Below the pieces are notes generated by a model, which worked only from the letters and a program-made list of their open reading frames with translations, searched no databases and had not been told where the DNA came from. DNA of 64,000 nucleotides, taken from the NCBI GenBank assembly GCA_963702285.1, contig CAVPCB010000078.1, positions 7,004 through 71,003 of the forward strand, read 5' to 3'. Numbering within the stretch: the first letter of the stretch is position 1; each line of letters opens with the position of its first letter. A program made the translations under genes and the position numbers. This DNA comes from an uncultured Acidobacteriaceae bacterium. GTDB lineage: Bacteria; Acidobacteriota; Terriglobia; Terriglobales; Acidobacteriaceae. This document shows, one piece after another, positions 1 through 64,000 of this stretch.

Positions 1-153
1 GATCAGTTTGTGCAGTGGCTCAGAATTGCCGCCGCCGAATGACGAGAACGCCACGCCGGAACGCCCGGCTTCAAACTGCAAAGACGGGGCCGGCGAGCGG
101 GCGCTATCATGCAAAGGTGCGCCTCGCCTTTTTGAGGAAAACGACCGTCCGAC

Positions 154-1281
154 ATGGCATTTGAACCGGGACAAAGAATCGGCGACTACCAGGTCGTGGC
201 GAAACTCGGCGCCGGCGGGCTGGGCGTCGTCTATGAGGTGCAGCACCTCATTTCGCAGCGACGCGAGGCGATGAAGATTCTGCTCCCCGGCCAGTCGGGC
301 ACCCCGGAGATGGTGGAGCGATTCCGCCGCGAAGTCCAGACCCTGGCGACGCTGAATCATCCCAACATTGCCGCTCTGCACACCGCCTTCTATCACGAGA
401 ACCAGCTGGCCATGGTCATGGAGATGATCGATGGCGAGACGCTGCGCGACCGGCGCGCCAGAATTCCCATCCCTCTGCCGGAAGCGCTGCACTACGTCAC
501 GCAAACGCTCCATGCGCTGGTCTACGCGCACGCGCTCGGCGTGGTGCATCGCGACATCAAGCCGTCGAACATCATGATCACGCGCGATGGACTGGTCAAG
601 CTGCTCGATTTCGGCATCGCCATCACCAACCGCTCCACCGATCTGACCCACGCAGGATATCTGCTGGGCTCGCTGAACTACATGTCACCCGAACAGGTCA
701 GCGGAGGCAAAGCCACAGCGCGTTCCGATCTCTACGCGGTCGGCGTGACGTTGTATGAGTTGCTCGCAGGACGGTTGCCCATTACCGGCGCCAGCGACTA
801 CGAAATCATGGTCGGCCACATGCAGCAGATCCCTCCGCCGGTTCATGAAGTGGCGCCGCATGTTTCGCCTGCTCTGTCGGAAGCCGTGATGCGTGCGCTG
901 ATCAAAGATCCGCAACAGCGTTACGCGTCGGCGGATGTTTTTTTGCAGGCGATCGGAGCGGCTGTTCCCACCGGCCAGGTGCCGATAGCCTTCGCGGCGC
1001 CCATGCCGCCGATCCGCCCGGACTCCGGTTCGGGGTCGCACGCCTCGAAGGCAATCATGCAGCAGAAGCCGGTGTCTGCGAGCGGGTCATCGAGCGGACT
1101 GCAGAACTTGCCTTTGGAAGAGATCACGCGCAGGCTGGCGCTGTACATCGGTCCGGTGGCGAAGTTCGTGGTCAAAAAGATTGCTGCGCAGTCCAGCGAC
1201 CCGGAATTCATTTATCAGGAAGCCGCCCGGGAGATCCGCTCCGATGCCGACCGCGCCGCATTCCTGCAGATGAAGCGCTAG
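154..1281 (+). CDS. Hanks-type Ser/Thr protein kinase
   Basis: 375-aa ORF with Gly-loop GAGGLGVVY, catalytic HRDIKPSNIM, DFG and SPE motifs, followed by a Pro/Ser-rich linker and a non-kinase C-terminal tail. Confidence 0.9.
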   Translation: MAFEPGQRIGDYQVVAKLGAGGLGVVYEVQHLISQRREAMKILLPGQSGTPEMVERFRREVQTLATLNHPNIAALHTAFYHENQLAMVMEMIDGETLRDRRARIPIPLPEALHYVTQTLHALVYAHALGVVHRDIKPSNIMITRDGLVKLLDFGIAITNRSTDLTHAGYLLGSLNYMSPEQVSGGKATARSDLYAVGVTLYELLAGRLPITGASDYEIMVGHMQQIPPPVHEVAPHVSPALSEAVMRALIKDPQQRYASADVFLQAIGAAVPTGQVPIAFAAPMPPIRPDSGSGSHASKAIMQQKPVSASGSSSGLQNLPLEEITRRLALYIGPVAKFVVKKIAAQSSDPEFIYQEAAREIRSDADRAAFLQMKR

Positions 1282-1287
1282 CTGCGC

Positions 1288-2163
1288 TCATCCGTTCAGC
1301 ATTTCAAATGCCTTCAGCAGGCTGGTGTGCATGCGGTTGAACGACGCCGTCACCTCGGCAATCTCATCGCGCCCCTTCACCGCCAGCTGCGGCATATTCA
1401 CTTCGCCTTTGCTGATGATATCGGCGTTTTTGGAAACGCGCCGCAATGGACGGATCACAACCAGCCATAGAGCCAGGTCGATCAGGACGATCGTGAGGAG
1501 AAAAATCGCGCCCAGACCGAAAAGAAGTTCGCGGAAACCGCGCTTCGCCATGGCGACCGGGACCGACATGGGCACCGACACGATCTGCGCCCCAACGATT
1601 GCGTTCCGCGTCCAGCCGAAACCATGGTCGCGGCCGTAGTGATCGATCATGGCCGCCGGCGCAGCCGATGCCTGGCTGTGACAGCTGAGGCATCCGGATT
1701 CGGCGATGATCGGAGCGGCAACGTACAGCACCGGTCCGGTCGGCGTGTTTCGCTGGCCGACATGCTGTCTCTGCGTCGGATTGTCGCGGAAGAAATTGAT
1801 CAGGTCCGCCTCCCATTCCGTGGCGCGATCGTCGAGATTCGTCGGGTTCAGAGCCGCTTCCCGCAACGAATAGTCCGGATGGGTTGCGCGCAGCAGCTGA
1901 AAGGTGGCATTCGCGGCGTAAAAGGGAATGGTCTGCGACAGGAAATGATCGTTGTGTTCCGGCGTCTTTTCCAGGATCGGACTCACCTGCTGGTCGGTGT
2001 ACTCCTTCGTGGCCGTCGCGTCGGCCGACATCAGTTCCGCCTGCTGTAACACGGCCTGCCGCGCGTCGTTCATCAGAAAACTGTTGGCGTTGTTTGCGAT
2101 GAGGCCCATGCCCACGCCGAAAATGAGGATGAGCACGAGATTGAATTTGGCAAGCAGCTTCAC
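1288..2163 (-). CDS. membrane sensor with a Tll0287-like/DUF3365 haem-c domain and a C-terminal HAMP domain, no output domain
   Basis: GTG start with GGAGG 5 nt upstream. N-terminal TM, CxxCH motif (CLSCH), second TM, then a HAMP-like segment (RPLRRV...FNRMHTSL). The ORF ends right after HAMP. Confidence 0.7.
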   Translation of the reverse strand: MKLLAKFNLVLILIFGVGMGLIANNANSFLMNDARQAVLQQAELMSADATATKEYTDQQVSPILEKTPEHNDHFLSQTIPFYAANATFQLLRATHPDYSLREAALNPTNLDDRATEWEADLINFFRDNPTQRQHVGQRNTPTGPVLYVAAPIIAESGCLSCHSQASAAPAAMIDHYGRDHGFGWTRNAIVGAQIVSVPMSVPVAMAKRGFRELLFGLGAIFLLTIVLIDLALWLVVIRPLRRVSKNADIISKGEVNMPQLAVKGRDEIAEVTASFNRMHTSLLKAFEMLNG

Positions 2164-2169
2164 CTGAGC

Positions 2170-2480
2170 CTCCTGAAATCGTAACCATCATAAAGCCCCA
2201 CAACGAAGTCAACTCGGCTTCTGGAATACGGCCTGGAGGCGGGGACTTGAATGGCAGATCGATGCGACAAAACCGAATCCGCTCTCGACGCCAATGGCGG
2301 AAGTTGCACGTTATGATCTGGCCGCCGGTGCGCTGGCGCGCCCTCTCCGCTGCTTCTGCACTGAGTTCAATACCGGCTCGGCGCCTTTGATACAAGAAAG
2401 AAAGCCGCCGGAACTACAGCCGATATCGAGAATTGCACCTGGCCCGCCCCGGCACAGCAAGGGCACAGGCTTGTGGAATC
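2170..2480 (-). pseudogene. remnant of a class I SAM-dependent methyltransferase (frameshifted, truncated)
   Basis: Motif I (ILDIGCSSGGFL) reads in one minus frame at about 2400-2440. The post-I segment (GIELSAEAAERARQR) reads in another frame at about 2340-2376. There is no intact ORF. Confidence 0.3.
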
Positions 2481-2541
2481 TGTGTCGATCTCAGGGCACG
2501 GACTCATGCCGTGATTATCCATCTCGCGCGGGGACTCCCGT

Positions 2542-2823
2542 CTACGGCTCATCCTGAGAATGTTCCGCTTTGGCCCCACCGGCGTCAACGCTGGCCGGCC
2601 ACTCCGTCCGGATCATGCGCAAACACACGGGCGAAAGTTTTCGCAGCCATTGACGAGGCTCGCAACCGGCCGGTTGTCTCTCCAGGGTCGTCCATGCGTT
2701 GAGCAGGGCTACAGCAAGGAGAACCCGCGCCGCCGGGCGTCCTGCCTCGAGGCGCAGCATCTGCCGATAGACCTCGTCCTTCAGCCGGTCAATCGCTCTC
2801 GCCGTGACTTTCTGGTGTCGCAT
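2542..2823 (-). CDS. hypothetical protein
   Basis: 93-aa ORF downstream of DUF2892 on the same strand. No recognisable motif, so coding status is uncertain. Confidence 0.2.
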   Translation of the reverse strand: MRHQKVTARAIDRLKDEVYRQMLRLEAGRPAARVLLAVALLNAWTTLERQPAGCEPRQWLRKLSPVCLRMIRTEWPASVDAGGAKAEHSQDEP

Positions 2824-2835
2824 GGCTGCTTTCCG

Positions 2836-3047
2836 TCAGGATGTCGGTCGCCCCACCGGCGCGCCCGACCGCAGGCCCATCCAGCGAAAGATGCTCATCG
2901 CCGGACACCAGTTCGTGAACGCCGACTGCAGGAGATTGAGTCCGACAAAGGCAGTGAGCCACAGCCAATTGAGAGAAACCCAGTGAGCCAGCGCGAGCGA
3001 AGCCAGAACCATAACGCCCGCCAGCAGACGAACGGCACGTTCGACAG

Positions 3048-3051
<4 letters not shown>
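2836..3051 (-). CDS. DUF2892 (YgaP-like) small membrane protein
   Basis: 71 aa with two TM helices and the family-typical LLQSAFTNWCP segment. Its start overlaps the RND stop by 4 nt. Confidence 0.7.
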
Positions 3052-6292
<3,241 letters not shown>

Positions 6293-6296
<4 letters not shown>

Positions 6297-7426
6297 CGCT
6301 GCGCCTCGTTCCCGGGTTCGTTCGAGGACTCGATGCGCTTACCCGCCAGGTCGCGGTCGCCCGGATCGTTCACCAGCTTTTCGCCTGCCGCTAACCCGGA
6401 AAGTATCTCCACTCGATCGCCATGCCGGTTGCCCACCGTCACGTAGCGCAGCTGGGCCACGCCGTTTGCGTCGAGCGCGTACACGCAGGCCAGCGACCCG
6501 CGCATCGCCACCGCCGACTGCGGCGCCAGGATCATCGGCTTTATCCCGCCAGGAATGACGGCCGCCGCATACATCCCGGCGCGCAGATTCTTCACCGCCG
6601 GAAGATCGAGCTTCACCAGGAAGCTGCGACTGGCCGGATCGGCAGCAGGTACGATCTCGGCCACCGTCCCGTTCAGATCCGCAGCGTCGATCCCTTCCAC
6701 GCTGACCGCGACTTTCATTCCTGCGCGTACCGATCCGATCAGCGATTCGTCCACCGTCGTATAAACCTGCAGTGGACCCTCACGATCGACTTCAAGCAAA
6801 GGCATCCCCGGCGCCGCCAGCGTTCCTGGGTCGGCCATCCTCGCGGTCACCACACCGGCAAACGGTGCATGCAGAGTCGTGTAGCCCAGCTGCGTGCGCG
6901 CGCCGGCCACCGCCGCTTTCGCCTGTTCGTTCTGCGCCGCATAAGCGGCGACTTGTAGCTGTGCCCCCTCGGACCGCTTCTCCACTTCGTCGAATTCCTG
7001 CGGGCTCACGCTCTTCTGCTCCTGCAGCATCCGATAGCGCGCCAGCGTCTGCGCTGCCAGCGAGGCCTGCGTCTGCGCCACCATCTGCTGCTTCTGGGCG
7101 GCGATTTCCCCAGCGGCTGCCTGCTCCAATGCCGACTGCATCGCCGCATCGTCCAGCGTCACCAGCAGCTGCCCTGCGCGCACCCGTTCGCCCGCCTGCA
7201 CCAGCACCTGGCGGATATGCCCGGGAACCTGCGCGGAGATCATGGCTGTCTCCTTCGCATGCACCGTTCCCGTGGTCTGAATCAGCTGCGGCGTCTGCGC
7301 CGAGATGCTCTCGACCACGGCCGCCTGCACCGTCGGCGGCGGCGTGGGAGCGGGATTGCTGCCATGCGAACAGCCCAGCAACAGCATGAAGATGAGAACG
7401 AGGGACAACGACAGTGCGCGTTTCAT
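6293..7426 (-). CDS. efflux RND periplasmic adaptor (MFP/HlyD family), lipoprotein
   Basis: 377 aa with lipobox LLLGC, a coiled-coil hairpin (AAAGEIAAQKQQMVAQ...) and beta-barrel domains. It overlaps both neighbours by 4 nt. Confidence 0.9.
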
Positions 7427-8814
7427 TGAAGGTTCTCCGCTGAATCGGGTGTGAGTTGGCCGGTGGCATAGAGCAGCCCCGCGTACGCAACCGTATTTCC
7501 ATAGGCCGCGCGCCAGTAGTTGTTCTGGCTCTGCCGCTGCGCATCTTCGGCGCGCAGCAGATCGGTCATGGTGGCGAGCCCGGCATCGTAACGGTTGCGC
7601 AGGATCCGCAGGCTCTCGGCGGACTCATCCATCGCAGCCCGCGCCGTTGCCACCATGCGTTCGGCAGTCCGGTGATCGGTGAAGGCCCGGCTCACCGCCA
7701 GACGAATCTGCTGCTCCTGCCCGCTCTCCTGTGCCGCCGCCTTCTGCTGCGCTGCCCGTGCCTCTTCCAGATGCGCCCGCTTGCCCAGCGGCAGAATGTC
7801 CAGGTTCAGCTGCGCTCCGGCAACCCAGTTGTTGCCCCCATCGCCGGCAAAAGTCTGCCGATCCATCTCCCAGTTGCCGTAAGCGCTCACCTGCGGGAAG
7901 TAATCGGACCGCGCGGCCTTCACCGCCTGTTGCTGTGCGGCCGTCTGCTCGGCCAGCGCCTTCAGATCCGGCCTCTCTCTGACGGCGGCAGCAACATCCT
8001 CCGCAAGGTTGCCCTCCGGATAGCTCTTCGCCTCCATGGGCTTCAACTCGGGGTGAATGTCGATGGTGCTTCCCATCGCCGCCTCCAGCTCTGCCCAGCC
8101 CGTCTCCGCCGCGCCCTCCGCTGCGATCGTCTCCTGCTGGCGCGCCGACAGGTTAACCTGCGACCCCAGCAGATCGGAATCGATTGCCAGACCGGCCTTC
8201 ACCCGCGTCTGTGCGTCGTGCAGCAGAGCCTCTGCCGTCTGTTGCTCCTGCTGCGCCACCTCGACTTGCCGCTGCGCATACAACACATCCTGGTAGGCTC
8301 GCACTACCTGAAACACCACGCCCTGACGCACCGCGCCGCTCATCGAGGTCGCGCTGGCCGCGCCCAGCCTCGCTGCGTGGATCTGCTGCTGCGATTCAAA
8401 CCAGTTGAAGAGCATCCACTGGCCGCTCGCCCGCGTAACGAAATCGCCCACCGGCGTCGGCCGATTCAGCGAGTCCACCGAAAAGTCACTCTGAGCGAAG
8501 CGTTGCTGGCGCAGCTTCGTTCCAAACACGTACACCGGGTCGTTGCCACGCGAAAGGTCCTCCGTAAAGTTGAGTCGCGGCAGCAGCGCTGTGCGCGCCA
8601 TCGAAGCACCCGCGCTCGCAGTCTGCACATCGGCTCCCGCCACGGCTATTTGCGGATTCTGTCCCAAAGCCCGATCAATCGCCTGACGCAGCGTCAGCAT
8701 CGGCGCCTGGGCTTGAACGCCAAAGGGCATCAGAGCCACCAGCCCCGCCACGGCCCACCATTTCCAGCGCAAACTCCTCATCGTCGGCTCAACCTCAACG
8801 GCTCCGCTGCGCAC
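7423..8814 (-). CDS. TolC-family outer membrane efflux protein
   Basis: 463-aa ORF. The signal peptide begins at the second Met (start probably 8781: MRSLRWKWWAVAGLVALMPFGVQAQA). Two OEP repeats are present. Confidence 0.9.
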   Translation of the reverse strand: MRSGAVEVEPTMRSLRWKWWAVAGLVALMPFGVQAQAPMLTLRQAIDRALGQNPQIAVAGADVQTASAGASMARTALLPRLNFTEDLSRGNDPVYVFGTKLRQQRFAQSDFSVDSLNRPTPVGDFVTRASGQWMLFNWFESQQQIHAARLGAASATSMSGAVRQGVVFQVVRAYQDVLYAQRQVEVAQQEQQTAEALLHDAQTRVKAGLAIDSDLLGSQVNLSARQQETIAAEGAAETGWAELEAAMGSTIDIHPELKPMEAKSYPEGNLAEDVAAAVRERPDLKALAEQTAAQQQAVKAARSDYFPQVSAYGNWEMDRQTFAGDGGNNWVAGAQLNLDILPLGKRAHLEEARAAQQKAAAQESGQEQQIRLAVSRAFTDHRTAERMVATARAAMDESAESLRILRNRYDAGLATMTDLLRAEDAQRQSQNNYWRAAYGNTVAYAGLLYATGQLTPDSAENLQ

Positions 8815-8871
8815 AGTGAGACAAGGGCACGGATGCCTTCTCTTCCCTAAACGACGGGAAGCGGGTAAGCG

Positions 8872-9741
8872 TTACAGATTTGCCGGGAAATTTTTGAGCC
8901 GCAGATATTCTTCGGTCAGTAGCCGCCGCAGAACCACCTGACCTTCCTCTTCAGGACACACGTCCAGCGAACGGCAGCGATCGATGGCCCGCTTCAGGTC
9001 GTCAATGAACGCTACGCACGCGGGACACGCCTCGATGTGCCGCCGCATGCGTTCACAGCTTTCCGGCTCCAGCTTGCCATCGAGGTACTCCGACAGATTT
9101 GCGAAAATCTCGCCGCACGGTGCCGGCCTTTTCCTTGTCAACTTCTTCCGCTTCCGGCCCTCTGGAATCCCCCGCAGCAGCTTCGCCATCTCCTGCCGCA
9201 CCAGAAGCCTCGCCCGGTGCAGTCTCACCCGCACCGTACCGGGCTGGATCGACAGGATTCTCGCCACCAGATCGCTGTCCAGTTCTTCCATATCGTGCAG
9301 CACCAGAACAATTCTGTAACGGGGTGGCAACGCCAGAACCGCCTGATGCAGCAGGTTGTGATCCTGCCGTTCCACCGCCTGTTCCTCAGGACCAGCCGCA
9401 GAGTCGGCCAGCAGCAGAGATTCCAGTTCGGCATCGTCCGGCACCAGTTGATTGAGAGCGATGGTTTTCTGCCAGGCCGCCGTCCTCCGCCCCTGCCAGC
9501 AGCGATTCTTCGCTGCCGTGTACAGCCACGCCGACAGCGCCTCCGGATCCTCGATCTTCGCCAGGTGCGGCAACGCCTTCAGCAGCACCTCCTGCGCCGT
9601 GTCTTCGCCATCCTCGCGATGGCCGCACACTTTGATCCCAAACGACAGCACCGTCCGGCGCAAAAGGCCGAGCGCACGTTCCACGCTGGGCTCATCGCCC
9701 CTGCGCAACAGCGCAATCGCCTCTTTCAGTTCAGGACGCAC
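8872..9741 (-). CDS. ECF (sigma-70 family) sigma factor with a C-terminal fused zinc-anti-sigma (HxxxCxxC) Cys-rich domain
   Basis: Region 2 (DTAQEVLLKAL...WLYTAAKNRC) and region 4 (RIVLVLHDMEELDSDLVARILSIQPGTVRVRLHRAR) are followed by a basic linker. Then comes C-x19-C-x7-H-x3-C-x2-C...C...C (HIEACPAC). Confidence 0.85.
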   Translation of the reverse strand: MRPELKEAIALLRRGDEPSVERALGLLRRTVLSFGIKVCGHREDGEDTAQEVLLKALPHLAKIEDPEALSAWLYTAAKNRCWQGRRTAAWQKTIALNQLVPDDAELESLLLADSAAGPEEQAVERQDHNLLHQAVLALPPRYRIVLVLHDMEELDSDLVARILSIQPGTVRVRLHRARLLVRQEMAKLLRGIPEGRKRKKLTRKRPAPCGEIFANLSEYLDGKLEPESCERMRRHIEACPACVAFIDDLKRAIDRCRSLDVCPEEEGQVVLRRLLTEEYLRLKNFPANL

Positions 9742-9835
9742 GGTTCAGCCTATGCGGAGATGAGTCGATTCTATCTCTGCGTCGGCAAAGGCCCCGTCGC
9801 AATGCGGATTGCCTTTCTCAATCGCCGTGGAATCT

Positions 9836-10396
9836 CTACAGAAATACCACCTGCTTCGATTCGCTGATCATCTGGATGAACGACCCAACCCCGACATAAT
9901 CGATATTGGGGTAATCGATCATTTCTTCTTCCTTCAGCCCCATCACCCCCATCGACATCTCGCACACGTGAATGCGCACGCCGAACTCAGCCGCGTCCTT
10001 CATCAGTTCTTCCAGTGACTTGACGCCGTGCTGTTTCATCACCGAGCGAATCATCTTCGGACCGATGCCCGCCATCTGCATCTTCGAGAGCGGCAGAGCC
10101 TGCGAGCCGCGCGGCAGCATCCAGCCGAACATCTTGTCCAGAAATCCCTTCTTCGCGGATTTCTTCGGGTCCCGCAGCGCTGCGGTCGCCCAGAAGGTGA
10201 AGAACATATCCACCTCCATGTCATAGGCCACCGCCCCAAGCGCAATAATGAAGGCCGCAATCGTCGTGTCCAGGTTGCCGCTCATCACCCCGATGGCGAG
10301 CCGGCCCTCCCCTGAGGATTTCTCCAGCGCTTCCACCCGTTCCTTCAGTTCCGTCAATGCGCTGTGCAGATCGAGATCAATCGGTGTTGTCGTCAT
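9836..10396 (-). CDS. DsrE/DsrF-like (COG2210, DsrE3-type) sulfur-relay protein
   Basis: Real start is MTTTPIDL at 10396; the track ORF is over-extended to 10930. Family-typical FFTFWA...LPLSKMQMAGIGPKMI...HVCEMSMGVMG with the conserved Cys. Confidence 0.8.
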   Translation of the reverse strand: MTTTPIDLDLHSALTELKERVEALEKSSGEGRLAIGVMSGNLDTTIAAFIIALGAVAYDMEVDMFFTFWATAALRDPKKSAKKGFLDKMFGWMLPRGSQALPLSKMQMAGIGPKMIRSVMKQHGVKSLEELMKDAAEFGVRIHVCEMSMGVMGLKEEEMIDYPNIDYVGVGSFIQMISESKQVVFL

Positions 10397-10413
10397 GGCT
10401 TTCCTTCCTGGAC

Positions 10414-11577
10414 TTAGGCTTCGGCCGCCGCTGCCCGCCGCTCCGGCGCATGGCGCCAGGCAAACAGTGCCAGAGCAAGAGGACGATAGAGGACATGTGC
10501 GAATCGTGTGAGGGGCAGCATGGCGATCAGGTCCATCGCCAGCACCACGTGGGTCAGAAAAACGGCGTATCCTGCCGCCGTCACCGGCAAATAAACCAGC
10601 ATCTCCGTCAGCAGCCCTGTGAACACCGTCATTGCCAGCAGAACCGGAAAAAACCAGTCGGCGAACGTCCGCTTGCGCCAGTGCGCCTCGCTGTCGGGTT
10701 CCGCCCGGAACAGCATGATGGCCAGCCCATACAGGCAGATCGCACCGCCCACCGCGCCCATCACCCGCATCGGATACCAGGGTGGCACCGGCGAGCCGAT
10801 TGGCTTGAGCAGATAATCGAGCGTGGTCGCCAGAAGCATCGCGAGGAATCCACCCATCACCGACAGGTGAACCACCCAGGCACGCAGATACCACGGTGCG
10901 GATGCGGGCCCAGGTTCCTCGGCATCGCACTGCTGGAAGCGCCGGTGGCTCAGAGCCTCGACAACGGCCGAGGCCACCGCTCCCGGAAGCGCCCCCAGTC
11001 GCAACGACACGCCTTCACGCCGGCGTTCGCTTCGGAAGCGCAGAAACATGGAAAGAAGACCGCCCACGAGGCTGAGCCCTACGACCACGAAGAGGAAAAT
11101 ACCGATCAGGTGAATCCACTCGCCGGAAACAAATTCAAAGAACGGCAGATGGGCCCCCGCCACATTCGCCCGGCTGAGCAGCAGCAGTGCAAAGAACAGC
11201 GACAGCACCCCGAATACGAGCAGATTGCCCATCACCGAGCGGCTCGCCAGCGTCGCCAGACCCGTGAAGTCGTACCGGGAAATCGCGTAGCTGCGCGCCG
11301 CCGCCATAAACTCCGCCGGATCCGCTTCGCGCGGACAGGTACGCGTGCATTCGCCGCAGGCATAGCAGCGCCACAAATCTTCGCTGGCCAGCAGCTCGCG
11401 TTCCATGCCCACCTGCGCCATCCGAATCGTTCGGCGCGGAAAGCCTGCGGAGTCCTGCGCCAGCGGGCACACGGCCGTGCAGTTGCCGCACTGAAAGCAG
11501 GCCTCGACCTCGAGCCTGCCGCCCTTGCCGTGGCGGCGAATCTTCTGCATCAGAACCGGATCGACATCGTGAATCAT
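10414..11577 (-). CDS. QmoC-like protein: HdrC-type 2x[4Fe-4S] domain fused to a multi-TM (HdrE/NarI-like) membrane domain
   Basis: Two CX2CX2CX3CP motifs (CFQCGNCTAVCP, CYACGECTRTCP) followed by about 6 hydrophobic helices with conserved His. No CCG motif. Confidence 0.75.
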   Translation of the reverse strand: MIHDVDPVLMQKIRRHGKGGRLEVEACFQCGNCTAVCPLAQDSAGFPRRTIRMAQVGMERELLASEDLWRCYACGECTRTCPREADPAEFMAAARSYAISRYDFTGLATLASRSVMGNLLVFGVLSLFFALLLLSRANVAGAHLPFFEFVSGEWIHLIGIFLFVVVGLSLVGGLLSMFLRFRSERRREGVSLRLGALPGAVASAVVEALSHRRFQQCDAEEPGPASAPWYLRAWVVHLSVMGGFLAMLLATTLDYLLKPIGSPVPPWYPMRVMGAVGGAICLYGLAIMLFRAEPDSEAHWRKRTFADWFFPVLLAMTVFTGLLTEMLVYLPVTAAGYAVFLTHVVLAMDLIAMLPLTRFAHVLYRPLALALFAWRHAPERRAAAAEA

Positions 11578-11592
11578 CGGCAGCTCCTTCGC

Positions 11593-11901
11593 CTAATGGC
11601 CCTCTCCGCTCTGCGGCGCCAACCCGTAGAGCACGTAGTCGCCCTCTTCGCCCGACTCCGCCGCCTGGCCGTATTTGCGCATCGCGGTCAGGTGCCACAA
11701 CACCTCGTCCGTGGGAAGCGTCAGCTCCGCGGCAATCTTCGGCACCGTAGACGGCTCGCGTTCCAGCACCCCGCGAATCGCCTTGCGCTGCGCGATCATC
11801 GCCTGGTGCTTCTTCCGTTCCTCCGGATGCACGCCGCCGGCGATCGACCGCAGTTTGGCCAGCGCCTGTTTCTGCTCGGATGTGAGTGGTGCCAGACCCA
11901 T
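11593..11901 (-). CDS. small conserved hypothetical protein (winged-helix-like)
   Basis: 102 aa from MGLAPLTSEQ; the track ORF is over-extended. It sits 20 nt after the HdrA-like stop and 15 nt before the QmoC-like start. Confidence 0.45.
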   Translation of the reverse strand: MGLAPLTSEQKQALAKLRSIAGGVHPEERKKHQAMIAQRKAIRGVLEREPSTVPKIAAELTLPTDEVLWHLTAMRKYGQAAESGEEGDYVLYGLAPQSGEGH

Positions 11902-11921
11902 CTCTTTTCCTCTTCCCGCCC

Positions 11922-13797
11922 TCAGGCGACCCCTGCCGGAACTTCCGCGACAATGCCGTCGATCATCGCCTCGTACTGATCCAGGCGCCACCCGTTCACC
12001 TGAATCGCGCGGCTCGGACAGACCGCCACGCACGCGCCACATCCCACGCACAGCCCCGGATTCACCCGCGCCCGGCGCAGCGTGCGGCCGTCTTCCACCA
12101 CGTCCACCATTTGCAGCGCGCCATCGTATTCGCACTGCGTCAGGCACTGTCCCGCGCCTTCACACAGCGATGCGTTCACCTCGGCCACGTAGGGATTCAG
12201 CTCAACGGCATCGTGCGCGAACATCGCCGCCGCCTTCACCGCTGCAGCGCCGGCTGCGGAAAGCGTCTCGCGAATGTCCATCGGCGCCTGCGCCGTGCCC
12301 GCCAGCAGCACGCCGTTGACGGAGACTTCCACCGGCCGCAGTTTCGGATGCACTTCCTGAAGGAACCGGTCCTCCCCCGTCGGCAGCTTGATGCTGTCCA
12401 CCAGTTCAGGAATCGCATTCGGCACCATGCCCGTGGCCAGCACCACCATGTCCACCGGCAACCGCAATTCCTCGCCCCACGTGAGCGTGTCCTTCACGCG
12501 TACCGCCAAAGGCGTCTGTCGAGCGGCGCTTCCGTCGGCGCGCTCCACCACCGGCGGCTCCTCGCCGCGATAACGGAAGAAGACCACCCCAGCCTCGCTG
12601 GCCGTCCGGTAATAATCTTCGGCACCCCGAGCGTAGGTGCGAATGTCCTGATACAGATCGAAGACCGCTGTCTCGGGAAAACCCCGGCGCAGCGCAATCT
12701 CCTGCTGCAGCGCGGTTGTGCAGCAGACCCGCGAACAGTAGGTGTTCAGGCGGCCGTCCGGACCCGGCGTATGAACGTCGTCGATCTGCCGGCTGCCCAC
12801 GCAGTGAATAAACGCCACGCTGCGAATCGCTCGTCCCTCGACCCGCAGCGTTTTCGTCCCGGCATCGGCATTCTTAAGCAGCTGAATGAAGTCCGGCATC
12901 GTCACCACGCCCGGTTCCGTCGCGTACAAAAACTCACCCTCGGCCGGAACGTAAGGCCGGAACCCGGTGGCGATGATCAGCGCGCCCGCCGTCAGCGACG
13001 TCATAGCCGATTGCCCCTCAGGGCCAAACTTCCCTTCGATCGTGACCTGAAAATTGCCCACAAACCCGCTGACCGTCTTTACGCGGCTGTTCAGCAGAAC
13101 TTCAATGTGCGCGTTGCTCTCCACTTCCTTGCGCAGCTCGGCAACAATTTCTTCCGCGTCGGCTTCTGTCGGATACACAGCGCCCCGCCCCAGCAACCTT
13201 CCGCCCAGCGCGCCCGGTGCTCTCCACCAGCACCACATGCACGCCGCAGCCCGCCAGCTCCGCAGCCGCTTTCATGCCGGCGATGCCGCCACCCACCACC
13301 AAAGCAATACGATGATTCGGCAGCCGGATCTGATCGAGCGGTGCATCGCGACGCGCCTTGCCCACCGCCGCTGAAACCATGCGGATGGCCTTCTCCGTCG
13401 CTCCCGCCGGATCGTGCCGGTGTGCCCATGAGCACTGCTCGCGCAGATTGGCGTGCTCGTAGAGGTAAGGATTCATCCCACCCCGCACCACCGCGCCCCG
13501 GAACGTCGACTCATGCAGAAAGGGCGTGCAGGAAGCCACCACCACCCGATTCACGCCGTGCGTCAGGATGTCTTCCGTGATCATCTGCTGACCCGGATCC
13601 GAACACATAAAAGTGTGAATCTTCGCCGTGGCCACGCCAGGGATCTGCCGTGCCGCCTCCGCCACGCGCTCCACATCCACCACGTCGCCGATGTTGCCGC
13701 CGCATTGGCAGATATAAACGCCGATCTTCGCCTGCTCCTCGCAGCGCTCGCAGCCCGGCGTGATTTCCGCTTGTTTCCCTTCTGCGCGATCGCTCAT
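11922..13797 (-). pseudogene. long HdrA-like FAD/FeS oxidoreductase (QmoB/HdrA type), interrupted by one frameshift
   Basis: The N-terminal part (MSDRAEG...IGVYICQCGGNIGDVVD...VVGGGIAGMKAAAELAGCGVHVVLVE) is in one frame and the rest (APGALGGRLL...CVGCGACVAVCPSRAI) is in the next. Total span is 1876 nt, which is 3n+1. The ATGA start/stop overlaps the upstream hdrA-like gene. Confidence 0.8.
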
Positions 13798-15113
13798 ACC
13801 AGCGCCTCCACGGGCTCTTGTTGCTGTTGCCGCAGCCACCGCGTCACCTGCATGGCGGCCGCACCGGCTTCCGCAATGGTGTCCACAATGTCCTTGGGTC
13901 CGGCCGCGGCCCCCGCCACAAAGATCCCAGGCACCGAGGTCGCCGACGGGGAGGTCAGCGATGTTGTCGCCACAAAGCCGTCCGGACCGGGATGCACCGG
14001 CGTACAAGTCTCCGCGTGCCACTCCGGAATCATCCCCTGCGCCAGCACCACCAGATCGTGCCGGCACGATCCCACCGAGTCCGCCGCGTCCTCGGTGCGC
14101 TCCACGTGCAGCATCAGGTCGCCGTCTTCGCCCGGGACGATGCGCGCCACCTTGCCGCGCACGAAATTGATGCCCATCGCCTTCGCGTTCTGATAAAACG
14201 TCTCGTACCCTTTGCCGAACGCGCGAATATCCATGTAGTAGATCGTGATGTCCGCAATGGGCAGCGCTCCGGACAGCAGCATGGCCTGCTTGATCGCGTA
14301 CATGCAGCACACCCGCGAACAATACGGCACCCCGATCGAGGCGTCGCGCGAACCCGCGCACTGCACAAACGCGATCGTGCCTGGAATTTTTCCATCCGAT
14401 GGCCGCAGCACCCGGCCGTACGGTCCGTGCGGCGCCAGCAGCCGCTCCATGGTCAGCGCGGAGATGATGTTCTTGCTGCGCTCGGCGTTGTACTGCGGCT
14501 TCAGCGTCATCGCGTTGAGCGCGAATCCAGAGGCCAGCACCACCGCGCCCGCCTCGATCTCCACCGTCTCCGGCTGCTGATCGAATTCAATCGCCCCCGT
14601 CGGGCACACGCGCGCGCACGTTCCACAGGTGCCGCACACCTCCGGATTCAGCACCGCCTTCTGTGGAATCGCGTTGGTGAACGGAACCGCAATCGCCCGC
14701 GTGGCGCCCAGCGAAGCGTCAAACGGATCCACGCATTCCGTATCGCACGCGTACTCGCACAGCCGGCAGCCGATGCACTTTTCGTTATTCACATAGGTGG
14801 GCTTGCGCGTCACACGAACCCGATGCCCCAGGTCCGCCGGCTCAATCCCATCCACCACCGTGCTGGTCAGGATCTCAATATTGGGGTGATGCGCCGCCGC
14901 CGACATCTTCGGAGTCGTGATGCAGCTGGCGCAGTCCAGCGTGGGAAACACCTTGCTCAGCGCGATCATGTGGCCGCCGATGCTCGACTGCTGTTCGCAG
15001 ATCAGTACCTTCTGTCCCTGATCCGCCAGGTCGAGCGCCGCCTGCAATCCGGCGATGCCCCCGCCCACCACCAGGACATCGACGCGGCCGGATTCCAGCG
15101 AGCGAATCATCAT
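13794..15113 (-). CDS. HdrA-like FAD/FeS oxidoreductase (QmoA/HdrA type)
   Basis: 439 aa from MMIRSLE, with GGAGGG upstream. Contains VVGGGIAGLQAALDLA, FPTLDCASCITTPK, two ferredoxin motifs (CIGCRLCEYAC, CGTCGTCARVCP) and YCSRVCCMY. Confidence 0.85.
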   Translation of the reverse strand: MMIRSLESGRVDVLVVGGGIAGLQAALDLADQGQKVLICEQQSSIGGHMIALSKVFPTLDCASCITTPKMSAAAHHPNIEILTSTVVDGIEPADLGHRVRVTRKPTYVNNEKCIGCRLCEYACDTECVDPFDASLGATRAIAVPFTNAIPQKAVLNPEVCGTCGTCARVCPTGAIEFDQQPETVEIEAGAVVLASGFALNAMTLKPQYNAERSKNIISALTMERLLAPHGPYGRVLRPSDGKIPGTIAFVQCAGSRDASIGVPYCSRVCCMYAIKQAMLLSGALPIADITIYYMDIRAFGKGYETFYQNAKAMGINFVRGKVARIVPGEDGDLMLHVERTEDAADSVGSCRHDLVVLAQGMIPEWHAETCTPVHPGPDGFVATTSLTSPSATSVPGIFVAGAAAGPKDIVDTIAEAGAAAMQVTRWLRQQQQEPVEALV

Positions 15114-15139
15114 CCGTCCCTCCTTTGCGGGCTCTGCCC

Positions 15140-15628
15140 TCAGGCAGCTCCCGGCAGCGCTGCGTTCCGCAGCCGTGTGCGCGATTCCGCTTCCAGCTGT
15201 GCCGCCAGCACGCGGTTCACCGGCCCCCGTGCCGCCAGTTCCTCGTTCAGCATCGAGACCTCTTTCAGAAACGCCTTGATGCAGACTGTGCAGATGGCTG
15301 TGAGGCGAATGCGCGCCGTCTCCAGGCCCCCGTCCTTCATCCGGATCGTCATGTCGTCGATCCGCCGCGCCAGGCGGTCGTACGCCCCGCGATACGGACA
15401 GTCCGACCCGCACGCCGCGATCAGAATCCCGTCCACCCCGCGGCTCCATGCGTGCAGATAAAAGTCTTCGGGAAACAGCGCCGGCGAAGGAACCCGCAGG
15501 ATATAGACATTCGCGCCATATTCCAGGTGCGCTTTGCCCACCGCATCCGCTCCCGGATACGCACAGCGCTCCGTCGCCAGCACCAGAATCTTCGGAATAT
15601 AAGAACCGTTCTCCATACGACCCCTCAT
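15140..15628 (-). CDS. MvhD/FlpD-like hydrogenase iron-sulfur subunit family protein
   Basis: 162 aa with ILVLATERCAYPGADAVG...ACGSDCPY, typical of the methyl-viologen-reducing hydrogenase delta-subunit fold. An alternative start is at 15616. Confidence 0.7.
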   Translation of the reverse strand: MRGRMENGSYIPKILVLATERCAYPGADAVGKAHLEYGANVYILRVPSPALFPEDFYLHAWSRGVDGILIAACGSDCPYRGAYDRLARRIDDMTIRMKDGGLETARIRLTAICTVCIKAFLKEVSMLNEELAARGPVNRVLAAQLEAESRTRLRNAALPGAA

Positions 15629-15660
15629 GCCCGCGTGAGCGCCAGGCCTCCCGGCGCGTA

Positions 15661-15912
15661 CTACTTTTTTCTGCGCACAAACAGCCGGTCGTGTCCCTCC
15701 GCCTCCGTGCAGCCCAGAAATTCATGCCCGACTTTGCCCGCCCATGCCGGAATGTCTTTCCTCGACCCCTTGTCGTTCGATTTGATTTCGATGACCTGGC
15801 CCACCTTGATGGCGCCCATGCCCTTCTTCGCTTCCAGCAGCGGCCCCGGACACGCCGTACCCCGCGCGTCGATGACCTTGTCTGCCGTGATCGTTGCCGT
15901 TGCTTCGCTCAT
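15661..15912 (-). CDS. tusA: TusA/SirA-family sulfurtransferase
   Basis: 83 aa with the conserved DARGTACPGP active-site Cys motif. Confidence 0.85.
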   Translation of the reverse strand: MSEATATITADKVIDARGTACPGPLLEAKKGMGAIKVGQVIEIKSNDKGSRKDIPAWAGKVGHEFLGCTEAEGHDRLFVRRKK

Positions 15913-15960
15913 CTGACTCCTCCAATTTCGTTGCCTTCGCGCGTCTCGAAGACACGCCCG

Positions 15961-17298
15961 CTAAAAGCTCTTGCCAAACCCGATCGTTACCGAGTTCTCC
16001 GACATCTTGCTCGTCACGCTGGTCCCCGGAATCGCTCCCTGCGCGGAGATCCACGGGCCGGTGATTGAATTCTGGAAGGCGTGATAGTACGTCACTACGG
16101 CATCCCACCCATGCATGTGCTGGATAATGCCGCCCGAGACGTGATGCTGCACAATCGCCGGAGCCGGCGTATTGAAAAACGTGTACTCAGCCGGAATCGG
16201 ATTGCCCGAGTAGTTGTAGCCGACCATCAGCTTGGTCGATGCAGCCACCCTCTGCTGCACGCCCCCGCCCACCGCCCAGATGTTGTGCCATCCAAAACCG
16301 GCGAGCGAGCCGTCGGCTTTGTATCCGACCTTGTCGAAGCCCGCGGTATTCGCGTAGTCAAACCAGCGAAGATCGACGCCCAACAGCGTGCCCCTGCGCG
16401 CTGCAACGCCCGCGCCCACAGAAACCACCTGCGGCAGATCCATGTGGAAGTTCATCGCGTGCGATGCCCCGGTCAGATCCTTGCGATTCCAGGAGAATTT
16501 CTGAAACCACACTGGTGACCGCCACGAGAGGCCAATTTTCACCGGACCCGCCACATAGTGAACTCCCGCGCTTGCGCCCAGGCCCGGAGCCGGCGCATTG
16601 TTTCCCGCTGAGAGGTAGTAGGGCATTGTGCTGCCCGCCATCACCGGCGGCGAGAACGGCGCAGGAATCACCTGCAGCATCGAGAGCGCCGGAATGATCG
16701 AGAACCCCGCCGAGAGCCGCTCGGTAAACTCACGCGAGACTCCCATCGGAACTGTCACCAGCATGTAGTTCGACCGGATGCGCCCGAAACCAAATCCATT
16801 CGGCGCCTGCGGTGTCAGGATCGGATTCGAGAATGTCGTGTTCTGGTCATAGTCCACGCCGAAACCACTCACTCCCAGCATCGCCGCGTGATAGGCATTG
16901 GGACTGCCCAGGCGATGGTAGATAAAAGAAAATCCCGGCATCAGCGAAGTATCGGTATGGCTAACCGTCGTTCCGCTCAGCGTGCCGGCAGGCATGCCAG
17001 GCCCAAACGCATTCGCATCCACCGTGCTGCTCAGCGAACGCCAGGGCGTGAAGATGGTCCCGTGAAACTCGAAACGAAAACCGGAAAACCTCGTCGCGCA
17101 GGCAGGGTTCCACGCAATCGAGCCCGTCGCATCCAGGCACAGCCCCGTGTCCGCTCCGCCCATGGCTTCATTCACTGGACCTGCGCCATGGAGAAAATGC
17201 CCATCGGTTGCCAACAGAGCGGTTGGACAGAGGAGCAACAAAAGCATCGTGAACACGAAGCCTGCATTGGAGCGGGACCAGAAAATGCGCGTTGTCAT
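15961..17298 (-). CDS. outer membrane transport protein, OMPP1/FadL/TodX family
   Basis: Signal peptide, GAGPVNEAMGGADTG N-terminal motif, alternating beta-strand pattern, C-terminal ...GFGKSF. Confidence 0.8.
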   Translation of the reverse strand: MTTRIFWSRSNAGFVFTMLLLLLCPTALLATDGHFLHGAGPVNEAMGGADTGLCLDATGSIAWNPACATRFSGFRFEFHGTIFTPWRSLSSTVDANAFGPGMPAGTLSGTTVSHTDTSLMPGFSFIYHRLGSPNAYHAAMLGVSGFGVDYDQNTTFSNPILTPQAPNGFGFGRIRSNYMLVTVPMGVSREFTERLSAGFSIIPALSMLQVIPAPFSPPVMAGSTMPYYLSAGNNAPAPGLGASAGVHYVAGPVKIGLSWRSPVWFQKFSWNRKDLTGASHAMNFHMDLPQVVSVGAGVAARRGTLLGVDLRWFDYANTAGFDKVGYKADGSLAGFGWHNIWAVGGGVQQRVAASTKLMVGYNYSGNPIPAEYTFFNTPAPAIVQHHVSGGIIQHMHGWDAVVTYYHAFQNSITGPWISAQGAIPGTSVTSKMSENSVTIGFGKSF

Positions 17299-17487
17299 GG
17301 ATGGCCTTCCTCACGAACCCCCCCGACTCGGCGCGACGCACCGGCGAGAGATTCCTGAGGAAGACAGGGCACGTCAGGGACCGAAGTGCCGACGTTGCGT
17401 TTTGAATGGCTTGAGAGTGGAGCAGAACTCAGGACGAAACGTTATGTTGCACGAAAACGTCGCAGATGAAACATCCTGTCGGGTCGC

Positions 17488-18936
17488 CTACTGGAGCTTC
17501 AGCTCCCTGATCCTGCGCCAGAGCGTCGACCGGCTCAGCCCCAGTTCCCGCGCCGCCTCGGCTCTTTTCCAATGATGCTTTTCCAGTGCTGCCAGCAAAC
17601 GCAGGGCTTCCGCGTCCCGCACCTCGGGTTCGACCTGCCTCAGTTGCGGGTCCGTACCCGTCTCTTCCTCGCCTGCGCCCGCTCCGCCAAGGGGATGCAG
17701 GATCTCCTGCGGCAGGTCCTCCGGAAGAATCGTCTCCCCGCGCGCCACCGCCACTCCATATTCGATGACGTTGGCCAGCTCGCGCACATTGCCCGGCCAC
17801 GCATAATCCAGCAGGATGCGCATCGCCTGCGGTGAAATGCGCCTCACCAGGCCACGCTGGGCCGTGATGCGGCTCAGCAAATGATGCACCAGCGGCGGAA
17901 TATCTTCGCGGCGCTCCCGCAGCGGCGGTACCTCCAGCGGCACCACGCACAGCCGATAATACAGATCTTCGCGGATCTTTCCCTGGCGTAATGCACAGCG
18001 CAGGTCGGCGTTGGTCGCCGCAATGATGCGTGCGTGCGTCGTCCTCGTCGCGCTTTCCCCCACCCGCTCGTACTGCCCTTCCTGCAGCACCCGCAGCAGC
18101 TTCACCTGCAGTTGCGGCGGAAGCTCCCCAATCTCATCGAGGAACAGCGTTCCCTGCGAGGCCAGCTCGAATCGACCAATCCGTTCGCGCACCGCCCCCG
18201 TAAATGCCCCACGCACATGCCCGAACAGTTCCGACTCCAGCAGATCGGCGGGCAGTGCCGCGCAGTTCACCGCCACGAACGGTCCGCCGCGGCGCGGTGA
18301 ACTCTGGTGAACCGCTCGCGCCACCACCTCTTTTCCAGCCCCGCTTTCTCCGGTGACCAGCACCGTGGCTTCGCTGTGTTGCAGAGTCTCGACCAGCCGA
18401 AAAATCCGCTGCATCGCCGGCGAACACCCCACCACACCGGAACAGAAGACCGGCGAGTCGGGGCAGGACTGCTCCTGTTCGGCCGGCCGCAGCAGGATCA
18501 GGAAACGCACCAGCGGATCGCAAATCTCGGAGTGATCCGTGACCATAGGGGCCGTGGTGATCGAAACCAGCCGCGGTCCGAAATCTTCGAACCGCAGCGT
18601 TGCCCGCCATCCTTCGCGCACCTGCCCATCCAGCAAAGCCTGGCGGAGCTGGCCGCGTGTGCCAAATAAATCTTCGCCCAGCAGCTCTTCCACCGGGCGT
18701 CCCGGCAACTTCGCCGCAACCCCCGGGCCAAGAAAATCGTTCAGCAGCTTCGAAACGTGCACGATGCGGAACGATGGGTCGAGACAGATAAAGGCCCGAC
18801 CGACCGAAGCCAGCGCGCGCGTGATGCCGTGCAAGGCCGCCTCGGTCAACTGGCTCAGCGACGGCTCACACCGGCTTGCAGCGTCCGTTGCAACAGCGGA
18901 GGCCATCTTCGAACTTCCTTCCTGCCCAACCCACAC
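17488..18936 (-). CDS. sigma54-dependent transcriptional activator (PAS + AAA+ + Fis-type HTH)
   Basis: Walker [15 protein letters not shown] loop, ELFGH, and a C-terminal HTH ([19 protein letters not shown]). Confidence 0.9.
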
Positions 18937-19223
18937 CAGTTTGTGCCGTACTACAGCGGTTGTAGGTGATCCTGGTCACAGAAAGGAGCAAGCGGCGGTC
19001 GGAAACCGGTTGGGGCGATGGATGCGGATAGCTATCGATGAACGCAGTTCTCCACCCATCCCGCGGCATTCACGGATTCATAGAGCGTCCAGATGCGGGA
19101 ATTCCTGTCGTCGACGGCGCTGTGAAGATCGCGCCGGAACACCGGGACCCACTCGTTCCCTGAGCCGGCTTTCACCGCGATAACGCGGGTAACATTCAGA
19201 TTGCAGGAAGGTTGCTGCTAAAT

Positions 19224-19310
19224 TGGTGCCGAAGAAGGGACTCGAACCCCCACACCCTTGCGAGTACGTGGACCTGAACCACGCGCGTCTGCCAATTCCG
19301 CCACTTCGGC
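19224..19310 (-). tRNA. tRNA-Leu (anticodon CAG), CCA encoded
   Basis: 87-nt cloverleaf: GCCGAAG acceptor, anticodon loop TTCAGGT, long variable arm, GGTTCGAGTCC T-arm, encoded terminal CCA. Confidence 0.9.
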
Positions 19311-19527
19311 ACGGATAGAATTCGGCGCGGCTCCAGGCTCCTGAACCGGCAAACGTTAACCGGCTGCGGGCGCGCCAAACAGGCAATGAACTGATTCTAT
19401 CGTATTCCCCGGCCCGCCGCGAGAGCCACGGATCACGCTGGACGCCAGCAACTCCTGGTGTTACAAAGGCATCCACCCGTGTCCAACCCCGCGCACATGG
19501 CGCTCGGACACGCATTTTCCTTCAGGA

Positions 19528-19773
19528 TTGCCCCCCTTCATGACCTCACCTTTGCAGCCCAAGTCGATTCCCGAGCAGCAGGCCAAAGAAATCCGGCGCC
19601 TCTCCCATGACCTCAGCAACGCCCTCGAAATCGTCCTGCAGACCAGCTTCCTCCTTGGCACCATCCCCCTCGACGACGACGCAAAAAAGTGGCACTCCAT
19701 GCTCGACAACGGCGTCCAGCAGGCCGCCGAAATCAACCGCCAGCTCCGCGAGTTCGTCCGCGGCAACAGCTGA
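19528..19773 (+). CDS. small stand-alone HisKA/DHp-like (H-box) protein
   Basis: 81 aa with H-box-like EIRRLSHDLSNALEIV and a second helix. No sensor or ATPase domain. Confidence 0.4.
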   Translation: MPPFMTSPLQPKSIPEQQAKEIRRLSHDLSNALEIVLQTSFLLGTIPLDDDAKKWHSMLDNGVQQAAEINRQLREFVRGNS

Positions 19774-19874
19774 GGTCGCCCAGCCCGCACTCACCCCGGC
19801 CCCGCCACCCTCTATAAGGATGAGATAATAGACACAGCTGTCAGGAGATCCTTTCCTCGACCGCCGTCCAAAAT

Positions 19875-20227
19875 GGGGGCGTCACGGTTTCGACGGGATT
19901 GCTTGCGGCATAGAGGCATGCCGGGGTCTGGGCACCCGTAATCGCCTGGAAAACCATAATTGCCAACACCAATCAGCTGGCATACGCAGCCTAATTAGTT
20001 AGACTGCCGTTCTCCTCGGCTTCGCCCTTGGGCTGAGAGCAGGACGTCGAACAGAGGGCTGGTTGCCGACCCTCGGTCCGTGGGCCGGCAGCGAGATCAT
20101 CGGACTAGTTTCCGGCGTTTCTTGTCCGCTCTAAGCGCCGAAAGCGAAACTTCCGAACGGACTGAGCATGGAGTCTCTCTGCTGTCAACGATTTCGGACG
20201 CGGGTTCGACTCCCGCCGCCTCCACCA
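19875..20227 (+). ncRNA. ssrA: tmRNA (ssrA)
   Basis: 5' GGGGGCGTCACGGTTTCGACGGG and 3' GGACGCGGGTTCGACTCCCGCCGCCTCCACCA, acceptor stem with G3:U. Tag ORF at 19962-19994 encodes ANTNQLAYAA followed by TAA. Confidence 0.9.
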
Positions 20228-20237
20228 GCCTTCGCGA

Positions 20238-20760
20238 AGCGAAGGCTGTCGCGCCGAAGCAAAGCGTAGGCGGACCAATCATGGAAAGCGAAGGCTGTCG
20301 CGCCGAAGCAAAGCGTAGGCGGACCAATCATGGAAAGCGAAGGCTGTCGCGCCGAAGCAAAGCGTAGGCGGACCAATCATGGAAAGCGAAGGCTGTCGCG
20401 CCGAAGCAAAGCGTAGGCGGACCAATCATGGAAAGCGAAGGCTGTCGCGCCGAAGCAAAGCGCAGGCGGACCAATCATGGAAAGCGAAGGCTGTCGCGCC
20501 GAAGCAAAGCGTAGGCGGACCCATCATGGAAAGCGAAGGCTGTCGCGCCGGAGCAAAGCGTAGGCGGACCCATCATGGAAAGCGAAGGCTGTCGCGCCGG
20601 AGCAAAGCGCAGGCGGACCAATCATGGAAAGCGAAGGCTGTCGCGCCGAAGCAAAGCGTAGGCGGACCAATCATGGAAAGCGAAGGCTGCCGCGCCGGAG
20701 CAAAGCGCAGGCACATGCGTAGCGAAGGCTGTCGCGCCGAAGCAAAGCGTAGGCGGACCA
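20238..20760. repeat. 49-bp tandem repeat, about 10 full copies plus 1 partial
   Basis: Unit AGCGAAGGCTGTCGCGCCGAAGCAAAGCGTAGGCGGACCAATCATGGAA starts at 20238, 20287, 20336 ... 20679 and 20721. A few SNP variants occur. Confidence 0.95.
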
Positions 20761-20789
20761 CACAGGCAGATGGCGAAGGCGGACAAATC

Positions 20790-21029
20790 ATGAAATACGT
20801 CTACATCCTCCAGAGCCTCGCTCCAGAAGAGCATTTCTATACGGGGATCACCGACGACCTCGATGCCCGACTGGCAAAACACAATTCCGGCGCTGTAACG
20901 CATACTTCAGAGTTCCGCCCATGGCGTATCAAGAGCTATATCGCGTTTACAGATGAGGCTCGTGCGACTGCTTTTGAAACGTACCTGAAGTCCGGCTCAG
21001 GCCGCGCATTTGCGAAAGCCAGGCTCTAA
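20790..21029 (+). CDS. GIY-YIG nuclease family protein (small, UPF0213-like)
   Basis: 79 aa from MKYVYILQS...HFYTGITDDLDARLAKHN. The track ORF fuses it in-frame to the repeat array. Confidence 0.75.
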   Translation: MKYVYILQSLAPEEHFYTGITDDLDARLAKHNSGAVTHTSEFRPWRIKSYIAFTDEARATAFETYLKSGSGRAFAKARL

Positions 21030-21086
21030 GCCACCAGCGAGTTGGTAGACTCCGTACATTCCGGCGCCTGCTCGAAGGAGAAATCC

Positions 21087-21401
21087 ATGGACTATACATT
21101 TCTCGCAGACCTGCACAAAGAATTCGCGCCACCCGAAAACGGAATCCTCAGCCGGATCCTCCACAAAGACGAAAAGGTGAACGTCACCCTGTTTGGCTTC
21201 TCGTCCGGGCAGGAACTCTCCGCACACTCAGCCCCAACTCCCGCCATCCTCTATTTTTTAGACGGAAACGCCGAAGTCCAGTTGGGAGAGGATAAGGTCA
21301 ACGCCCAGGCAGGCTCATTTGTCTACATGCCTCCCATGTTGACGCACGCCATCTCCGCAAAATCTCCGGTCAGGATGCTGCTGATTCAGATCAAGGCCTG
21401 A
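21087..21401 (+). CDS. cupin domain protein
   Basis: 104 aa from MDYTFL with AGGAG upstream. Cupin-like motifs GQELSAHSAP...YFLDG and YMPPMLTHAI. Confidence 0.7.
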   Translation: MDYTFLADLHKEFAPPENGILSRILHKDEKVNVTLFGFSSGQELSAHSAPTPAILYFLDGNAEVQLGEDKVNAQAGSFVYMPPMLTHAISAKSPVRMLLIQIKA

Positions 21402-21424
21402 GCCCGCGGAGTCTTCGGAAACCT

Positions 21425-21829
21425 CTAACCGGCGATCGGCGCGGCGCTGTATTGAGGCGATGGAGCGCGCAGCCGCTCAATCAACTCGGCGGGGTCGAAT
21501 GGTTTGGCAAGAATGTCGAAGTGATGTCCATGAGAACGCGCTTCCGCCAACAGGTCGCTCGTCAACGCATTTCCTGAGAACAGCAGGACCTGCGTGCCGG
21601 GGCAGAGTTCACGAATCCTGATCGCCGCATCGATGCCGCTCAGCGTGCCCATCACCACGTCCGATACCACCCAGTCCGGCTCCACATTGTACGCAACATC
21701 GACCGCCTCTTCACCGCTGCGGGCCGTGAATACCGTGAACCCATGCCCTTTCAGAATCGCGGCCAGAGTTACAAGAATTCCGTGCTCATTGTCGACCACC
21801 AAAACCGTAGGTAAAGGTTGCAGCGACAT
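21425..21829 (-). CDS. single-domain response regulator (CheY-like receiver)
   Basis: 134 aa with VLVVDNE, phospho-acceptor context VVSDVVM, LFSG and AKPF. Confidence 0.85.
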   Translation of the reverse strand: MSLQPLPTVLVVDNEHGILVTLAAILKGHGFTVFTARSGEEAVDVAYNVEPDWVVSDVVMGTLSGIDAAIRIRELCPGTQVLLFSGNALTSDLLAEARSHGHHFDILAKPFDPAELIERLRAPSPQYSAAPIAG

Positions 21830-21947
21830 TGTGAGGTCCCTTGAATAAAATTGACTGAGAGTTATGCTTTATGATGTCATCGCCTGCAATTAAGTTGTAC
21901 AAAGGACGACAGTAACCTATATCGACTTACATATTCATCGAGGAATT

Positions 21948-22355
21948 ATGGTCTCTATCGACTTCGAATATCAGGGCGATCTCCACTGCCAGGCCGCTCA
22001 CGGCCCTTCCGGCACCGTGCTGACCACCGACGCCCCCAAAGACAATCACGGCCGCGGCGAAAGCTTCTCCCCCACCGATCTCGTCGCCACCGCCCTCGGC
22101 AGCTGCATGTTGACAACCATGGGCATCCTCGCCCACACCCTCAACGTCGACCTCGCCGGAGCCACCGCCACCGTCGATAAAGAAATGACCAGCACGCCGT
22201 CTCGCATGGTCCACCAGCTCACCGTCAAAATCCACGTCCCCCGCGCCTTCAGCGCCGACAACCAAACTAAACTCGAACGAGCCGCCCTCACCTGTCCCGT
22301 CGCAAAAACCCTCAACCCGAGCGTCCAGATCCCCACCGAATTCACCTGGGGATAA
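21948..22355 (+). CDS. OsmC/Ohr family peroxiredoxin-like protein
   Basis: 135 aa with FSPTDLVATALGSCM and ALTCPVAKTL, the two conserved Cys. Confidence 0.85.
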   Translation: MVSIDFEYQGDLHCQAAHGPSGTVLTTDAPKDNHGRGESFSPTDLVATALGSCMLTTMGILAHTLNVDLAGATATVDKEMTSTPSRMVHQLTVKIHVPRAFSADNQTKLERAALTCPVAKTLNPSVQIPTEFTWG

Positions 22356-22369
22356 GATCTCCGCTTTCC

Positions 22370-22397
22370 GACCGCCAACCGCTGACCGCTGACCGCT
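22370..22397. repeat. heptanucleotide tandem array (GACCGCT)x4
   Basis: GACCGCC AACCGCT GACCGCT GACCGCT, lying 15 nt after the OsmC stop. Confidence 0.8.
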
Positions 22398-22557
22398 CCC
22401 CCGGGTTGTACCCCCTTCGCGGTGTTTACTCTTCCCCATTCGTGGACTGTCGCCGCTCCCCGCCGCACGCGACCATGAACCTACTGCCGCGTAGTTCCTC
22501 CCCCACCTTTTCGCGGCGTCGTGGCTCCCACCGCGTTCCTGGGCCACGTTCCAACGC

Positions 22558-23373
22558 GTGCGTACCATGACCGCCGAAACTCCAATTCCCGACCCGGCGT
22601 TCTCCTTTGCCTTCCAGCCCATCGTCGACGCGGTGGCCCACAAAATCATTGGTTACGAAGCCCTCATCCGCGGCCCCTGGGACGAGCCCGCCTGGCAGGT
22701 CCTCAACCAGGTCTCTCCCCTGCGCCGCCACCTCTTCGATCCGACCGCGCACGCCGCCGCCATCGCGCTCGCCGCTCGCCTCGGCATCGACCACCCGCTC
22801 CATCTCAATTTCCTCCCTCAGACCCTCGACGCGTCTCCCAAAGCAGTCCTCGCCACCATCGAAGCCGCGCGCCAGGCCGGCTTGCCCCCCGACCAAATCG
22901 TCGTTGAAATCCCCGAGGCCGAAGTCGTCGTCGAGCGCAATCGCTTCGCCTCGCTCCTCAAGGACGTCCGCGCCCTCGGCGTCCGCCTCGCCATCGACGA
23001 CTTCGGCGCCACCTACGCCAGCCTCACCCTCCTCGACGACCTCGACCCAGACCAGATCAAGCTCGACATGCGCCTCATCCGCGGCGTCGATCGCCCTGGC
23101 CCCCGCCAGGCTATCCTCCGCGCCATCCGCCGCGCCTGCTACGACCTCGACATCGACGTCATCGCCGAAGGCGTCGAGACGCTCGCCGAATTCCAGTTCC
23201 TCGCCGGCCAGCGCATTCGCCTCTTCCAGGGATACCTCTTCGCGCGCCCCACCTTCGAAGCCCTTCCGCCCGTGAACTTCCCCGAGCCGGCATCCGCCTC
23301 CGCATCCATCCCGCCCGCCCGCGCCACCGCCTCCCGCCCCGCACCTGCCGCTCGCTCAAAGAAGCGAGCCTGA
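22558..23373 (+). CDS. EAL-domain protein (putative c-di-GMP phosphodiesterase)
   Basis: Motifs FQPIV, YEALIRG, EIPE, AIDDFG, KLD, EGVE and QGY. Pro/Ala-rich C-terminal tail. Confidence 0.85.
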   Translation: MRTMTAETPIPDPAFSFAFQPIVDAVAHKIIGYEALIRGPWDEPAWQVLNQVSPLRRHLFDPTAHAAAIALAARLGIDHPLHLNFLPQTLDASPKAVLATIEAARQAGLPPDQIVVEIPEAEVVVERNRFASLLKDVRALGVRLAIDDFGATYASLTLLDDLDPDQIKLDMRLIRGVDRPGPRQAILRAIRRACYDLDIDVIAEGVETLAEFQFLAGQRIRLFQGYLFARPTFEALPPVNFPEPASASASIPPARATASRPAPAARSKKRA

Positions 23374-23430
23374 TCCTCCCGGCTCTCACTAAACTCCAAA
23401 CTCTAATCCCCAAACTCTCGTCGCCCCGCC

Positions 23431-24480
23431 TTGTACACTCAACTTGAAATGCCAAAAGCCGAAGACCCCGAGCGCCTCGTCAACGCCAACCGCTCCAGCG
23501 AAGAAGACTCCTTCGAGCTCAAGCTCCGCCCCCGCCGCCTCCAGGAATTCATCGGCCAGACCAAAGCCAAAGAGCAGCTTGCTATCGCCCTCGAAGCCGC
23601 CAGGTCCCGCGGCGAAGCCCTCGACCACGTCCTCCTCTTCGGCCCCCCAGGACTGGGCAAAACCACCCTCGCCACCATCATCGCCAACGAGCTCGACGTC
23701 GCCTACCAGCAGACCTCCGGCCCCGCGCTCCAGATCCAGGGCGACCTCACCGCCATCCTCACCAACCTGCGCGACCGCCAGGTCCTCTTCCTCGACGAGA
23801 TCCACCGCCTCCAGCCCGTGCTCGAAGAAAAACTCTACACCGCGCTCGAGGACTACAAGCTCGACATCATCATCGGCCAGGGCCCCGCCGCGCGCACCCA
23901 CGTCATGGAGATCAAGCCCTTCACCTTCGTCGCCGCCACCACGCGCCCCGGCCTGCTCTCCTCGCCACTCCGTTCGCGCTTCGGCATCCTCCTCCGCCTC
24001 GAGTTCTATACCGACGAGGACCTCCGCTACATCGTCACCCGCTCCGCCGAAGTTATGAGCATCGAAATCGATCAGGACGGAGCCGCAGAGATCGCCATGC
24101 GCAGCCGCGGAACCCCGCGCATCGCCAACCGCCTGTTAAGACGAGTGAGAGACTTCGCCCAGGTAAGAGCCGCCGGCCGCATCGACCGCCAAACCGCCTG
24201 CGACGCATTAAAGATGTTAGAAGTAGACGCCCACGGCTTCGACGAGTTAGACCGCCGCCTCATGCTCACCATCATCGAAAAGTACGATGGAGGCCCCGTA
24301 GGCTTAGGAACCTTAGCCGCAACCCTAGCCGAAGAAGAAGACGCGTTAGAAGAAGTCTACGAACCCTTCTTAATCCAAATCGGCTTCTTAGACCGCACAC
24401 CCAGAGGCCGAGTCGCCACAAGACTAGCCTACGAACACTTCGGCTTACCGTTGCCCCGCAAACAACCCGGGCTGTTCTAG
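23431..24480 (+). CDS. ruvB: Holliday junction branch migration DNA helicase RuvB
   Basis: [12 protein letters not shown], Walker [33 protein letters not shown]. The start may be the second Met at 23449. Confidence 0.95.
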
Positions 24481-24807
24481 TCATCAGGCTGCGATCAGGA
24501 CAAGCCACAGTTGACAGCCGCCCACATCCCCGCATCTCTCCCCAAAAACCAAAACTCTGTCATCCTGAGCGAAGCTTCCGAATTCGTTGCGCGCGCTTTT
24601 TGCGCGCAACAATCAATCCAGACGCCGTCACCCTGAGCGAACGCCGAGCAGCGCTCGGCGAGTCGAATGGGCGAATGGACCTGCATTTCTCGGCTGGAAC
24701 AACCACGAATTTCCACCCGAACGAACTGCATTTCTTCCGCCAGACCCAGCAGAATCCACGTTACCCAAGTCAGTTGCAAACCTACCCAAAACCTCTACGC
24801 TGCGATC

Positions 24808-25140
24808 ATGCGCGACCGCAGCTACTACGTCTACATCATCGCCAGCCGCACCCGCGTTCTCTATACCGGCATGACCGGCAACATCGAAGCCCGTGCCGCC
24901 CAGCACAAAACCAAATACTTCGCAGGATTCACAGCCGACTACAACTGCTGCCGCCTCGTCTGGTACGAGAGTTATGACGACCCCAACCGCGCCATCGAAC
25001 GCGAAAAACAAATCAAGCGGTGGATCCGCGCCAAAAGGCTCGGCCTCATCCAAAGAATGAACCCCACCTGGATCGATCTCAGCGAAAACTGGGGCAAGCT
25101 CCTCCAGCCGATCTCACCACAGCTGGGAATCTCTCGCTGA
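24808..25140 (+). CDS. GIY-YIG nuclease family protein
   Basis: 110 aa from MRDRSYYVYIIAS...LYTGMTGNIEARAAQH...REKQIKRW. The upstream part of the track ORF is non-coding repeat. Confidence 0.8.
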   Translation: MRDRSYYVYIIASRTRVLYTGMTGNIEARAAQHKTKYFAGFTADYNCCRLVWYESYDDPNRAIEREKQIKRWIRAKRLGLIQRMNPTWIDLSENWGKLLQPISPQLGISR

Positions 25141-25322
25141 AGTGGCTACGCCACCCGCTCTTCGGTCGCCGACAGATTCTTCGCCGCCTTCCTCTTCGCC
25201 GCGCTTCGAGACCGCCCACCCGTCGCCCCCAGCCGAGCCGCCATCACTTCCGCGATCCCAAAAACCCCTCCAGCAACGCCGACCCATACAAATCTGCGTC
25301 GAGTTTCGAAGGTGAACCCCGA

Positions 25323-25404
25323 GGGCGAAACCTGGATCAGCCCTGTCTCTTACTACGGGCGCGAAAAGGGCGAAACTTGGATCGGCCCTGTCTCTTCCTA
25401 CGGG
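25323..25404. repeat. two tandem copies of a 38-bp element (period 44)
   Basis: GGGCGAAACCTGGATCAGCCCTGTCTCTTACTACGGGC and GGGCGAAACTTGGATCGGCCCTGTCTCTTCCTACGGGC. Confidence 0.85.
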
Positions 25405-25802
25405 CACGGATCAGTGTCAGGGCACGGACTTTTCAGTCGTGCCGAAAAAACCGCGCCGAAAGGCGCTTCCTTGCTGCCGGCAGGCCGTCCCTGGGGTCCC
25501 CGTCGCGCAACCGCGCGAACGGGGCCGAAACGTGTCGCGCTCGCCAGAACGCCTCCGCCGGCTCCCAGCTCCCAGCTAAAGCAGTACCTCCGTACCCTCC
25601 AACCCTCCGAATTCCCTTGCGGTCTAACTCACAAAATCCCTACCCTAAGAATAGGGAATGCTCTGTCCGCCCACTCGCGCACAGAGCTTTTGTTTTGCAG
25701 GGCAGATTGCAGCGGAGAGACGATCCTCGCTCCACCCCGAAACCTGCTCTGCTCCGGCCCAGGCCGGACCCGCTGGCTCTTTGAGAATCTCGCCCTCGAC
25801 CC

Positions 25803-26082
25803 GTTAACCAACGTGTTAACACGGAGGGGTTCACCACGGAACCCTAACCATGGAATCAACAACTTCCCGAGGGGTCGACCCCCTGATTCTGCTTTTTGCG
25901 AAGGAGCCGAAACCGGCAGCACTCACTAGAAACTGAGCAGGGTCCCAGGTCTCCACGCCGGCCACGAACCGCGAACCAGCAAACGCCTTCCCATGTTAAC
26001 CAATCTGCCAACACAGAGGGGTTCCCCAAGGGAGTGCTAACTATAGAATCAACGACTTCCCGAGGGCTCGACCCCCCTCCAG
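25803..26082. repeat. two imperfect direct copies of an ~85-bp element
   Basis: Copies at 25803-25890 and 25994-26082 both read GTTAACCAA..AACAC.GAGGGGTTC.CC...GAATCAAC.ACTTCCCGAGGG.TCGACCCCC, by eye about three-quarters identical. Copy 1 contains the palindrome GGGGTCGACCCC. Confidence 0.7.
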
Positions 26083-26208
26083 CGGCCTTCCGTAGGGACC
26101 CCCCCCGCCCCCACAGCTTTGCCCTTGTCCCCCACAACCGCCCCAGGCTACACTGCCCCATCTTCGCCACCCTGGCCCCCTCCAGAATCCCAAGGCGGGA
26201 GTGATCCC

Positions 26209-27327
26209 ATGCTGGGCATTGACGCTGCGGCCGCGCGCCGCGCCTGGTCGACCATCCTCATTCTGCTCCTGGTCGCCGGCCTCTTCCTCATCCGCAACAC
26301 CCTGCTGGTCTTCGTCATCGCCATCCTGTTCGCCTACTTGCTCTGTCCCCTGGTCGAGTTCAACCAGCGGCGACTCTTCCACCGGTCGCGCACCCTGGCC
26401 GCGCTCTTCCCCTTCGTGGTCTTTCTCATCACCGTCACGGCCGCCGGCATTATCGTCCATCCTCAGTTCGTACGTGAACGCGACCAGCTCTTCGCCCAGG
26501 TCACCAGCCCGCAGTTCAAGCAGCACCTCGAAGCCTGGAACTTGGGCGGCATTCCCGTGGGGCGCCTGCTCGCCAATAACTACAGCTCCATCCTCACCAT
26601 GCTGCCCAAAAACAGCGTGACCACCGAACTGCACACCACCGTCCGCGATGCCGGCGATCTCGTCCTGATCCCCATTCTCGCCTTCTTCTTCCTGCGCGAC
26701 GGCCGCCGCATTCGCGACACCCTCATCGCACTGCTCTACGGCGGAGAACGCAACACGCCGCTGTTCCGCAAGGGCAAAGCGGTCTGCATCTCCCTGCTCG
26801 CGGACGCGCACGCCCTCATCCTCGATTACATGCGCGCGCTCATGCTGCAGTGCGCGAGCACCTTCGTCGCCTACAGCATCGCCCTCACTCTGCTCGACGT
26901 CCCGTACGCCATTCTGCTGGCGCTCTTCGCGTTTCCTCTGGAGTTCGTGCCCCTCGTCGGTCCGCTCATCTCGGCCACCATCATCCTGGCCGTCTGCGAA
27001 TTCAGTCTGGCCATGAACCCTGCCAGTGTTCCCCACCTTCATGTCATCGCTGTGGTCGCGTTTCTGGCCTCCTACCGAATCTTTCAGGACTACATCCTCT
27101 CGCCCGCACTCATGAAACGCGGCGTCAAGCTGCACCCGCTGCTGATCATCTTTGGCGTGTATGCGGGCGGCGAAATCGGCGGTGTCGGCGGCATCTTCCT
27201 CAGCGTGCCCATCCTCGCCCTGGCTCGCCTGCTCTTCTACGAATGGCGCAAACCGGTGCCCGCGCTCGCCACCGAGGACCTGGAGCTGACCATTGATCCA
27301 TCGGCCGAACTCGACGCGGTCGTCTAG
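26209..27327 (+). CDS. AI-2E family transporter (PerM/UPF0118)
   Basis: 372 aa from MLGIDAAAARRAW. About 8 TM helices with a family-typical C-terminal half (FPLEFVPLVGPLISA). Confidence 0.8.
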   Translation: MLGIDAAAARRAWSTILILLLVAGLFLIRNTLLVFVIAILFAYLLCPLVEFNQRRLFHRSRTLAALFPFVVFLITVTAAGIIVHPQFVRERDQLFAQVTSPQFKQHLEAWNLGGIPVGRLLANNYSSILTMLPKNSVTTELHTTVRDAGDLVLIPILAFFFLRDGRRIRDTLIALLYGGERNTPLFRKGKAVCISLLADAHALILDYMRALMLQCASTFVAYSIALTLLDVPYAILLALFAFPLEFVPLVGPLISATIILAVCEFSLAMNPASVPHLHVIAVVAFLASYRIFQDYILSPALMKRGVKLHPLLIIFGVYAGGEIGGVGGIFLSVPILALARLLFYEWRKPVPALATEDLELTIDPSAELDAVV

Positions 27328-27337
27328 TGCCCCTTCG

Positions 27338-27379
27338 CTACTCCCTACTCCCTACTCCCTACTCCCTACTCTCTACTCT
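27338..27379. repeat. heptanucleotide tandem array (CTACTCC)x4 + (CTACTCT)x2
   Basis: Lies between the convergent stops at 27327 and 27373. The last units overlap the final codons of the OPT gene. Confidence 0.9.
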
Positions 27380-29583
27380 CTGTCCTTCAGCGGCTTTCTG
27401 GCGAAGTAGTACAGCGACCCCGCGAGCAGCGCGAACATCGCCACCGACACCCAGTCGTGCGACATGAATGTGTGCGGAAACTGTACCGGGTTATTGCGGT
27501 TCGACACGGACTCCCACAGCTTCATCCCCACGCCCATCAGCCCCACAATGCCGCCCGCCGCAATCAGCCCGCTGGCGTAGAGCGACCCCGGACTGATCTC
27601 GCTCTCGCCGGTCTCTTCGCCCGCCTTCGCCGCCGCACGATCCACCATCCAGCGGACAACGCCGCCGAGAAAGATCGCGAACGTCGTCGCTATCGATAAA
27701 TACGATCCCACCGCGAACGTCAGCGACCGCACCCCCATCAGCTCGATCGCGATCACCAGGAACACGCCCAGCAGCACCAGTCCCCACGGCAGCTGCTGCC
27801 GCAGGATCCCGTTGATCACCGTTGCCATCAGCCGCGCCTGCGGAGCCGCCGCCTTCTCGCTCCCGATCCCCGAAATCCATTGCACCGCAATCGTCTTCGT
27901 CGCCGGATCGTACAGATACTTCCCGTCCGCCAGCTCGTGCGAACCCAGCGAATTCAGCAGCACGTAGTTGCTGCCCTCCAGCGTCTGCGTCGTCTTGTCC
28001 TCTTCGGTCACACGAAATTCCTTGCGCGCGAATGTTCCCTGGTTCTGCACTCCGTCATGCACCGCCGTAATGTCCCAGGTCTTCGAGATGGGCCGGAACT
28101 CCTCATAACCGCGGTTCACCATGCTCAGCGTGATCCCAACCGCGAACGTCGATACACACACGCCGATCATCAGCGCCAGCTGCTGCTTCCACGGTGTCGC
28201 ACCCACCAGGAATCCCGTCTTCAGATCCTGCGATGTGTCGCCCGCGTTCGCCGATGCGATGCACACCACGCCCCCCACCGTAATCGCCAGCGCTCCATAC
28301 GCCGGGGCCGTCCAGCCCTTCACCAGGAACACCGCCGCCGTCGCCATCAGGGTCGCAATCGTCATCCCGCTGATCGGATTCGCCGAGCTGCCGATCAACC
28401 CCACAATGCGCGATGAGACGGTTACAAATAGAAACCCGAATACCACGATCAGCAGCGACGCCGCCAGATTCGCCAGCATCCCCGTCTGCGCGCCCGGCAC
28501 CGGCTTCACCGTCAGGAAGATCCACGTCAGCACCACCAGCAGCACGCTGCCGCCAATCACCACCGACATCGGCATGTCGCGATCCGTCCGCTCGTTCCCC
28601 GCCGCCGCTGCCGCCGCGCCCTTGCGCAGATTGCCCATCCCCGCCTTCAGCGCGCTCACAATCGTCGGAATCGTCCTGAGCAGTGTGATCAGGCCTGAAG
28701 CCGCCACTGCCCCCGCCCCCATCGGCCGCACATACGCCGACCACATCTCCCCCGGCGACATCTGCGCCACCGGCTTCACCGCCGGATACAGCGGCCCGCT
28801 CAGATGCGATCCGAAGAAGTAAATCGCCGGCATCAGCACCAACCACGAGAAGACGCCACCGGCAAACATCGTCCCGGCCACTTTGGTGCCGATGATGTAT
28901 CCCACGCCCAGGTACTCGGGCACCGCATCCAGCCGCACCGCGCCGCCCTTCAGGATGTGCTGCTTCCCCAGATCGGGCTCCCAGTTCGGCGTGTCTGGCC
29001 ACGCGCCGAAGATGTCGCTGTTCTGGAAGAGCGTGTAGAGGCTGCCCAAACCCAGCCCCAGAAACACGCGGCTCGCAAACGACCCGCCCCGCTCGCCCGC
29101 GAGCAGCACGTCCGCGCACGCCGTGCCTTCCGGATAGGTCAGGGTCCCGTGCTCCTCGACAATCAACTGCCGCCGCAGCGGGATCATGAACAGCAGCCCC
29201 AGCCATCCACCCAGCATCGCCAGCACAAAGATGCGGAAGTATTCCAGGTCGAATCCCAGGAAGATGAGTGCCGGCAGGGTGAAGATCACGCCCGCCGCAA
29301 TCGATTGCCCCGCGTTCCCCGTCGTTTGAACAATGTTGTTCTCGAGGATCGATGCGCGCCCCAGCGCCCGCAACACGCTGATCGAGAGCACCGCGATCGG
29401 AATCGACGCCGCCACCGTGAGCCCCGCCTCGATGCCGACGTACACCGTGACCGCGCCGAAGATCAGCCCGAAGATGCACCCCAGCACGATCGCGCGGAAC
29501 GTCAGCTCCGGCCGCGTCTCGTTCGCCGGCACATAGGGCTTGAATCCCTGCGCTCCTGAAGGCTTGATGTTGGTCGTCGCCAC
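27373..29583 (-). CDS. OPT-family oligopeptide transporter
   Basis: 736-aa polytopic membrane protein with typical OPT N-terminal (ELTFRAIVLGCIFGLIFGAVTVYVG) and central segments. Confidence 0.9.
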   Translation of the reverse strand: MATTNIKPSGAQGFKPYVPANETRPELTFRAIVLGCIFGLIFGAVTVYVGIEAGLTVAASIPIAVLSISVLRALGRASILENNIVQTTGNAGQSIAAGVIFTLPALIFLGFDLEYFRIFVLAMLGGWLGLLFMIPLRRQLIVEEHGTLTYPEGTACADVLLAGERGGSFASRVFLGLGLGSLYTLFQNSDIFGAWPDTPNWEPDLGKQHILKGGAVRLDAVPEYLGVGYIIGTKVAGTMFAGGVFSWLVLMPAIYFFGSHLSGPLYPAVKPVAQMSPGEMWSAYVRPMGAGAVAASGLITLLRTIPTIVSALKAGMGNLRKGAAAAAAGNERTDRDMPMSVVIGGSVLLVVLTWIFLTVKPVPGAQTGMLANLAASLLIVVFGFLFVTVSSRIVGLIGSSANPISGMTIATLMATAAVFLVKGWTAPAYGALAITVGGVVCIASANAGDTSQDLKTGFLVGATPWKQQLALMIGVCVSTFAVGITLSMVNRGYEEFRPISKTWDITAVHDGVQNQGTFARKEFRVTEEDKTTQTLEGSNYVLLNSLGSHELADGKYLYDPATKTIAVQWISGIGSEKAAAPQARLMATVINGILRQQLPWGLVLLGVFLVIAIELMGVRSLTFAVGSYLSIATTFAIFLGGVVRWMVDRAAAKAGEETGESEISPGSLYASGLIAAGGIVGLMGVGMKLWESVSNRNNPVQFPHTFMSHDWVSVAMFALLAGSLYYFARKPLKDRE

Positions 29584-29679
29584 GCGTCACCCCTAACCCG
29601 GTTTTGGAGAAGCCTGAGTGTACCAGTCGGCAGCAAGGTTCATCAGCGACCGGATTTGTACTCCACCGCCTCGGAGCAA

Positions 29680-29757
29680 GTACCCTGTGCCCTGTGCCCT
29701 GCGCCCTGCGCCCTGTGCCCTGTGCCCTGTACCCTGACGTGCTGTACCCTGTTTTCT
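29680..29757. repeat. heptanucleotide tandem array (GTGCCCT-type) x8 plus 2 trailing copies
   Basis: GTACCCT GTGCCCT GTGCCCT GCGCCCT GCGCCCT GTGCCCT GTGCCCT GTACCCT, then an 8-nt gap and GTACCCT GTTTTCT. It sits between the divergent OPT and EamA starts. Confidence 0.9.
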
Positions 29758-29761
29758 ACCT

Positions 29762-30709
29762 GTGCGCAGACTCCTGGCCTACGCCGCCATCTACGTCCTC
29801 TGGGGTGGATCGTTCCTCGCCATCCGCGAGGTCGTCAGCGTCGTACCGCCCTTTTTTGCCGCAGGATTCCGCTTCACCATCGCCGGCCTCATCCTTATTC
29901 TCTGGAGTCGCTTCACCGGCTCCTTCGAAGTCACGGCCCGCCAGTTTCTCAACGCTGCGCTGCTCGGCTTCATCATGTTCGCCTGCCTCTACGCAGGCCT
30001 GTTCTGGGCTGAAACCCGCATTCCCTCCGGCGTTGCCGCCCTGGTCTCCGCACTCATTCCTATCTGGATCTACGCCGGCGAAGTTTTCTTCCTTCGCACC
30101 CAGCGCGCCACCCTGCTCTCTTCGGCCGGCATCGCCTGTGGCTTTGCGGGAGTGGCCCTGCTCGGCCTGCGCCACCGCGGCCTCCAGGGTCACGCCCACG
30201 GCTACGCCCTCGCGATCCTCGTCACCGTTGCCGGCACTCTCTGCTGGGGGATCGGCACGATTCTCTCGCGCCGCCTGAGCCTGCCCAGCCCGCAAAAGCT
30301 GAACGCCGGATGGCAGATGTACATCGGCGGAATTTTACTGATCGTTGCCGCGTTCGCCACCCATGAACGGGACCTGCTGCCGAACATTTCGGTGGTCCTG
30401 AACCCGCGCGTCCTGATCGGCATGGCTTACCTGATCGTCGCGGCTTCCATCGTCGCCTACACCAGCTACGTCTGGCTCATCGCGCATGATTCACCCACCC
30501 ACGTATCCAGCTATGCGTATGTGAATCCGGTGATTGCGATTTTGCTCGGCATGACCCTGGGCGGTGAACACCTCACCCGCCGCCTGATCGCCGGAGCCGC
30601 GCTGGTCATCTTCGGCGTCGTCGCAACGCTCATGGGCAAACGAATGCCTGTTCCTAAGGACGACGACCCCAGACCACAACGAAAGATCTCGACAGCCGGG
30701 TTGAGATAG
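29762..30709 (+). CDS. EamA/DMT-family transporter
   Basis: 315 aa with a GTG start, 10 TM helices and two EamA repeats (YVLWGGSFLAIR...). Confidence 0.85.
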   Translation: MRRLLAYAAIYVLWGGSFLAIREVVSVVPPFFAAGFRFTIAGLILILWSRFTGSFEVTARQFLNAALLGFIMFACLYAGLFWAETRIPSGVAALVSALIPIWIYAGEVFFLRTQRATLLSSAGIACGFAGVALLGLRHRGLQGHAHGYALAILVTVAGTLCWGIGTILSRRLSLPSPQKLNAGWQMYIGGILLIVAAFATHERDLLPNISVVLNPRVLIGMAYLIVAASIVAYTSYVWLIAHDSPTHVSSYAYVNPVIAILLGMTLGGEHLTRRLIAGAALVIFGVVATLMGKRMPVPKDDDPRPQRKISTAGLR

Positions 30710-30721
30710 CAGCCGCGTTTT

Positions 30722-30751
30722 GCCTACCGGCTACAGCCTACCGGCTCCCGC

Positions 30752-30757
<6 letters not shown>
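30722..30757. repeat. short tandem array GCCTACCGGCTNCN x2.5
   Basis: GCCTACCGGCTACA GCCTACCGGCTCCC GCCTACGC between convergent stops. The related motif occurs in reverse at 48791-48814. Confidence 0.7.
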
Positions 30758-32017
<1,260 letters not shown>

Positions 32018-32369
32018 TGGGGAATCTCCACCAGATCCTGACCAGCCCGGACAAATATCGTCAATTCCGGTTCATTCCGGATTGAACCCGTATCCGGGCC
32101 AAACGGTCCGAGTATAGGCTTCCGCACCACGGACCCGCAACCCTCACCAGCCCCACCCACGTTACCCTTGTGGGCCATGGGCGACGACAATCTGATGAAC
32201 AAGCCAGACCGATGCTGAGCGGCTTCTCCCGGACCACTCAGGCGAGCGCTCTGCACAGGCACACACGCCTGCCCGGAGGCCGACTCGCCTTGGAACACGC
32301 GGCCCGGAGGCTCAGTCTCTGAGTTCCGAACCGCTCTTGACGCCCGTCTCAGTCCACCTCAGACCCGGC

Positions 32370-32843
32370 TCAGGCCCGGGCCGCCTGCCGCACCGGGCTC
32401 GCAGCCGCTTCCACAGCCGGCTCCTCCCGATACAGCGCCGCCCCCGCAACCGTGCCCGCAACCAGTTCAACCAGCGCGCCGAGCGTCGTGTAGAGCGTGA
32501 GATGGTTGTTGAATATCCCAGGAGCCCACATGATCGTTGCATTCGGAATCAGCGACGTGGCGATCCAAAGCGCGATGCCCGCGTAAACCGCCGTGCCGAT
32601 GCCGGCGCCAAAGCGCGGCCGGATTGCCGCATAGATCCAGACCGCCAGCAGGCCCAGCACGAATCCGAACATGTTGAACCACACAATTTGTGTCATTCCA
32701 AATTCCGGCCGTCCCAGCCGAACAAGGTCCAGGTTCCACCTTGCGGCCAGCATCACGCCATCCACCAGGTATGCCAGGATATTCACCACGATCCCGGCCA
32801 CAAGACCGCCCATGACCCAACGGCCGATGTTGATCTTACCCAT
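32370..32843 (-). CDS. small 4-TM membrane protein (paralogue of 55090-55515)
   Basis: 157 aa from MGKINIGRWVMGGLVAG with AGGAGG upstream. By eye more than half of the residues match the second copy. Confidence 0.55.
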   Translation of the reverse strand: MGKINIGRWVMGGLVAGIVVNILAYLVDGVMLAARWNLDLVRLGRPEFGMTQIVWFNMFGFVLGLLAVWIYAAIRPRFGAGIGTAVYAGIALWIATSLIPNATIMWAPGIFNNHLTLYTTLGALVELVAGTVAGAALYREEPAVEAAASPVRQAARA

Positions 32844-33209
32844 ACATCCTCCTTGGGGGATGACGCAGTGTACGCGCACACCAGGCCACCTACAACGAAA
32901 ATCTGCACCAGGTCCAGGGCAGTGAGACGTTGCAACCGGGCCCAGTTGCGGCATAAGCCCCATCCCCCTCTCCGCCAGCGCACGATCTCCTTCCCTTTCA
33001 GCACGATATCCGCACCAACCCTACCCCCGAAATTCCACCACCTGAACCGGAACGCTGGGGTGTTTGGTTCATATATCCCATGGACGGTACACACAGCGCG
33101 CGCCGAAACCTCGCCGTTATCCTTCCCGAGCTGAAGAAGCGCTGGAACGCATGGCGCGCCTCCGCCTAACCGTTTTTCGTCCTGGCGCGAAGCGCGTCCG
33201 CCTGAACGG

Positions 33210-33611
33210 CTAGTTCCCGCACATCGTCTTCGCCTTCTCCAGTTGCTCCGGCGTGTACTTCTTCGGGATCTTCACGAACTTGAGGTGGTTCTGCATCCCG
33301 ATATCGGCCAGCGCGTCCAGATCTTCCTTCGTCTCGCTGTACTTCTTTTTGGGCAGGCTGGCTTTGATTGCGTCCAGAATCTCCAGTTGCTTCACGGTGT
33401 GCGTGGTGAACCCGCCGCCACCGGGCGCCATCTCCGAGGTCGTCTCGTCCGACTCTTTGAAGATCACACACCCGTCGTTGCCCGACTGCATTCCCCAGGT
33501 CACGGGCTCCTGGTCGGCCGGCTTGTCCTTCGCAAAGCTTGCCGCTCCCGACGACGCCACCACCAGCGCCATCACCACACTCGCCTGCACCACACGCTTC
33601 AAGATTCGCAT
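33210..33611 (-). CDS. secreted hypothetical protein
   Basis: 133 aa from MRILKRVVQASVVMALVVASSGAASFA (signal peptide) with GAGGAGG upstream. Confidence 0.5.
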   Translation of the reverse strand: MRILKRVVQASVVMALVVASSGAASFAKDKPADQEPVTWGMQSGNDGCVIFKESDETTSEMAPGGGGFTTHTVKQLEILDAIKASLPKKKYSETKEDLDALADIGMQNHLKFVKIPKKYTPEQLEKAKTMCGN

Positions 33612-33695
33612 CCTCCTCAGCTCCCTCCATTCCCCGCGGCTGTACCCACAATAATCTGTCACCCTACCAGGAGCGCAAGCTGCAAGCCCGAGCGA

Positions 33696-33751
33696 CTCCC
33701 AGCTCCCAGCTCCCAGCCCCAGGCTCCCAGCCCCAGGCTCCCAGCTTCCGG
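33696..33751. repeat. heptanucleotide tandem array (CTCCCAG/CCCCAGG) x8
   Basis: CTCCCAG x3, CCCCAGG, CTCCCAG, CCCCAGG, CTCCCAG, CTTCCGG. It lies between divergent gene starts at 33611 and 33762. Confidence 0.9.
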
Positions 33752-33761
33752 TACCCTGTTC

Positions 33762-34241
33762 ATGGCGCCCCCAATGACCAAACGCTCCGCCGGCATCCTG
33801 CTCTACCGACGCACTCCCTCCGGTCCTGAAGTCTTCCTCATCCACCCCGGCGGCCCCTTCTGGGCCAAAAAAGACAAGTGGTCGATCCCCAAGGGTGAAT
33901 ACCACGACGATGAACCGCCGCTCGAGGCCGCGCGCCGCGAGTTCCAGGAGGAGACCGGCTCCCGGATCGCGCTCGATCTTCCCGCCGAAAAATTTACCCC
34001 CCTTGGCGTCATCCGCCAGCCTGCCGGCAAAGAGGTGACCGCCTGGGCCGTCGAAGGCGATTTCAACCCGGCCACCCTGGTCTCGAACACCTGCTTCGTC
34101 GAGTGGCCCCCTCGCTCCGGCCGTCAGATTGAGATCCCCGAAGCCGATCGCGGCGCCTGGTTCGATCTGGCCACCGCCCGCGCGAAGATCTTCAGCGGCC
34201 AGGAAGCGTTCCTCGACCGGCTGGCCGAATCTCTCCGCTAG
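33762..34241 (+). CDS. NUDIX hydrolase
   Basis: 159 aa with a Nudix box around GEYHDDEPPLEAARREFQEETG. The track ORF upstream extension is antisense and repeat sequence. Confidence 0.85.
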   Translation: MAPPMTKRSAGILLYRRTPSGPEVFLIHPGGPFWAKKDKWSIPKGEYHDDEPPLEAARREFQEETGSRIALDLPAEKFTPLGVIRQPAGKEVTAWAVEGDFNPATLVSNTCFVEWPPRSGRQIEIPEADRGAWFDLATARAKIFSGQEAFLDRLAESLR

Positions 34242-34356
34242 GCATTCGAGGTCTGTTGGCTCAGCCGGGCCGCGACGGAATCCCCTTTCCTTGACGATTC
34301 AACTCATCTCCGTCGCTTGCCAGGGACAGATAGCGCTTGATTGCGGTCTTCGCCCT

Positions 34357-34995
34357 TCACCCATTTTTCCGTATCGTCTCTCCATCGTCTTGTGAACGTC
34401 GGCGAGATCGCCCCTTTGCCGATTCTTCAGATCCAGGTGGTTCACGGAAAGGTTCCACCGAAATGCGTTGGTAACGCACTTCCAGCACCGTCAGGTGTTC
34501 TATCCTGCCTGGCGCCTGGAGAATTACGCTGTCACCCGCTGCCGACCTCATCAATGCACGTCCCAGAGGTGATACCCAACTGATGTGATTACGGCTCAGA
34601 TCGACTTCGTCGGTGCCCACGATGCTTACCATCTGCTCCGCTCCAGCCGCATCGGCATAGCGCACGGTCGCCCCGAAGTATGCCCTCGTTCTCGCCTGCC
34701 CCGTCCTCGGAGCTTCCGGGTCCACCACTTCTGCGGCATCGATTCGCTTCGTGAGAAAGTGAATTCGCCCGTCGATCTGCCGCAGCCGCCGCTTGCCGTA
34801 CTGATAATCGGCGTTTTCACTGCGATCGCCGTTGCTGGCAGCCCACGCCACCACCTCCACCACGGCCGGGCGGTCTTTGGTGCGCAGGAACAGGTGCTCA
34901 TCTTTGAGACGCTGCAGCCCGCTCGGCGTTATGTAGTTCCTGCCTCGCGTCGAGGGTTCGTCCCCTTCTGGCTTTCTCGTAGAACCTCTCCGCAT
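34357..34995 (-). CDS. greB: transcription elongation factor GreB-like (GreA/GreB family)
   Basis: From MRRGSTRK with GGAGG upstream. WAASNGDRSENADYQYGKRRLRQIDGRIHFLTKRI closely matches GreB. Basic C-terminal extension. Confidence 0.8.
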   Translation of the reverse strand: MRRGSTRKPEGDEPSTRGRNYITPSGLQRLKDEHLFLRTKDRPAVVEVVAWAASNGDRSENADYQYGKRRLRQIDGRIHFLTKRIDAAEVVDPEAPRTGQARTRAYFGATVRYADAAGAEQMVSIVGTDEVDLSRNHISWVSPLGRALMRSAAGDSVILQAPGRIEHLTVLEVRYQRISVEPFREPPGSEESAKGRSRRRSQDDGETIRKNG

Positions 34996-35328
34996 CTCGT
35001 TAGTCCTCCAGCGCCAGGCAAGTGGGTGCCCACAATGTGTGCGGATGTACGCCGAAAGAGAACGTTGCAGGTCCATCCAGGTTCATCGATTTCATTTGCG
35101 GTCCCTAACCGATTTTTTCACGTCTTCCGGACCTTAAGCGATCCTGTCCATCATCTCCGGTAACACCCGTGCAACCGCTAAGGCACGTGGGAAAATTAGT
35201 ATCGATAAAGTCGGCGTGTCGAACCCTTCAGGTTGCAGGAGGGCGTTAGTCCCACCGAGGTAGGCGCGACCTTCAGGTCGCGCAATCTGAAAGACCAAAA
35301 CGCGCGCGGCTTGAGCCGATGATCCCCC

Positions 35329-35521
35329 CAAAACTCGACCCAGTTTGATATCAACTCGGCCGAGTTCCCCATCAAACTCGGCCTAGTTTGAATCAAACTC
35401 AGCCGAGTAGGAAGTGACTTCTTATCAATCAAAAACGCCAACACCACCCAGTTTTGACGTCAAACTCGGCCGTGTTTGACATCAACTCGGCCGAGTTGTA
35501 AGTGACTTGTCTTGTATCAAG
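35329..35521. repeat. cluster of 6-7 copies of a 14-20-bp palindrome (consensus TCAAACTCGGCCGAGTTTGA) in two ~90-bp modules
   Basis: Perfect AACTCGGCCGAGTT at 35353-35366 and 35483-35496, with degenerate copies at 35329, 35371, 35392 and 35461. Each module ends with AAGTGACTT..CTT..ATCAA. Confidence 0.85.
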
Positions 35522-35595
35522 TACAGCGACAGCCCGGATACGGGCGCTGAAAACAAGTCACTTGCGTAGGATCCCCCCCGCACCGCGATTCCCGC

Positions 35596-37431
<1,836 letters not shown>

Positions 37432-37456
37432 GGTTTTTCCCTATGTCAGTGGGTTG

Positions 37457-37897
37457 CTATTTTGGTGGTGACCACGCGGTGATCTGATTCAATGGCACAG
37501 ACCACCTGGAAGCTTCTTGACCGTCTTCGTTCGCGGAACGCCATTCCGGAATTGAAAAGTACGGATTATTGGGATCGAATTGATCAAAGTCCTGGTCGAA
37601 TATATCTGGACGTAATAGCTGATTCTCGATGACTACCTGATCTTCAAATCGATACATCAGCCACCATTCGCCACCGAACCCGGCCTTCTCGCTCCAATAA
37701 GAGGTGACGAGGCAGGATTTCGGTTCGCCAGTCATCAGTCTCTGAATTCCTTCCCTCCATTGATGTTCGTAACGCTCGCGACTCCAGGTTGTAAGAACCA
37801 TTTCGAATTCTTCAACAAAAGCACCGAGAGTGATCTGGCCTATAGCTCTGTCGGGCTCATCATGCACTTCGTGAAGGAAGCGAATCAATAATGACAT
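37457..37897 (-). CDS. hypothetical protein (visibly lower-GC orphan)
   Basis: 146-aa ORF with AT-richer codon usage than its neighbours, wedged between hisS and aspS with 24-25-nt gaps. No recognised motif. Confidence 0.5.
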   Translation of the reverse strand: MSLLIRFLHEVHDEPDRAIGQITLGAFVEEFEMVLTTWSRERYEHQWREGIQRLMTGEPKSCLVTSYWSEKAGFGGEWWLMYRFEDQVVIENQLLRPDIFDQDFDQFDPNNPYFSIPEWRSANEDGQEASRWSVPLNQITAWSPPK

Positions 37898-37921
37898 GAA
37901 GCAATCGCTCTGGCCTGATCA

Positions 37922-39220
37922 TTACCGCTTCTCTGAGGTTGAGCCCAGCCCGTACGCGACCTGATCGCGCGGGATCTTGGTCTGCTCGCCGGTGGCGAAG
38001 TTCTTCACTGTCAGGATACCGGAGGCGTGCTCGTCCTCGCCCAGCAGAATGATGTTGCGGGCGAGCTTGTTGGCGATCTCGAAGGACTTCTTGAGACGGA
38101 AGCTGCCGTCGCCGAGTTCGATGCGGAGCCCCTGGCGGCGAAGATCGCGGGCGAGGGTGAGCGCAGGCGCGTTGAGGCCATCGCCGAGAGGCGCGACGAA
38201 GGCGTCCGCCAGTGTTGGCGCAGTTTCCGTCTGCGCGGACTGCAGCGTGAGGATCAGCCGGTCGAGCCCCATGGCGAAGCCGATGCCGGGAGCCTTGGGT
38301 CCGCCGAGCATCTCCGAGAGGCCGTCGTAGCGGCCGCCGCCGAGCAGCGCGTTTTGCGCGCCCAGGCCGCCGTGCGTGAACTCGAAGGTGGTGCGCGTGT
38401 AGTAGTCGAGGCCGCGCACGAGGCGCGGATTGACTTCGTACTGCACGCCACAGGCGTCGAGCGCAGCAAGTACCGCGGCGAAGTGGGCCTTTGATGCGTC
38501 GTCAAGGTAGTCGGCAATCTTCGGCAGCGTGGCGATGATGGCTTCGTCGGCGGGGTCCTTCGAGTCCAGCACACGCAACGGATTGGTCTCGGCGCGGCGC
38601 TGGTTGTCAGCGGACATCTGGTCCTTGACCGGTGCGAGCGCTTCGCGAAGGGCAGCGACGTACTTCGGTCGATCGGTCGACGACCCGACGGAGTTCAGCA
38701 CCAGGTTCCAGCCCGTAATGCCCAGCTCGTCGAGCAAGCTCGCCAGCATCTCCAGCACTTCGGCGTCACGCAGTGGCGACTCCGAACCGGCGCTGGGCGG
38801 GCCGATGACTTCCGCGCCGATCTGCCAGAACTGCCGATAGCGCCCCTTCTGCGGGCGCTCCCGCCGAAACTGCGGGCCAATGTAATAGAGCTTCTGCAGG
38901 AGTCCGGACTCGCCAAGCTTGTGCTCGATGTACGCGCGGACGACGCCGGCGGTGTTCTCCGGACGCAGCGTCAGGGACTGAGATTTTTCCGACTGCGCGC
39001 GCGCGCGATCCTCCCACGTGTACATCTCTTTCGAGACGATGTCGGTTTCTTCACCTACCCCACGAGCAAAGAGAGAGGTGTCCTCGAAGATGGGGGTGCG
39101 AATCTCGCCGAAGTTGTAGCGGGCGAAGACGCGGCGGGTCACGGCTTCGACGTGGTTCCAGAGATCGGTTTCAGGCGGCAAAAGATCGCGCGTGCCGCGC
39201 ACGGCTTTAAGGAGGGTCAT
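37922..39220 (-). CDS. hisS: histidine--tRNA ligase
   Basis: 432 aa with GTRDLLP, FRRERPQKGRYRQFWQ (motif 2) and GGGRYDGL (motif 3). Confidence 0.95.
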   Translation of the reverse strand: MTLLKAVRGTRDLLPPETDLWNHVEAVTRRVFARYNFGEIRTPIFEDTSLFARGVGEETDIVSKEMYTWEDRARAQSEKSQSLTLRPENTAGVVRAYIEHKLGESGLLQKLYYIGPQFRRERPQKGRYRQFWQIGAEVIGPPSAGSESPLRDAEVLEMLASLLDELGITGWNLVLNSVGSSTDRPKYVAALREALAPVKDQMSADNQRRAETNPLRVLDSKDPADEAIIATLPKIADYLDDASKAHFAAVLAALDACGVQYEVNPRLVRGLDYYTRTTFEFTHGGLGAQNALLGGGRYDGLSEMLGGPKAPGIGFAMGLDRLILTLQSAQTETAPTLADAFVAPLGDGLNAPALTLARDLRRQGLRIELGDGSFRLKKSFEIANKLARNIILLGEDEHASGILTVKNFATGEQTKIPRDQVAYGLGSTSEKR

Positions 39221-39265
39221 CGGAGCGTTTTCTCTTGTTAGTTTATCGGACGCGGTGGAGCGGGA

Positions 39266-39436
39266 CTAATCGAGTTCGTCGCCCCTCATTGGGGGATTGT
39301 TGCGACCAGCCTTCTTCACAATGCGGATGGCCTTCCGGAGATTTGCGCGGGAGGCGCGCTCCTGGAAGTAGGCTGCTGTCCGCAGCGCCGAGAGCTTTTC
39401 AGCCAAGGCCACGTTGATGTTCTTTTTCATCTCCAT
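39266..39436 (-). CDS. possible small ORF (56 aa), antitoxin-like C-terminus
   Basis: MEMKKNINVALAEKLSALR...AIRIVKKAGRNNPPMRGDELD, below the track cutoff. There is no partner toxin gene, so this is weak. Confidence 0.2.
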   Translation of the reverse strand: MEMKKNINVALAEKLSALRTAAYFQERASRANLRKAIRIVKKAGRNNPPMRGDELD

Positions 39437-39468
39437 GCTGACATGCCGCGCACATCAAGGATATCCGA

Positions 39469-39711
39469 TCACTCGTGGGGCGGGTGCGGCGGGAGGGCAA
39501 AGCCTTCGATAATCCAAGCGGCGAGCAGAATACCGGCGCCGATCATGGAGAGGACGATGCCGAACGGGGTAAAGCCATTCGTCCAGGGCGACTGGTGGAA
39601 CAAGGCCGCGGTGAGGCAGCCGACCAGGGCGATAGCGTCGAGGAAGAGGCCGAGGACAAGGATCGCTTTGCCCACGAGCCGAATGCGGTGGAGCCCTTCC
39701 TGAGCGGCCAT
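39469..39711 (-). CDS. possible small 2-TM membrane protein
   Basis: 80 aa from MAAQEGLHRIRLVGKAILVLGLFL..., two hydrophobic helices. The rest of the track ORF is unconvincing. Confidence 0.3.
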   Translation of the reverse strand: MAAQEGLHRIRLVGKAILVLGLFLDAIALVGCLTAALFHQSPWTNGFTPFGIVLSMIGAGILLAAWIIEGFALPPHPPHE

Positions 39712-39816
39712 GGCGCCACTGTACCACCGGGCCGTAACCGAGGGGAGCGCTCGCGCGGCCGGTGAAAGGTGCTCTGTTGCCGGTGCGTGAAGAGTGTTAG
39801 GATTCCGAGGCACATC

Positions 39817-41721
39817 ATGCTGAGGCGAGTCTCTCTGCTGGTTTTGCTGGTATCGCTGAGCGGCTGGGCGCGCGAGAACGGGTCCGGCTGGATCGAAGTG
39901 CGCAGTCCGCATTTCACCGTGATCACCGATGCGGGCGAGGGGCGCGGGCGGCACGCGGCGGGCCAGTTCGAGCGCATGCGGTGGGTGTTTCAGAGCAGCC
40001 TGCCGCCGTCGGCGAATCTCGATCCGGCGAATCCAATCGTCGTGATCGCGGTGAAGGATCGGAAAGACATGGAGGCCCTGGAGCCGGCGGCATATCTGGC
40101 GAAGGGCCAGGTGAACCTCGGCGGGCTATTCTCGCGATCGACCGACAAGAACTACATTCTGGTGCGGCTGGATGGAGGGGGAGAGCATCCGTACTCGATC
40201 GTCTATCACGAGTACACGCACCTGATGGAGGGCAGTGCGGCGGAGTGGACGCCGCTGTGGCTGAACGAGGGGCTGGCGGAGTTCTTCGAGAATACGGAAG
40301 TCCGCGACAAAGAGGTGCTGCTGGGCGAGCCGAGCATGAATGCGCTGCTGCTGCTGCAGCAAAACCGGCTGATCCCGCTGCCGGTGCTGTTGAAGGTGGA
40401 CGCAACGTCGCCGTACTACCACGAGGAGCAGAAAGGCGGCATGTTCTACGCGGAGTCGTGGGCGCTGACGCATTACCTGGAAGTGGCGGATTTCCACGAT
40501 CACACCAATCGCATCGGGAAGTATCTGGCGCTGACGAGCCGGGGAACGGATGCGGTGACTGCGGCCGACCAGGCCTTTGGCGACCTGAAGCAGCTCGAAG
40601 GGGCGCTGGCGGCCTACACCCGGGAAGGGCGCTACTCATACTTTCAGAAGTCGACGGCCGGCGTGCAGGTGAACGAAGCCTCGTTTGCGGCGGCGCCCCT
40701 GAGCGTGGCGGATGCGGATGCGATCCGCGCAGATTTTCTGGCCTACATGGGGCGGGCGGACGATGCGCGCGCGCTGGCGGATGCGGCGCTCAAGGCCGAT
40801 GCGAACAGCGCGAGGGCGCATGAAGCAATGGGGCGGATCGAGCTTGCGGCGGGGCATCACGCGGAGGCGAGGAAGTGGTACGCGGAGGCGGCTGCGCTCG
40901 ATCCCGGGAACTATGTAGCGCAGTACTACACCGGGGCGCTGGCCGCAATGGCGGGCACGGACGATGAGGAAGCGGAGCGGCATTTGCGGGCGGCGATCCA
41001 GGCGAATCCGCGGTTTGCACCGGCCTACGATGCGCTGGCGACGCTGTTATCGAATCAACACAGCAAACTCGATCAGGCGCACATGATGGAGCTGCAGGCG
41101 ATCGCGCTGGATCCGGGGAACCTGCACTATCGGCTCAACACGGCGCACATCCTGATGGAGCAGGAGCAATTCGATGCGGCGGTGCAGGTGCTGGAGTCGG
41201 CGAAAACGCTGGCGCGGGATCCGCTGGAAGTGGATGTGGTGGAGCGGATGCTGAAGCAGGTGGACGAGCAGCGGCAATTGTCAGAGAAGATTAAGCGCCA
41301 TGAGGCTGAGGCGCAGGTGACGGTTGCTGGCACGGGAGACGGTCCGGCGAGCGGTGTGAAGCAGATGGGGTTGCCGCAGAAACCGAAGCACGCGACAGAG
41401 GCGCCGCACGGGCCGGATTTATGGGTAACGGGCGTGATTCGCGATGTGCACTGCAACTGGCCGGGAGCGATGGAGTTGCGAGTGGCAGGCGAGAGTGCGC
41501 AAGCCGGACCCGGTATTTGCGCAGTTCCTGCTGCAGCAGTTTGGCGGGGCGACGGGCGAGCTGACGGCGGGCTTGCAGTATTGGATCCAGTCGTTCCACT
41601 GCCCGAAGCCGGGGATTCGCGAGCTGCTGCAGGACATCGCAGTGGAGGAGTTCGGCCACCTGGAGGTGGTGGGCACGCTGATCGAAGAGCACACGCGGGG
41701 GATCGAGAAGGGCATGCATGA
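39817..41721 (+). CDS. secreted DUF1570/MA-type putative metallopeptidase with TPR repeats, anomalous 3' end
   Basis: Signal peptide MLRRVSLLVLLVSLSGWA, then HEYTHL...WLNEGLAEFFE and TPR-like repeats to about 41300. After about 41480 the frame yields low-complexity Gly/Arg/Ala sequence overlapping the catalase remnant. Confidence 0.65.
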   Translation: MLRRVSLLVLLVSLSGWARENGSGWIEVRSPHFTVITDAGEGRGRHAAGQFERMRWVFQSSLPPSANLDPANPIVVIAVKDRKDMEALEPAAYLAKGQVNLGGLFSRSTDKNYILVRLDGGGEHPYSIVYHEYTHLMEGSAAEWTPLWLNEGLAEFFENTEVRDKEVLLGEPSMNALLLLQQNRLIPLPVLLKVDATSPYYHEEQKGGMFYAESWALTHYLEVADFHDHTNRIGKYLALTSRGTDAVTAADQAFGDLKQLEGALAAYTREGRYSYFQKSTAGVQVNEASFAAAPLSVADADAIRADFLAYMGRADDARALADAALKADANSARAHEAMGRIELAAGHHAEARKWYAEAAALDPGNYVAQYYTGALAAMAGTDDEEAERHLRAAIQANPRFAPAYDALATLLSNQHSKLDQAHMMELQAIALDPGNLHYRLNTAHILMEQEQFDAAVQVLESAKTLARDPLEVDVVERMLKQVDEQRQLSEKIKRHEAEAQVTVAGTGDGPASGVKQMGLPQKPKHATEAPHGPDLWVTGVIRDVHCNWPGAMELRVAGESAQAGPGICAVPAAAVWRGDGRADGGLAVLDPVVPLPEAGDSRAAAGHRSGGVRPPGGGGHADRRAHAGDREGHA

Positions 41722-43029
41722 GCTGGAGCTCAGCCCGCTCTTCGCGATTCGCGGGCGTGGCCCGCCGAAGCCGGAGCACGCGAGACGTATGAAGTGCTCC
41801 AGGAGCGGGCGACCGATGTGGGCACCAAGAAAGTGCTGCACTATTTGCTGACCCGCGAAGTGGCGCACACGAAGATGTTCATGAAGGCGCTGGAGTCGCT
41901 GGGCAAGCTGACTGAGCCGCTGTTTGGAAACATCAAGCCGGACGAGACGGTCAAGGTGTACTACCACCTGTCGACGAACGGGGTGGCGCAGCGCGGGCCG
42001 TGGAACCAGGAGCCGGAGTTCACGTATGTGGCCGATCCGGTGAAGATGATTGAGCACGGCGAGCTGGCGGGAGTGGGCGGCAAGCATTAGAGGCTGGCCC
42101 GAAAAACCCTTATGAACAGCGCCCCAGCTTCCGCGAAGGGGAGGACCGCGGGGGTTGGGGCGTTGTTTTTGCTGGAGCGCAGGGAAACGGATTGGGTCAG
42201 TGGCGCTGGCGGTTGGCCGTACGACGGCGGTGAAGGGGAAGTCAGCCTCGAAGCCAACCTGTCCGCCGATTTTCGGGCTGGCAATATGGCTGCCGCCGAG
42301 GAGCGCGAAGGTGAGGGCGAAGCGACTGCCGATCTGGTACCAGCCTCCGGCAAGCCCCTGGAGCTGGTCTCTGGAGAGGCTCTTGTTGTCCGCGACCGCA
42401 CCGTAAGCCTCCGCGCCCAGGCTCAGGCGCGGGTTCAGGTCGTGCACGACGGAGAGGCCTCCGGTGTAAACATGGCCGCGGGTATTCTGAGTGCCCAGGA
42501 CGCCGGTGCTGGTATTGCCGGCGAACAGGAATCCGAAATTGGCATTGAGCCGGGTCTTGTCGGAGAGCGGTTCCTGTGCGATGGAGTTGAGCCAGTAGTC
42601 GGTGAGGCCGGAACCCAGTTCCTGGCGCTCGTCCCCAGTGGGAAATTCAATGTAGAGGCTGGCTGAGAGGGCTGGAGCGCTGAGAGGGCGGGCGGCCTGG
42701 CGGAAGTTCCACTTGATGCCCAGGTCGGTATCGCCGGGCCCGGTGGAGGTGGGCGAACCCGGCGCGCGGTCGATGAAGAGGTACGGGGCATCGACGTCGA
42801 GCTCGAGGCCGCGCGGCAAGCCGTAGTTGATCTTGTAATTCAAGGTGTTCTGGCGGAGGTCGGGGTACTGAGCGGACTGGAGACTGTCGAGCTCGTTGAA
42901 GACCTCGAAATGCAGGGTTCCCTGGCCGGTGACGTCGGCATTGTCGGTATAGAAAGGCATCTGGGCCGCGACGATCGCCGTGCTGGCGATGGCAGACAGC
43001 AGAATCGCGAGTTGAAGCACCTTGCGCAT
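41419..43029 (-). CDS. outer-membrane beta-barrel (MetA-pathway/transporter family) with no stop codon at the expected end
   Basis: Signal peptide plus 266 aa of barrel-like sequence (GPGDTDLGIKWNF ... GGQVGFEADFPF, ending about 42232). The frame then stays open for another 270 codons antisense to the catalase remnant. Confidence 0.6.
   Translation of the reverse strand: MRKVLQLAILLSAIASTAIVAAQMPFYTDNADVTGQGTLHFEVFNELDSLQSAQYPDLRQNTLNYKINYGLPRGLELDVDAPYLFIDRAPGSPTSTGPGDTDLGIKWNFRQAARPLSAPALSASLYIEFPTGDERQELGSGLTDYWLNSIAQEPLSDKTRLNANFGFLFAGNTSTGVLGTQNTRGHVYTGGLSVVHDLNPRLSLGAEAYGAVADNKSLSRDQLQGLAGGWYQIGSRFALTFALLGGSHIASPKIGGQVGFEADFPFTAVVRPTASATDPIRFPALQQKQRPNPRGPPLRGSWGAVHKGFSGQPLMLAAHSRQLAVLNHLHRIGHIRELRLLVPRPALRHPVRRQVVVHLDRLVRLDVSKQRLSQLAQRLQRLHEHLRVRHFAGQQIVQHFLGAHIGRPLLEHFIRLACSGFGGPRPRIAKSGLSSSSCMPFSIPRVCSSISVPTTSRWPNSSTAMSCSSSRIPGFGQWNDWIQYCKPAVSSPVAPPNCCSRNCANTGSGLRTLACHSQLHRSRPVAVHIANHARYP
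41444..42090 (+). pseudogene. manganese catalase remnant (two frames, central segment missing)
   Basis: The N fragment reads VRKPDPVFAQFLLQQFGGATGELTAGLQYWIQSF...DIAVEEFGHLEVVGTLI. The C fragment reads ARETYEVLQERATDVGTKKVLHYLLTREVAHTKMF in another frame. Roughly 30 aa normally lying between them are absent. Confidence 0.7.
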
Positions 43030-43407
43030 CGGAGACTCCCTAACTGTAACTGGGCCGCGAAGATGGGACCGATGAAGGGAGTGTAAAAACGGCTTCTGAC
43101 TTCACGGATTGGCCATCGTTGGAGCGGCCCGGGGTGAAACTGGACGAGTTTGGGAATTCATTTCGAACCGAGCGGGGATGGGTTTGCCATTCTGGATCCG
43201 ATGAACATTAGTAATTAGGGGAAACGGCTCGGGCAGGGTATGCTTGAGGCTGTGGGGGTCCTCAGAATGTGCCCTCCGGATCTTCTGGCCTGACCTCGAT
43301 CGCTGCTTTTTTGAGCGGAACCCCACGCCGCCTGCAGCGAGACCCTGTTGACCTCGAGCCGTGGCTTTGGCAGTTCATGTAGCACAACCGGGAAATGAGG
43401 GGACGCG

Positions 43408-43638
43408 ATGCGATCGAATCTGGTGTACTCCGCCGGGCTGAAGATAGAGAACCGCTTTTTACTGGCGACGGTGGTGATGCGGGCGGTGCGGAAGCTGCAC
43501 ATCGACTCGACACGGACCGAAGACACGACGAATAATGTGTTCGCGCAGGTAGCGGAAGGGAAGTTTGTGCGGGTGGAGATGCCGGTGATCAAGGCTGCGC
43601 CGGCGATTGAGGCGTTGCTGATCGCGCCTGCCGCGTAG
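43408..43638 (+). CDS. small protein, possibly RNA polymerase omega-like
   Basis: 76 aa. NRFLLATVVMRAVRKLH resembles the omega/Rpb6 helix. A strong terminator follows. Confidence 0.4.
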   Translation: MRSNLVYSAGLKIENRFLLATVVMRAVRKLHIDSTRTEDTTNNVFAQVAEGKFVRVEMPVIKAAPAIEALLIAPAA

Positions 43639-43657
43639 GGTGCTTCGTTAGGAAGAA

Positions 43658-43690
43658 GGCCGACCCCTCGGGGGTCGGCCTTTGTTTTTT
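43658..43690 (+). terminator. Rho-independent terminator
   Basis: GGCCGACCCC-TCG-GGGGTCGGCC followed by TTTGTTTTTT. Confidence 0.75.
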
Positions 43691-43705
43691 GGGCGGGAAA
43701 AGGCC

Positions 43706-43968
43706 GCGGCTGAAGCCGCTTCTCTTTTGGCCTTTATTCCATGGCCTGAAGGCCATGGCTTCTACCGTCGCCTCGCTGCGCGAGGCCCCAGTGCGCTAGC
43801 GAGGGTGAGGAGTGGGTTGGTGCGTTCGAACGGAACGAAACGCGGTAGGAGGTAATGTGAGCCCCGAAATTCACGGCAGAGTCCGCAGGCCTGCGAGCTG
43901 AGGCCGGTTCTTTTGGGCTCTTGTCGATGGCCTGAATGCTATGGTGCTGCCGGCGCTCGCTGCGCGAG
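43706..43968. repeat. cluster of short GC hairpins with TGAA loops, plus a ~45-bp direct repeat
   Basis: GCGGC-TGAA-GCCGC (43706-43719) and CCATGGCC-TGAA-GGCCATGG (43739-43758). The direct repeat ATGGCCTGAA.GC.ATGG...CTCGCTGCGCGAG is at 43739-43784 and 43927-43968. Confidence 0.7.
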
Positions 43969-44121
43969 TGCCTTGTGTGCGCGCGGCAAACAGAGGCCCG
44001 CGTTCCACAATCGGCCGTCCTGGCCTGTTTCGAGCGTGATGGAAGGCATCGCGGTCCGTCGAGTTCCACCCTGATTCCCAGGACGCGGGCGCGATCGAGA
44101 ATGGGCACCCGGCGAACTGCT

Positions 44122-46317
44122 CTATTTGCCGCCCGTTTCGTTCCACAGGAACGCCATTTCGTCGGTGTAGTCCTCCACGAGCTGGGTCATGGAGACGCCG
44201 GCGCTGTGTCCGCCTTTGATGGAGTAGTGCAGCAGGATGGGGCGATCGCCGCCACTCGAAGCCTGCATGAGCGCGGTCATCTTGCGGGCGTTCATGGGGT
44301 CGACGCGCGTGTCGTTGTCGCCGGTGAAGAACATGATGGCCGGATACTTCGTGCCCTTGTGCACGTTCTGGTAGGGCGAGTACTTCACGATGTAGGCGAA
44401 GTCCTTCGGGTTTTCGGCGTTGCCGTATTCGGTGGTCCAGAGGCGGCCGAACTCGAATTTCTGATAGCGGAGCATGTCGAGCAGTGGATAGCCGCACCAG
44501 ATGGCGCCGAAGAGGTCGGGGCGCTGGGTCATCGCCGCGCCCATGAGCAGGCCGCCGTTGGAGCGGCCGCGGATGGCGAAGTGTTCGGGCGATGTGTATT
44601 TGTTGGCGATGAGATATTCAGCGGCGGCTGCAAAGTCGTCAAAGACGTTCTGCTTGTTTTCGAACATCGCGGCTTTGTGCCAGGCTTCGCCGTACTCGTT
44701 GCCGCCGCGCAGGTTGGGCAGCGCGAAGTAGCCGCCCTGCTCCATCCACCAGGCGTACTCGGGGTTCCACGTGGAGAGCTCGGCGAGGTCGAAGCCGCCG
44801 TAGCCGGTCATGAGCAGGCGCGCGGAGCCGTCGCGAGGCAGGCCCTTTTTGCCGGCGATGAACATCGGGACCTGGGTCCCATCCTTTGATTTGTAGAAAA
44901 CCTGGGTGACTTCGTACTGCGTGGAGTCGAAGGGGACTTTGGGCGCGGCGAAGACCTCGGAGCGGCCGGTCTTTGTGTCGTAGCGGTAGATGGTGGGCGG
45001 GAGGATGAAGGAGTCGAAGGTGTAGAAGCCTTCGGTCTGGGTGGGGCGGCCGTAGACGACGGTGCCGGTGCCGATGCCGGGATAGGTAAGGGTGCCGGTC
45101 TGCTTGCCGTCGAGGGAGTAGATGGAGGTTTCAGTTTTGACGTCGTGGAGGCGGGAGACGAAGAGCTTGTCGCCGACGATGCTGTAGCCGTCGATGACGT
45201 CTTTGCCTTCGGGGACGATGGTCTTCCACGAGGAGGGCTCGGCGCCAGGCGTGGCTTCGACGATGCGCGTGTTGGGCGCCTCGTAGTCGGTCATGAGGAA
45301 GAAGCGGTCGTCGGCGGCGAGGACGCGCACGTGGGCCTGGACGTTGTAGACCAGCGGAACAAAGTCGGCATCGGGTTTGCGCAGGTCCTTGACGAGGTAG
45401 TCCTGGCTGGTGGCGGGGACGCCGTGAGCAATGGAGACGATGAGGTAGTGGTGGTCGTCGGTAATGTCGCAGCTGATGAGATCGAGTTCGCCGAGCTGGC
45501 GGCCGTGGTATTCGCCGCCGAAGAGCTTCTGGTCGTCGTTGACCGACTTACCGAATTTGTGGAACCAGACGTTGGTGCCCTGATGGGTGAATTTGGCGTA
45601 GTAGAGGCCGGAGTTATCGGGCGCGAGATTAATGCCGGAGTAGCGCGCCGTGGGCAGGACGTCGGCGAGGTTGCTGCCGTTTTTGACGCTGCGGATGTGG
45701 ACCGCGCCCTCGTCGGCGCCGCCGTTGCGGATCTCGTAGACGACGAGGTTGGCGTCGTCGGAGATGTCGACCATGTTGACGGAGGTGTTCTGGTCGGCGC
45801 TGAGTTTCGAGGCGTCGATGAGGAGCTCGTCTTTGCCATGCCAGCCGGTGCGCGTGTAAATGGAGCCCTGGTTCTGATCGGCGAGGCGTTTTTTGAAGAA
45901 GTACTTGCCGGCGCGGAGGGTGGGCATGGAGTACTGGTCGACGCGCATGAGGGCGGTGAGTTCGCTGGAGATTTTCGGCAGCGTGGTGAGCTGGGACAGG
46001 TACTGCTGCGTGTAGGCGTTCTCCTGGGTGATCCAGGCGCGGGTGGCGGGCGCTTTGGCGTCTTCGAGCCAGCGGTAGGGGTCGTCGATTTTGGTGCCGG
46101 CGTAGTCGTCGGTGACGGTGTTCACGGTCGCGACAGGAGGCGCGGGGAGGTTGATTCCGTTTTCGCCGTGGATGGGGGTTTGGGCGTGAAGCATCAGCGG
46201 CGCGGCGGCAACGGCGAGCGCGAGGAGAGAGTAGCGAGCGAGCATGAGAGGGTCTCCATGGGCAAGGTCGGGGAGAGAAGGGGTAGTGTACGGCATTTGC
46301 GGAGAGCCGTTCAGCAT
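44122..46317 (-). CDS. prolyl oligopeptidase family (S9A) serine peptidase
   Basis: N-terminal beta-propeller plus a C-terminal hydrolase domain with GRSNGGLLMGA (catalytic Ser). The likely start is at 46245 (MLARYSLLALAVAAAPLMLHA signal peptide, GGAG upstream). Confidence 0.9.
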   Translation of the reverse strand: MLNGSPQMPYTTPSLPDLAHGDPLMLARYSLLALAVAAAPLMLHAQTPIHGENGINLPAPPVATVNTVTDDYAGTKIDDPYRWLEDAKAPATRAWITQENAYTQQYLSQLTTLPKISSELTALMRVDQYSMPTLRAGKYFFKKRLADQNQGSIYTRTGWHGKDELLIDASKLSADQNTSVNMVDISDDANLVVYEIRNGGADEGAVHIRSVKNGSNLADVLPTARYSGINLAPDNSGLYYAKFTHQGTNVWFHKFGKSVNDDQKLFGGEYHGRQLGELDLISCDITDDHHYLIVSIAHGVPATSQDYLVKDLRKPDADFVPLVYNVQAHVRVLAADDRFFLMTDYEAPNTRIVEATPGAEPSSWKTIVPEGKDVIDGYSIVGDKLFVSRLHDVKTETSIYSLDGKQTGTLTYPGIGTGTVVYGRPTQTEGFYTFDSFILPPTIYRYDTKTGRSEVFAAPKVPFDSTQYEVTQVFYKSKDGTQVPMFIAGKKGLPRDGSARLLMTGYGGFDLAELSTWNPEYAWWMEQGGYFALPNLRGGNEYGEAWHKAAMFENKQNVFDDFAAAAEYLIANKYTSPEHFAIRGRSNGGLLMGAAMTQRPDLFGAIWCGYPLLDMLRYQKFEFGRLWTTEYGNAENPKDFAYIVKYSPYQNVHKGTKYPAIMFFTGDNDTRVDPMNARKMTALMQASSGGDRPILLHYSIKGGHSAGVSMTQLVEDYTDEMAFLWNETGGK

Positions 46318-46345
46318 GAGGGCACAGAGGACGCGGGGAGATTGG

Positions 46346-46903
46346 CTACGAGCCGGCGGCGCTGGACCAGAAGGCGTGGGTGCGGGAGGGAATGCGGTCG
46401 GGGTATTCGCGATAGAGCGCGTTGAGGGCGTGGAAGAGGGCTTTCGATTCGGCGCCGAGGCCGAGCAGCAAGGTGGAGCGCAGGATGCGCGTGAGGCGGA
46501 GGTGGTTGTGGTTCATGGGCCAGAGCCAGTTCTGCGCGCGCGCGGCGAAGTCGGGGGTGCGCTCGATGGCGATGCCGGCGGGAGTGGAGATCTGGCGGAA
46601 TCCGTAGAAGCGCATCATGCGCTGGAAAGACTGGCGGAGGCGATCCTGCATGGCGATGGAGGAGTGGAAGATGCGGATGGTAGTGGGGTCGAGGATGGGC
46701 GCGTGGGGGTTGGCGCCGGAGGGCTCGGGCAGGGGAAAGAGCCACTGGATGAAGTCGTGGATGGCTTCGAGGCGGTCGTCATCCCACGCGAGGATTTCGG
46801 CGAGGGTGCGGCCGTCGTCGTCGGGTGCGCCTTCACGATAGAAGGCGACAAGAGGGTGGGTGGGCGTCCCGGTCAGAGGCAGATCCAGCCTTTCAGAAAT
46901 CAT
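46346..46903 (-). CDS. opioid-growth-factor-receptor (OGFr) N-terminal-domain-like protein
   Basis: 185 aa. FYREGAPDDDGRTLAEILAWDDDRLEAIHDFIQWLFPLPEPS matches the OGFr conserved region pattern. Confidence 0.65.
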   Translation of the reverse strand: MISERLDLPLTGTPTHPLVAFYREGAPDDDGRTLAEILAWDDDRLEAIHDFIQWLFPLPEPSGANPHAPILDPTTIRIFHSSIAMQDRLRQSFQRMMRFYGFRQISTPAGIAIERTPDFAARAQNWLWPMNHNHLRLTRILRSTLLLGLGAESKALFHALNALYREYPDRIPSRTHAFWSSAAGS

Positions 46904-47119
46904 TCCCGCAAAGAAGGAGGGCCCGCGGGAGACTTAAGTCCCCCACAGCAGACTAACGAGTTTTCGGGCGGACTGGCGGGCGATTCGCTGTTATCCTGTG
47001 AATGTTTCTTTGAGCAACCACACCGGTCCAACCTGCGCCGCAAGGCGCGCACTCCTGGACAGCCTGGCCTGAGCGAGGTCGCTTCGCGACCGAGTCGAAT
47101 GGCGCGAGTCTCTTAAAAA

Positions 47120-48784
47120 ATGGCAGACGCAAAACTTCAAATCATTCCTTTAGGCGGTCTCGGCGAATTCGGCATGAACTGCCTCGCCCTCCGCTACAAA
47201 GACGACATCGTCGTTATCGATGCGGGCCTGATGTTTCCGGAGTCCGAATTGCTGGGCGTCGACATCGTCGTACCGGACATTTCGTACCTGGTCGAAAACA
47301 AGCCGCTGGTCCGCGCCATCGTCCTGACGCACGGCCATGAGGATCACATCGGCGGGTTGCCGTGGATTCTTTCCGAGCTGAACGTGCCCGTTTACGCCAC
47401 CGAGTTCACGCTGGCCTACGTCGAAGGCAAGCTCGAAGAGCACGCGCTGCTCGACGACTCGGAGCTGATCGAGATCGTGCCCGGGGAGAAGTTTTCGCTC
47501 GGCGCCTTCACCATCGAGCCCATCCGCGTCACCCATTCCATGGTGGATTGCGTGGCCCTGGCCATCGAGACTCCGGTTGGAATCGTCGTACACACCGGCG
47601 ACTTCAAGATCGACCTCTCGCCGCCGGACGGCAAGGCCTTCGACCTGCACCGCTTCGCCGAATACGGCAAGCGCGGCGTGCTTGCGCTGCTGCAGGACTC
47701 GACCAACGTGGACCGGGCCGGCTACACGCCGAGCGAATGGTCGGTGAAGCCGCGGCTCGACGAGATTTTCTCGCGAACGAAGAAGAAGCTTTTCTTCAGC
47801 TGCTTCTCATCGTCGATCTACCGCATCCGGATCGCCGTGCGAACTGGCGCGGCTTCACAGCCGCAAGGTGGCGATTGTCGGCCGCTCGATGCTGGAGTCG
47901 ACGGAGATCGCGCAGGACCTCGGCTATCTCGACCTGCCGTCCGTCGCTGATCATCCACCCGGGACAGGTCTCCGACTATTCGCCGGAGCAGGTCATGATC
48001 CTGATCAGCGGCACGCAGGGCGAGCCGATGAGCGCGCTGAGCCGCGCCGCGGTGGACAACCACAAGCACGCGCGCATCGCTGCCGGGCGACACGGTCATC
48101 CTGAGTTCGCGCGTGATTCCGGGTAATGAGAAGTCGATCTTCCGCGTGATCGACCACCTCTGCCGCCGCGACGCCGACGTGATCTTTGACGACGGCTCGC
48201 ACGGGCTGATCCACGTAAGCGGACACGCGAGCCAGGAAGAGCAGCGGCTGATGATCAACCTGCTCAGGCCGAAGTTCTTTGTCCCGATCCACGGCGACTA
48301 CCGGCATTTGAAGAAGCACGCCGAGGTCGCGCAGCGGCTGGGCGTGGTAGATCTGGCGCTGGTGATCGAGAACGGCGAAATCCTGGAGCTGGACCGCAAC
48401 AACGCTGCGAAAGGCGGCAAAGTCACGGCGGGGCGCGTCTGCATTGACTCCGGCTCGGCGAGCGACGTGGTTGAAGACCTGGTGATCCGCGACCGCCGGC
48501 ATCTTTCAGAAGACGGCTTCGTGCTGCCGATCCTCACCATTAATAAGTTAAGCGGGAAAGTGGAGCGCCAGCCGGAGCTGGTTTCGCGCGGCTTTGTCGG
48601 GGCGGAGCCTGGACTGATGGAAGGCGCGCGGCAGGTGGTGACGGCGACGCTGGACAGTTCCAGTCCGGAAGAGAAGGCCGACTACGGGGTGATCAAGGAG
48701 AAGATCCGCATCGACCTGAAGCGTTACATCCAGAAAAACACCAGCCGGCGGCCGCTGATCATGCCGGTGATTCTGGAAATCTGA
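47120..48784 (+). pseudogene. rnj: RNase J family beta-CASP ribonuclease, interrupted by three frameshifts
   Basis: HGHEDHIGG metallo-beta-lactamase motif. Homology continues through frames 2 -> 0 -> 1 -> 2 with junctions near 47840, 47940 and 48081. The C-terminal part (IPGNEKSIFRVIDHL...HVSGHASQEE) returns to the starting frame. Confidence 0.85.
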
Positions 48785-48790
48785 ACGAAG

Positions 48791-48814
48791 CCTGTAGGCG
48801 GTAGGCTGTAGCCC
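48791..48814. repeat. heptamer-like array CCTGTAG GCGGTAG GCTGTAG
   Basis: This is the reverse complement of the CTACAGCCTACCG motif seen at 30722-30757. It lies just after the RNase J stop. Confidence 0.7.
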
Positions 48815-48823
48815 TTGCTAATG

Positions 48824-48860
48824 AAAACGCCCCGGTCTTAAGACCGGGGCGTTTTTCTTT
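48824..48860. terminator. bidirectional Rho-independent terminator
   Basis: AAAACGCCCCGGTC-TTAA-GACCGGGGCGTTTTTCTTTT between convergent genes. Confidence 0.75.
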
Positions 48861-48878
48861 TGCGGTGTGCGGGGAAAG

Positions 48879-49499
48879 CTACTGCACCAGACCGTTATTG
48901 CTGCCTCCGGCCGGCGTAACGTTGGTGACCTGCCAGCCGCTCGAGCTTTTTACCAGCGTGGCGGTGGCCGTTTGCTGGCCGGAAGTGAGAGCGGCGATTT
49001 TCGGGAAGGCCGTTTTCATCTCGGCGGAACCGGCCCAGTCCGGCAGGTCCGTCACCGCATCGTGATAGTTGACGGTGTACTGCGTCTGGTCGGCATCGGG
49101 CGGGGTGAAGCTGTCGATCGAAGTGACCTCACGATGGCCAAAGCAGAAGTTGCCGTACCCGGGTTGAGCGGCATCGGCGGTCCAGGTGGAGCGGCCCTTG
49201 TCGGAAAGATCGTAGTCGTTGACCTGCTTCGACCCGACCAGAAAGCGCTTCTTCTCCTGAGGCGTGCGAACCAGCATGCCGGCATCGGTGAGGGCGTCGA
49301 AGCCTTTGGTCTGGTCTTCGTTGTTGGTGTCGGCCTGAGCGGGGAACTTGACGGGAGCGGACCAGACGCAGACGTGCTGGGCGCTGTAATAGCTGTTGAG
49401 CGCGGACTTGAAGGCGCCAGGATCCACGGCATTTTTATGGCACCCGGCGGCGGCAAAGCACAGTGCGAGTCCCGCGAGGCAGATGATTCTCTTTGTCAT
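48879..49499 (-). CDS. lipoprotein of unknown function
   Basis: 206 aa with signal peptide and lipobox (LALCFAAAGC). Confidence 0.6.
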   Translation of the reverse strand: MTKRIICLAGLALCFAAAGCHKNAVDPGAFKSALNSYYSAQHVCVWSAPVKFPAQADTNNEDQTKGFDALTDAGMLVRTPQEKKRFLVGSKQVNDYDLSDKGRSTWTADAAQPGYGNFCFGHREVTSIDSFTPPDADQTQYTVNYHDAVTDLPDWAGSAEMKTAFPKIAALTSGQQTATATLVKSSSGWQVTNVTPAGGSNNGLVQ

Positions 49500-49601
49500 T
49501 CGTTGATTCTCCTCGGCTTTGTAGGATGCGAACGGCCAGCCGCGCGGGACGCGGCGCCGAAGGAGAAAAACGAGGCAACCCTTTTGGTTCGGGCCAAATA
49601 G

Positions 49602-49627
49602 AAAAGCCCCGGCAAACCGGGGCTTTC
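49602..49627 (-). terminator. hairpin terminator after the 49641-50528 gene
   Basis: AAAAGCCCCGG-CAAA-CCGGGGCTTTC. On the minus strand the stem is followed by TTTTCTATTT. Confidence 0.55.
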
Positions 49628-49640
49628 TGTTGCGGATGTT

Positions 49641-50528
49641 TCAGACCTGCGCGAATTCTTCCTGGTGCTCTTCTTCGTCTGTGCCATGCCGGCGCAGCAG
49701 CGTCGGCAGGTTCTGCGAGAAGGCCGAGCGTGGCATGACCATGTCGCAGCCCGCCTCGATGGCCTTGGCCTTCAGGTCGCCCTGCAGGTGGGAGAGGAAT
49801 CCGATGACCGAGGTTCCCTTCTTCAACTTCGACTTAATTTTGGGAATCAGGGTTAGCGGTTTGGCCGCGGCGTTGTTGAGGTCGAAGACGATGAGCGAGG
49901 GGCGTTCTTCCTCAGGAGCCTCGACGAGTCGAGCGAGGGTTTCTGGCTCGTTCTTCACGAAGGCGACTTTGATGCCGAGCTTGCGCGCGGTCTCATTGAT
50001 CTTGGCGAAGAAGAACAGGTCTTCGATGAAGAAGAGAATGCGGGTGGGCGCGTCCTCGCGGATGGGCGGCGGTGGCGGCTCCCACGTGGCCTGATGCTCG
50101 GCGTGGTAGCCGTTGCCGTTCACGTTGCCGTTGCGGAACTCGATGGTGGAGGGAGGCCCGTCCGCCACATTGCCGTTGACGACGCGATAGCTGTGGTCCA
50201 TGGGGCCGACAAACGTGCGCTCGCGGCGCGGCTTGTTGCGGCGGCGCCCTCCGCCTCCGCCCTGGCCGTTGCCGTTGGCGAAGAAACGCTGCTGGCTGGA
50301 GGGCTGGGGTTTAGGCGGCCTCGGTTTGAACGCCGGCGGCGATTGGCTTTGGGGCTGGGCCTGATTCTGGCCCTGGCCGTTGGCCTGAGCCGCGCCACCC
50401 TTGTTCTTGTTCCGCTTGCGGCGACGACGGCGGCGACGTCCGCCGCCTCCCTCATCGTTGAATTGACCCTGATTCGGTGCCTGAGCCTGGTTTTCCGTGG
50501 GCTGAGGCTGGTTCTGCTCTGTTGTCAT
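49641..50528 (-). CDS. protein with a Q/N/G/R-rich disordered N-terminal half and a receiver-like C-terminal domain
   Basis: 295 aa. The first ~150 aa are low complexity (GGGGRRRRRRRKRNKNKGG, QAQPQSQ). The C-terminal ~130 aa have a CheY-like pattern (ILFFIED...LIVFDLNN...IGFLSH...) with non-canonical residues. Confidence 0.6.
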   Translation of the reverse strand: MTTEQNQPQPTENQAQAPNQGQFNDEGGGGRRRRRRRKRNKNKGGAAQANGQGQNQAQPQSQSPPAFKPRPPKPQPSSQQRFFANGNGQGGGGGRRRNKPRRERTFVGPMDHSYRVVNGNVADGPPSTIEFRNGNVNGNGYHAEHQATWEPPPPPIREDAPTRILFFIEDLFFFAKINETARKLGIKVAFVKNEPETLARLVEAPEEERPSLIVFDLNNAAAKPLTLIPKIKSKLKKGTSVIGFLSHLQGDLKAKAIEAGCDMVMPRSAFSQNLPTLLRRHGTDEEEHQEEFAQV

Positions 50529-51122
50529 GCCTGCACTTCCTGTGCGACTGTCTGTTCCTGACTCCAGCTTGCGCTTCTCGCTCGGGTTTTCCGGGTCCGG
50601 GCGGCCGCTGCGATTCGTGGACGATGCGCAGCAACCTTGACTCGCCGGGAGTCAGTAACAGTGGAAAGTTGTTTTGTTCCGGCCTAAACCTGCATTACTA
50701 CCGCAACGCACACGGCCGGAAAGTTTATACAGCGACGCAACACGATGGACTGGGTTCCAGGGCCCCGAAGGCTCCCGCTTTACTGACTGAGGAGTGAAAC
50801 GGGGGAACGCAACCGGCTGCCGCGCCGATCAACGGAACGTACTGGAGTTGCCGTCCGATGCCGATTCAACCCTCGCACCCGGTGGTTTTCTCCGGTAACC
50901 GCGCAAGCGACGACGGAGAATGATCTACCGGGGTGATTCCTGACTCTCGAGAATCGCGACGAGCCTCGCGGTTTTAACAGCGTGGCATCAGCCGCTCGAT
51001 AGGTAAAAATAATAGTACTCCCTCGCAGCAGAGCCTGACAAGTCCTTTGATGCCCCGTACGTCAGCGTAATCCGCAAATGGGAATCGGGTTATGCACAGG
51101 GGCGGCGGCAGGCCCAAAACAG

Positions 51123-51147
51123 AAAAGCCATCCGCTGGATGGCTTTT
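51123..51147 (-). terminator. strong hairpin with flanking A/T runs inside a ~960-bp gene-free region
   Basis: AAAAGCCATCC-GCT-GGATGGCTTTT. On the minus strand it is followed by TTTTCTGTTTT. Confidence 0.5.
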
Positions 51148-51487
51148 CCGCGTGACAGCCAGTCACTGGCCTCCCTGAAGTTGCCCTTGATCTGGAACAC
51201 AACTGAGAACCTATGGATCAGGACATTTGGTCATTCCGGCCGGGGCAGAATCTCGAAGGACTTGCTCTCGTCAGCCGGAATCTTGGTTCGCACCGGCCCT
51301 CTTTCAAGGACCCATGCGTCGCTGGCGGTAACTACATGTGCAATCAAGGGGCCTTTTGGGTTATCCAATTAAGTCAATGATTTAGAGGTCCCATCATTCC
51401 GAATCCCGTAGAACGCAGAGCCGGTGGTTCTGAAATCCATAATGCGGGAGGGGTGGGCCGCCGGCTTCCCCTGGTCGAGCGGGATCT

Positions 51488-52306
51488 CTAGGTTTGGCAG
51501 TGGGGGCAGTAATGCGTTCCCCGTCCGGCCAGCACGATCCGCCGGATGGGGGTCCGGCAGACCCGGCAGGGCAAGCCCTCCCGCCCGTAGACTTTGTGCT
51601 GAATCTGGAAGAAGCCTGCCTCCCCGTCAGCGTCGACGTAGTCGGAGACCGACGATCCGCCGGCGCGGATGGCGGCGTGCAGGACAGCCTGCAAAGCTTT
51701 GTGGAGGCGGCTGAGGCGCTGGCGGGTCAGGCGTCCCGCGGGGCAGGTGGGCCGAATCTTCGCCCGGAACAGGCTCTCATCGGCATAAATATTGCCGACG
51801 CCATGCAGCAGGGACTGGTTCAGCAGGGCCGCTTTGATGGCCAGCTTGCGGCTGCGGAACAGGGCCACAAAGTCATCGAGGGTGATGGTCAGGGGTTCGC
51901 TTCCGGGTCCGGAGAAGGCGGCGCCGTCGAGGAGTTGGAGCCGGCCAAAACGGCGGGGGTCGACAAAACGAAGCTCGCGGCCTGACGCCAGCTGCAGGAT
52001 CGCGTGGGTGTGGGAGGCCACCGGAACCTCAGGGGCGGAAACGAGCAGCCGTCCCGTCATGCCGAGATGCACGAGCAGTTGCTTCGCGGTCGCGCGACTC
52101 GCTTTCGCCGTCAGGTCGATGACGATGTGTTTGCCCATACGGCGCACGCGGCCGATGCGGAGCCCAGGAAGCGCGGCGGCCATTTCCGCGGGCGGCGTTT
52201 TGAACGGCTCCTGATAGTGGCTGAACCAGGCCGAGACGATGCTGTCCCCTCGGACGCGGCGATTGACGCCGTTGGCGATGGTTTCCACTTCGGGGAGTTC
52301 TGGCAT
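51488..52306 (-). CDS. mutM: formamidopyrimidine-DNA glycosylase
   Basis: 272 aa from MPELPEVE, with a C-terminal zinc finger CRVC...CPHCQ. The track ORF upstream extension is spurious. Confidence 0.9.
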   Translation of the reverse strand: MPELPEVETIANGVNRRVRGDSIVSAWFSHYQEPFKTPPAEMAAALPGLRIGRVRRMGKHIVIDLTAKASRATAKQLLVHLGMTGRLLVSAPEVPVASHTHAILQLASGRELRFVDPRRFGRLQLLDGAAFSGPGSEPLTITLDDFVALFRSRKLAIKAALLNQSLLHGVGNIYADESLFRAKIRPTCPAGRLTRQRLSRLHKALQAVLHAAIRAGGSSVSDYVDADGEAGFFQIQHKVYGREGLPCRVCRTPIRRIVLAGRGTHYCPHCQT

Positions 52307-52474
52307 GGGCAGATTTGAGTGTAACGGGCCGCCGGCGCACATGCGTCCTGGATCCAGCCGTTGCGTCCATCGGACATCCGAACAGGGCCCAGGCCCGCGT
52401 CGCTTGACGCAACCCGCCCTCTGCCCGGATAGTTGGGATTCGTCTACCAAACCATCCATCGATCGAGGCAAATC

Positions 52475-53933
52475 ATGATGCGAAGCGGAGCAGTGTTGGC
52501 CGTGGTTTTGTGCGGAGCCATGGCGTGTGCGCAAAACATCGCTCTGAGGAACGATCCTCTGGCTCCTTTCGTCAAGGTGAAAGGCGACACGATCGTGCTG
52601 GAGCATGTGCGGGTGATCGACGGCACCGGGGCTCCGGCCAAAGAGGATCAGCGCATCGTGATCCAGCATGGCAGGATTGCGAACGTGCTGGGGGGAGTGG
52701 GGAACCAGCTGTTTCCGGCAAACACGCAGCACATCGACCTGACCGGCAAGACGGTTTTTCCTGGCCTCGTCGGCATGCACGAGCATCTGTTCTATCCGCT
52801 CCCCGACGGCGGCCCCGGCCTGCTGCCTCTCTATGGCGAGATGGCCGACTCGGCGCCGCGGCTCTATCTTGCCGGAGGCGTCACAGCAGCGCGCACCGCG
52901 GGCAGCCTTGAGCCGTACACCGACATTTCTGTGAAGCAGGCGATCGACGAGGGCAAGATTCCAGGGCCCGAAGCTCTTCCTCACCGGGCCCTATCTTGAA
53001 GGCGCGCCGGCGATCGGCCCGCAACTGCACACTCTGACCGGTCCTGACGATGCCGCTCGCACCGTGGACTACTGGTCGGCTGAGGGCATGACCTCGTTCA
53101 AGGCGTACATGCACATCACGCCCGAGGAGCTGAAGGCCGCCATCGATCACGCGCACGAGCACAGCATCAAGGTGACGGGGCACCTGTGCTCCGTTGGATT
53201 CAAAGAGGCGGCATCGCTCGGTATCGACAACCTCGAGCACGGGCTGGCCGTCGACACCGAGTTCTATTCGCAGAAGAAAGAAGGCGTGTGTCCGGGTCAG
53301 CATCCGGCACAAGCCGAGCTGGCGAAGATGGACGTGGAGGGACCGGAGATCCAGGGGACGATCAAGGACCTGATCGCTCACCACGTTGCTGTCACCTCCA
53401 CGCTGGCGATCTTCGAGAGCTTCGTGCCGAATCGTCCTCCGATGAGCGAGGAGATGCGCGTTCGCAGTTCGCTGATGCCGGACGCCTGGGGCAGTTACAC
53501 GACGACGCGCGCCTCCATCGCGGAGCATGCGGCGGACGCGACGTGGACGACGCTGCTCAAAATGGAGATGCAGTTCGAGCATGACTTTGTGAAGCAGGGT
53601 GGGCTGCTGATGGCGGGGTGCGATCCCACCGGCTATGGCGGCGTACTGCCTGGCTTCGGCGATCAGCGCAATTTGGAATTGCTGGTCGAAGCCGGCTTCA
53701 CGCCGGAGGAGGCCATCCACATCGCTACGGAAAACGGCGCGCAGTGGCTCGGCGAAGACAGCCGCATCGGCACGATCGCTGTGGGGAAGGCCGCTGACCT
53801 TGTGGTGGTCGATGGCAATCCTGCGGCGCAAATTGCCGACGTCGAGAAAGTCGACACTGTATTTAAGGATGGCGTGGGATACGATCCGCAGAAGCTGATC
53901 GAATCGGTGCGGGGTTTGGTGGGGCTGCGGTAG
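52475..53933 (+). pseudogene. secreted amidohydrolase-family protein, one frameshift
   Basis: Signal peptide MMRSGAVLAVVLCGAMACA and GLVGMHEHLF are present. Homology jumps frame at GGGCCCGAAG (~52967): ...IDEGKIPGP | KLFLTGPYLEGAP... and continues to 53933. Confidence 0.8.
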
Positions 53934-54015
53934 GTTTGTTCCTTAAAGCTTCCGGATTGCCGGCAATTCGGAAGTTACGGTCCCCCTTCGGAAGCAGAAA
54001 AAGGGGAAGCAGCGC

Positions 54016-54282
54016 TCAAGGGTTGAGATCGGTTTTTCGGGTACCACGTAATTTCGACCTTTCATCCGTGGTTTCTTCCGCAAGCATGATTCTCACTGCT
54101 CCATTCGCAGATGGGCCCAGCACCTGGCACCTCACCTCACCGGGTTGCGGGTATTCAGAATCCCACCAGAGGTCCGATGCGGTGAAGTAGGGCATTTTAC
54201 CGATGATGGAATGAAGCTGATCGTCCGCGTCACGGAACTGACACTCGACGATCCCCGGCTCATACGCCTTCATACAAAACAC
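54016..54282 (-). CDS. hypothetical protein
   Basis: 88-aa ORF in a somewhat AT-richer stretch, with no recognisable motif. Confidence 0.3.
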   Translation of the reverse strand: MFCMKAYEPGIVECQFRDADDQLHSIIGKMPYFTASDLWWDSEYPQPGEVRCQVLGPSANGAVRIMLAEETTDERSKLRGTRKTDLNP

Positions 54283-54421
54283 ACAATCTGCACTCGAAGG
54301 CTCGGCATGTTAGCGCGAAAGATAACGCGCCGGCTCCGATGGGGTATTGTTGCCGGAAAGTCGCCGAACCGGAAGTTAACACGCGCCGCGGACCTGCTTC
54401 TGGTGCGGTGCGCCGCCCGCA

Positions 54422-54977
54422 TCACGGCTGCGTTCCGGCTCCCATCTTTCCCCGCAGGCGCGACTCCGCCTCGTCGCTCCAGTACTTCGCCTTGAGGTGG
54501 ATGAAGACCGACGAGTAGGGCAGGACCGAGTTCGTCTTCAGCACCAGCACCTGAAAGGTGCGGCTGTCCTGGTCCACCATATCGATCAGTTTGCCGTGCG
54601 CCTGCGACTGCACCGGATACGCGTGCAGCAGGTCGGTGAGGTTCGCTCGAAACTGCGAGATCCCCGGCGCATCCTGATCGGAAACATACGGCAGCTCCGC
54701 GTCCATGAAAATCTCCGGCCGCACATGCTCGGAGTTCTCGATCTCGCTCGAACCACCCGGAGCACCAGCGTCTGCGGCGCGTGCGTATCGATGGTCTCGA
54801 TGCCCGGCGAGCTTTGCAGGGGATAGGCCGAGTCCACGATCAGGATCCAGTTGCGGTGACCGAGCAGCGGCAGAGCTGCGCGACTTTGGCCTGCCAGGAC
54901 TCCGGCTCCTGCGCCCGCGCTGCATGGGGAACAGGCGCGGCAAAAAAGAGGGCAAGGGCGACGAGTTTCCTCAGCAT
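54422..54977 (-). pseudogene. RbsD/FucU-like protein with signal peptide, two frameshifts
   Basis: The coding sequence spans three minus frames. MLRKLVALALFFAAPVPHAARA... comes first, then ...LLGHRNWILIVDSAYPLQ...THAPQTLVLRVV, then EIENSEHVRPEIF...VLPYSSVFIHL. Junctions are near 54875 and 54750. The span is 556 nt, which is 3n+1. Confidence 0.6.
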
Positions 54978-55089
54978 CGGACGAGTATCGCAGAACGCGC
55001 GCGATGGTTTCGCGCGCGAACACACTGAGGGACGGCCGCACAGGCTGATTCGCTCAGGAACCTGCGCGGCCGGCGTGCGCCCGAAGCCG

Positions 55090-55515
55090 CTACGCTTCTT
55101 TGTACAGAGCGGCTCCCGCAAGCGTTCCGAGGATGCAGGCCAGGAAGTCGCCGATCGTCGCGTACAGCGCCAGGTGGTGCGGGTAGGTGCCAGGAATCAC
55201 CATGAAGAAGCAGTTCGCCACCAGCGAAGCGAGCACCCAGGTGACCAGTCCGGCATACACCGCGGTCTTGGGTCCGGCGCCAAACCGCGGGCGGATCGCT
55301 GCGTAAATCCACACTGCGCTCAACCCGATGACCAGCCCAGCCAGGTTGAACTCGATAATTTGGATTGTGATGAGCGGGGGTCTGCCCAGCGTCTGCATCG
55401 CGGCGTTCCACTGCGGCCCCAGCCACAGGGCCTGGATCAGACTCTCGATGATGTCGCCAACGACCCCAGCTACCAACCCGCCCAAAATCCAGCGGCCGAC
55501 GTTGATTTTGCCCAT
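55090..55515 (-). CDS. small 4-TM membrane protein (paralogue of 32370-32843)
   Basis: 141 aa from MGKINVGRWILGGLVAG with AGGAGG upstream. It shares IYAAIRPRFGAG.....VYAG with the other copy. Confidence 0.55.
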   Translation of the reverse strand: MGKINVGRWILGGLVAGVVGDIIESLIQALWLGPQWNAAMQTLGRPPLITIQIIEFNLAGLVIGLSAVWIYAAIRPRFGAGPKTAVYAGLVTWVLASLVANCFFMVIPGTYPHHLALYATIGDFLACILGTLAGAALYKEA

Positions 55516-55645
55516 ACAGCCTCCTTATTCATGGGGGATGGGGAAGTATAGGTCCTGCACCAGTAATTGTGCAATGCAAATCAGGGATGGGGCGGATGCG
55601 CCACAGCAAGGAGCGACCTATCCATGCAGCGCGGCGTTTCGGACG

Positions 55646-56971
55646 CTACTGCAGCAGCGACATCGCCACGCTGGTCATCGCCGTCACGCCGGTGCGCAGC
55701 GTGGGCTCGGGCAGCGGCTCAAAGTGGCTGGTGTGCGGCCCCGGCAGCTCCTTGCCCGCCGCATGCGCCGCCGCCAGCTTCACCGGATCCATCGCTCCCA
55801 ACCGGAAGTACACAAGCGGAATCTCGTGCTTCGGCAGCGCAAAGACGCCAACATCCTCGCTGCCCATGATGCGAGACAGGTCGATGACCCGGTCGGCACC
55901 CAGAGTCTTCACCAGGATCGCTTTCACTTGCGCTGTCATCGCGGGATCGTTGTATTCAACCGGCGTCGACTCGTAGTCGAGGACGGTGACGGTCGCGGCC
56001 TTCTCCGGCGGCAGCCCAGCCGACGCTGTGATGCCCGCCGCCATCTGCTTCAACCCCTGGATCACGGTGTCGCGGCTTTTGTCGCTGAACGAGCGCGTAG
56101 TCAGCTCGAGCTTCACCTCATCGGGAATAATGTTGCGCTTCGTTCCGCCGTGAATATCGCCTACCGTTACGACCGTTGGGTCGAGCGGACTTTCTTCGCG
56201 ACTCACGATGGTCTGAATCTGCGTGATGTACAGCGCGGCCAGGGTGATGGGATCGCGCCCCGCCTGCGGAGCCGCGCCGTGGCCGCCGATCCCGCGAATC
56301 ACGACGTCGATCGAAGTGGAGCTCGCCTGCATGACACCGCTGGTCAGGCCTACGCTGCCTGCGGCCAGCTCGTTGGTGTCGTGCAGGCCGATGATGCGGT
56401 CGGGTTTGCCGAAGCGCTCGTAGAGATGATCTGCCAGCATCGCTTTGGCGCCGTCAATCGTTTCTTCTGAAGGCTGGCCGACGAGCATCAGCGTCCCGTG
56501 CCATTGCGATTTCATCGCCGCCATCGCGCGCGCCGTGCCGATCAGCACCGTGGTGTGCACGTCGTGTCCGCAGGCGTGCATCACGCCCACGGTCTGCCCA
56601 TCCTTATTTTTCGTAGTCACGTGGCTCGCGTACGGCACGCCCGTTTCTTCCACGATGGGCAGCGCGTCCATGTCGGCGCGAACCATCAGCGTTGGGCCTG
56701 GGCCATTCTTCAGAATCGCCACCACGCCGTACGCCTGCGAGCCGTCGGGATACTTTCCCACGCGCTCCGTCACCGTGTAGCCGGCCTCGCGCAGTGCGTC
56801 GGCGAGCAGGTGTGAGGTACGCGCCTCGAAATGCGACAGCTCAGGATGGGAATGGATGTCCTTATAGGTGTCGACCAGCGCAGGCAGTTCGGAATTGACG
56901 AAGGAGGGAACGTCCTGGGCAGCGGCAGCCACAGTAAGGAGGACGAAGGCCGGAATCGCTAGAGCGCGCAT
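55646..56971 (-). CDS. M20/M20D-family amidohydrolase (secreted)
   Basis: Signal peptide, HSHPELSHFE, MHACGHDVHT, and dimerisation-domain insertion. Confidence 0.9.
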   Translation of the reverse strand: MRALAIPAFVLLTVAAAAQDVPSFVNSELPALVDTYKDIHSHPELSHFEARTSHLLADALREAGYTVTERVGKYPDGSQAYGVVAILKNGPGPTLMVRADMDALPIVEETGVPYASHVTTKNKDGQTVGVMHACGHDVHTTVLIGTARAMAAMKSQWHGTLMLVGQPSEETIDGAKAMLADHLYERFGKPDRIIGLHDTNELAAGSVGLTSGVMQASSTSIDVVIRGIGGHGAAPQAGRDPITLAALYITQIQTIVSREESPLDPTVVTVGDIHGGTKRNIIPDEVKLELTTRSFSDKSRDTVIQGLKQMAAGITASAGLPPEKAATVTVLDYESTPVEYNDPAMTAQVKAILVKTLGADRVIDLSRIMGSEDVGVFALPKHEIPLVYFRLGAMDPVKLAAAHAAGKELPGPHTSHFEPLPEPTLRTGVTAMTSVAMSLLQ

Positions 56972-57018
56972 TTAGATTTCCTCAGGAAGAAGTGGCGCCC
57001 AGTATACGGGATCGCGCT

Positions 57019-58236
57019 TCAGCTCCTGTAGGGCCGCAGCGCCAGTACTGCATTCAGGCCCCCGAACGCAAAGGAGTTGGAAAGCGCCAGCGTCGGCGTC
57101 GTCGCCTCATTTTGTAACAGTACGTGATCCAAATGAAGCGACGGATCCACTTTCGAGCCGTCCTGCCCCAGTCCCGCGCTTGCCGGCAGCAATCCTTGCC
57201 GCAGCCCCAGAACCGTCGCCAGCAATTCGAGCGCCCCGGACGCGCCGATCGCGTGCCCGTGCAGTCCCTTGGTCGAACTGATCGCGATCGTCCGGGCTCG
57301 TTCGCCAAAGACGCGGTAGATTGCCTCCGCTTCGACGCGATCGTTCGCCTCCGTCCCGGTACCGTGCGCGTTAATGTAGCTGACTTCGTCCGGACTTGCC
57401 CCGGCATCCTCGATCGCCTTGCGCATCGCCGCCGCCGGCCCCGCCGGAATCGGCTGGGTGATGTGGTGCGCATCGGACGACATTCCGAATCCGACAATCT
57501 CGCCGAAGATCTCCGCGCCGCGCGCCTGCGCCGAATCCAGAGCCTCAATCGCCAGCACGGTCGCGCCCTCGGCCAGCGTCATCCCATCGCGATCCTCGGC
57601 AAATGGCCGGCAGGCGGTCGGTGAAACCACATGGAGCCCGTCCCATCCTTTTAGAAAGGTGAGCGTGAGCGGCGCCTCATGAGCACCGGTGAGTGCGGCC
57701 TTGACCGCGCCCGACCGCACCATCTGGAAGGCCAGCCCAATCGCGTGCGCACCCGAAGCGCACGCCGTGGTGAGGGTGAAGCACGGCCCCGTGATGCCGT
57801 GCTCCATGCTCACGAGGCTGGTGCCCGCGTTGGCCATCGCGCGCGGCACGGTCAGCGGATGCACGCGTGCTCCGCGCGCATAGAGCTTCTCGTATTCGGT
57901 CTCTTCGGTCGTGCGTCCGGCGGTGGAACATCCGAAGACCACCGCGATCTCGTTGCCGGAGTAAGCGCTGACGATGCCCGATTGCTCAACCGCCTGGCGT
58001 GCCGAAGCAATTGCAAACGCCGACGATCGCTCGCCAATCTGGCGCTGGTTCGCGTTCAGCCATTCCTGCTGGGGAAAATTTTCCACGATTCCGGCGCGAG
58101 AAAAGCGCAGGTCCGCGGGGCGATCCGGCATCTCCCGGATTCCGCTGCGGCCGGCGAAAAGGCTTTCGGCAAAGCTCGCCACATCCTGGCCGATGGGCGT
58201 GATGCAGCCGGCCCCGGTGATCACAACCCGCGTCAT
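57019..58236 (-). CDS. beta-ketoacyl-ACP synthase (KAS I/II family)
   Basis: 405 aa with active-site ACASGAH, HGTGT and GHAIGASG. The ATGA overlaps the upstream ACP stop. Confidence 0.9.
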   Translation of the reverse strand: MTRVVITGAGCITPIGQDVASFAESLFAGRSGIREMPDRPADLRFSRAGIVENFPQQEWLNANQRQIGERSSAFAIASARQAVEQSGIVSAYSGNEIAVVFGCSTAGRTTEETEYEKLYARGARVHPLTVPRAMANAGTSLVSMEHGITGPCFTLTTACASGAHAIGLAFQMVRSGAVKAALTGAHEAPLTLTFLKGWDGLHVVSPTACRPFAEDRDGMTLAEGATVLAIEALDSAQARGAEIFGEIVGFGMSSDAHHITQPIPAGPAAAMRKAIEDAGASPDEVSYINAHGTGTEANDRVEAEAIYRVFGERARTIAISSTKGLHGHAIGASGALELLATVLGLRQGLLPASAGLGQDGSKVDPSLHLDHVLLQNEATTPTLALSNSFAFGGLNAVLALRPYRS

Positions 58237-58496
58237 GCGCTGGCTTGGGAAGCGGCGCCCTTCTGGCGAAGGGCGTCTTCAATTCCCGTTACCATGTCGT
58301 TCACCGTTTTGATTTGGCCCAGTTTGTCCTCCGGAATCTCGATCTCGTATTTTTCCTCGATGTCGAAGGCAAGGCTCACTCGGTCCAGCGAGTCCAGTGC
58401 GAGCTCGTCAAAGGTGCTGTCGAGGCGAATCTGATCCGGTGGAATGCTTTTCTGTTTCGCGATGAGTGCGATGCACTCGTCGGCTATCGAATTCAT
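58233..58496 (-). CDS. acyl carrier protein
   Basis: 87 aa from MNSIADE with the phosphopantetheine site LALDSLDRV. The track ORF is over-extended. Confidence 0.85.
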   Translation of the reverse strand: MNSIADECIALIAKQKSIPPDQIRLDSTFDELALDSLDRVSLAFDIEEKYEIEIPEDKLGQIKTVNDMVTGIEDALRQKGAASQASA

Positions 58497-58647
58497 GGCT
58501 GCTCCGTGCCCGTACCAGGAGAATACATGCTCAGGATGCCCCGCCCTGCTGCACCCGATCAAGCGGTTGCGGAGCGCTCTGCCTGAATCCCGCGAGCCCG
58601 CCCGCACAGGGGCGAAGAAGAAACGAAAACCCGAGTAGAATAGGCAG

Positions 58648-63306
<4,659 letters not shown>

Positions 63307-63405
63307 CTAAGAGAAAATGACGAGTAACCAGCAAGCCGTAGCACCCGAGAGCGCGACGCGCGTCCGCCCGGACCGCTAGTCCTCCCCTGTATGCTTTTTG
63401 ACAGC

Positions 63406-63879
63406 ATGAGCAAGCTCTCGCATTTCGACGACGCCGGCGAAGCGCGCATGGTCGATGTCAGCGGAAAGACCGCGACTCGGCGCGAAGCCGAAGCTTCTGC
63501 CTTCGTCGCACTCAATGCCGAAACGCTCGCTGCGCTGCCGCAGAATCCGAAAGGCAATCCGCTGGAAGTTGCGCGCATCGCGGGCATTCAGGCGGCGAAG
63601 CGTACCGCCGAACTAATTCCGATGTGTCATCCTCTGCCACTCAGCTTCATTGACGTTCACATAGAAGTCGTCGCCGACGGCATTGCGATCCGCGCTACTG
63701 CCGCGACCACCGCCGGCACAGGCGTCGAGATGGAAGCGATGACCGCTGCCGCAGTCGCTGCACTGACGATCTACGACATGTGCAAGGCGCTGGATAAGGG
63801 CATCGTGATTCGCGATTTGAGGCTCGAGCGCAAATCAGGCGGCAAGAGCGGCGAATACGCCCGCGCGAAAAAATCGTAA
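63406..63879 (+). CDS. moaC: cyclic pyranopterin monophosphate synthase MoaC
   Basis: MSKLSHFD...MVDVSGK...LIPMCHPL...TGVEMEAMTAAAVAALTIYDMCKA. Confidence 0.9.
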   Translation: MSKLSHFDDAGEARMVDVSGKTATRREAEASAFVALNAETLAALPQNPKGNPLEVARIAGIQAAKRTAELIPMCHPLPLSFIDVHIEVVADGIAIRATAATTAGTGVEMEAMTAAAVAALTIYDMCKALDKGIVIRDLRLERKSGGKSGEYARAKKS

Positions 63880-64000
63880 TTTTCCACGCCATCCAGCCAA
63901 CCGAATCGCCTGCATCTTCATCGGCCTTCCTTCTGCGCGGGCCCCTCACCTCAGGCATCCGCTGCTCGTCCGCGCTTCATCTGACGTGTCAGGTGTTCCC

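Follow-up and report, generated by a model that had tools for sequence, protein, structure and literature searches.

Genes and features of the locus

The window, the whole 64-kb stretch of DNA that was analysed, contains a minus-strand gene cluster at positions 9836–18936. It begins with a sigma54-dependent activator, a FadL/TodX-type outer-membrane protein (OMP), TusA, and an MvhD/FlpD-like protein, followed by two HdrA paralogues, a 102-aa protein with a predicted ArsR/SmtB fold, a QmoC-like protein, and a DsrE-family protein. The activator and OMP genes are separated by 189 nt. The following gaps measure 48 nt (OMP to TusA), 32 nt (TusA to MvhD), 26 nt (MvhD to HdrA1), −4 nt (HdrA1 to HdrA2, an ATGA overlap at 13794–13797), 20 nt (HdrA2 to the 102-aa gene), 15 nt (102-aa gene to QmoC), and 17 nt (QmoC to DsrE), and a terminator-like site was found in none of the operon's gaps. 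Because the genes from the OMP to DsrE overlap or lie 15–48 nt apart with no terminator-like site between them, the cluster is one real, tightly packed operon. The ORF coordinates reproduced the gene order, strand, and spacing given in a preliminary description of the locus, and profile matches bore out its assignments of TusA (ACPGP), the MvhD/FlpD-like protein, two HdrA proteins, a QmoC of HdrC+HdrE architecture, and a PAS-AAA+ sigma54 activator.

The activator (bEBP; 17488–18936, minus strand) comprises an N-terminal PAS-like sensor, an AAA+ domain, and a Fis-type helix-turn-helix (HTH), with matches to PF00158 (Sigma54_activat, 232 bits), AAA_lid_14, and HTH_8 and a weak match to PAS. In 19 orthologues, conservation within the sensor domain is 95% at Cys51 and Cys139 and 89% at Cys171. 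A sigma54-type −24/−12 promoter-like element (cGGtcccTGACGTGCc; 17368–17383, minus strand) lies ~70 nt 5′ of the OMP start. It was not picked up by a strict TGGCAC-N5-TTGCW scan, and its −24 box reads CGGT in the window and in locus L008. Alignment of 11 orthologous upstream regions revealed TTGGC-N8-TGC conserved 5′ of the OMP gene, with the canonical GG-N10-GC spacing, and the element is a putative sigma54 promoter. The locus thus combines the AAA+ interaction domain and C-terminal HTH of a sigma54 bEBP with a candidate −24/−12 element at the target. The OMP (445 aa; 15961–17298, minus strand) itself has no Pfam match at E ≤ 0.01, but many of its orthologues (70–87% identical) carry PF03349. 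The best fold matches of its AF2 model (pLDDT 61; moderate confidence, with the plug region poorly modelled) were FadL, TodX, and TbuX (E about 1e-19, TM 0.6–0.7). The earlier designation as a FadL-type OMP therefore holds through the orthologues and the fold rather than through a profile match of the window protein, and the protein probably belongs to the FadL/TodX transporters, which are barrels of 14 strands whose N-terminus forms a plug.

Two sulfur-carrier proteins are encoded. TusA (83 aa; 15661–15912, minus strand) scores 72.1 bits against PF01206 (cut-off 28.6) and has the CPxP active-site cysteine in the motif ACPGP; this residue, Cys21, occurs in all 50 orthologues compared, which come from three phyla. 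The DsrE-family protein (186 aa; 9836–10396, minus strand) is of the long DrsE_2 type. Its above-threshold score against PF13686 (157 bits), its match to PDB 3pnx ("putative sulfurtransferase DsrE"; E 4e-25), the motif HVCEMS, and a single conserved cysteine (Cys145, 100% in orthologues) place it in the DsrE family (DrsE_2/COG2210). The earlier label "DsrE3-like" found no support, and the long PF13686/DsrE2-like architecture speaks against it. Despite this architecture, the protein also fell short of the DsrE2 equivalog model, scoring 57 bits where 210 are required.

The MvhD/FlpD-like [2Fe-2S] protein is encoded by a separate gene (162 aa; 15140–15628, minus strand; PF02662, 69.5 bits) and aligns with the MvhD-like C-terminal portion of the NCBIfam HdrA2 model. 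Its Cys113 and Cys116 are 100% conserved, and Cys22 and Cys73 87%. The same NCBIfam model is the best match of both flavo-FeS paralogues. HdrA1 (439 aa; 13794–15113, minus strand), in the position of QmoA, scores 444 bits over model positions 141–563 and contains the FAD domain, an inserted 2×[4Fe-4S] ferredoxin domain, and a DCxxC motif, without the N- or C-terminal HdrA domains. HdrA2 (624 aa after correction; 11922–13797, minus strand), in the position of QmoB, scores 469 bits and contains the HdrA N-terminal Cys domain, the FAD domain, a CxGSR...CSRVCC cluster, and a C-terminal ferredoxin domain; alignment to the HdrA of 5odc showed that the inserted ferredoxin domain and DCxxC motif are missing. 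Relative to the solved HdrA structure, the domain losses of the two proteins are complementary. Against PDB entries, HdrA1 scored 356–381 bits with HdrA (8rvv/5odc) and 123 bits with sHdrA (6tjr), and HdrA2 scored 385 bits with methanogen HdrA and 96 bits with 6tjr. All 14 cofactor cysteines of HdrA1 are 100% conserved.

The preliminary description took the second HdrA for an intact gene of ~624 aa. In the window it is frameshifted; the span of 1876 nt is no multiple of 3 and is covered by two overlapping ORFs (13102–13797 and 11922–13238), and the 624-aa protein is obtained only by dropping one C at 13216–13217. Over 6140 nt, Logan contig L004 matches at 99.95% identity but with one base less, and its HdrA2 gene is intact and encodes 624 aa; HdrA2 in relatives measures 627–674 aa. 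Since this independent, nearly identical assembly lacks the extra C, the latter is probably an assembly error. RNase J, a housekeeping gene in the window, also shows multi-frame breaks, which indicate assembly indels.

The Cys-less 102-aa winged-helix protein (11593–11901, minus strand) had no family match above threshold among Pfam and NCBIfam profiles. Its AF2 model (pLDDT 82.6) adopts an ArsR/SmtB fold, with SmtB, CzrA, NolR, HlyU, and SqrR as top Foldseek matches, and the motif EVLWHxTAMRKYG is invariant. The QmoC-like subunit (10414–11577, minus strand) joins an HdrC-like 2×[4Fe-4S] domain, with two CxxCxxCxxxCP motifs, to a NarI/HdrE-like multi-helix heme-b membrane domain (matches to NF038018, Fer4_8/17, and Nitrate_red_gam) and so has the QmoC architecture of an HdrC-like domain plus a di-heme membrane domain. 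The match to NF038018 (qmoC) is full-length (model positions 12–359 of 360) at 197.7 bits, under the 300-bit cut-off, and identity to P0365, a representative passing that cut-off (387 bits), is 26–28%. Eight cysteines and His156, His237, His343, and His361 are 99–100% conserved in 70 orthologues.

Conservation and genomic context

The comparison set comprised 80 related loci, all from MAGs of Acidobacteriota, Planctomycetota, Chloroflexota, and Actinomycetes. The order TusA-MvhD-HdrA1-HdrA2-wHTH-QmoC was kept in every cluster-spanning locus, down to ~38% QmoC identity. MvhD is a separate upstream gene in all loci, TusA always lies within the operon, and the 102-aa gene is kept between HdrA2 and QmoC in cluster-spanning loci, with no match in L076 and L080. 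Because the core order recurs in every full-length locus among the 80, across four phyla, the arrangement is not due to chance; uncultured soil bacteria from four or more phyla share the operon. A DsrE-family gene usually accompanies the core; its product is of the long type in Acidobacteriota and Planctomycetota and has 123 aa in Chloroflexota. The cofactor ligands (TusA Cys, DsrE Cys, all FeS Cys, and the four QmoC His) are conserved in Acidobacteriota, Planctomycetota, and Chloroflexota. This cross-phylum conservation much strengthens the previously suggested tie of TusA and DsrE to the Hdr/Qmo module. A gene for a 2-Cys ArsR regulator, with both cysteines 97% conserved, lies upstream in most loci and is absent from the window locus.

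Recurrent neighbours include type III SQR (629 bits, cut-off 525), DUF1641, DsrC/TusE, and DrsE_2 proteins, a rhodanese with a metallo-β-lactamase-fold protein, and, directly downstream in 16 loci, a CoA-disulfide reductase (CoADR)-rhodanese fusion. TauE-like proteins also recur (assigned by reading sequences only). These neighbours are predicted to act on sulfide or persulfide/sulfane sulfur. In five Chloroflexota loci the next genes after the cluster are PntAB, likewise assigned by reading sequences. In L005/L027, a type III SQR operon begins with an orthologue of the activator (71% identical), and the operon behind the activator/OMP pair in relatives reads type III SQR-DUF1641-DsrC/TusE-DsrE. 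The sulfur link proposed earlier for the FadL-type OMP gains support from this pairing.

Neither Pfam scans nor reading of the remaining ORFs revealed Apr, Sat, Dsr, CCG/HdrB, LbpA, or Sox genes within the 64-kb window, which confirmed that HdrB, AprBA, and LbpA are missing there. A GcvH-like (LbpA) match appeared neither in the window scans nor among recurrent neighbour families. Within ±10 kb of the 80 loci, apr, dsrAB, hdrB, and lbpA did not recur, aprBA/sat were not among the recurrent neighbours, and the 1292 flank ORFs contained no CCG/HdrB-like motif. The cluster is therefore not simply a known system whose genes have been split up, a possibility that the preliminary description had raised. 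None of the subunits has a known site for S-S cleavage or S-oxygenation, there being no CCG/HdrB, siroheme, or Mo protein among them.

Relation to described systems

Canonical QmoABC (type I), which works with AprBA in sulfate reducers and in Chlorobi, likewise contains two HdrA-derived flavoproteins and an MvhD-like module. Its QmoC resembles the window protein in the fusion of an HdrC-like 2×[4Fe-4S] domain to a heme-b membrane domain, in full-length alignment, and in a common loop residue, Cys217. However, the window QmoC-like protein fails the NF038018 equivalog score, the HdrA paralogues resemble archaeal HdrA, and the MvhD-like domain that is fused in canonical QmoB is here a separate 162-aa gene. 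In addition, no aprBA/sat recurs nearby, and the operon itself includes the TusA, DsrE-family, and ArsR-fold genes.

Type II Qmo sets are described as having QmoAB closer to hdrA than to bacterial qmoAB and a distinct type of QmoC; they occur with or without Dsr/Apr and are assigned no role there (Neukirchen et al. 2023, PMC10504309). In the window, the best matches of the HdrAs are archaeal HdrA2/HdrA and the QmoC is non-canonical. An HdrA-HdrX-x-QmoC string is on record for an acidobacterial MAG. The window QmoC-like protein probably belongs to the type II group, and because of these sets the HdrA/HdrA/QmoC module is not wholly undescribed. The TusA/DsrE/ArsR linkage and the internal wHTH gene are not reported in the available text and supplements of PMC10504309. 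The earlier claim that the cluster fits no described layout stands with respect to aprBA-linked QmoABC, sHdr-lbpA, and methanogen HdrABC-Mvh.

The sHdr-LbpA system is a sulfur-oxidising heterodisulfide-reductase-like system with a TusA/DsrE3 relay (PMC11094781). It too has a cytoplasmic Hdr-derived module tied genetically to TusA, a DsrE-family carrier, and an ArsR-type regulator, with protein-bound sulfane sulfur as the presumed substrate. In contrast, the window cluster lacks HdrB1/B2 (CCG), the HdrC1/C2 pair, and LbpA and has a membrane quinone anchor, which is not part of the sHdr gene set in PMC11094781. sHdrA is about 340 aa with a single [4Fe-4S], whereas the window HdrAs bear extra ferredoxin and N-terminal domains and score 123/96 bits to 6tjr against 381/385 bits to methanogen HdrA. 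Methanogen HdrABC-MvhAGD (5odc, 8rvv) has counterparts here for all HdrA domains, the FAD site, the FeS motifs, MvhD, and the HdrC-like domain, but at this locus the HdrA domains are split over two polypeptides, HdrB and a hydrogenase are missing, and HdrC continues into a membrane heme domain. Persulfide-responsive control of SQR and PDO operons by sigma54 (FisR) and ArsR-type (BigR) regulators (PMC7315123) is a precedent for a sigma54 activator and a 2-Cys ArsR-family regulator with sulfide/persulfide genes, and relatives of the window locus share the SQR, rhodanese, and TauE-like neighbours. The effector here is an Hdr/Qmo-type complex with carriers rather than SQR/PDO, and the sensor domain and Cys positions differ.

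Proposed function and alternatives

The genes and cofactor-binding motifs observed, the synteny across phyla, and the sulfur-related neighbours suggest a model of complex assembly, substrate, direction, and regulation in which the operon would encode a membrane, menaquinone-linked Qmo-type oxidoreductase with dedicated sulfur carriers, acting on carrier-bound sulfane sulfur or sulfide (probability about 40%). HdrA1 and HdrA2 would form a heterodimer mimicking the HdrA homodimer, the [2Fe-2S] protein MvhD would be the entry or exit point for electrons, and the HdrC-like domain of QmoC would connect the flavoproteins with the two b hemes and with the quinone pool. TusA and the DsrE-family protein would deliver or take sulfur as cysteine persulfides. 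A two-electron step at the sulfide/sulfane-sulfur level (for example, carrier-SH + HS- -> carrier-S-SH, or oxidation of carrier-bound sulfane sulfur) would be coupled to menaquinone reduction, and a second, low-potential branch may operate by flavin-based bifurcation via the ferredoxin-like domains or MvhD. Placing the sulfur chemistry at the flavin is conjecture, since no subunit has a known S-S cleavage or S-oxygenation site. The oxidative direction is most likely; with potentials near −270 mV for S0/HS- and near −74 mV for menaquinone, electron flow to quinone would be downhill and the reverse uphill through the NarI-like di-heme anchor. Expression would respond to reactive sulfur, in most relatives through the 2-Cys ArsR-type repressor. 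Because that repressor gene is absent from the window strain, control there would rest with the activator encoded upstream and the sigma54 promoter, which would also drive the FadL-type channel, and this channel may pass hydrophobic sulfur species. If correct, the operon would give soil heterotrophs O2-independent sulfide/persulfide detoxification together with energy gain.

The foremost alternative, although unlikely, is that the complex runs reductively, as a persulfide/polysulfide reductase freeing H2S from TusA/DsrE-bound sulfane sulfur for detoxification of reactive sulfur species or anoxic sulfur respiration. The electron source would be menaquinol together with a low-potential donor, by the confurcation suggested for canonical Qmo, or else a donor that docks at MvhD, and the two flavoproteins with MvhD suit a confurcating design. 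HdrA-containing enzymes classically reduce disulfides, and persulfide reduction requires no oxygen-adding catalytic site. The CoADR-rhodanese fusion that immediately follows the cluster in 16 loci acts on persulfide reductively, and gene context therefore does not decide between the directions. The established potentials, however, make electron transfer from menaquinol to persulfide through a NarI-type di-heme anchor strongly uphill, the 1292 flank ORFs offer no HdrB-like S-S-cleaving site, and a reductase would create a futile cycle with the adjacent SQR.

HdrA-type modules usually are electron hubs for a separate catalytic partner, and it is conceivable, if doubtful, that HdrA/HdrA/MvhD/QmoC is a generic Qmo-type conduit for a partner encoded elsewhere (AprBA, DsrAB/DsrC, or other), which TusA and DsrE would feed in place of the complex. 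Canonical QmoABC serves AprBA in like manner, the operon has no catalytic sulfur site, and the genome was inspected over 64 kb only; in addition, Ca. Sulfotelmatobacter SbA1, which carries dsr, appears in a supplementary table with HdrA-'HdrB'-x-QmoC (WP_106806881-884). Against this reading, apr, dsrAB, hdrB, and lbpA do not recur within ±10 kb of the 80 loci in four phyla, in which TusA is always part of the operon. Type II Qmo sets are moreover reported in organisms without Dsr and Apr (PMC10504309).

A module not primarily concerned with sulfur is improbable. It would be a bifurcating donor:menaquinone/ferredoxin oxidoreductase, with TusA, DsrE, and the two ArsR-fold proteins as redox/thiol-state sensors or maturation factors, in keeping with the best matches of both HdrA paralogues to archaeal HdrA2-type bifurcating enzymes, the Cys-less ArsR-fold protein within the operon, and PntAB after the cluster in five Chloroflexota loci. 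However, the catalytic cysteines of TusA and DsrE are 100% conserved, the neighbours are sulfur enzymes, and the gene neighbourhood offers no conserved candidate for a dehydrogenase or hydrogenase partner. Finally, a decaying pseudogene cluster in the window organism, to which the +1 frameshift in hdrA2 at 13216–13217 and the absence of the ArsR gene present in nearly all relatives might point, is very improbable, as hdrA2 is intact in an independent assembly of the same sequence, the remaining genes are intact with conserved ligands, and the RNase J breaks point to assembly indels.

Organization of the cluster and anatomy of its proteins

Nine co-directional genes occupy the minus strand of the window between positions 18936 and 9836 and constitute a real, non-random, and uncharacterized gene cluster. 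They encode a sigma54 activator (17488-18936), a 445-aa outer-membrane protein (OMP; 15961-17298), TusA (15661-15912; PF01206, 72 bits), an MvhD/FlpD-like protein with four conserved cysteines (15140-15628; FlpD, 69.5 bits), a 439-aa HdrA-like protein (HdrA1; 13794-15113), a second HdrA-like protein (HdrA2; 11922-13797), a 102-aa protein (11593-11901), a 387-aa QmoC-like protein (10414-11577), and a 186-aa DsrE-family protein (9836-10396; PF13686, 157 bits). The best matches of HdrA1 and HdrA2 were to the archaeal "HdrA2" family model (444 and 469 bits, respectively), and the DsrE-family protein fell below the DsrE2 equivalog cut-off (57 vs 210 bits). The tight spacing claimed in the preliminary description was confirmed by gaps of 48, 32, 26, -4 (an ATGA overlap), 20, 15, and 17 nt from the OMP gene onward, and no terminator-like hairpin was found in any gap of the cluster. 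The flanks of the window were annotated from ORFs and Pfam matches. The same description had noted that HdrB, AprBA, and LbpA were missing, and Pfam scans combined with reading of the other window ORFs indeed revealed no Apr, Sat, Dsr, CCG/HdrB, LbpA, or Sox protein.

Alignment of the HdrA-like proteins with solved methanogen HdrA (5odc and 8rvv) revealed that the HdrA domains are divided between them in a complementary fashion. HdrA2 retains the FAD domain and the CxGSR...CSRVCC cluster, together with the Cys domain at its N terminus and the ferredoxin domain at its C terminus, but has neither the ferredoxin insertion nor the FPTxDCxxC motif. In HdrA1 it is the two terminal domains that are missing, whereas FPTLDCASC, the CSRVCC cluster, and the inserted 2x[4Fe-4S] domain are present. 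These cysteines are 100% conserved in orthologs from three phyla. The division is the pattern expected of a heterodimer imitating the HdrA homodimer, which the sequences therefore suggest; in 5odc, the DCxxC cysteines presumably complete a cluster of the partner protomer. A sequence search of the PDB identified no Qmo structure.

The preliminary description listed HdrA-like proteins of 439 and about 624 aa. Both are present, but the second attains 624 aa only after removal of one base, as its 1876-nt gene is split into two overlapping ORFs. A Logan contig (L004, run ERR10755948) is 99.95% identical to the window over 6140 nt; the single gap between them (GAGAGCACCGGGCGC in the window, GAGAGCACGGGCGC in L004) reflects an extra C at 13216-13217 of the window, within hdrA2, and L004 encodes the intact 624-aa protein. 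The gene is also intact in all relatives (627-674 aa). Elsewhere in the window, an RNase J-like gene (47120-48784) passes through three reading frames (0->1->2->0) within about 350 nt, which suggests further indel errors in the assembly or a degraded gene. Because L004 and the relatives are intact and the RNase J-like gene is also broken, the extra C is likely an assembly indel, or else a rare variant. Decay of hdrA2 to a pseudogene was rejected on the same grounds, L004 being an independent assembly.

The QmoC-like protein gave a full-length alignment with NF038018 (qmoC) that scored 197.7 bits, under the 300-bit cut-off of the model, and shares 26-28% identity with P0365, a canonical QmoC representative from our library that exceeds the cut-off (387 bits). 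When library representatives were calibrated against NCBIfam, many others scored 200-270 bits against the qmoC model, indicating that a large non-canonical QmoC radiation exists. Eight conserved cysteines were identified together with His156, His237, His343, and His361, and the histidines are consistent with two b hemes. Judged by hydropathy, the FeS domain and the Arg-rich loops would be cytoplasmic. The conserved Cys217 is not special to this family, since the canonical representative also possesses it. Assignment as the tricarballylate protein TcuB was rejected (40 bits, vs 198 bits for qmoC).

Pfam and NCBIfam gave nothing useful for the OMP and the 102-aa protein, and both were assigned through homolog searches and structure prediction. 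The 102-aa protein has no cysteine and carries an invariant EVLWHxTAMRKYG motif. Its high-confidence model (pLDDT 82.6) gave SmtB, CzrA, NolR, HlyU, and SqrR as the top structural matches; the predicted fold thus best matches the winged helix of the ArsR/SmtB family and makes the protein a candidate regulator or structural subunit. The OMP had been described as FadL-type. The window protein has no Pfam match, but many of its orthologs (70-87% identical) carry PF03349, and its model (moderate confidence, pLDDT 61) retrieved FadL, TodX, and TbuX first (E about 1e-19, TM 0.6-0.7).

Conservation and proposed regulation of the cluster

The QmoC-like protein has more than 300 similar proteins in the database, and when each GTDB species was scanned through one genome, 448 stretches encoding a relative emerged. 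Loci were compared for the best 80 of the 448, all from MAGs. About 50 belong to Acidobacteriota (Terracidiphilus, Granulicella, Acidobacteriaceae), about 25 to Chloroflexota, four to Planctomycetota or Phycisphaerae, and one to Actinomycetes. The order TusA-MvhD-HdrA1-HdrA2-102aa-QmoC was found in every sufficiently long locus of these 80, down to about 38% QmoC identity; no match to the 102-aa gene was detected in loci L076 and L080. In Acidobacteriota and Planctomycetota, the long DrsE_2 gene is next in order. In Chloroflexota, a 123-aa DsrE-family gene adjoins the cluster instead of the 186-aa DrsE_2 gene. This smaller gene, present twice in some cases, either immediately precedes TusA or immediately follows QmoC; its product (e.g., L058 11301-11672) has a weak PF13686 match and the motif ILCELA. 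Five Chloroflexota loci (L063, L072, L075, L076, and L084) contain genes read as PntAA/PntAB/PntB-like (proton-translocating NAD(P) transhydrogenase) directly after the QmoC-like gene, at about 11230-14400.

Clustering of 1292 flank ORFs from the best 80 loci uncovered no recurring Apr-, Dsr-, HdrB-, or LbpA-like family, and a regular-expression search of the same ORFs for the CCG motif returned zero matches. The neighbors that do recur include a persulfide-reductase-like fusion of CoA-disulfide reductase and rhodanese, which immediately follows the DsrE gene in 16 loci (e.g., L043 11881-13578 and L044 11993-13690) from Granulicella-type Acidobacteriota and a few others. PadR- and LysR-type regulators and NifX-like and TauE-like proteins were also recognized by reading, and one locus has DsrE, a metallo-beta-lactamase-fold protein, and rhodanese nearby. 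Five acidobacterial loci (L005, L027, L028, L032, and L057) contain a second unit. Its order, determined from L005/L027 (14439-20254), where the start was retrieved, is sigma54 activator, FadL-type OMP, type III SQR (NF049943, a selenoprotein-subtype model; 629 bits, cut-off 525), DUF1641, a DsrC/TusE-family protein, and a 156-aa DrsE_2 protein. The activator and OMP are orthologous to the window pair, which therefore travels with sulfide-handling genes in two contexts.

A scan with the strict sigma54 consensus gave matches no more often than chance and none at the right place. Only alignment of the orthologous regions upstream of the OMP genes exposed a conserved TTGGC-N8-TGC element with sigma54 spacing, represented in the window by cGGtcccTGACGTGCc at 17368-17383. 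In the PAS-like sensor domain of the activator, Cys51, Cys139, and Cys171 are conserved in 89-95% of orthologs, and Cys51 and Cys139 are kept in 95%. Persulfide-responsive control of SQR/PDO operons is established for FisR (sigma54) and BigR (ArsR family) (PMC7315123), and by analogy with the proposal for Cupriavidus FisR, the sensor cysteines of the activator could detect persulfide. An ArsR-family gene with two 97%-conserved cysteines lies upstream of TusA in most loci. It is cleanly absent from the window, where a block of about 470 bp is missing relative to the closest species-level relative, L008, so the OMP gene abuts TusA (48 nt). The corresponding positions are 15913-15960 in the window and 5102-5611 in L008. 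The window operon may rely on the sigma54 promoter alone. The two-Cys ArsR protein and the Cys-bearing sigma54 activator offer a testable regulatory pair, and the operon further provides a FadL-type channel tied to sulfur genes.

Proposed reaction and relation to known systems

In sulfate reduction, sulfur oxidation, and methanogenesis alike, Hdr- and Qmo-type modules play a central part. To our knowledge, every account of them so far has included a catalytic partner, be it AprBA, HdrB, or sHdrB/LbpA. The operon described here specifies an electron-transfer chassis hard-wired to sulfur carriers and a quinone anchor, with none of these partners, and it occurs in uncultured bacteria from four widespread phyla. 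It encodes a conserved, quinone-facing membrane complex of the Hdr/Qmo type and two sulfur carriers with intact active-site cysteines, accompanied by thiol-bearing regulators and a neighborhood of sulfide/persulfide genes. We infer that electrons pass through the complex between menaquinone and sulfur that is bound to the carriers at the sulfide or sulfane level. The oxidative direction is favored because electrons moving toward the quinone go down the redox gradient (from about -270 mV to about -74 mV), reverse flow is costly with an anchor of the NarI type, the regulators point to induction by substrate, and the neighboring genes in the hosts are those of sulfide oxidation. Less probable alternatives are that the complex runs reductively, as a persulfide reductase, or that it serves as a conduit for an unlinked partner. 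The main weakness, common to all versions, is that the complex has no recognizable catalytic site for sulfur chemistry. A further, improbable reading is a hitherto unrecognized energy-conserving sulfur enzyme, an HdrB-less complex that bifurcates electrons at a flavin while oxidizing sulfide or persulfide delivered by TusA/DsrE. One electron would pass downhill through the QmoC hemes to menaquinone, and the other uphill through the ferredoxin domains and MvhD to a ferredoxin-level acceptor; if true, this would imply a hidden lithoheterotrophic use of reduced sulfur in abundant soil Acidobacteriota, Chloroflexota, Planctomycetota, and Actinomycetes.

Full-text literature searches for the TusA/MvhD/HdrA/QmoC combination found the operon undescribed and returned only a general remark on "type II Qmo." In that remark, Neukirchen et al. 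(2023) refer to "type II" QmoAB(C) sets that are closer to hdrA, occur with or without Dsr/Apr, and need experiments (PMC10504309). A supplementary table of the same paper includes consecutive accessions for HdrA-"HdrB"-x-QmoC from an acidobacterial MAG, Ca. Sulfotelmatobacter SbA1, and this string is probably the same cluster. The complex is best classed within the Qmo/Hdr family, probably in the type II Qmo lineage; its coupling to TusA/DsrE across phyla and its putative sulfur-responsive regulation are previously unreported. In sHdr systems, TusA/DsrE relays feed an oxidizing, Hdr-derived complex (PMC11094781), but HdrB and LbpA belong to sHdr. Once known, the reaction would supply a function for the type II Qmo sets left open by comparative studies, test whether HdrA flavoproteins act directly on protein persulfides, and perhaps reveal a widespread cryptic sink for sulfide and sulfane sulfur in soils and peat.

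Flanking features of the window

Downstream of the cluster, the window encodes an ECF sigma/anti-sigma (zf-HC2) fusion (8872-9741), an efflux set read as TolC-like/MFP/RND (3048-8814), and a small protein with a YgaP-like TM domain (2836-3051). A few relatives (L006/L048, L014, and L050) also have RND sets in the vicinity of the cluster. On the other side are tRNA-Leu (19224-19310) and a tmRNA gene (19875-20227), the latter followed directly by a tandem repeat with a 49-bp unit and 10.8 copies (20237-20760) and then by a gene with a GIY-YIG domain (about 20790-21029); another GIY-YIG gene is located at 24667-25140. The stretch from tmRNA through the repeat to GIY-YIG is possibly a mobile-element remnant at the 3' end of the tmRNA.

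What the first reader, a model, noticed from the sequence alone, without database searches (positions are those of the whole stretch)
20228..20789. 49-bp x ~11 tandem minisatellite starting one nucleotide after the CCA end of tmRNA and running into a GIY-YIG gene
Seen: directly after ssrA (end 20227) lies an 8-bp-stem hairpin, GCCTTCGC-GAA-GCGAAGGC (20228-20246). Its right arm is the first bases of a 49-bp unit repeated head-to-tail with a strict 49-nt period from 20238. There are ten copies, with the tenth shortened to 42 nt, then a final partial copy starting at 20721, and only three variable positions. The array stops 29 nt before the GIY-YIG start codon. Because 49 is not a multiple of 3, the array reads in all three frames. 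The track nevertheless shows an ORF (20379-21029) that fuses 137 repeat-derived codons in frame to the nuclease. Established: tmRNA 3' ends are hot spots for island integration, and small GIY-YIG genes are often tRNA-adjacent selfish elements. Inference: the array could be a hypervariable trailer affecting ssrA 3' processing or termination. It could instead be an array of protein-binding sites, or a footprint of repeated GIY-YIG-associated events.
Basis: partly seen in the sequence, partly recalled or inferred. Interest (0 to 1): 0.62.

Follow-up and report, generated by a model that had tools for sequence, protein, structure and literature searches.

The report
Amplified nuclease hairpin site after tmRNA
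The 49-base repeat after the tmRNA gene is ten tandem copies of a conserved DNA hairpin that, in many soil bacteria, sits exactly at the end of tRNA and tmRNA genes next to a tiny GIY-YIG nuclease gene; it is probably that nuclease's recognition site, amplified.

Summary
A 49-bp x 10.8 tandem array (20237-20760) lies between ssrA (19875-20227) and a 79-aa GIY-YIG gene (20790-21029).

The unit is not anonymous. It is one copy of a conserved hairpin, 'B' (GTC(G)CGCC-GNA-GC..GC-GNA-GGCGGAC), preceded by GCGAAGGCT. A covariance model finds 10 intact copies and 1 damaged copy in the array, and none elsewhere in the 64 kb.

The same hairpin precedes nearly all 80 homologous GIY-YIG genes (Acidobacteriota, Alphaproteobacteria). 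At least 67 of these genes follow a tRNA or tmRNA gene, and the spacer begins GCCTTCGC directly after CCA. In 80 metagenome loci chosen by the hairpin alone, about 55 follow a tRNA or tmRNA, but only about 22 carry the nuclease gene.

An inverted partner hairpin, 'A', incorporates the CCA. Its loops read C(GNA)G on the opposite strand and its bulge base co-varies with B's. This favours folded single-stranded DNA over RNA.

The protein is a minimal Slx1/UPF0213-like domain. The closest published system is Ssn nucleases with their SRM/NTS hairpin repeats, but the published SRM motif is not met.

The array most likely arose by slippage or unequal recombination, perhaps stimulated by the nuclease. 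The 216-aa fusion ORF is an accident. Copy number could not be checked in raw reads.

The parts
19875..20227 (+). ssrA (tmRNA), intact, ending in CCA
   Evidence: ARAGORN. Rfam RF00023 at 191.6 bits over model positions 1-374.
20226..20248 (+). 10-bp perfect hairpin CAGCCTTCGC-GAA-GCGAAGGCTG. The left arm is the universal element start (CCA|GCCTTCGC). The right arm is the conserved sequence 5' of hairpin B. The loop is C(GAA)G.
   Evidence: Sequence. The same short form occurs in L018, L038 and L009, with compensatory changes ACCTTCGC/GCGAAGGT and ACTTTCGCC/GGCGAAAGT.
20237..20760 (+). 49-bp x 10.8 tandem array. Each unit is GCGAAGGCT + hairpin B + the spacer CAATC + ATG GAA.
   Evidence: TRF; unit table.
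20239..20275 (+). Hairpin B copy 1. Copies 2-9 lie at +49 nt steps: 20288-20324, 20337-20373, 20386-20422, 20435-20471, 20484-20520, 20533-20569, 20582-20618 and 20631-20667.
   Evidence: Model R1 scores of 52.5-53.7 bits, E about 1e-12 each.
20680..20714 (+). Damaged hairpin B (unit 10). The 3' arm is replaced by CACATGCGT.
   Evidence: R1 score 21.7 bits; sequence.
20722..20758 (+). Hairpin B copy 11, the last intact copy, 31 nt before the ATG.
   Evidence: R1 score 53.7 bits.
20773..20784 (+). Remnant GCGAAGGC|GGAC: the conserved 5' sequence of hairpin B fused to its last bases. It looks like a deletion between the internal direct repeats GCGAAGGC and GCGTAGGC. It lies 5 nt before the real ATG.
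   Evidence: Sequence. Intact relatives place GGCGGAC about 5-6 nt before the ATG.
20790..21029 (+). 79-aa single-domain GIY-YIG nuclease gene, Slx1/UPF0213-like.
   Evidence: Pfam PF01541. PDB sequence search: 1zg2, E = 4e-5. AlphaFold pLDDT 95. Foldseek: Slx1 with TM 0.70-0.74 and 1zg2. The GIY, YIG, Arg, His and Glu motif positions are invariant in 32 homologues.
20379..21029 (+). 216-aa 'fusion' ORF, judged spurious.
   Evidence: Every unit has ATG GAA. Most such ORFs stop after 28 codons at the TAG of GCGTAGGC. The long ORFs exist only where T>C at unit position 30 removes that stop. In single-copy relatives the gene starts at MKYVY.

Best explanation
The array is a tandem amplification (10 intact copies plus 1 damaged) of one module of a small element. 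This element occupies the 3' end of tRNA and tmRNA genes in Acidobacteriota, Alphaproteobacteria and other soil bacteria.

SHOWN:
- The full element starts GCCTTCGC directly after the CCA.
- It holds two hairpins of the same design in inverted orientation. 'A' includes the CCA in its stem. 'B' is GTC(G)CGCC-GNA-GC..GC-GNA-GGCGGAC, preceded by GCGAAGGCT.
- In a minority of copies it is followed within about 5 nt by a 79-aa Slx1/UPF0213-like GIY-YIG gene.
- The window's unit is hairpin B plus its conserved 5' sequence plus the short spacer and start codon of the nuclease gene. A relative (L018) has exactly one such unit at ssrA.

INFERRED:
- The hairpins act as folded single-stranded DNA, B on the sense strand and A on the antisense strand.
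- They are the recognition sites of the adjacent nuclease, as shown experimentally for Ssn nucleases and their NTS/SRM hairpins. On that analogy the cut would fall a few bases 5' of the hairpin, inside GCGAAGGCT.
- The array grew by slippage or unequal recombination between units and between the internal direct repeats GCG(A/T)AGGC. This was possibly stimulated by nicks from the nuclease and by hairpin stalling. The site lies just downstream of a very highly transcribed gene, where the sense strand is often single-stranded.
- The array itself probably has no adaptive role. At most it acts as a cluster of binding sites and decoy start codons in front of the nuclease gene.
- The long fusion ORF is an accident of T>C changes.
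For: 1. Unit identity. Model R1, built from 56 hairpin B sequences of other loci plus one window unit, hits the window 10 times at 52-54 bits and once at 21.7 bits. All hits are on the + strand and inside the array. Nothing else in the 64 kb reaches E = 0.05.
2. Structure. In 56 sequences 96.6% of cells pair, 40 cells have changes on both sides, and 0 of 500 shuffles reach this. This is repeated on 88 distinct metagenome copies: 97.9% paired, 45 double changes.
3. Context.
- At least 67 of 80 GIY-YIG homologues lie 50-440 nt downstream of a tRNA or tmRNA on the same strand, with GCCTTCGC right after CCA.
- Of 106 R1 hits in those loci, 102 are on the gene's strand, almost all just upstream of the ATG.
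- 5 loci also have a copy just after the stop codon.
4. The element is independent of the ORF. Of 80 metagenome loci picked by the hairpin alone, about 55 follow a tRNA or tmRNA (15 or more tRNA types plus tmRNA), and only about 22 have the nuclease. The others abut what read, by eye from their first residues, as tuf, secE, tig and tilS.
5. DNA rather than RNA.
- In module A, 52 of 65 triloops are C(TNC)G on the sense strand, which is C(GNA)G on the antisense strand.
- B's long-stem variants carry GNA loops on the sense strand.
- A's bulge base read on the antisense strand matches B's bulge base in 103 of 130 pairs. For G versus C, Fisher p = 2e-8, not corrected for phylogeny.
6. Protein. It is a minimal GIY-YIG domain with invariant motif residues and a confident model closest to Slx1 and UPF0213.
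7. Precedent. Ssn GIY-YIG proteins of 94 aa bind a hairpin repeat only as ssDNA, on one strand, and cut upstream of it. Their genes are flanked by the repeat (PMC11893778).
8. Recurrence of arrays. L031 has 73 bp x 6.5 at ssrA, with the same layout in metagenome contig L083. L005 has 134 bp x 2.6. L055, L057, L059, L039, L072 and L099 have about two copies.
9. Unit variation. The three sites that vary among full units are the two free 'N' positions of the GNA loops and one spacer base. No stem base varies.
Against: - No experiment or read data shows that this protein binds or cuts the hairpin.
- The published SRM search motif has no match in the window.
- The protein's nearest solved relatives are UPF0213 and Slx1. 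Membership of the Ssn clade (cd10448) could not be tested.
- The bulge co-variation and the shared orientation could reflect common descent of linked sequences rather than recognition by one protein.
- Wobble pairs on the sense strand (14-15 cells) fit RNA as well as ssDNA.
- DNA folding energy of the array is no better than shuffles, z = 0.76.
- In the window the gene-proximal site is a remnant, so the real gene lacks an intact hairpin at the usual -5 position.
- Logan contigs of three samples give repeat depths only 1-2 times the flank. The copy number of about 11 may therefore not hold in those populations, or may be mis-assembled.
Confidence: 0.6

Rival explanations
1. RNA-level element. 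The hairpins are part of the tmRNA/tRNA 3' trailer and of the nuclease mRNA leader, co-transcribed from the ssrA promoter. They guide 3' processing or mask the Shine-Dalgarno-like GGAGG in the 3' arm. The array multiplies this signal and adds decoy start codons.
For: - All copies are on the transcribed sense strand.
- There is no promoter-like or terminator-like site between ssrA and the gene.
- GGAGG lies in the 3' arm, 10-12 nt before the ATG, in most homologues.
- G-U wobble cells occur on this strand.
- One RNA contig in a bioreactor metatranscriptome runs 12 nt past the CCA into GCCTTCGCGAAG.
Against: - Hairpin B is equally well conserved (50-64 bits) in copies that have no nuclease gene behind them, so it is not simply that gene's translational operator.
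- Module A carries its GNA triloops and its matching bulge on the antisense strand, which this transcript does not contain.
- No Rfam family matches.
- RNA contigs otherwise end at the CCA.
Confidence: 0.15
2. Plain minisatellite. A GC-rich, self-similar spacer expanded by replication slippage alone. The nuclease plays no part and the copies have no function.
For: - Units 1-4 and 9 are identical and the period is strict at 49 nt.
- Internal direct repeats GCGAAGGC and GCGTAGGC offer slippage points, and the remnant at 20773-20784 looks like such a deletion.
- Different unit variants occur in different samples.
Against: - It does not explain why the amplified piece is exactly the family-wide conserved hairpin.
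- It does not explain why arrays of that hairpin recur at other loci of this family (L031/L083, L005 and others).
- It does not explain why no stem position varies among units.
- This rival differs from the main explanation only in denying a role for the nuclease.
Confidence: 0.15
3. Assembly artefact. The true locus has one or two units, and the assembler inflated the count.
For: - The repeat unitigs in Logan assemblies of soil runs have depths only about 1-2 times the flanks: X1 4.06 versus about 2.7, X2 3.6 versus about 3.7 or more, X4 5.99 versus 2.86.
- The canonical unit of the window was not seen as a unitig in X1 or X2.
Against: - 79-nt unitigs (49 + 30, the length expected from a closed 31-mer cycle) in X1 and X2 show at least two consecutive units in independent samples. 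A 79-nt piece in X4 is identical to the unit 5-7 stretch (laid at 20474-20550), including its variant order.
- The ordered pattern of unit variants and the shortened unit 10 are not what a collapsed or inflated repeat usually looks like.
- Similar arrays exist in other assemblies.
- The samples are at 2-3x depth, so depth ratios are weak.
Confidence: 0.07
4. The array is coding. The 216-aa ORF gives the nuclease a repeat-derived N-terminal extension.
For: The ORF 20379-21029 is open and in frame.
Against: - A period of 49 is not a multiple of 3.
- Most unit ATGs give 28-codon ORFs ended by the TAG of GCGTAGGC, and the long ORF depends on two T>C variants.
- All 80 homologues start at MKYVY about 5 nt after the hairpin.
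- Neither ORF is on record as a called gene.
Confidence: 0.01

Closest known systems
Ssn single-strand-specific GIY-YIG nucleases with NTS/SRM hairpin repeats (SsnA of Neisseria meningitidis; Chenal et al. 2025, PMC11893778)
   Same: - A single-domain GIY-YIG protein under 100 aa.
- A cognate 20-50 nt imperfect hairpin with a conserved 5' flank that gives it an orientation.
- Hairpin copies next to the gene, and in some loci on both sides of it.
- Many gene-less copies.
- Experimentally, Ssn binds the hairpin only as ssDNA, on one strand, and cuts upstream of it.
   Different: - The published SRM degenerate motif is not matched.
- The protein's nearest solved relatives are UPF0213 and Slx1, and cd10448 membership is untested.
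- Here the hairpins are anchored at the CCA end of tRNA and tmRNA genes and come as an inverted pair. The paper's main text mentions neither tRNA nor tandem arrays.
- The hairpins here are not dispersed in the 64 kb examined.
REP/BIME (REPIN) sequences and their RAYT (TnpA-REP) genes; IS200/IS605 hairpin ends
   Same: - Short imperfect palindromes with mismatches or bulges, acting as folded ssDNA.
- They occur as inverted doublets.
- They flank the gene of their cognate nuclease and also exist as many gene-less copies.
- They are prone to local clustering.
(From my own knowledge and the discussion in PMC11893778.)
   Different: - The enzyme there is an HUH tyrosine transposase that makes covalent intermediates. 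Here it is a GIY-YIG hydrolase, which cannot do strand transfer alone.
- Here there is a strict location at tRNA and tmRNA 3' ends rather than genome-wide dispersal.
Slx1 and bacterial UPF0213 (YhbQ, BH0048, EF2693) GIY-YIG domains
   Same: Closest fold and sequence: TM 0.70-0.74 to Slx1 at about 30% identity, and 1zg2 at E = 4e-5. Slx1 cuts branched and stem-loop DNA by structure.
   Different: - Slx1 has a RING domain and needs Slx4.
- No cognate repeat or tRNA linkage is described for UPF0213 proteins.
- I found no paper on one.
SegB of phages T4/T6, a free-standing GIY-YIG homing endonuclease in the tRNA gene cluster (PMC13096335)
   Same: A GIY-YIG nuclease gene sits among tRNA genes. By the paper's abstract, it promotes segmental amplification of neighbouring DNA.
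   Different: - SegB is larger, with a DNA-binding part, and cuts double-stranded tRNA gene DNA.
- It has no cognate hairpin repeats.
- It is a phage gene, not a chromosomal one.

Membership tests
Ssn / SRM system (cd10448; PMC11893778) | Single-domain GIY-YIG protein of about 80-110 aa | tested here: met
   79 aa. PF01541 covers residues 1-70. The model is a bare GIY-YIG fold.
Ssn / SRM system (cd10448; PMC11893778) | Assignment to CDD cd10448 (GIY-YIG_unchar_3), or placement in the Ssn clade | not testable with these tools
   No CDD library and no SsnA sequence were at hand. NCBIfam gave no hit. The nearest PDB entries are UPF0213 and Slx1.
Ssn / SRM system (cd10448; PMC11893778) | Gene flanked by a cognate hairpin repeat that has a conserved upstream sequence | tested here: met
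   10-11 copies lie upstream in the window. Nearly all 80 homologues have the hairpin upstream, and 5 also have one downstream. The conserved GCGAAGGCT lies 5' of the hairpin. The window has no downstream copy.
Ssn / SRM system (cd10448; PMC11893778) | Repeat matches the published SRM pattern HGTCWYN(0-2)YYVSBRHN(0-5)WNVSBRGN(0-2)RNCYNB | tested here: not met
   0 matches on either strand of the window. The unit has TGTCGC where the pattern needs GTCWY.
Ssn / SRM system (cd10448; PMC11893778) | ssDNA-specific, strand-specific binding with cleavage upstream of the hairpin | not testable with these tools
   This needs biochemistry. Indirect support for ssDNA comes from the strand-specific GNA loops and the bulge co-variation.
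REP/RAYT (REPIN) systems | Cognate enzyme is an HUH (Y1) TnpA-REP transposase | tested here: not met
   The adjacent gene is GIY-YIG. The ORFs listed within about 3 kb of the array (17000-24000) were not searched for a transposase, and Pfam was run on only four of them.
REP/RAYT (REPIN) systems | Inverted doublets of an imperfect palindrome, many gene-less copies | tested here: met
   A and B are inverted copies of one hairpin design. Most metagenome copies lack the gene.
Free-standing GIY-YIG homing endonuclease (Seg type) | Nuclease domain joined to a DNA-binding domain, cutting a double-stranded target in ORF-less alleles | tested here: not met
   The protein is 79 aa with no extra domain. 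The cleavage target was not tested.
Structured RNA family (Rfam) | Match to a curated covariance model | tested here: not met
   Only tmRNA and tRNA were found. The leader gave nothing, neither in the window nor in 12 full leaders nor in a permissive scan.
Hypervariable minisatellite (VNTR) | Copy number differs between close strains | tested here: inconclusive
   Logan contigs from samples with 99-100% identical flanks carry other unit variants and low repeat depth. No reads span the array.

The most novel reading that the evidence does not exclude
The inverted hairpin pair (A, which includes the tRNA's CCA, and B), with or without the 79-aa gene, is a distinct class of selfish or mobile DNA. 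It targets the CCA end of tRNA and tmRNA genes. A minimal Slx1-like GIY-YIG nuclease recognises the folded hairpins in single-stranded DNA on both strands. Gene-less copies are non-autonomous derivatives. Tandem arrays such as this one are scars of repeated cleavage and out-of-register repair.

Three observations fit this reading. Sister proteins sit at different tRNA genes (L019 at tRNA-Ile, L022 at tRNA-Arg). Some placements cross phyla. In L099 second element copies start right after the CCA-like end of module A.
Probability: 0.2. Interest if true: 0.85.

Novelty: new variant of a known kind. Interest (0 to 1): 0.6.

Why it matters
UPF0213/YhbQ-type mini GIY-YIG proteins are very common and have no assigned role. 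The only published function for comparable proteins, Ssn in 2025, links them to hairpin repeats in ssDNA.

This locus ties a second, differently shaped hairpin to such a nuclease. It also shows that the hairpin is anchored with base precision to the CCA end of many tRNA genes and of ssrA in several phyla, and that it can amplify into arrays.

If the nuclease-hairpin link is confirmed, it would explain a widespread feature of tRNA gene flanks. It would add a new enzyme and site pair to the small set of sequence-specific ssDNA nucleases. It would also give a testable case of nuclease-driven repeat instability beside an essential RNA gene.

Tried and rejected
I could not count hairpins or GIY-YIG genes in the window's own genome.
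- Exact look-ups of the 79-aa and 216-aa products found no record. The neighbouring cupin gene led only to a 1-kb Logan contig that starts inside the last unit.
- A scan of metagenome contigs for the unit-to-unit junction found nothing.
- Rfam gave no family for the leader.
- The published SRM pattern has no match.
- NCBIfam gave no hit.
- Metatranscriptome contigs cover only the tmRNA body.
- The promoter and terminator scan found nothing between ssrA and the gene.
- DNA folding energy is not better than shuffles, so thermodynamics alone is no evidence.
- Synteny with relatives is not conserved beyond ssrA and GIY-YIG. tmRNA identity is about 80%, so no empty-site comparison was possible.
- I first thought the 3' half of the unit was simply the leader of the nuclease mRNA. 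I dropped that reading when gene-less copies proved equally conserved.
- I considered pairing between GCTTCGGCTCGGCAGGCC and GGCTGTCGCGCCGGAGC as an RNA helix. By eye, the W/N positions showed no compensatory pattern across loci (sequences). The similarity is better explained as an inverted DNA repeat.
- Literature searches found no description of tRNA-end hairpin elements with GIY-YIG genes in bacteria.
Full report
**Observation.** The sequence is as described.
- tmRNA lies at 19875-20227 on the + strand (ARAGORN, tag ANTNQLAYAA; Rfam 191.6 bits over the whole model).
- Tandem Repeats Finder reports one large array, 20237-20760: period 49, 10.8 copies, 93% matches.
- A 28-nt piece of the unit occurs 11 times, against 0 in shuffles.
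- The hairpin after the CCA is real. It extends to ten pairs, CAGCCTTCGC-GAA-GCGAAGGCTG (20226-20248), using the last two bases of the CCA.
- Units 1-4 and 9 are identical. Units 5-8 differ only at unit positions 20, 30 and 40. Unit 10 is cut to 42 nt and unit 11 is partial. A 29-nt tail then precedes the ATG at 20790.
- The gene encodes 79 aa and matches Pfam GIY-YIG.
- The 216-aa ORF exists.

**What the unit is.** The last third of each unit (GCGTAGGCGGACCAATCATG) resembles the bases just before the nuclease gene's own start (GCGAAGGCGGACAAATCATG).
- I fetched 80 loci encoding homologues of the protein, at 65-90% identity, from Acidobacteriota and Alphaproteobacteria with a few other phyla.
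- Nearly all carry the same 37-46 nt module immediately upstream of the ATG: GCGAAGGCT, then GTC(G)CGCC-GNA-GC[variable stem-loop]GC-GNA-GGCGGAC.
- The proposed hairpin is a 7-bp outer stem with one bulged base, a symmetric 3x3 GNA/GNA internal loop, and an inner stem of variable length. Comparison supports it: 96.6% of 588 cells pair, 40 cells have changes on both sides, and no shuffle or slid register comes near.
- It holds again on 88 distinct copies from metagenomes.
- A covariance model of it finds ten full-scoring copies and one damaged copy in the window. All are in the array on the + strand, and nothing comparable lies elsewhere in the 64 kb.
- A relative, L018, has a 51-nt ssrA-to-ATG spacer that is one such unit: GCCTTCGCGAAGCGAAGGTTGTCGCGCCGTTGCCTTGGTGAAGGCGGAATCATG. 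The window's array is therefore that single-unit state amplified.

**The wider element.**
- In at least 67 of the 80 loci the gene lies 50-440 nt downstream of a tRNA (Ile, Arg, Ala, Val, Tyr, Met, Leu) or tmRNA gene on the same strand. Several of the remaining 13 loci show a truncated ...CCACCA|GCCTTCGC junction.
- The spacer always begins GCCTTCGC directly after the CCA.
- Most spacers also hold a second module, 'A': NCCA-GCC-TTC-GC-X-loop-X'-GC-TWC-GGCT(S)GG-CA(R)GCC. There are 91 distinct examples, and X/X' is Watson-Crick in 347 of 360 positions.
- Read on the antisense strand, A has the same design as B: 2-3 bp, one bulged base, 4 bp, a GNA/GNA internal loop, GC, then a variable stem-loop. 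Its outer stem uses the complement of the tRNA's CCA.
- I then asked whether the hairpin needs the gene. A scan of metagenome contigs for 22 nt of module B alone gave 80 loci.
- About 55 of them follow a tRNA or tmRNA within 20-130 nt: 15 or more tRNA types, including Cys, Lys, Gln, Gly, Trp, Ser, SeC and Thr, plus tmRNA. Most of the rest have too little upstream sequence to judge.
- Only about 22 are followed by a homologue of the nuclease. The others run into genes that, by eye from their first residues, look like tuf, secE, tig or tilS.
- So the hairpin pair is an element of tRNA and tmRNA 3' flanks in its own right. The nuclease gene accompanies a minority of copies.

**DNA or RNA?** Three points favour folded single-stranded DNA.
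- The terminal loops of A are C(TNC)G on the sense strand in 52 of 65 triloops. That is C(GNA)G on the antisense strand. The long-stem variants of B carry GNA loops on the sense strand. From my own knowledge, C(GNA)G is the classic very stable DNA triloop, as in d(GCGAAGC).
- The bulged base of A, read on the antisense strand, equals the bulged base of B in 103 of 130 neighbouring pairs. For G versus C, Fisher p = 2e-8, not corrected for shared descent. A transcript of one strand gives no reason for that.
- B is as well conserved without a gene behind it as with one, so it is not merely a translational operator.

Against this, wobble pairs on the sense strand fit RNA too, and the folding energy of the array is unremarkable. 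No Rfam family matches.

**The protein.**
- 32 homologues share invariant residues at the GIY, YIG, Arg, His and Glu motif positions.
- The AlphaFold model is confident, pLDDT 95.
- Its best structural matches are the nuclease domain of Slx1 (TM 0.70-0.74, about 30% identity) and the UPF0213 protein BH0048. BH0048 is also the best sequence match in the PDB.
- In a tree, the 15 ssrA-linked genes all come from Acidobacteriaceae and cluster (4 changes against 14 in shuffles). This suggests long residence at ssrA in that family.
- tRNA-linked genes change tRNA type between close sisters (for example L019 at Ile and L022 at Arg), and a few placements cross phyla.

**Arrays elsewhere and variation.**
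- Multiplication of the module recurs. L031 (another Terracidiphilus MAG) has seven hairpin B copies with a 73-nt period between ssrA and the gene. Metagenome contig L083 has the same layout; it may come from the same data.
- L005 has 134 nt x 2.6. Several other loci have two copies. In L054, L064 and L071 leader copies bracket the ORF.
- The window's 11 is the largest count among about 160 loci.
- Within the window, the only sites that vary among full units are the two 'N' positions of the GNA loops and one spacer base.
- The remnant GCGAAGGC|GGAC at 20773-20784 looks like a deletion between the internal direct repeats GCGAAGGC and GCGTAGGC.
- Only Logan contigs were available as read evidence. 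In X1 and X2, 79-nt unitigs (49 + 30, the length expected from a closed 31-mer cycle) show at least two consecutive units. They carry variants other than the window's canonical unit, at depths 1-1.5 times the flanks.
- X4 has a 79-nt piece identical to the unit 5-7 stretch (laid at 20474-20550), at twice the flank depth.
- This shows that the repeat exists in nature and differs between populations. It cannot size the array.

**Mechanism.** The closest published system is the Ssn family (PMC11893778).
- There, 94-aa single-domain GIY-YIG proteins bind a hairpin repeat (NTS/SRM) only as ssDNA, on one strand, and cut a few bases upstream. Their genes are flanked by the repeat.
- By analogy I propose that hairpin B on the sense strand and hairpin A on the antisense strand are the sites of the adjacent nuclease, with the cut inside the conserved GCGAAGGCT.
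- Directly downstream of a very highly transcribed RNA gene, the sense strand is often unpaired. That would suit an ssDNA-specific enzyme. This step is inference.
- Arrays would arise by slippage or unequal exchange between units, favoured by hairpin stalling and possibly by nicks. A phage GIY-YIG enzyme, SegB, has been reported to drive segmental amplification near tRNA genes (abstract of PMC13096335).
- I see no evidence that the array has a function of its own.
- The fusion ORF is an accident. Each unit has ATG GAA, and most such ORFs end after 28 codons at the TAG of GCGTAGGC. The long ORFs appear only where T>C removes that stop.

**Membership and novelty.** The locus works like an Ssn/SRM pair, but I cannot file it as one.
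- The published SRM pattern is not met.
- The CDD class could not be tested.
- The nearest solved relatives are UPF0213 and Slx1.
- The Ssn paper's main text mentions neither tRNA genes nor tandem arrays.
- My literature searches found no description of CCA-anchored hairpin elements with GIY-YIG genes.
- Earlier unchecked notes of this scan describe many tRNA-linked mini GIY-YIG cassettes with hairpins, some with arrays. One of them pointed me to the Ssn paper. A later check of one such note put the 'mobile element' reading at 14 in 100, and I keep my own odds for that reading low, at 0.2.

**Limits.**
There is therefore no census in the window's own genome and no empty-site comparison.
- No raw reads were available.
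- There is no biochemistry.

Noticed in passing
window 24541-25140: A second, different small GIY-YIG gene lies at 24808-25140 (110 aa, 32% identical to the first). It is preceded by other hairpin-like motifs (TGTCATCCTGAGCGAAGC at about 24558, and GTCACCCTGAGCGAACGCCGAGCAGCGCTCGGCG at about 24630). It is not next to a tRNA. The published SRM pattern does not match here either.
   Followed up: partly
L032:2481-3240: Nested arrangement. After tRNA-Ile and GCCTTCGCCCGCAG comes a different GIY-YIG ORF (MPFHVYVLQS...). Then comes a duplicate of the last 32 nt of the tRNA including CCA, then a full A+B leader, and then a homologue of the window's gene that has lost its ATG.
   Followed up: no
L054:2885-3340; L064:2930-3300; L071:2840-3400: The leader, or its hairpin B part, is repeated directly after the stop codon of the nuclease gene. 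The ORF is therefore bracketed by direct repeats of about 40-100 nt.
   Followed up: partly
L099 (tRNA-Leu, no nuclease gene): Two to three whole elements lie in tandem. The second copy starts GCCTTCGC right after the ...GGCAGGCCA end of the first copy's module A, as if that CCA-like end served as a new target.
   Followed up: no
L111, L118, L098, L134, L113: Gene-less hairpin elements sit between a tRNA gene and what read, by eye from the first residues, as tuf (after tRNA-Thr and tRNA-Gly), secE (after tRNA-Trp), tig (after tRNA-Leu) and tilS (after tRNA-Met). They therefore lie inside classic tRNA-led operons.
   Followed up: no
window 20196-20239, run X11: One 446-nt RNA contig of a bioreactor metatranscriptome (depth 29) runs 12 nt past the tmRNA CCA into GCCTTCGCGAAG. 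It may be a precursor from a related organism, or DNA carry-over.
   Followed up: no
window 19224-19310 (- strand): The only tRNA gene in the window (tRNA-Leu CAG) has no GCCTTCGC element after its CCA. Not every tRNA gene of this genome is occupied.
   Followed up: yes
window 27338-27378, 29683-29736, 33696-33746: There are three short heptamer arrays (CTACTCC, CCCTGTG, CTCCCAG) and a 21-nt repeat at 35331-35497 in the TRF output. They are unrelated to this finding.
   Followed up: no
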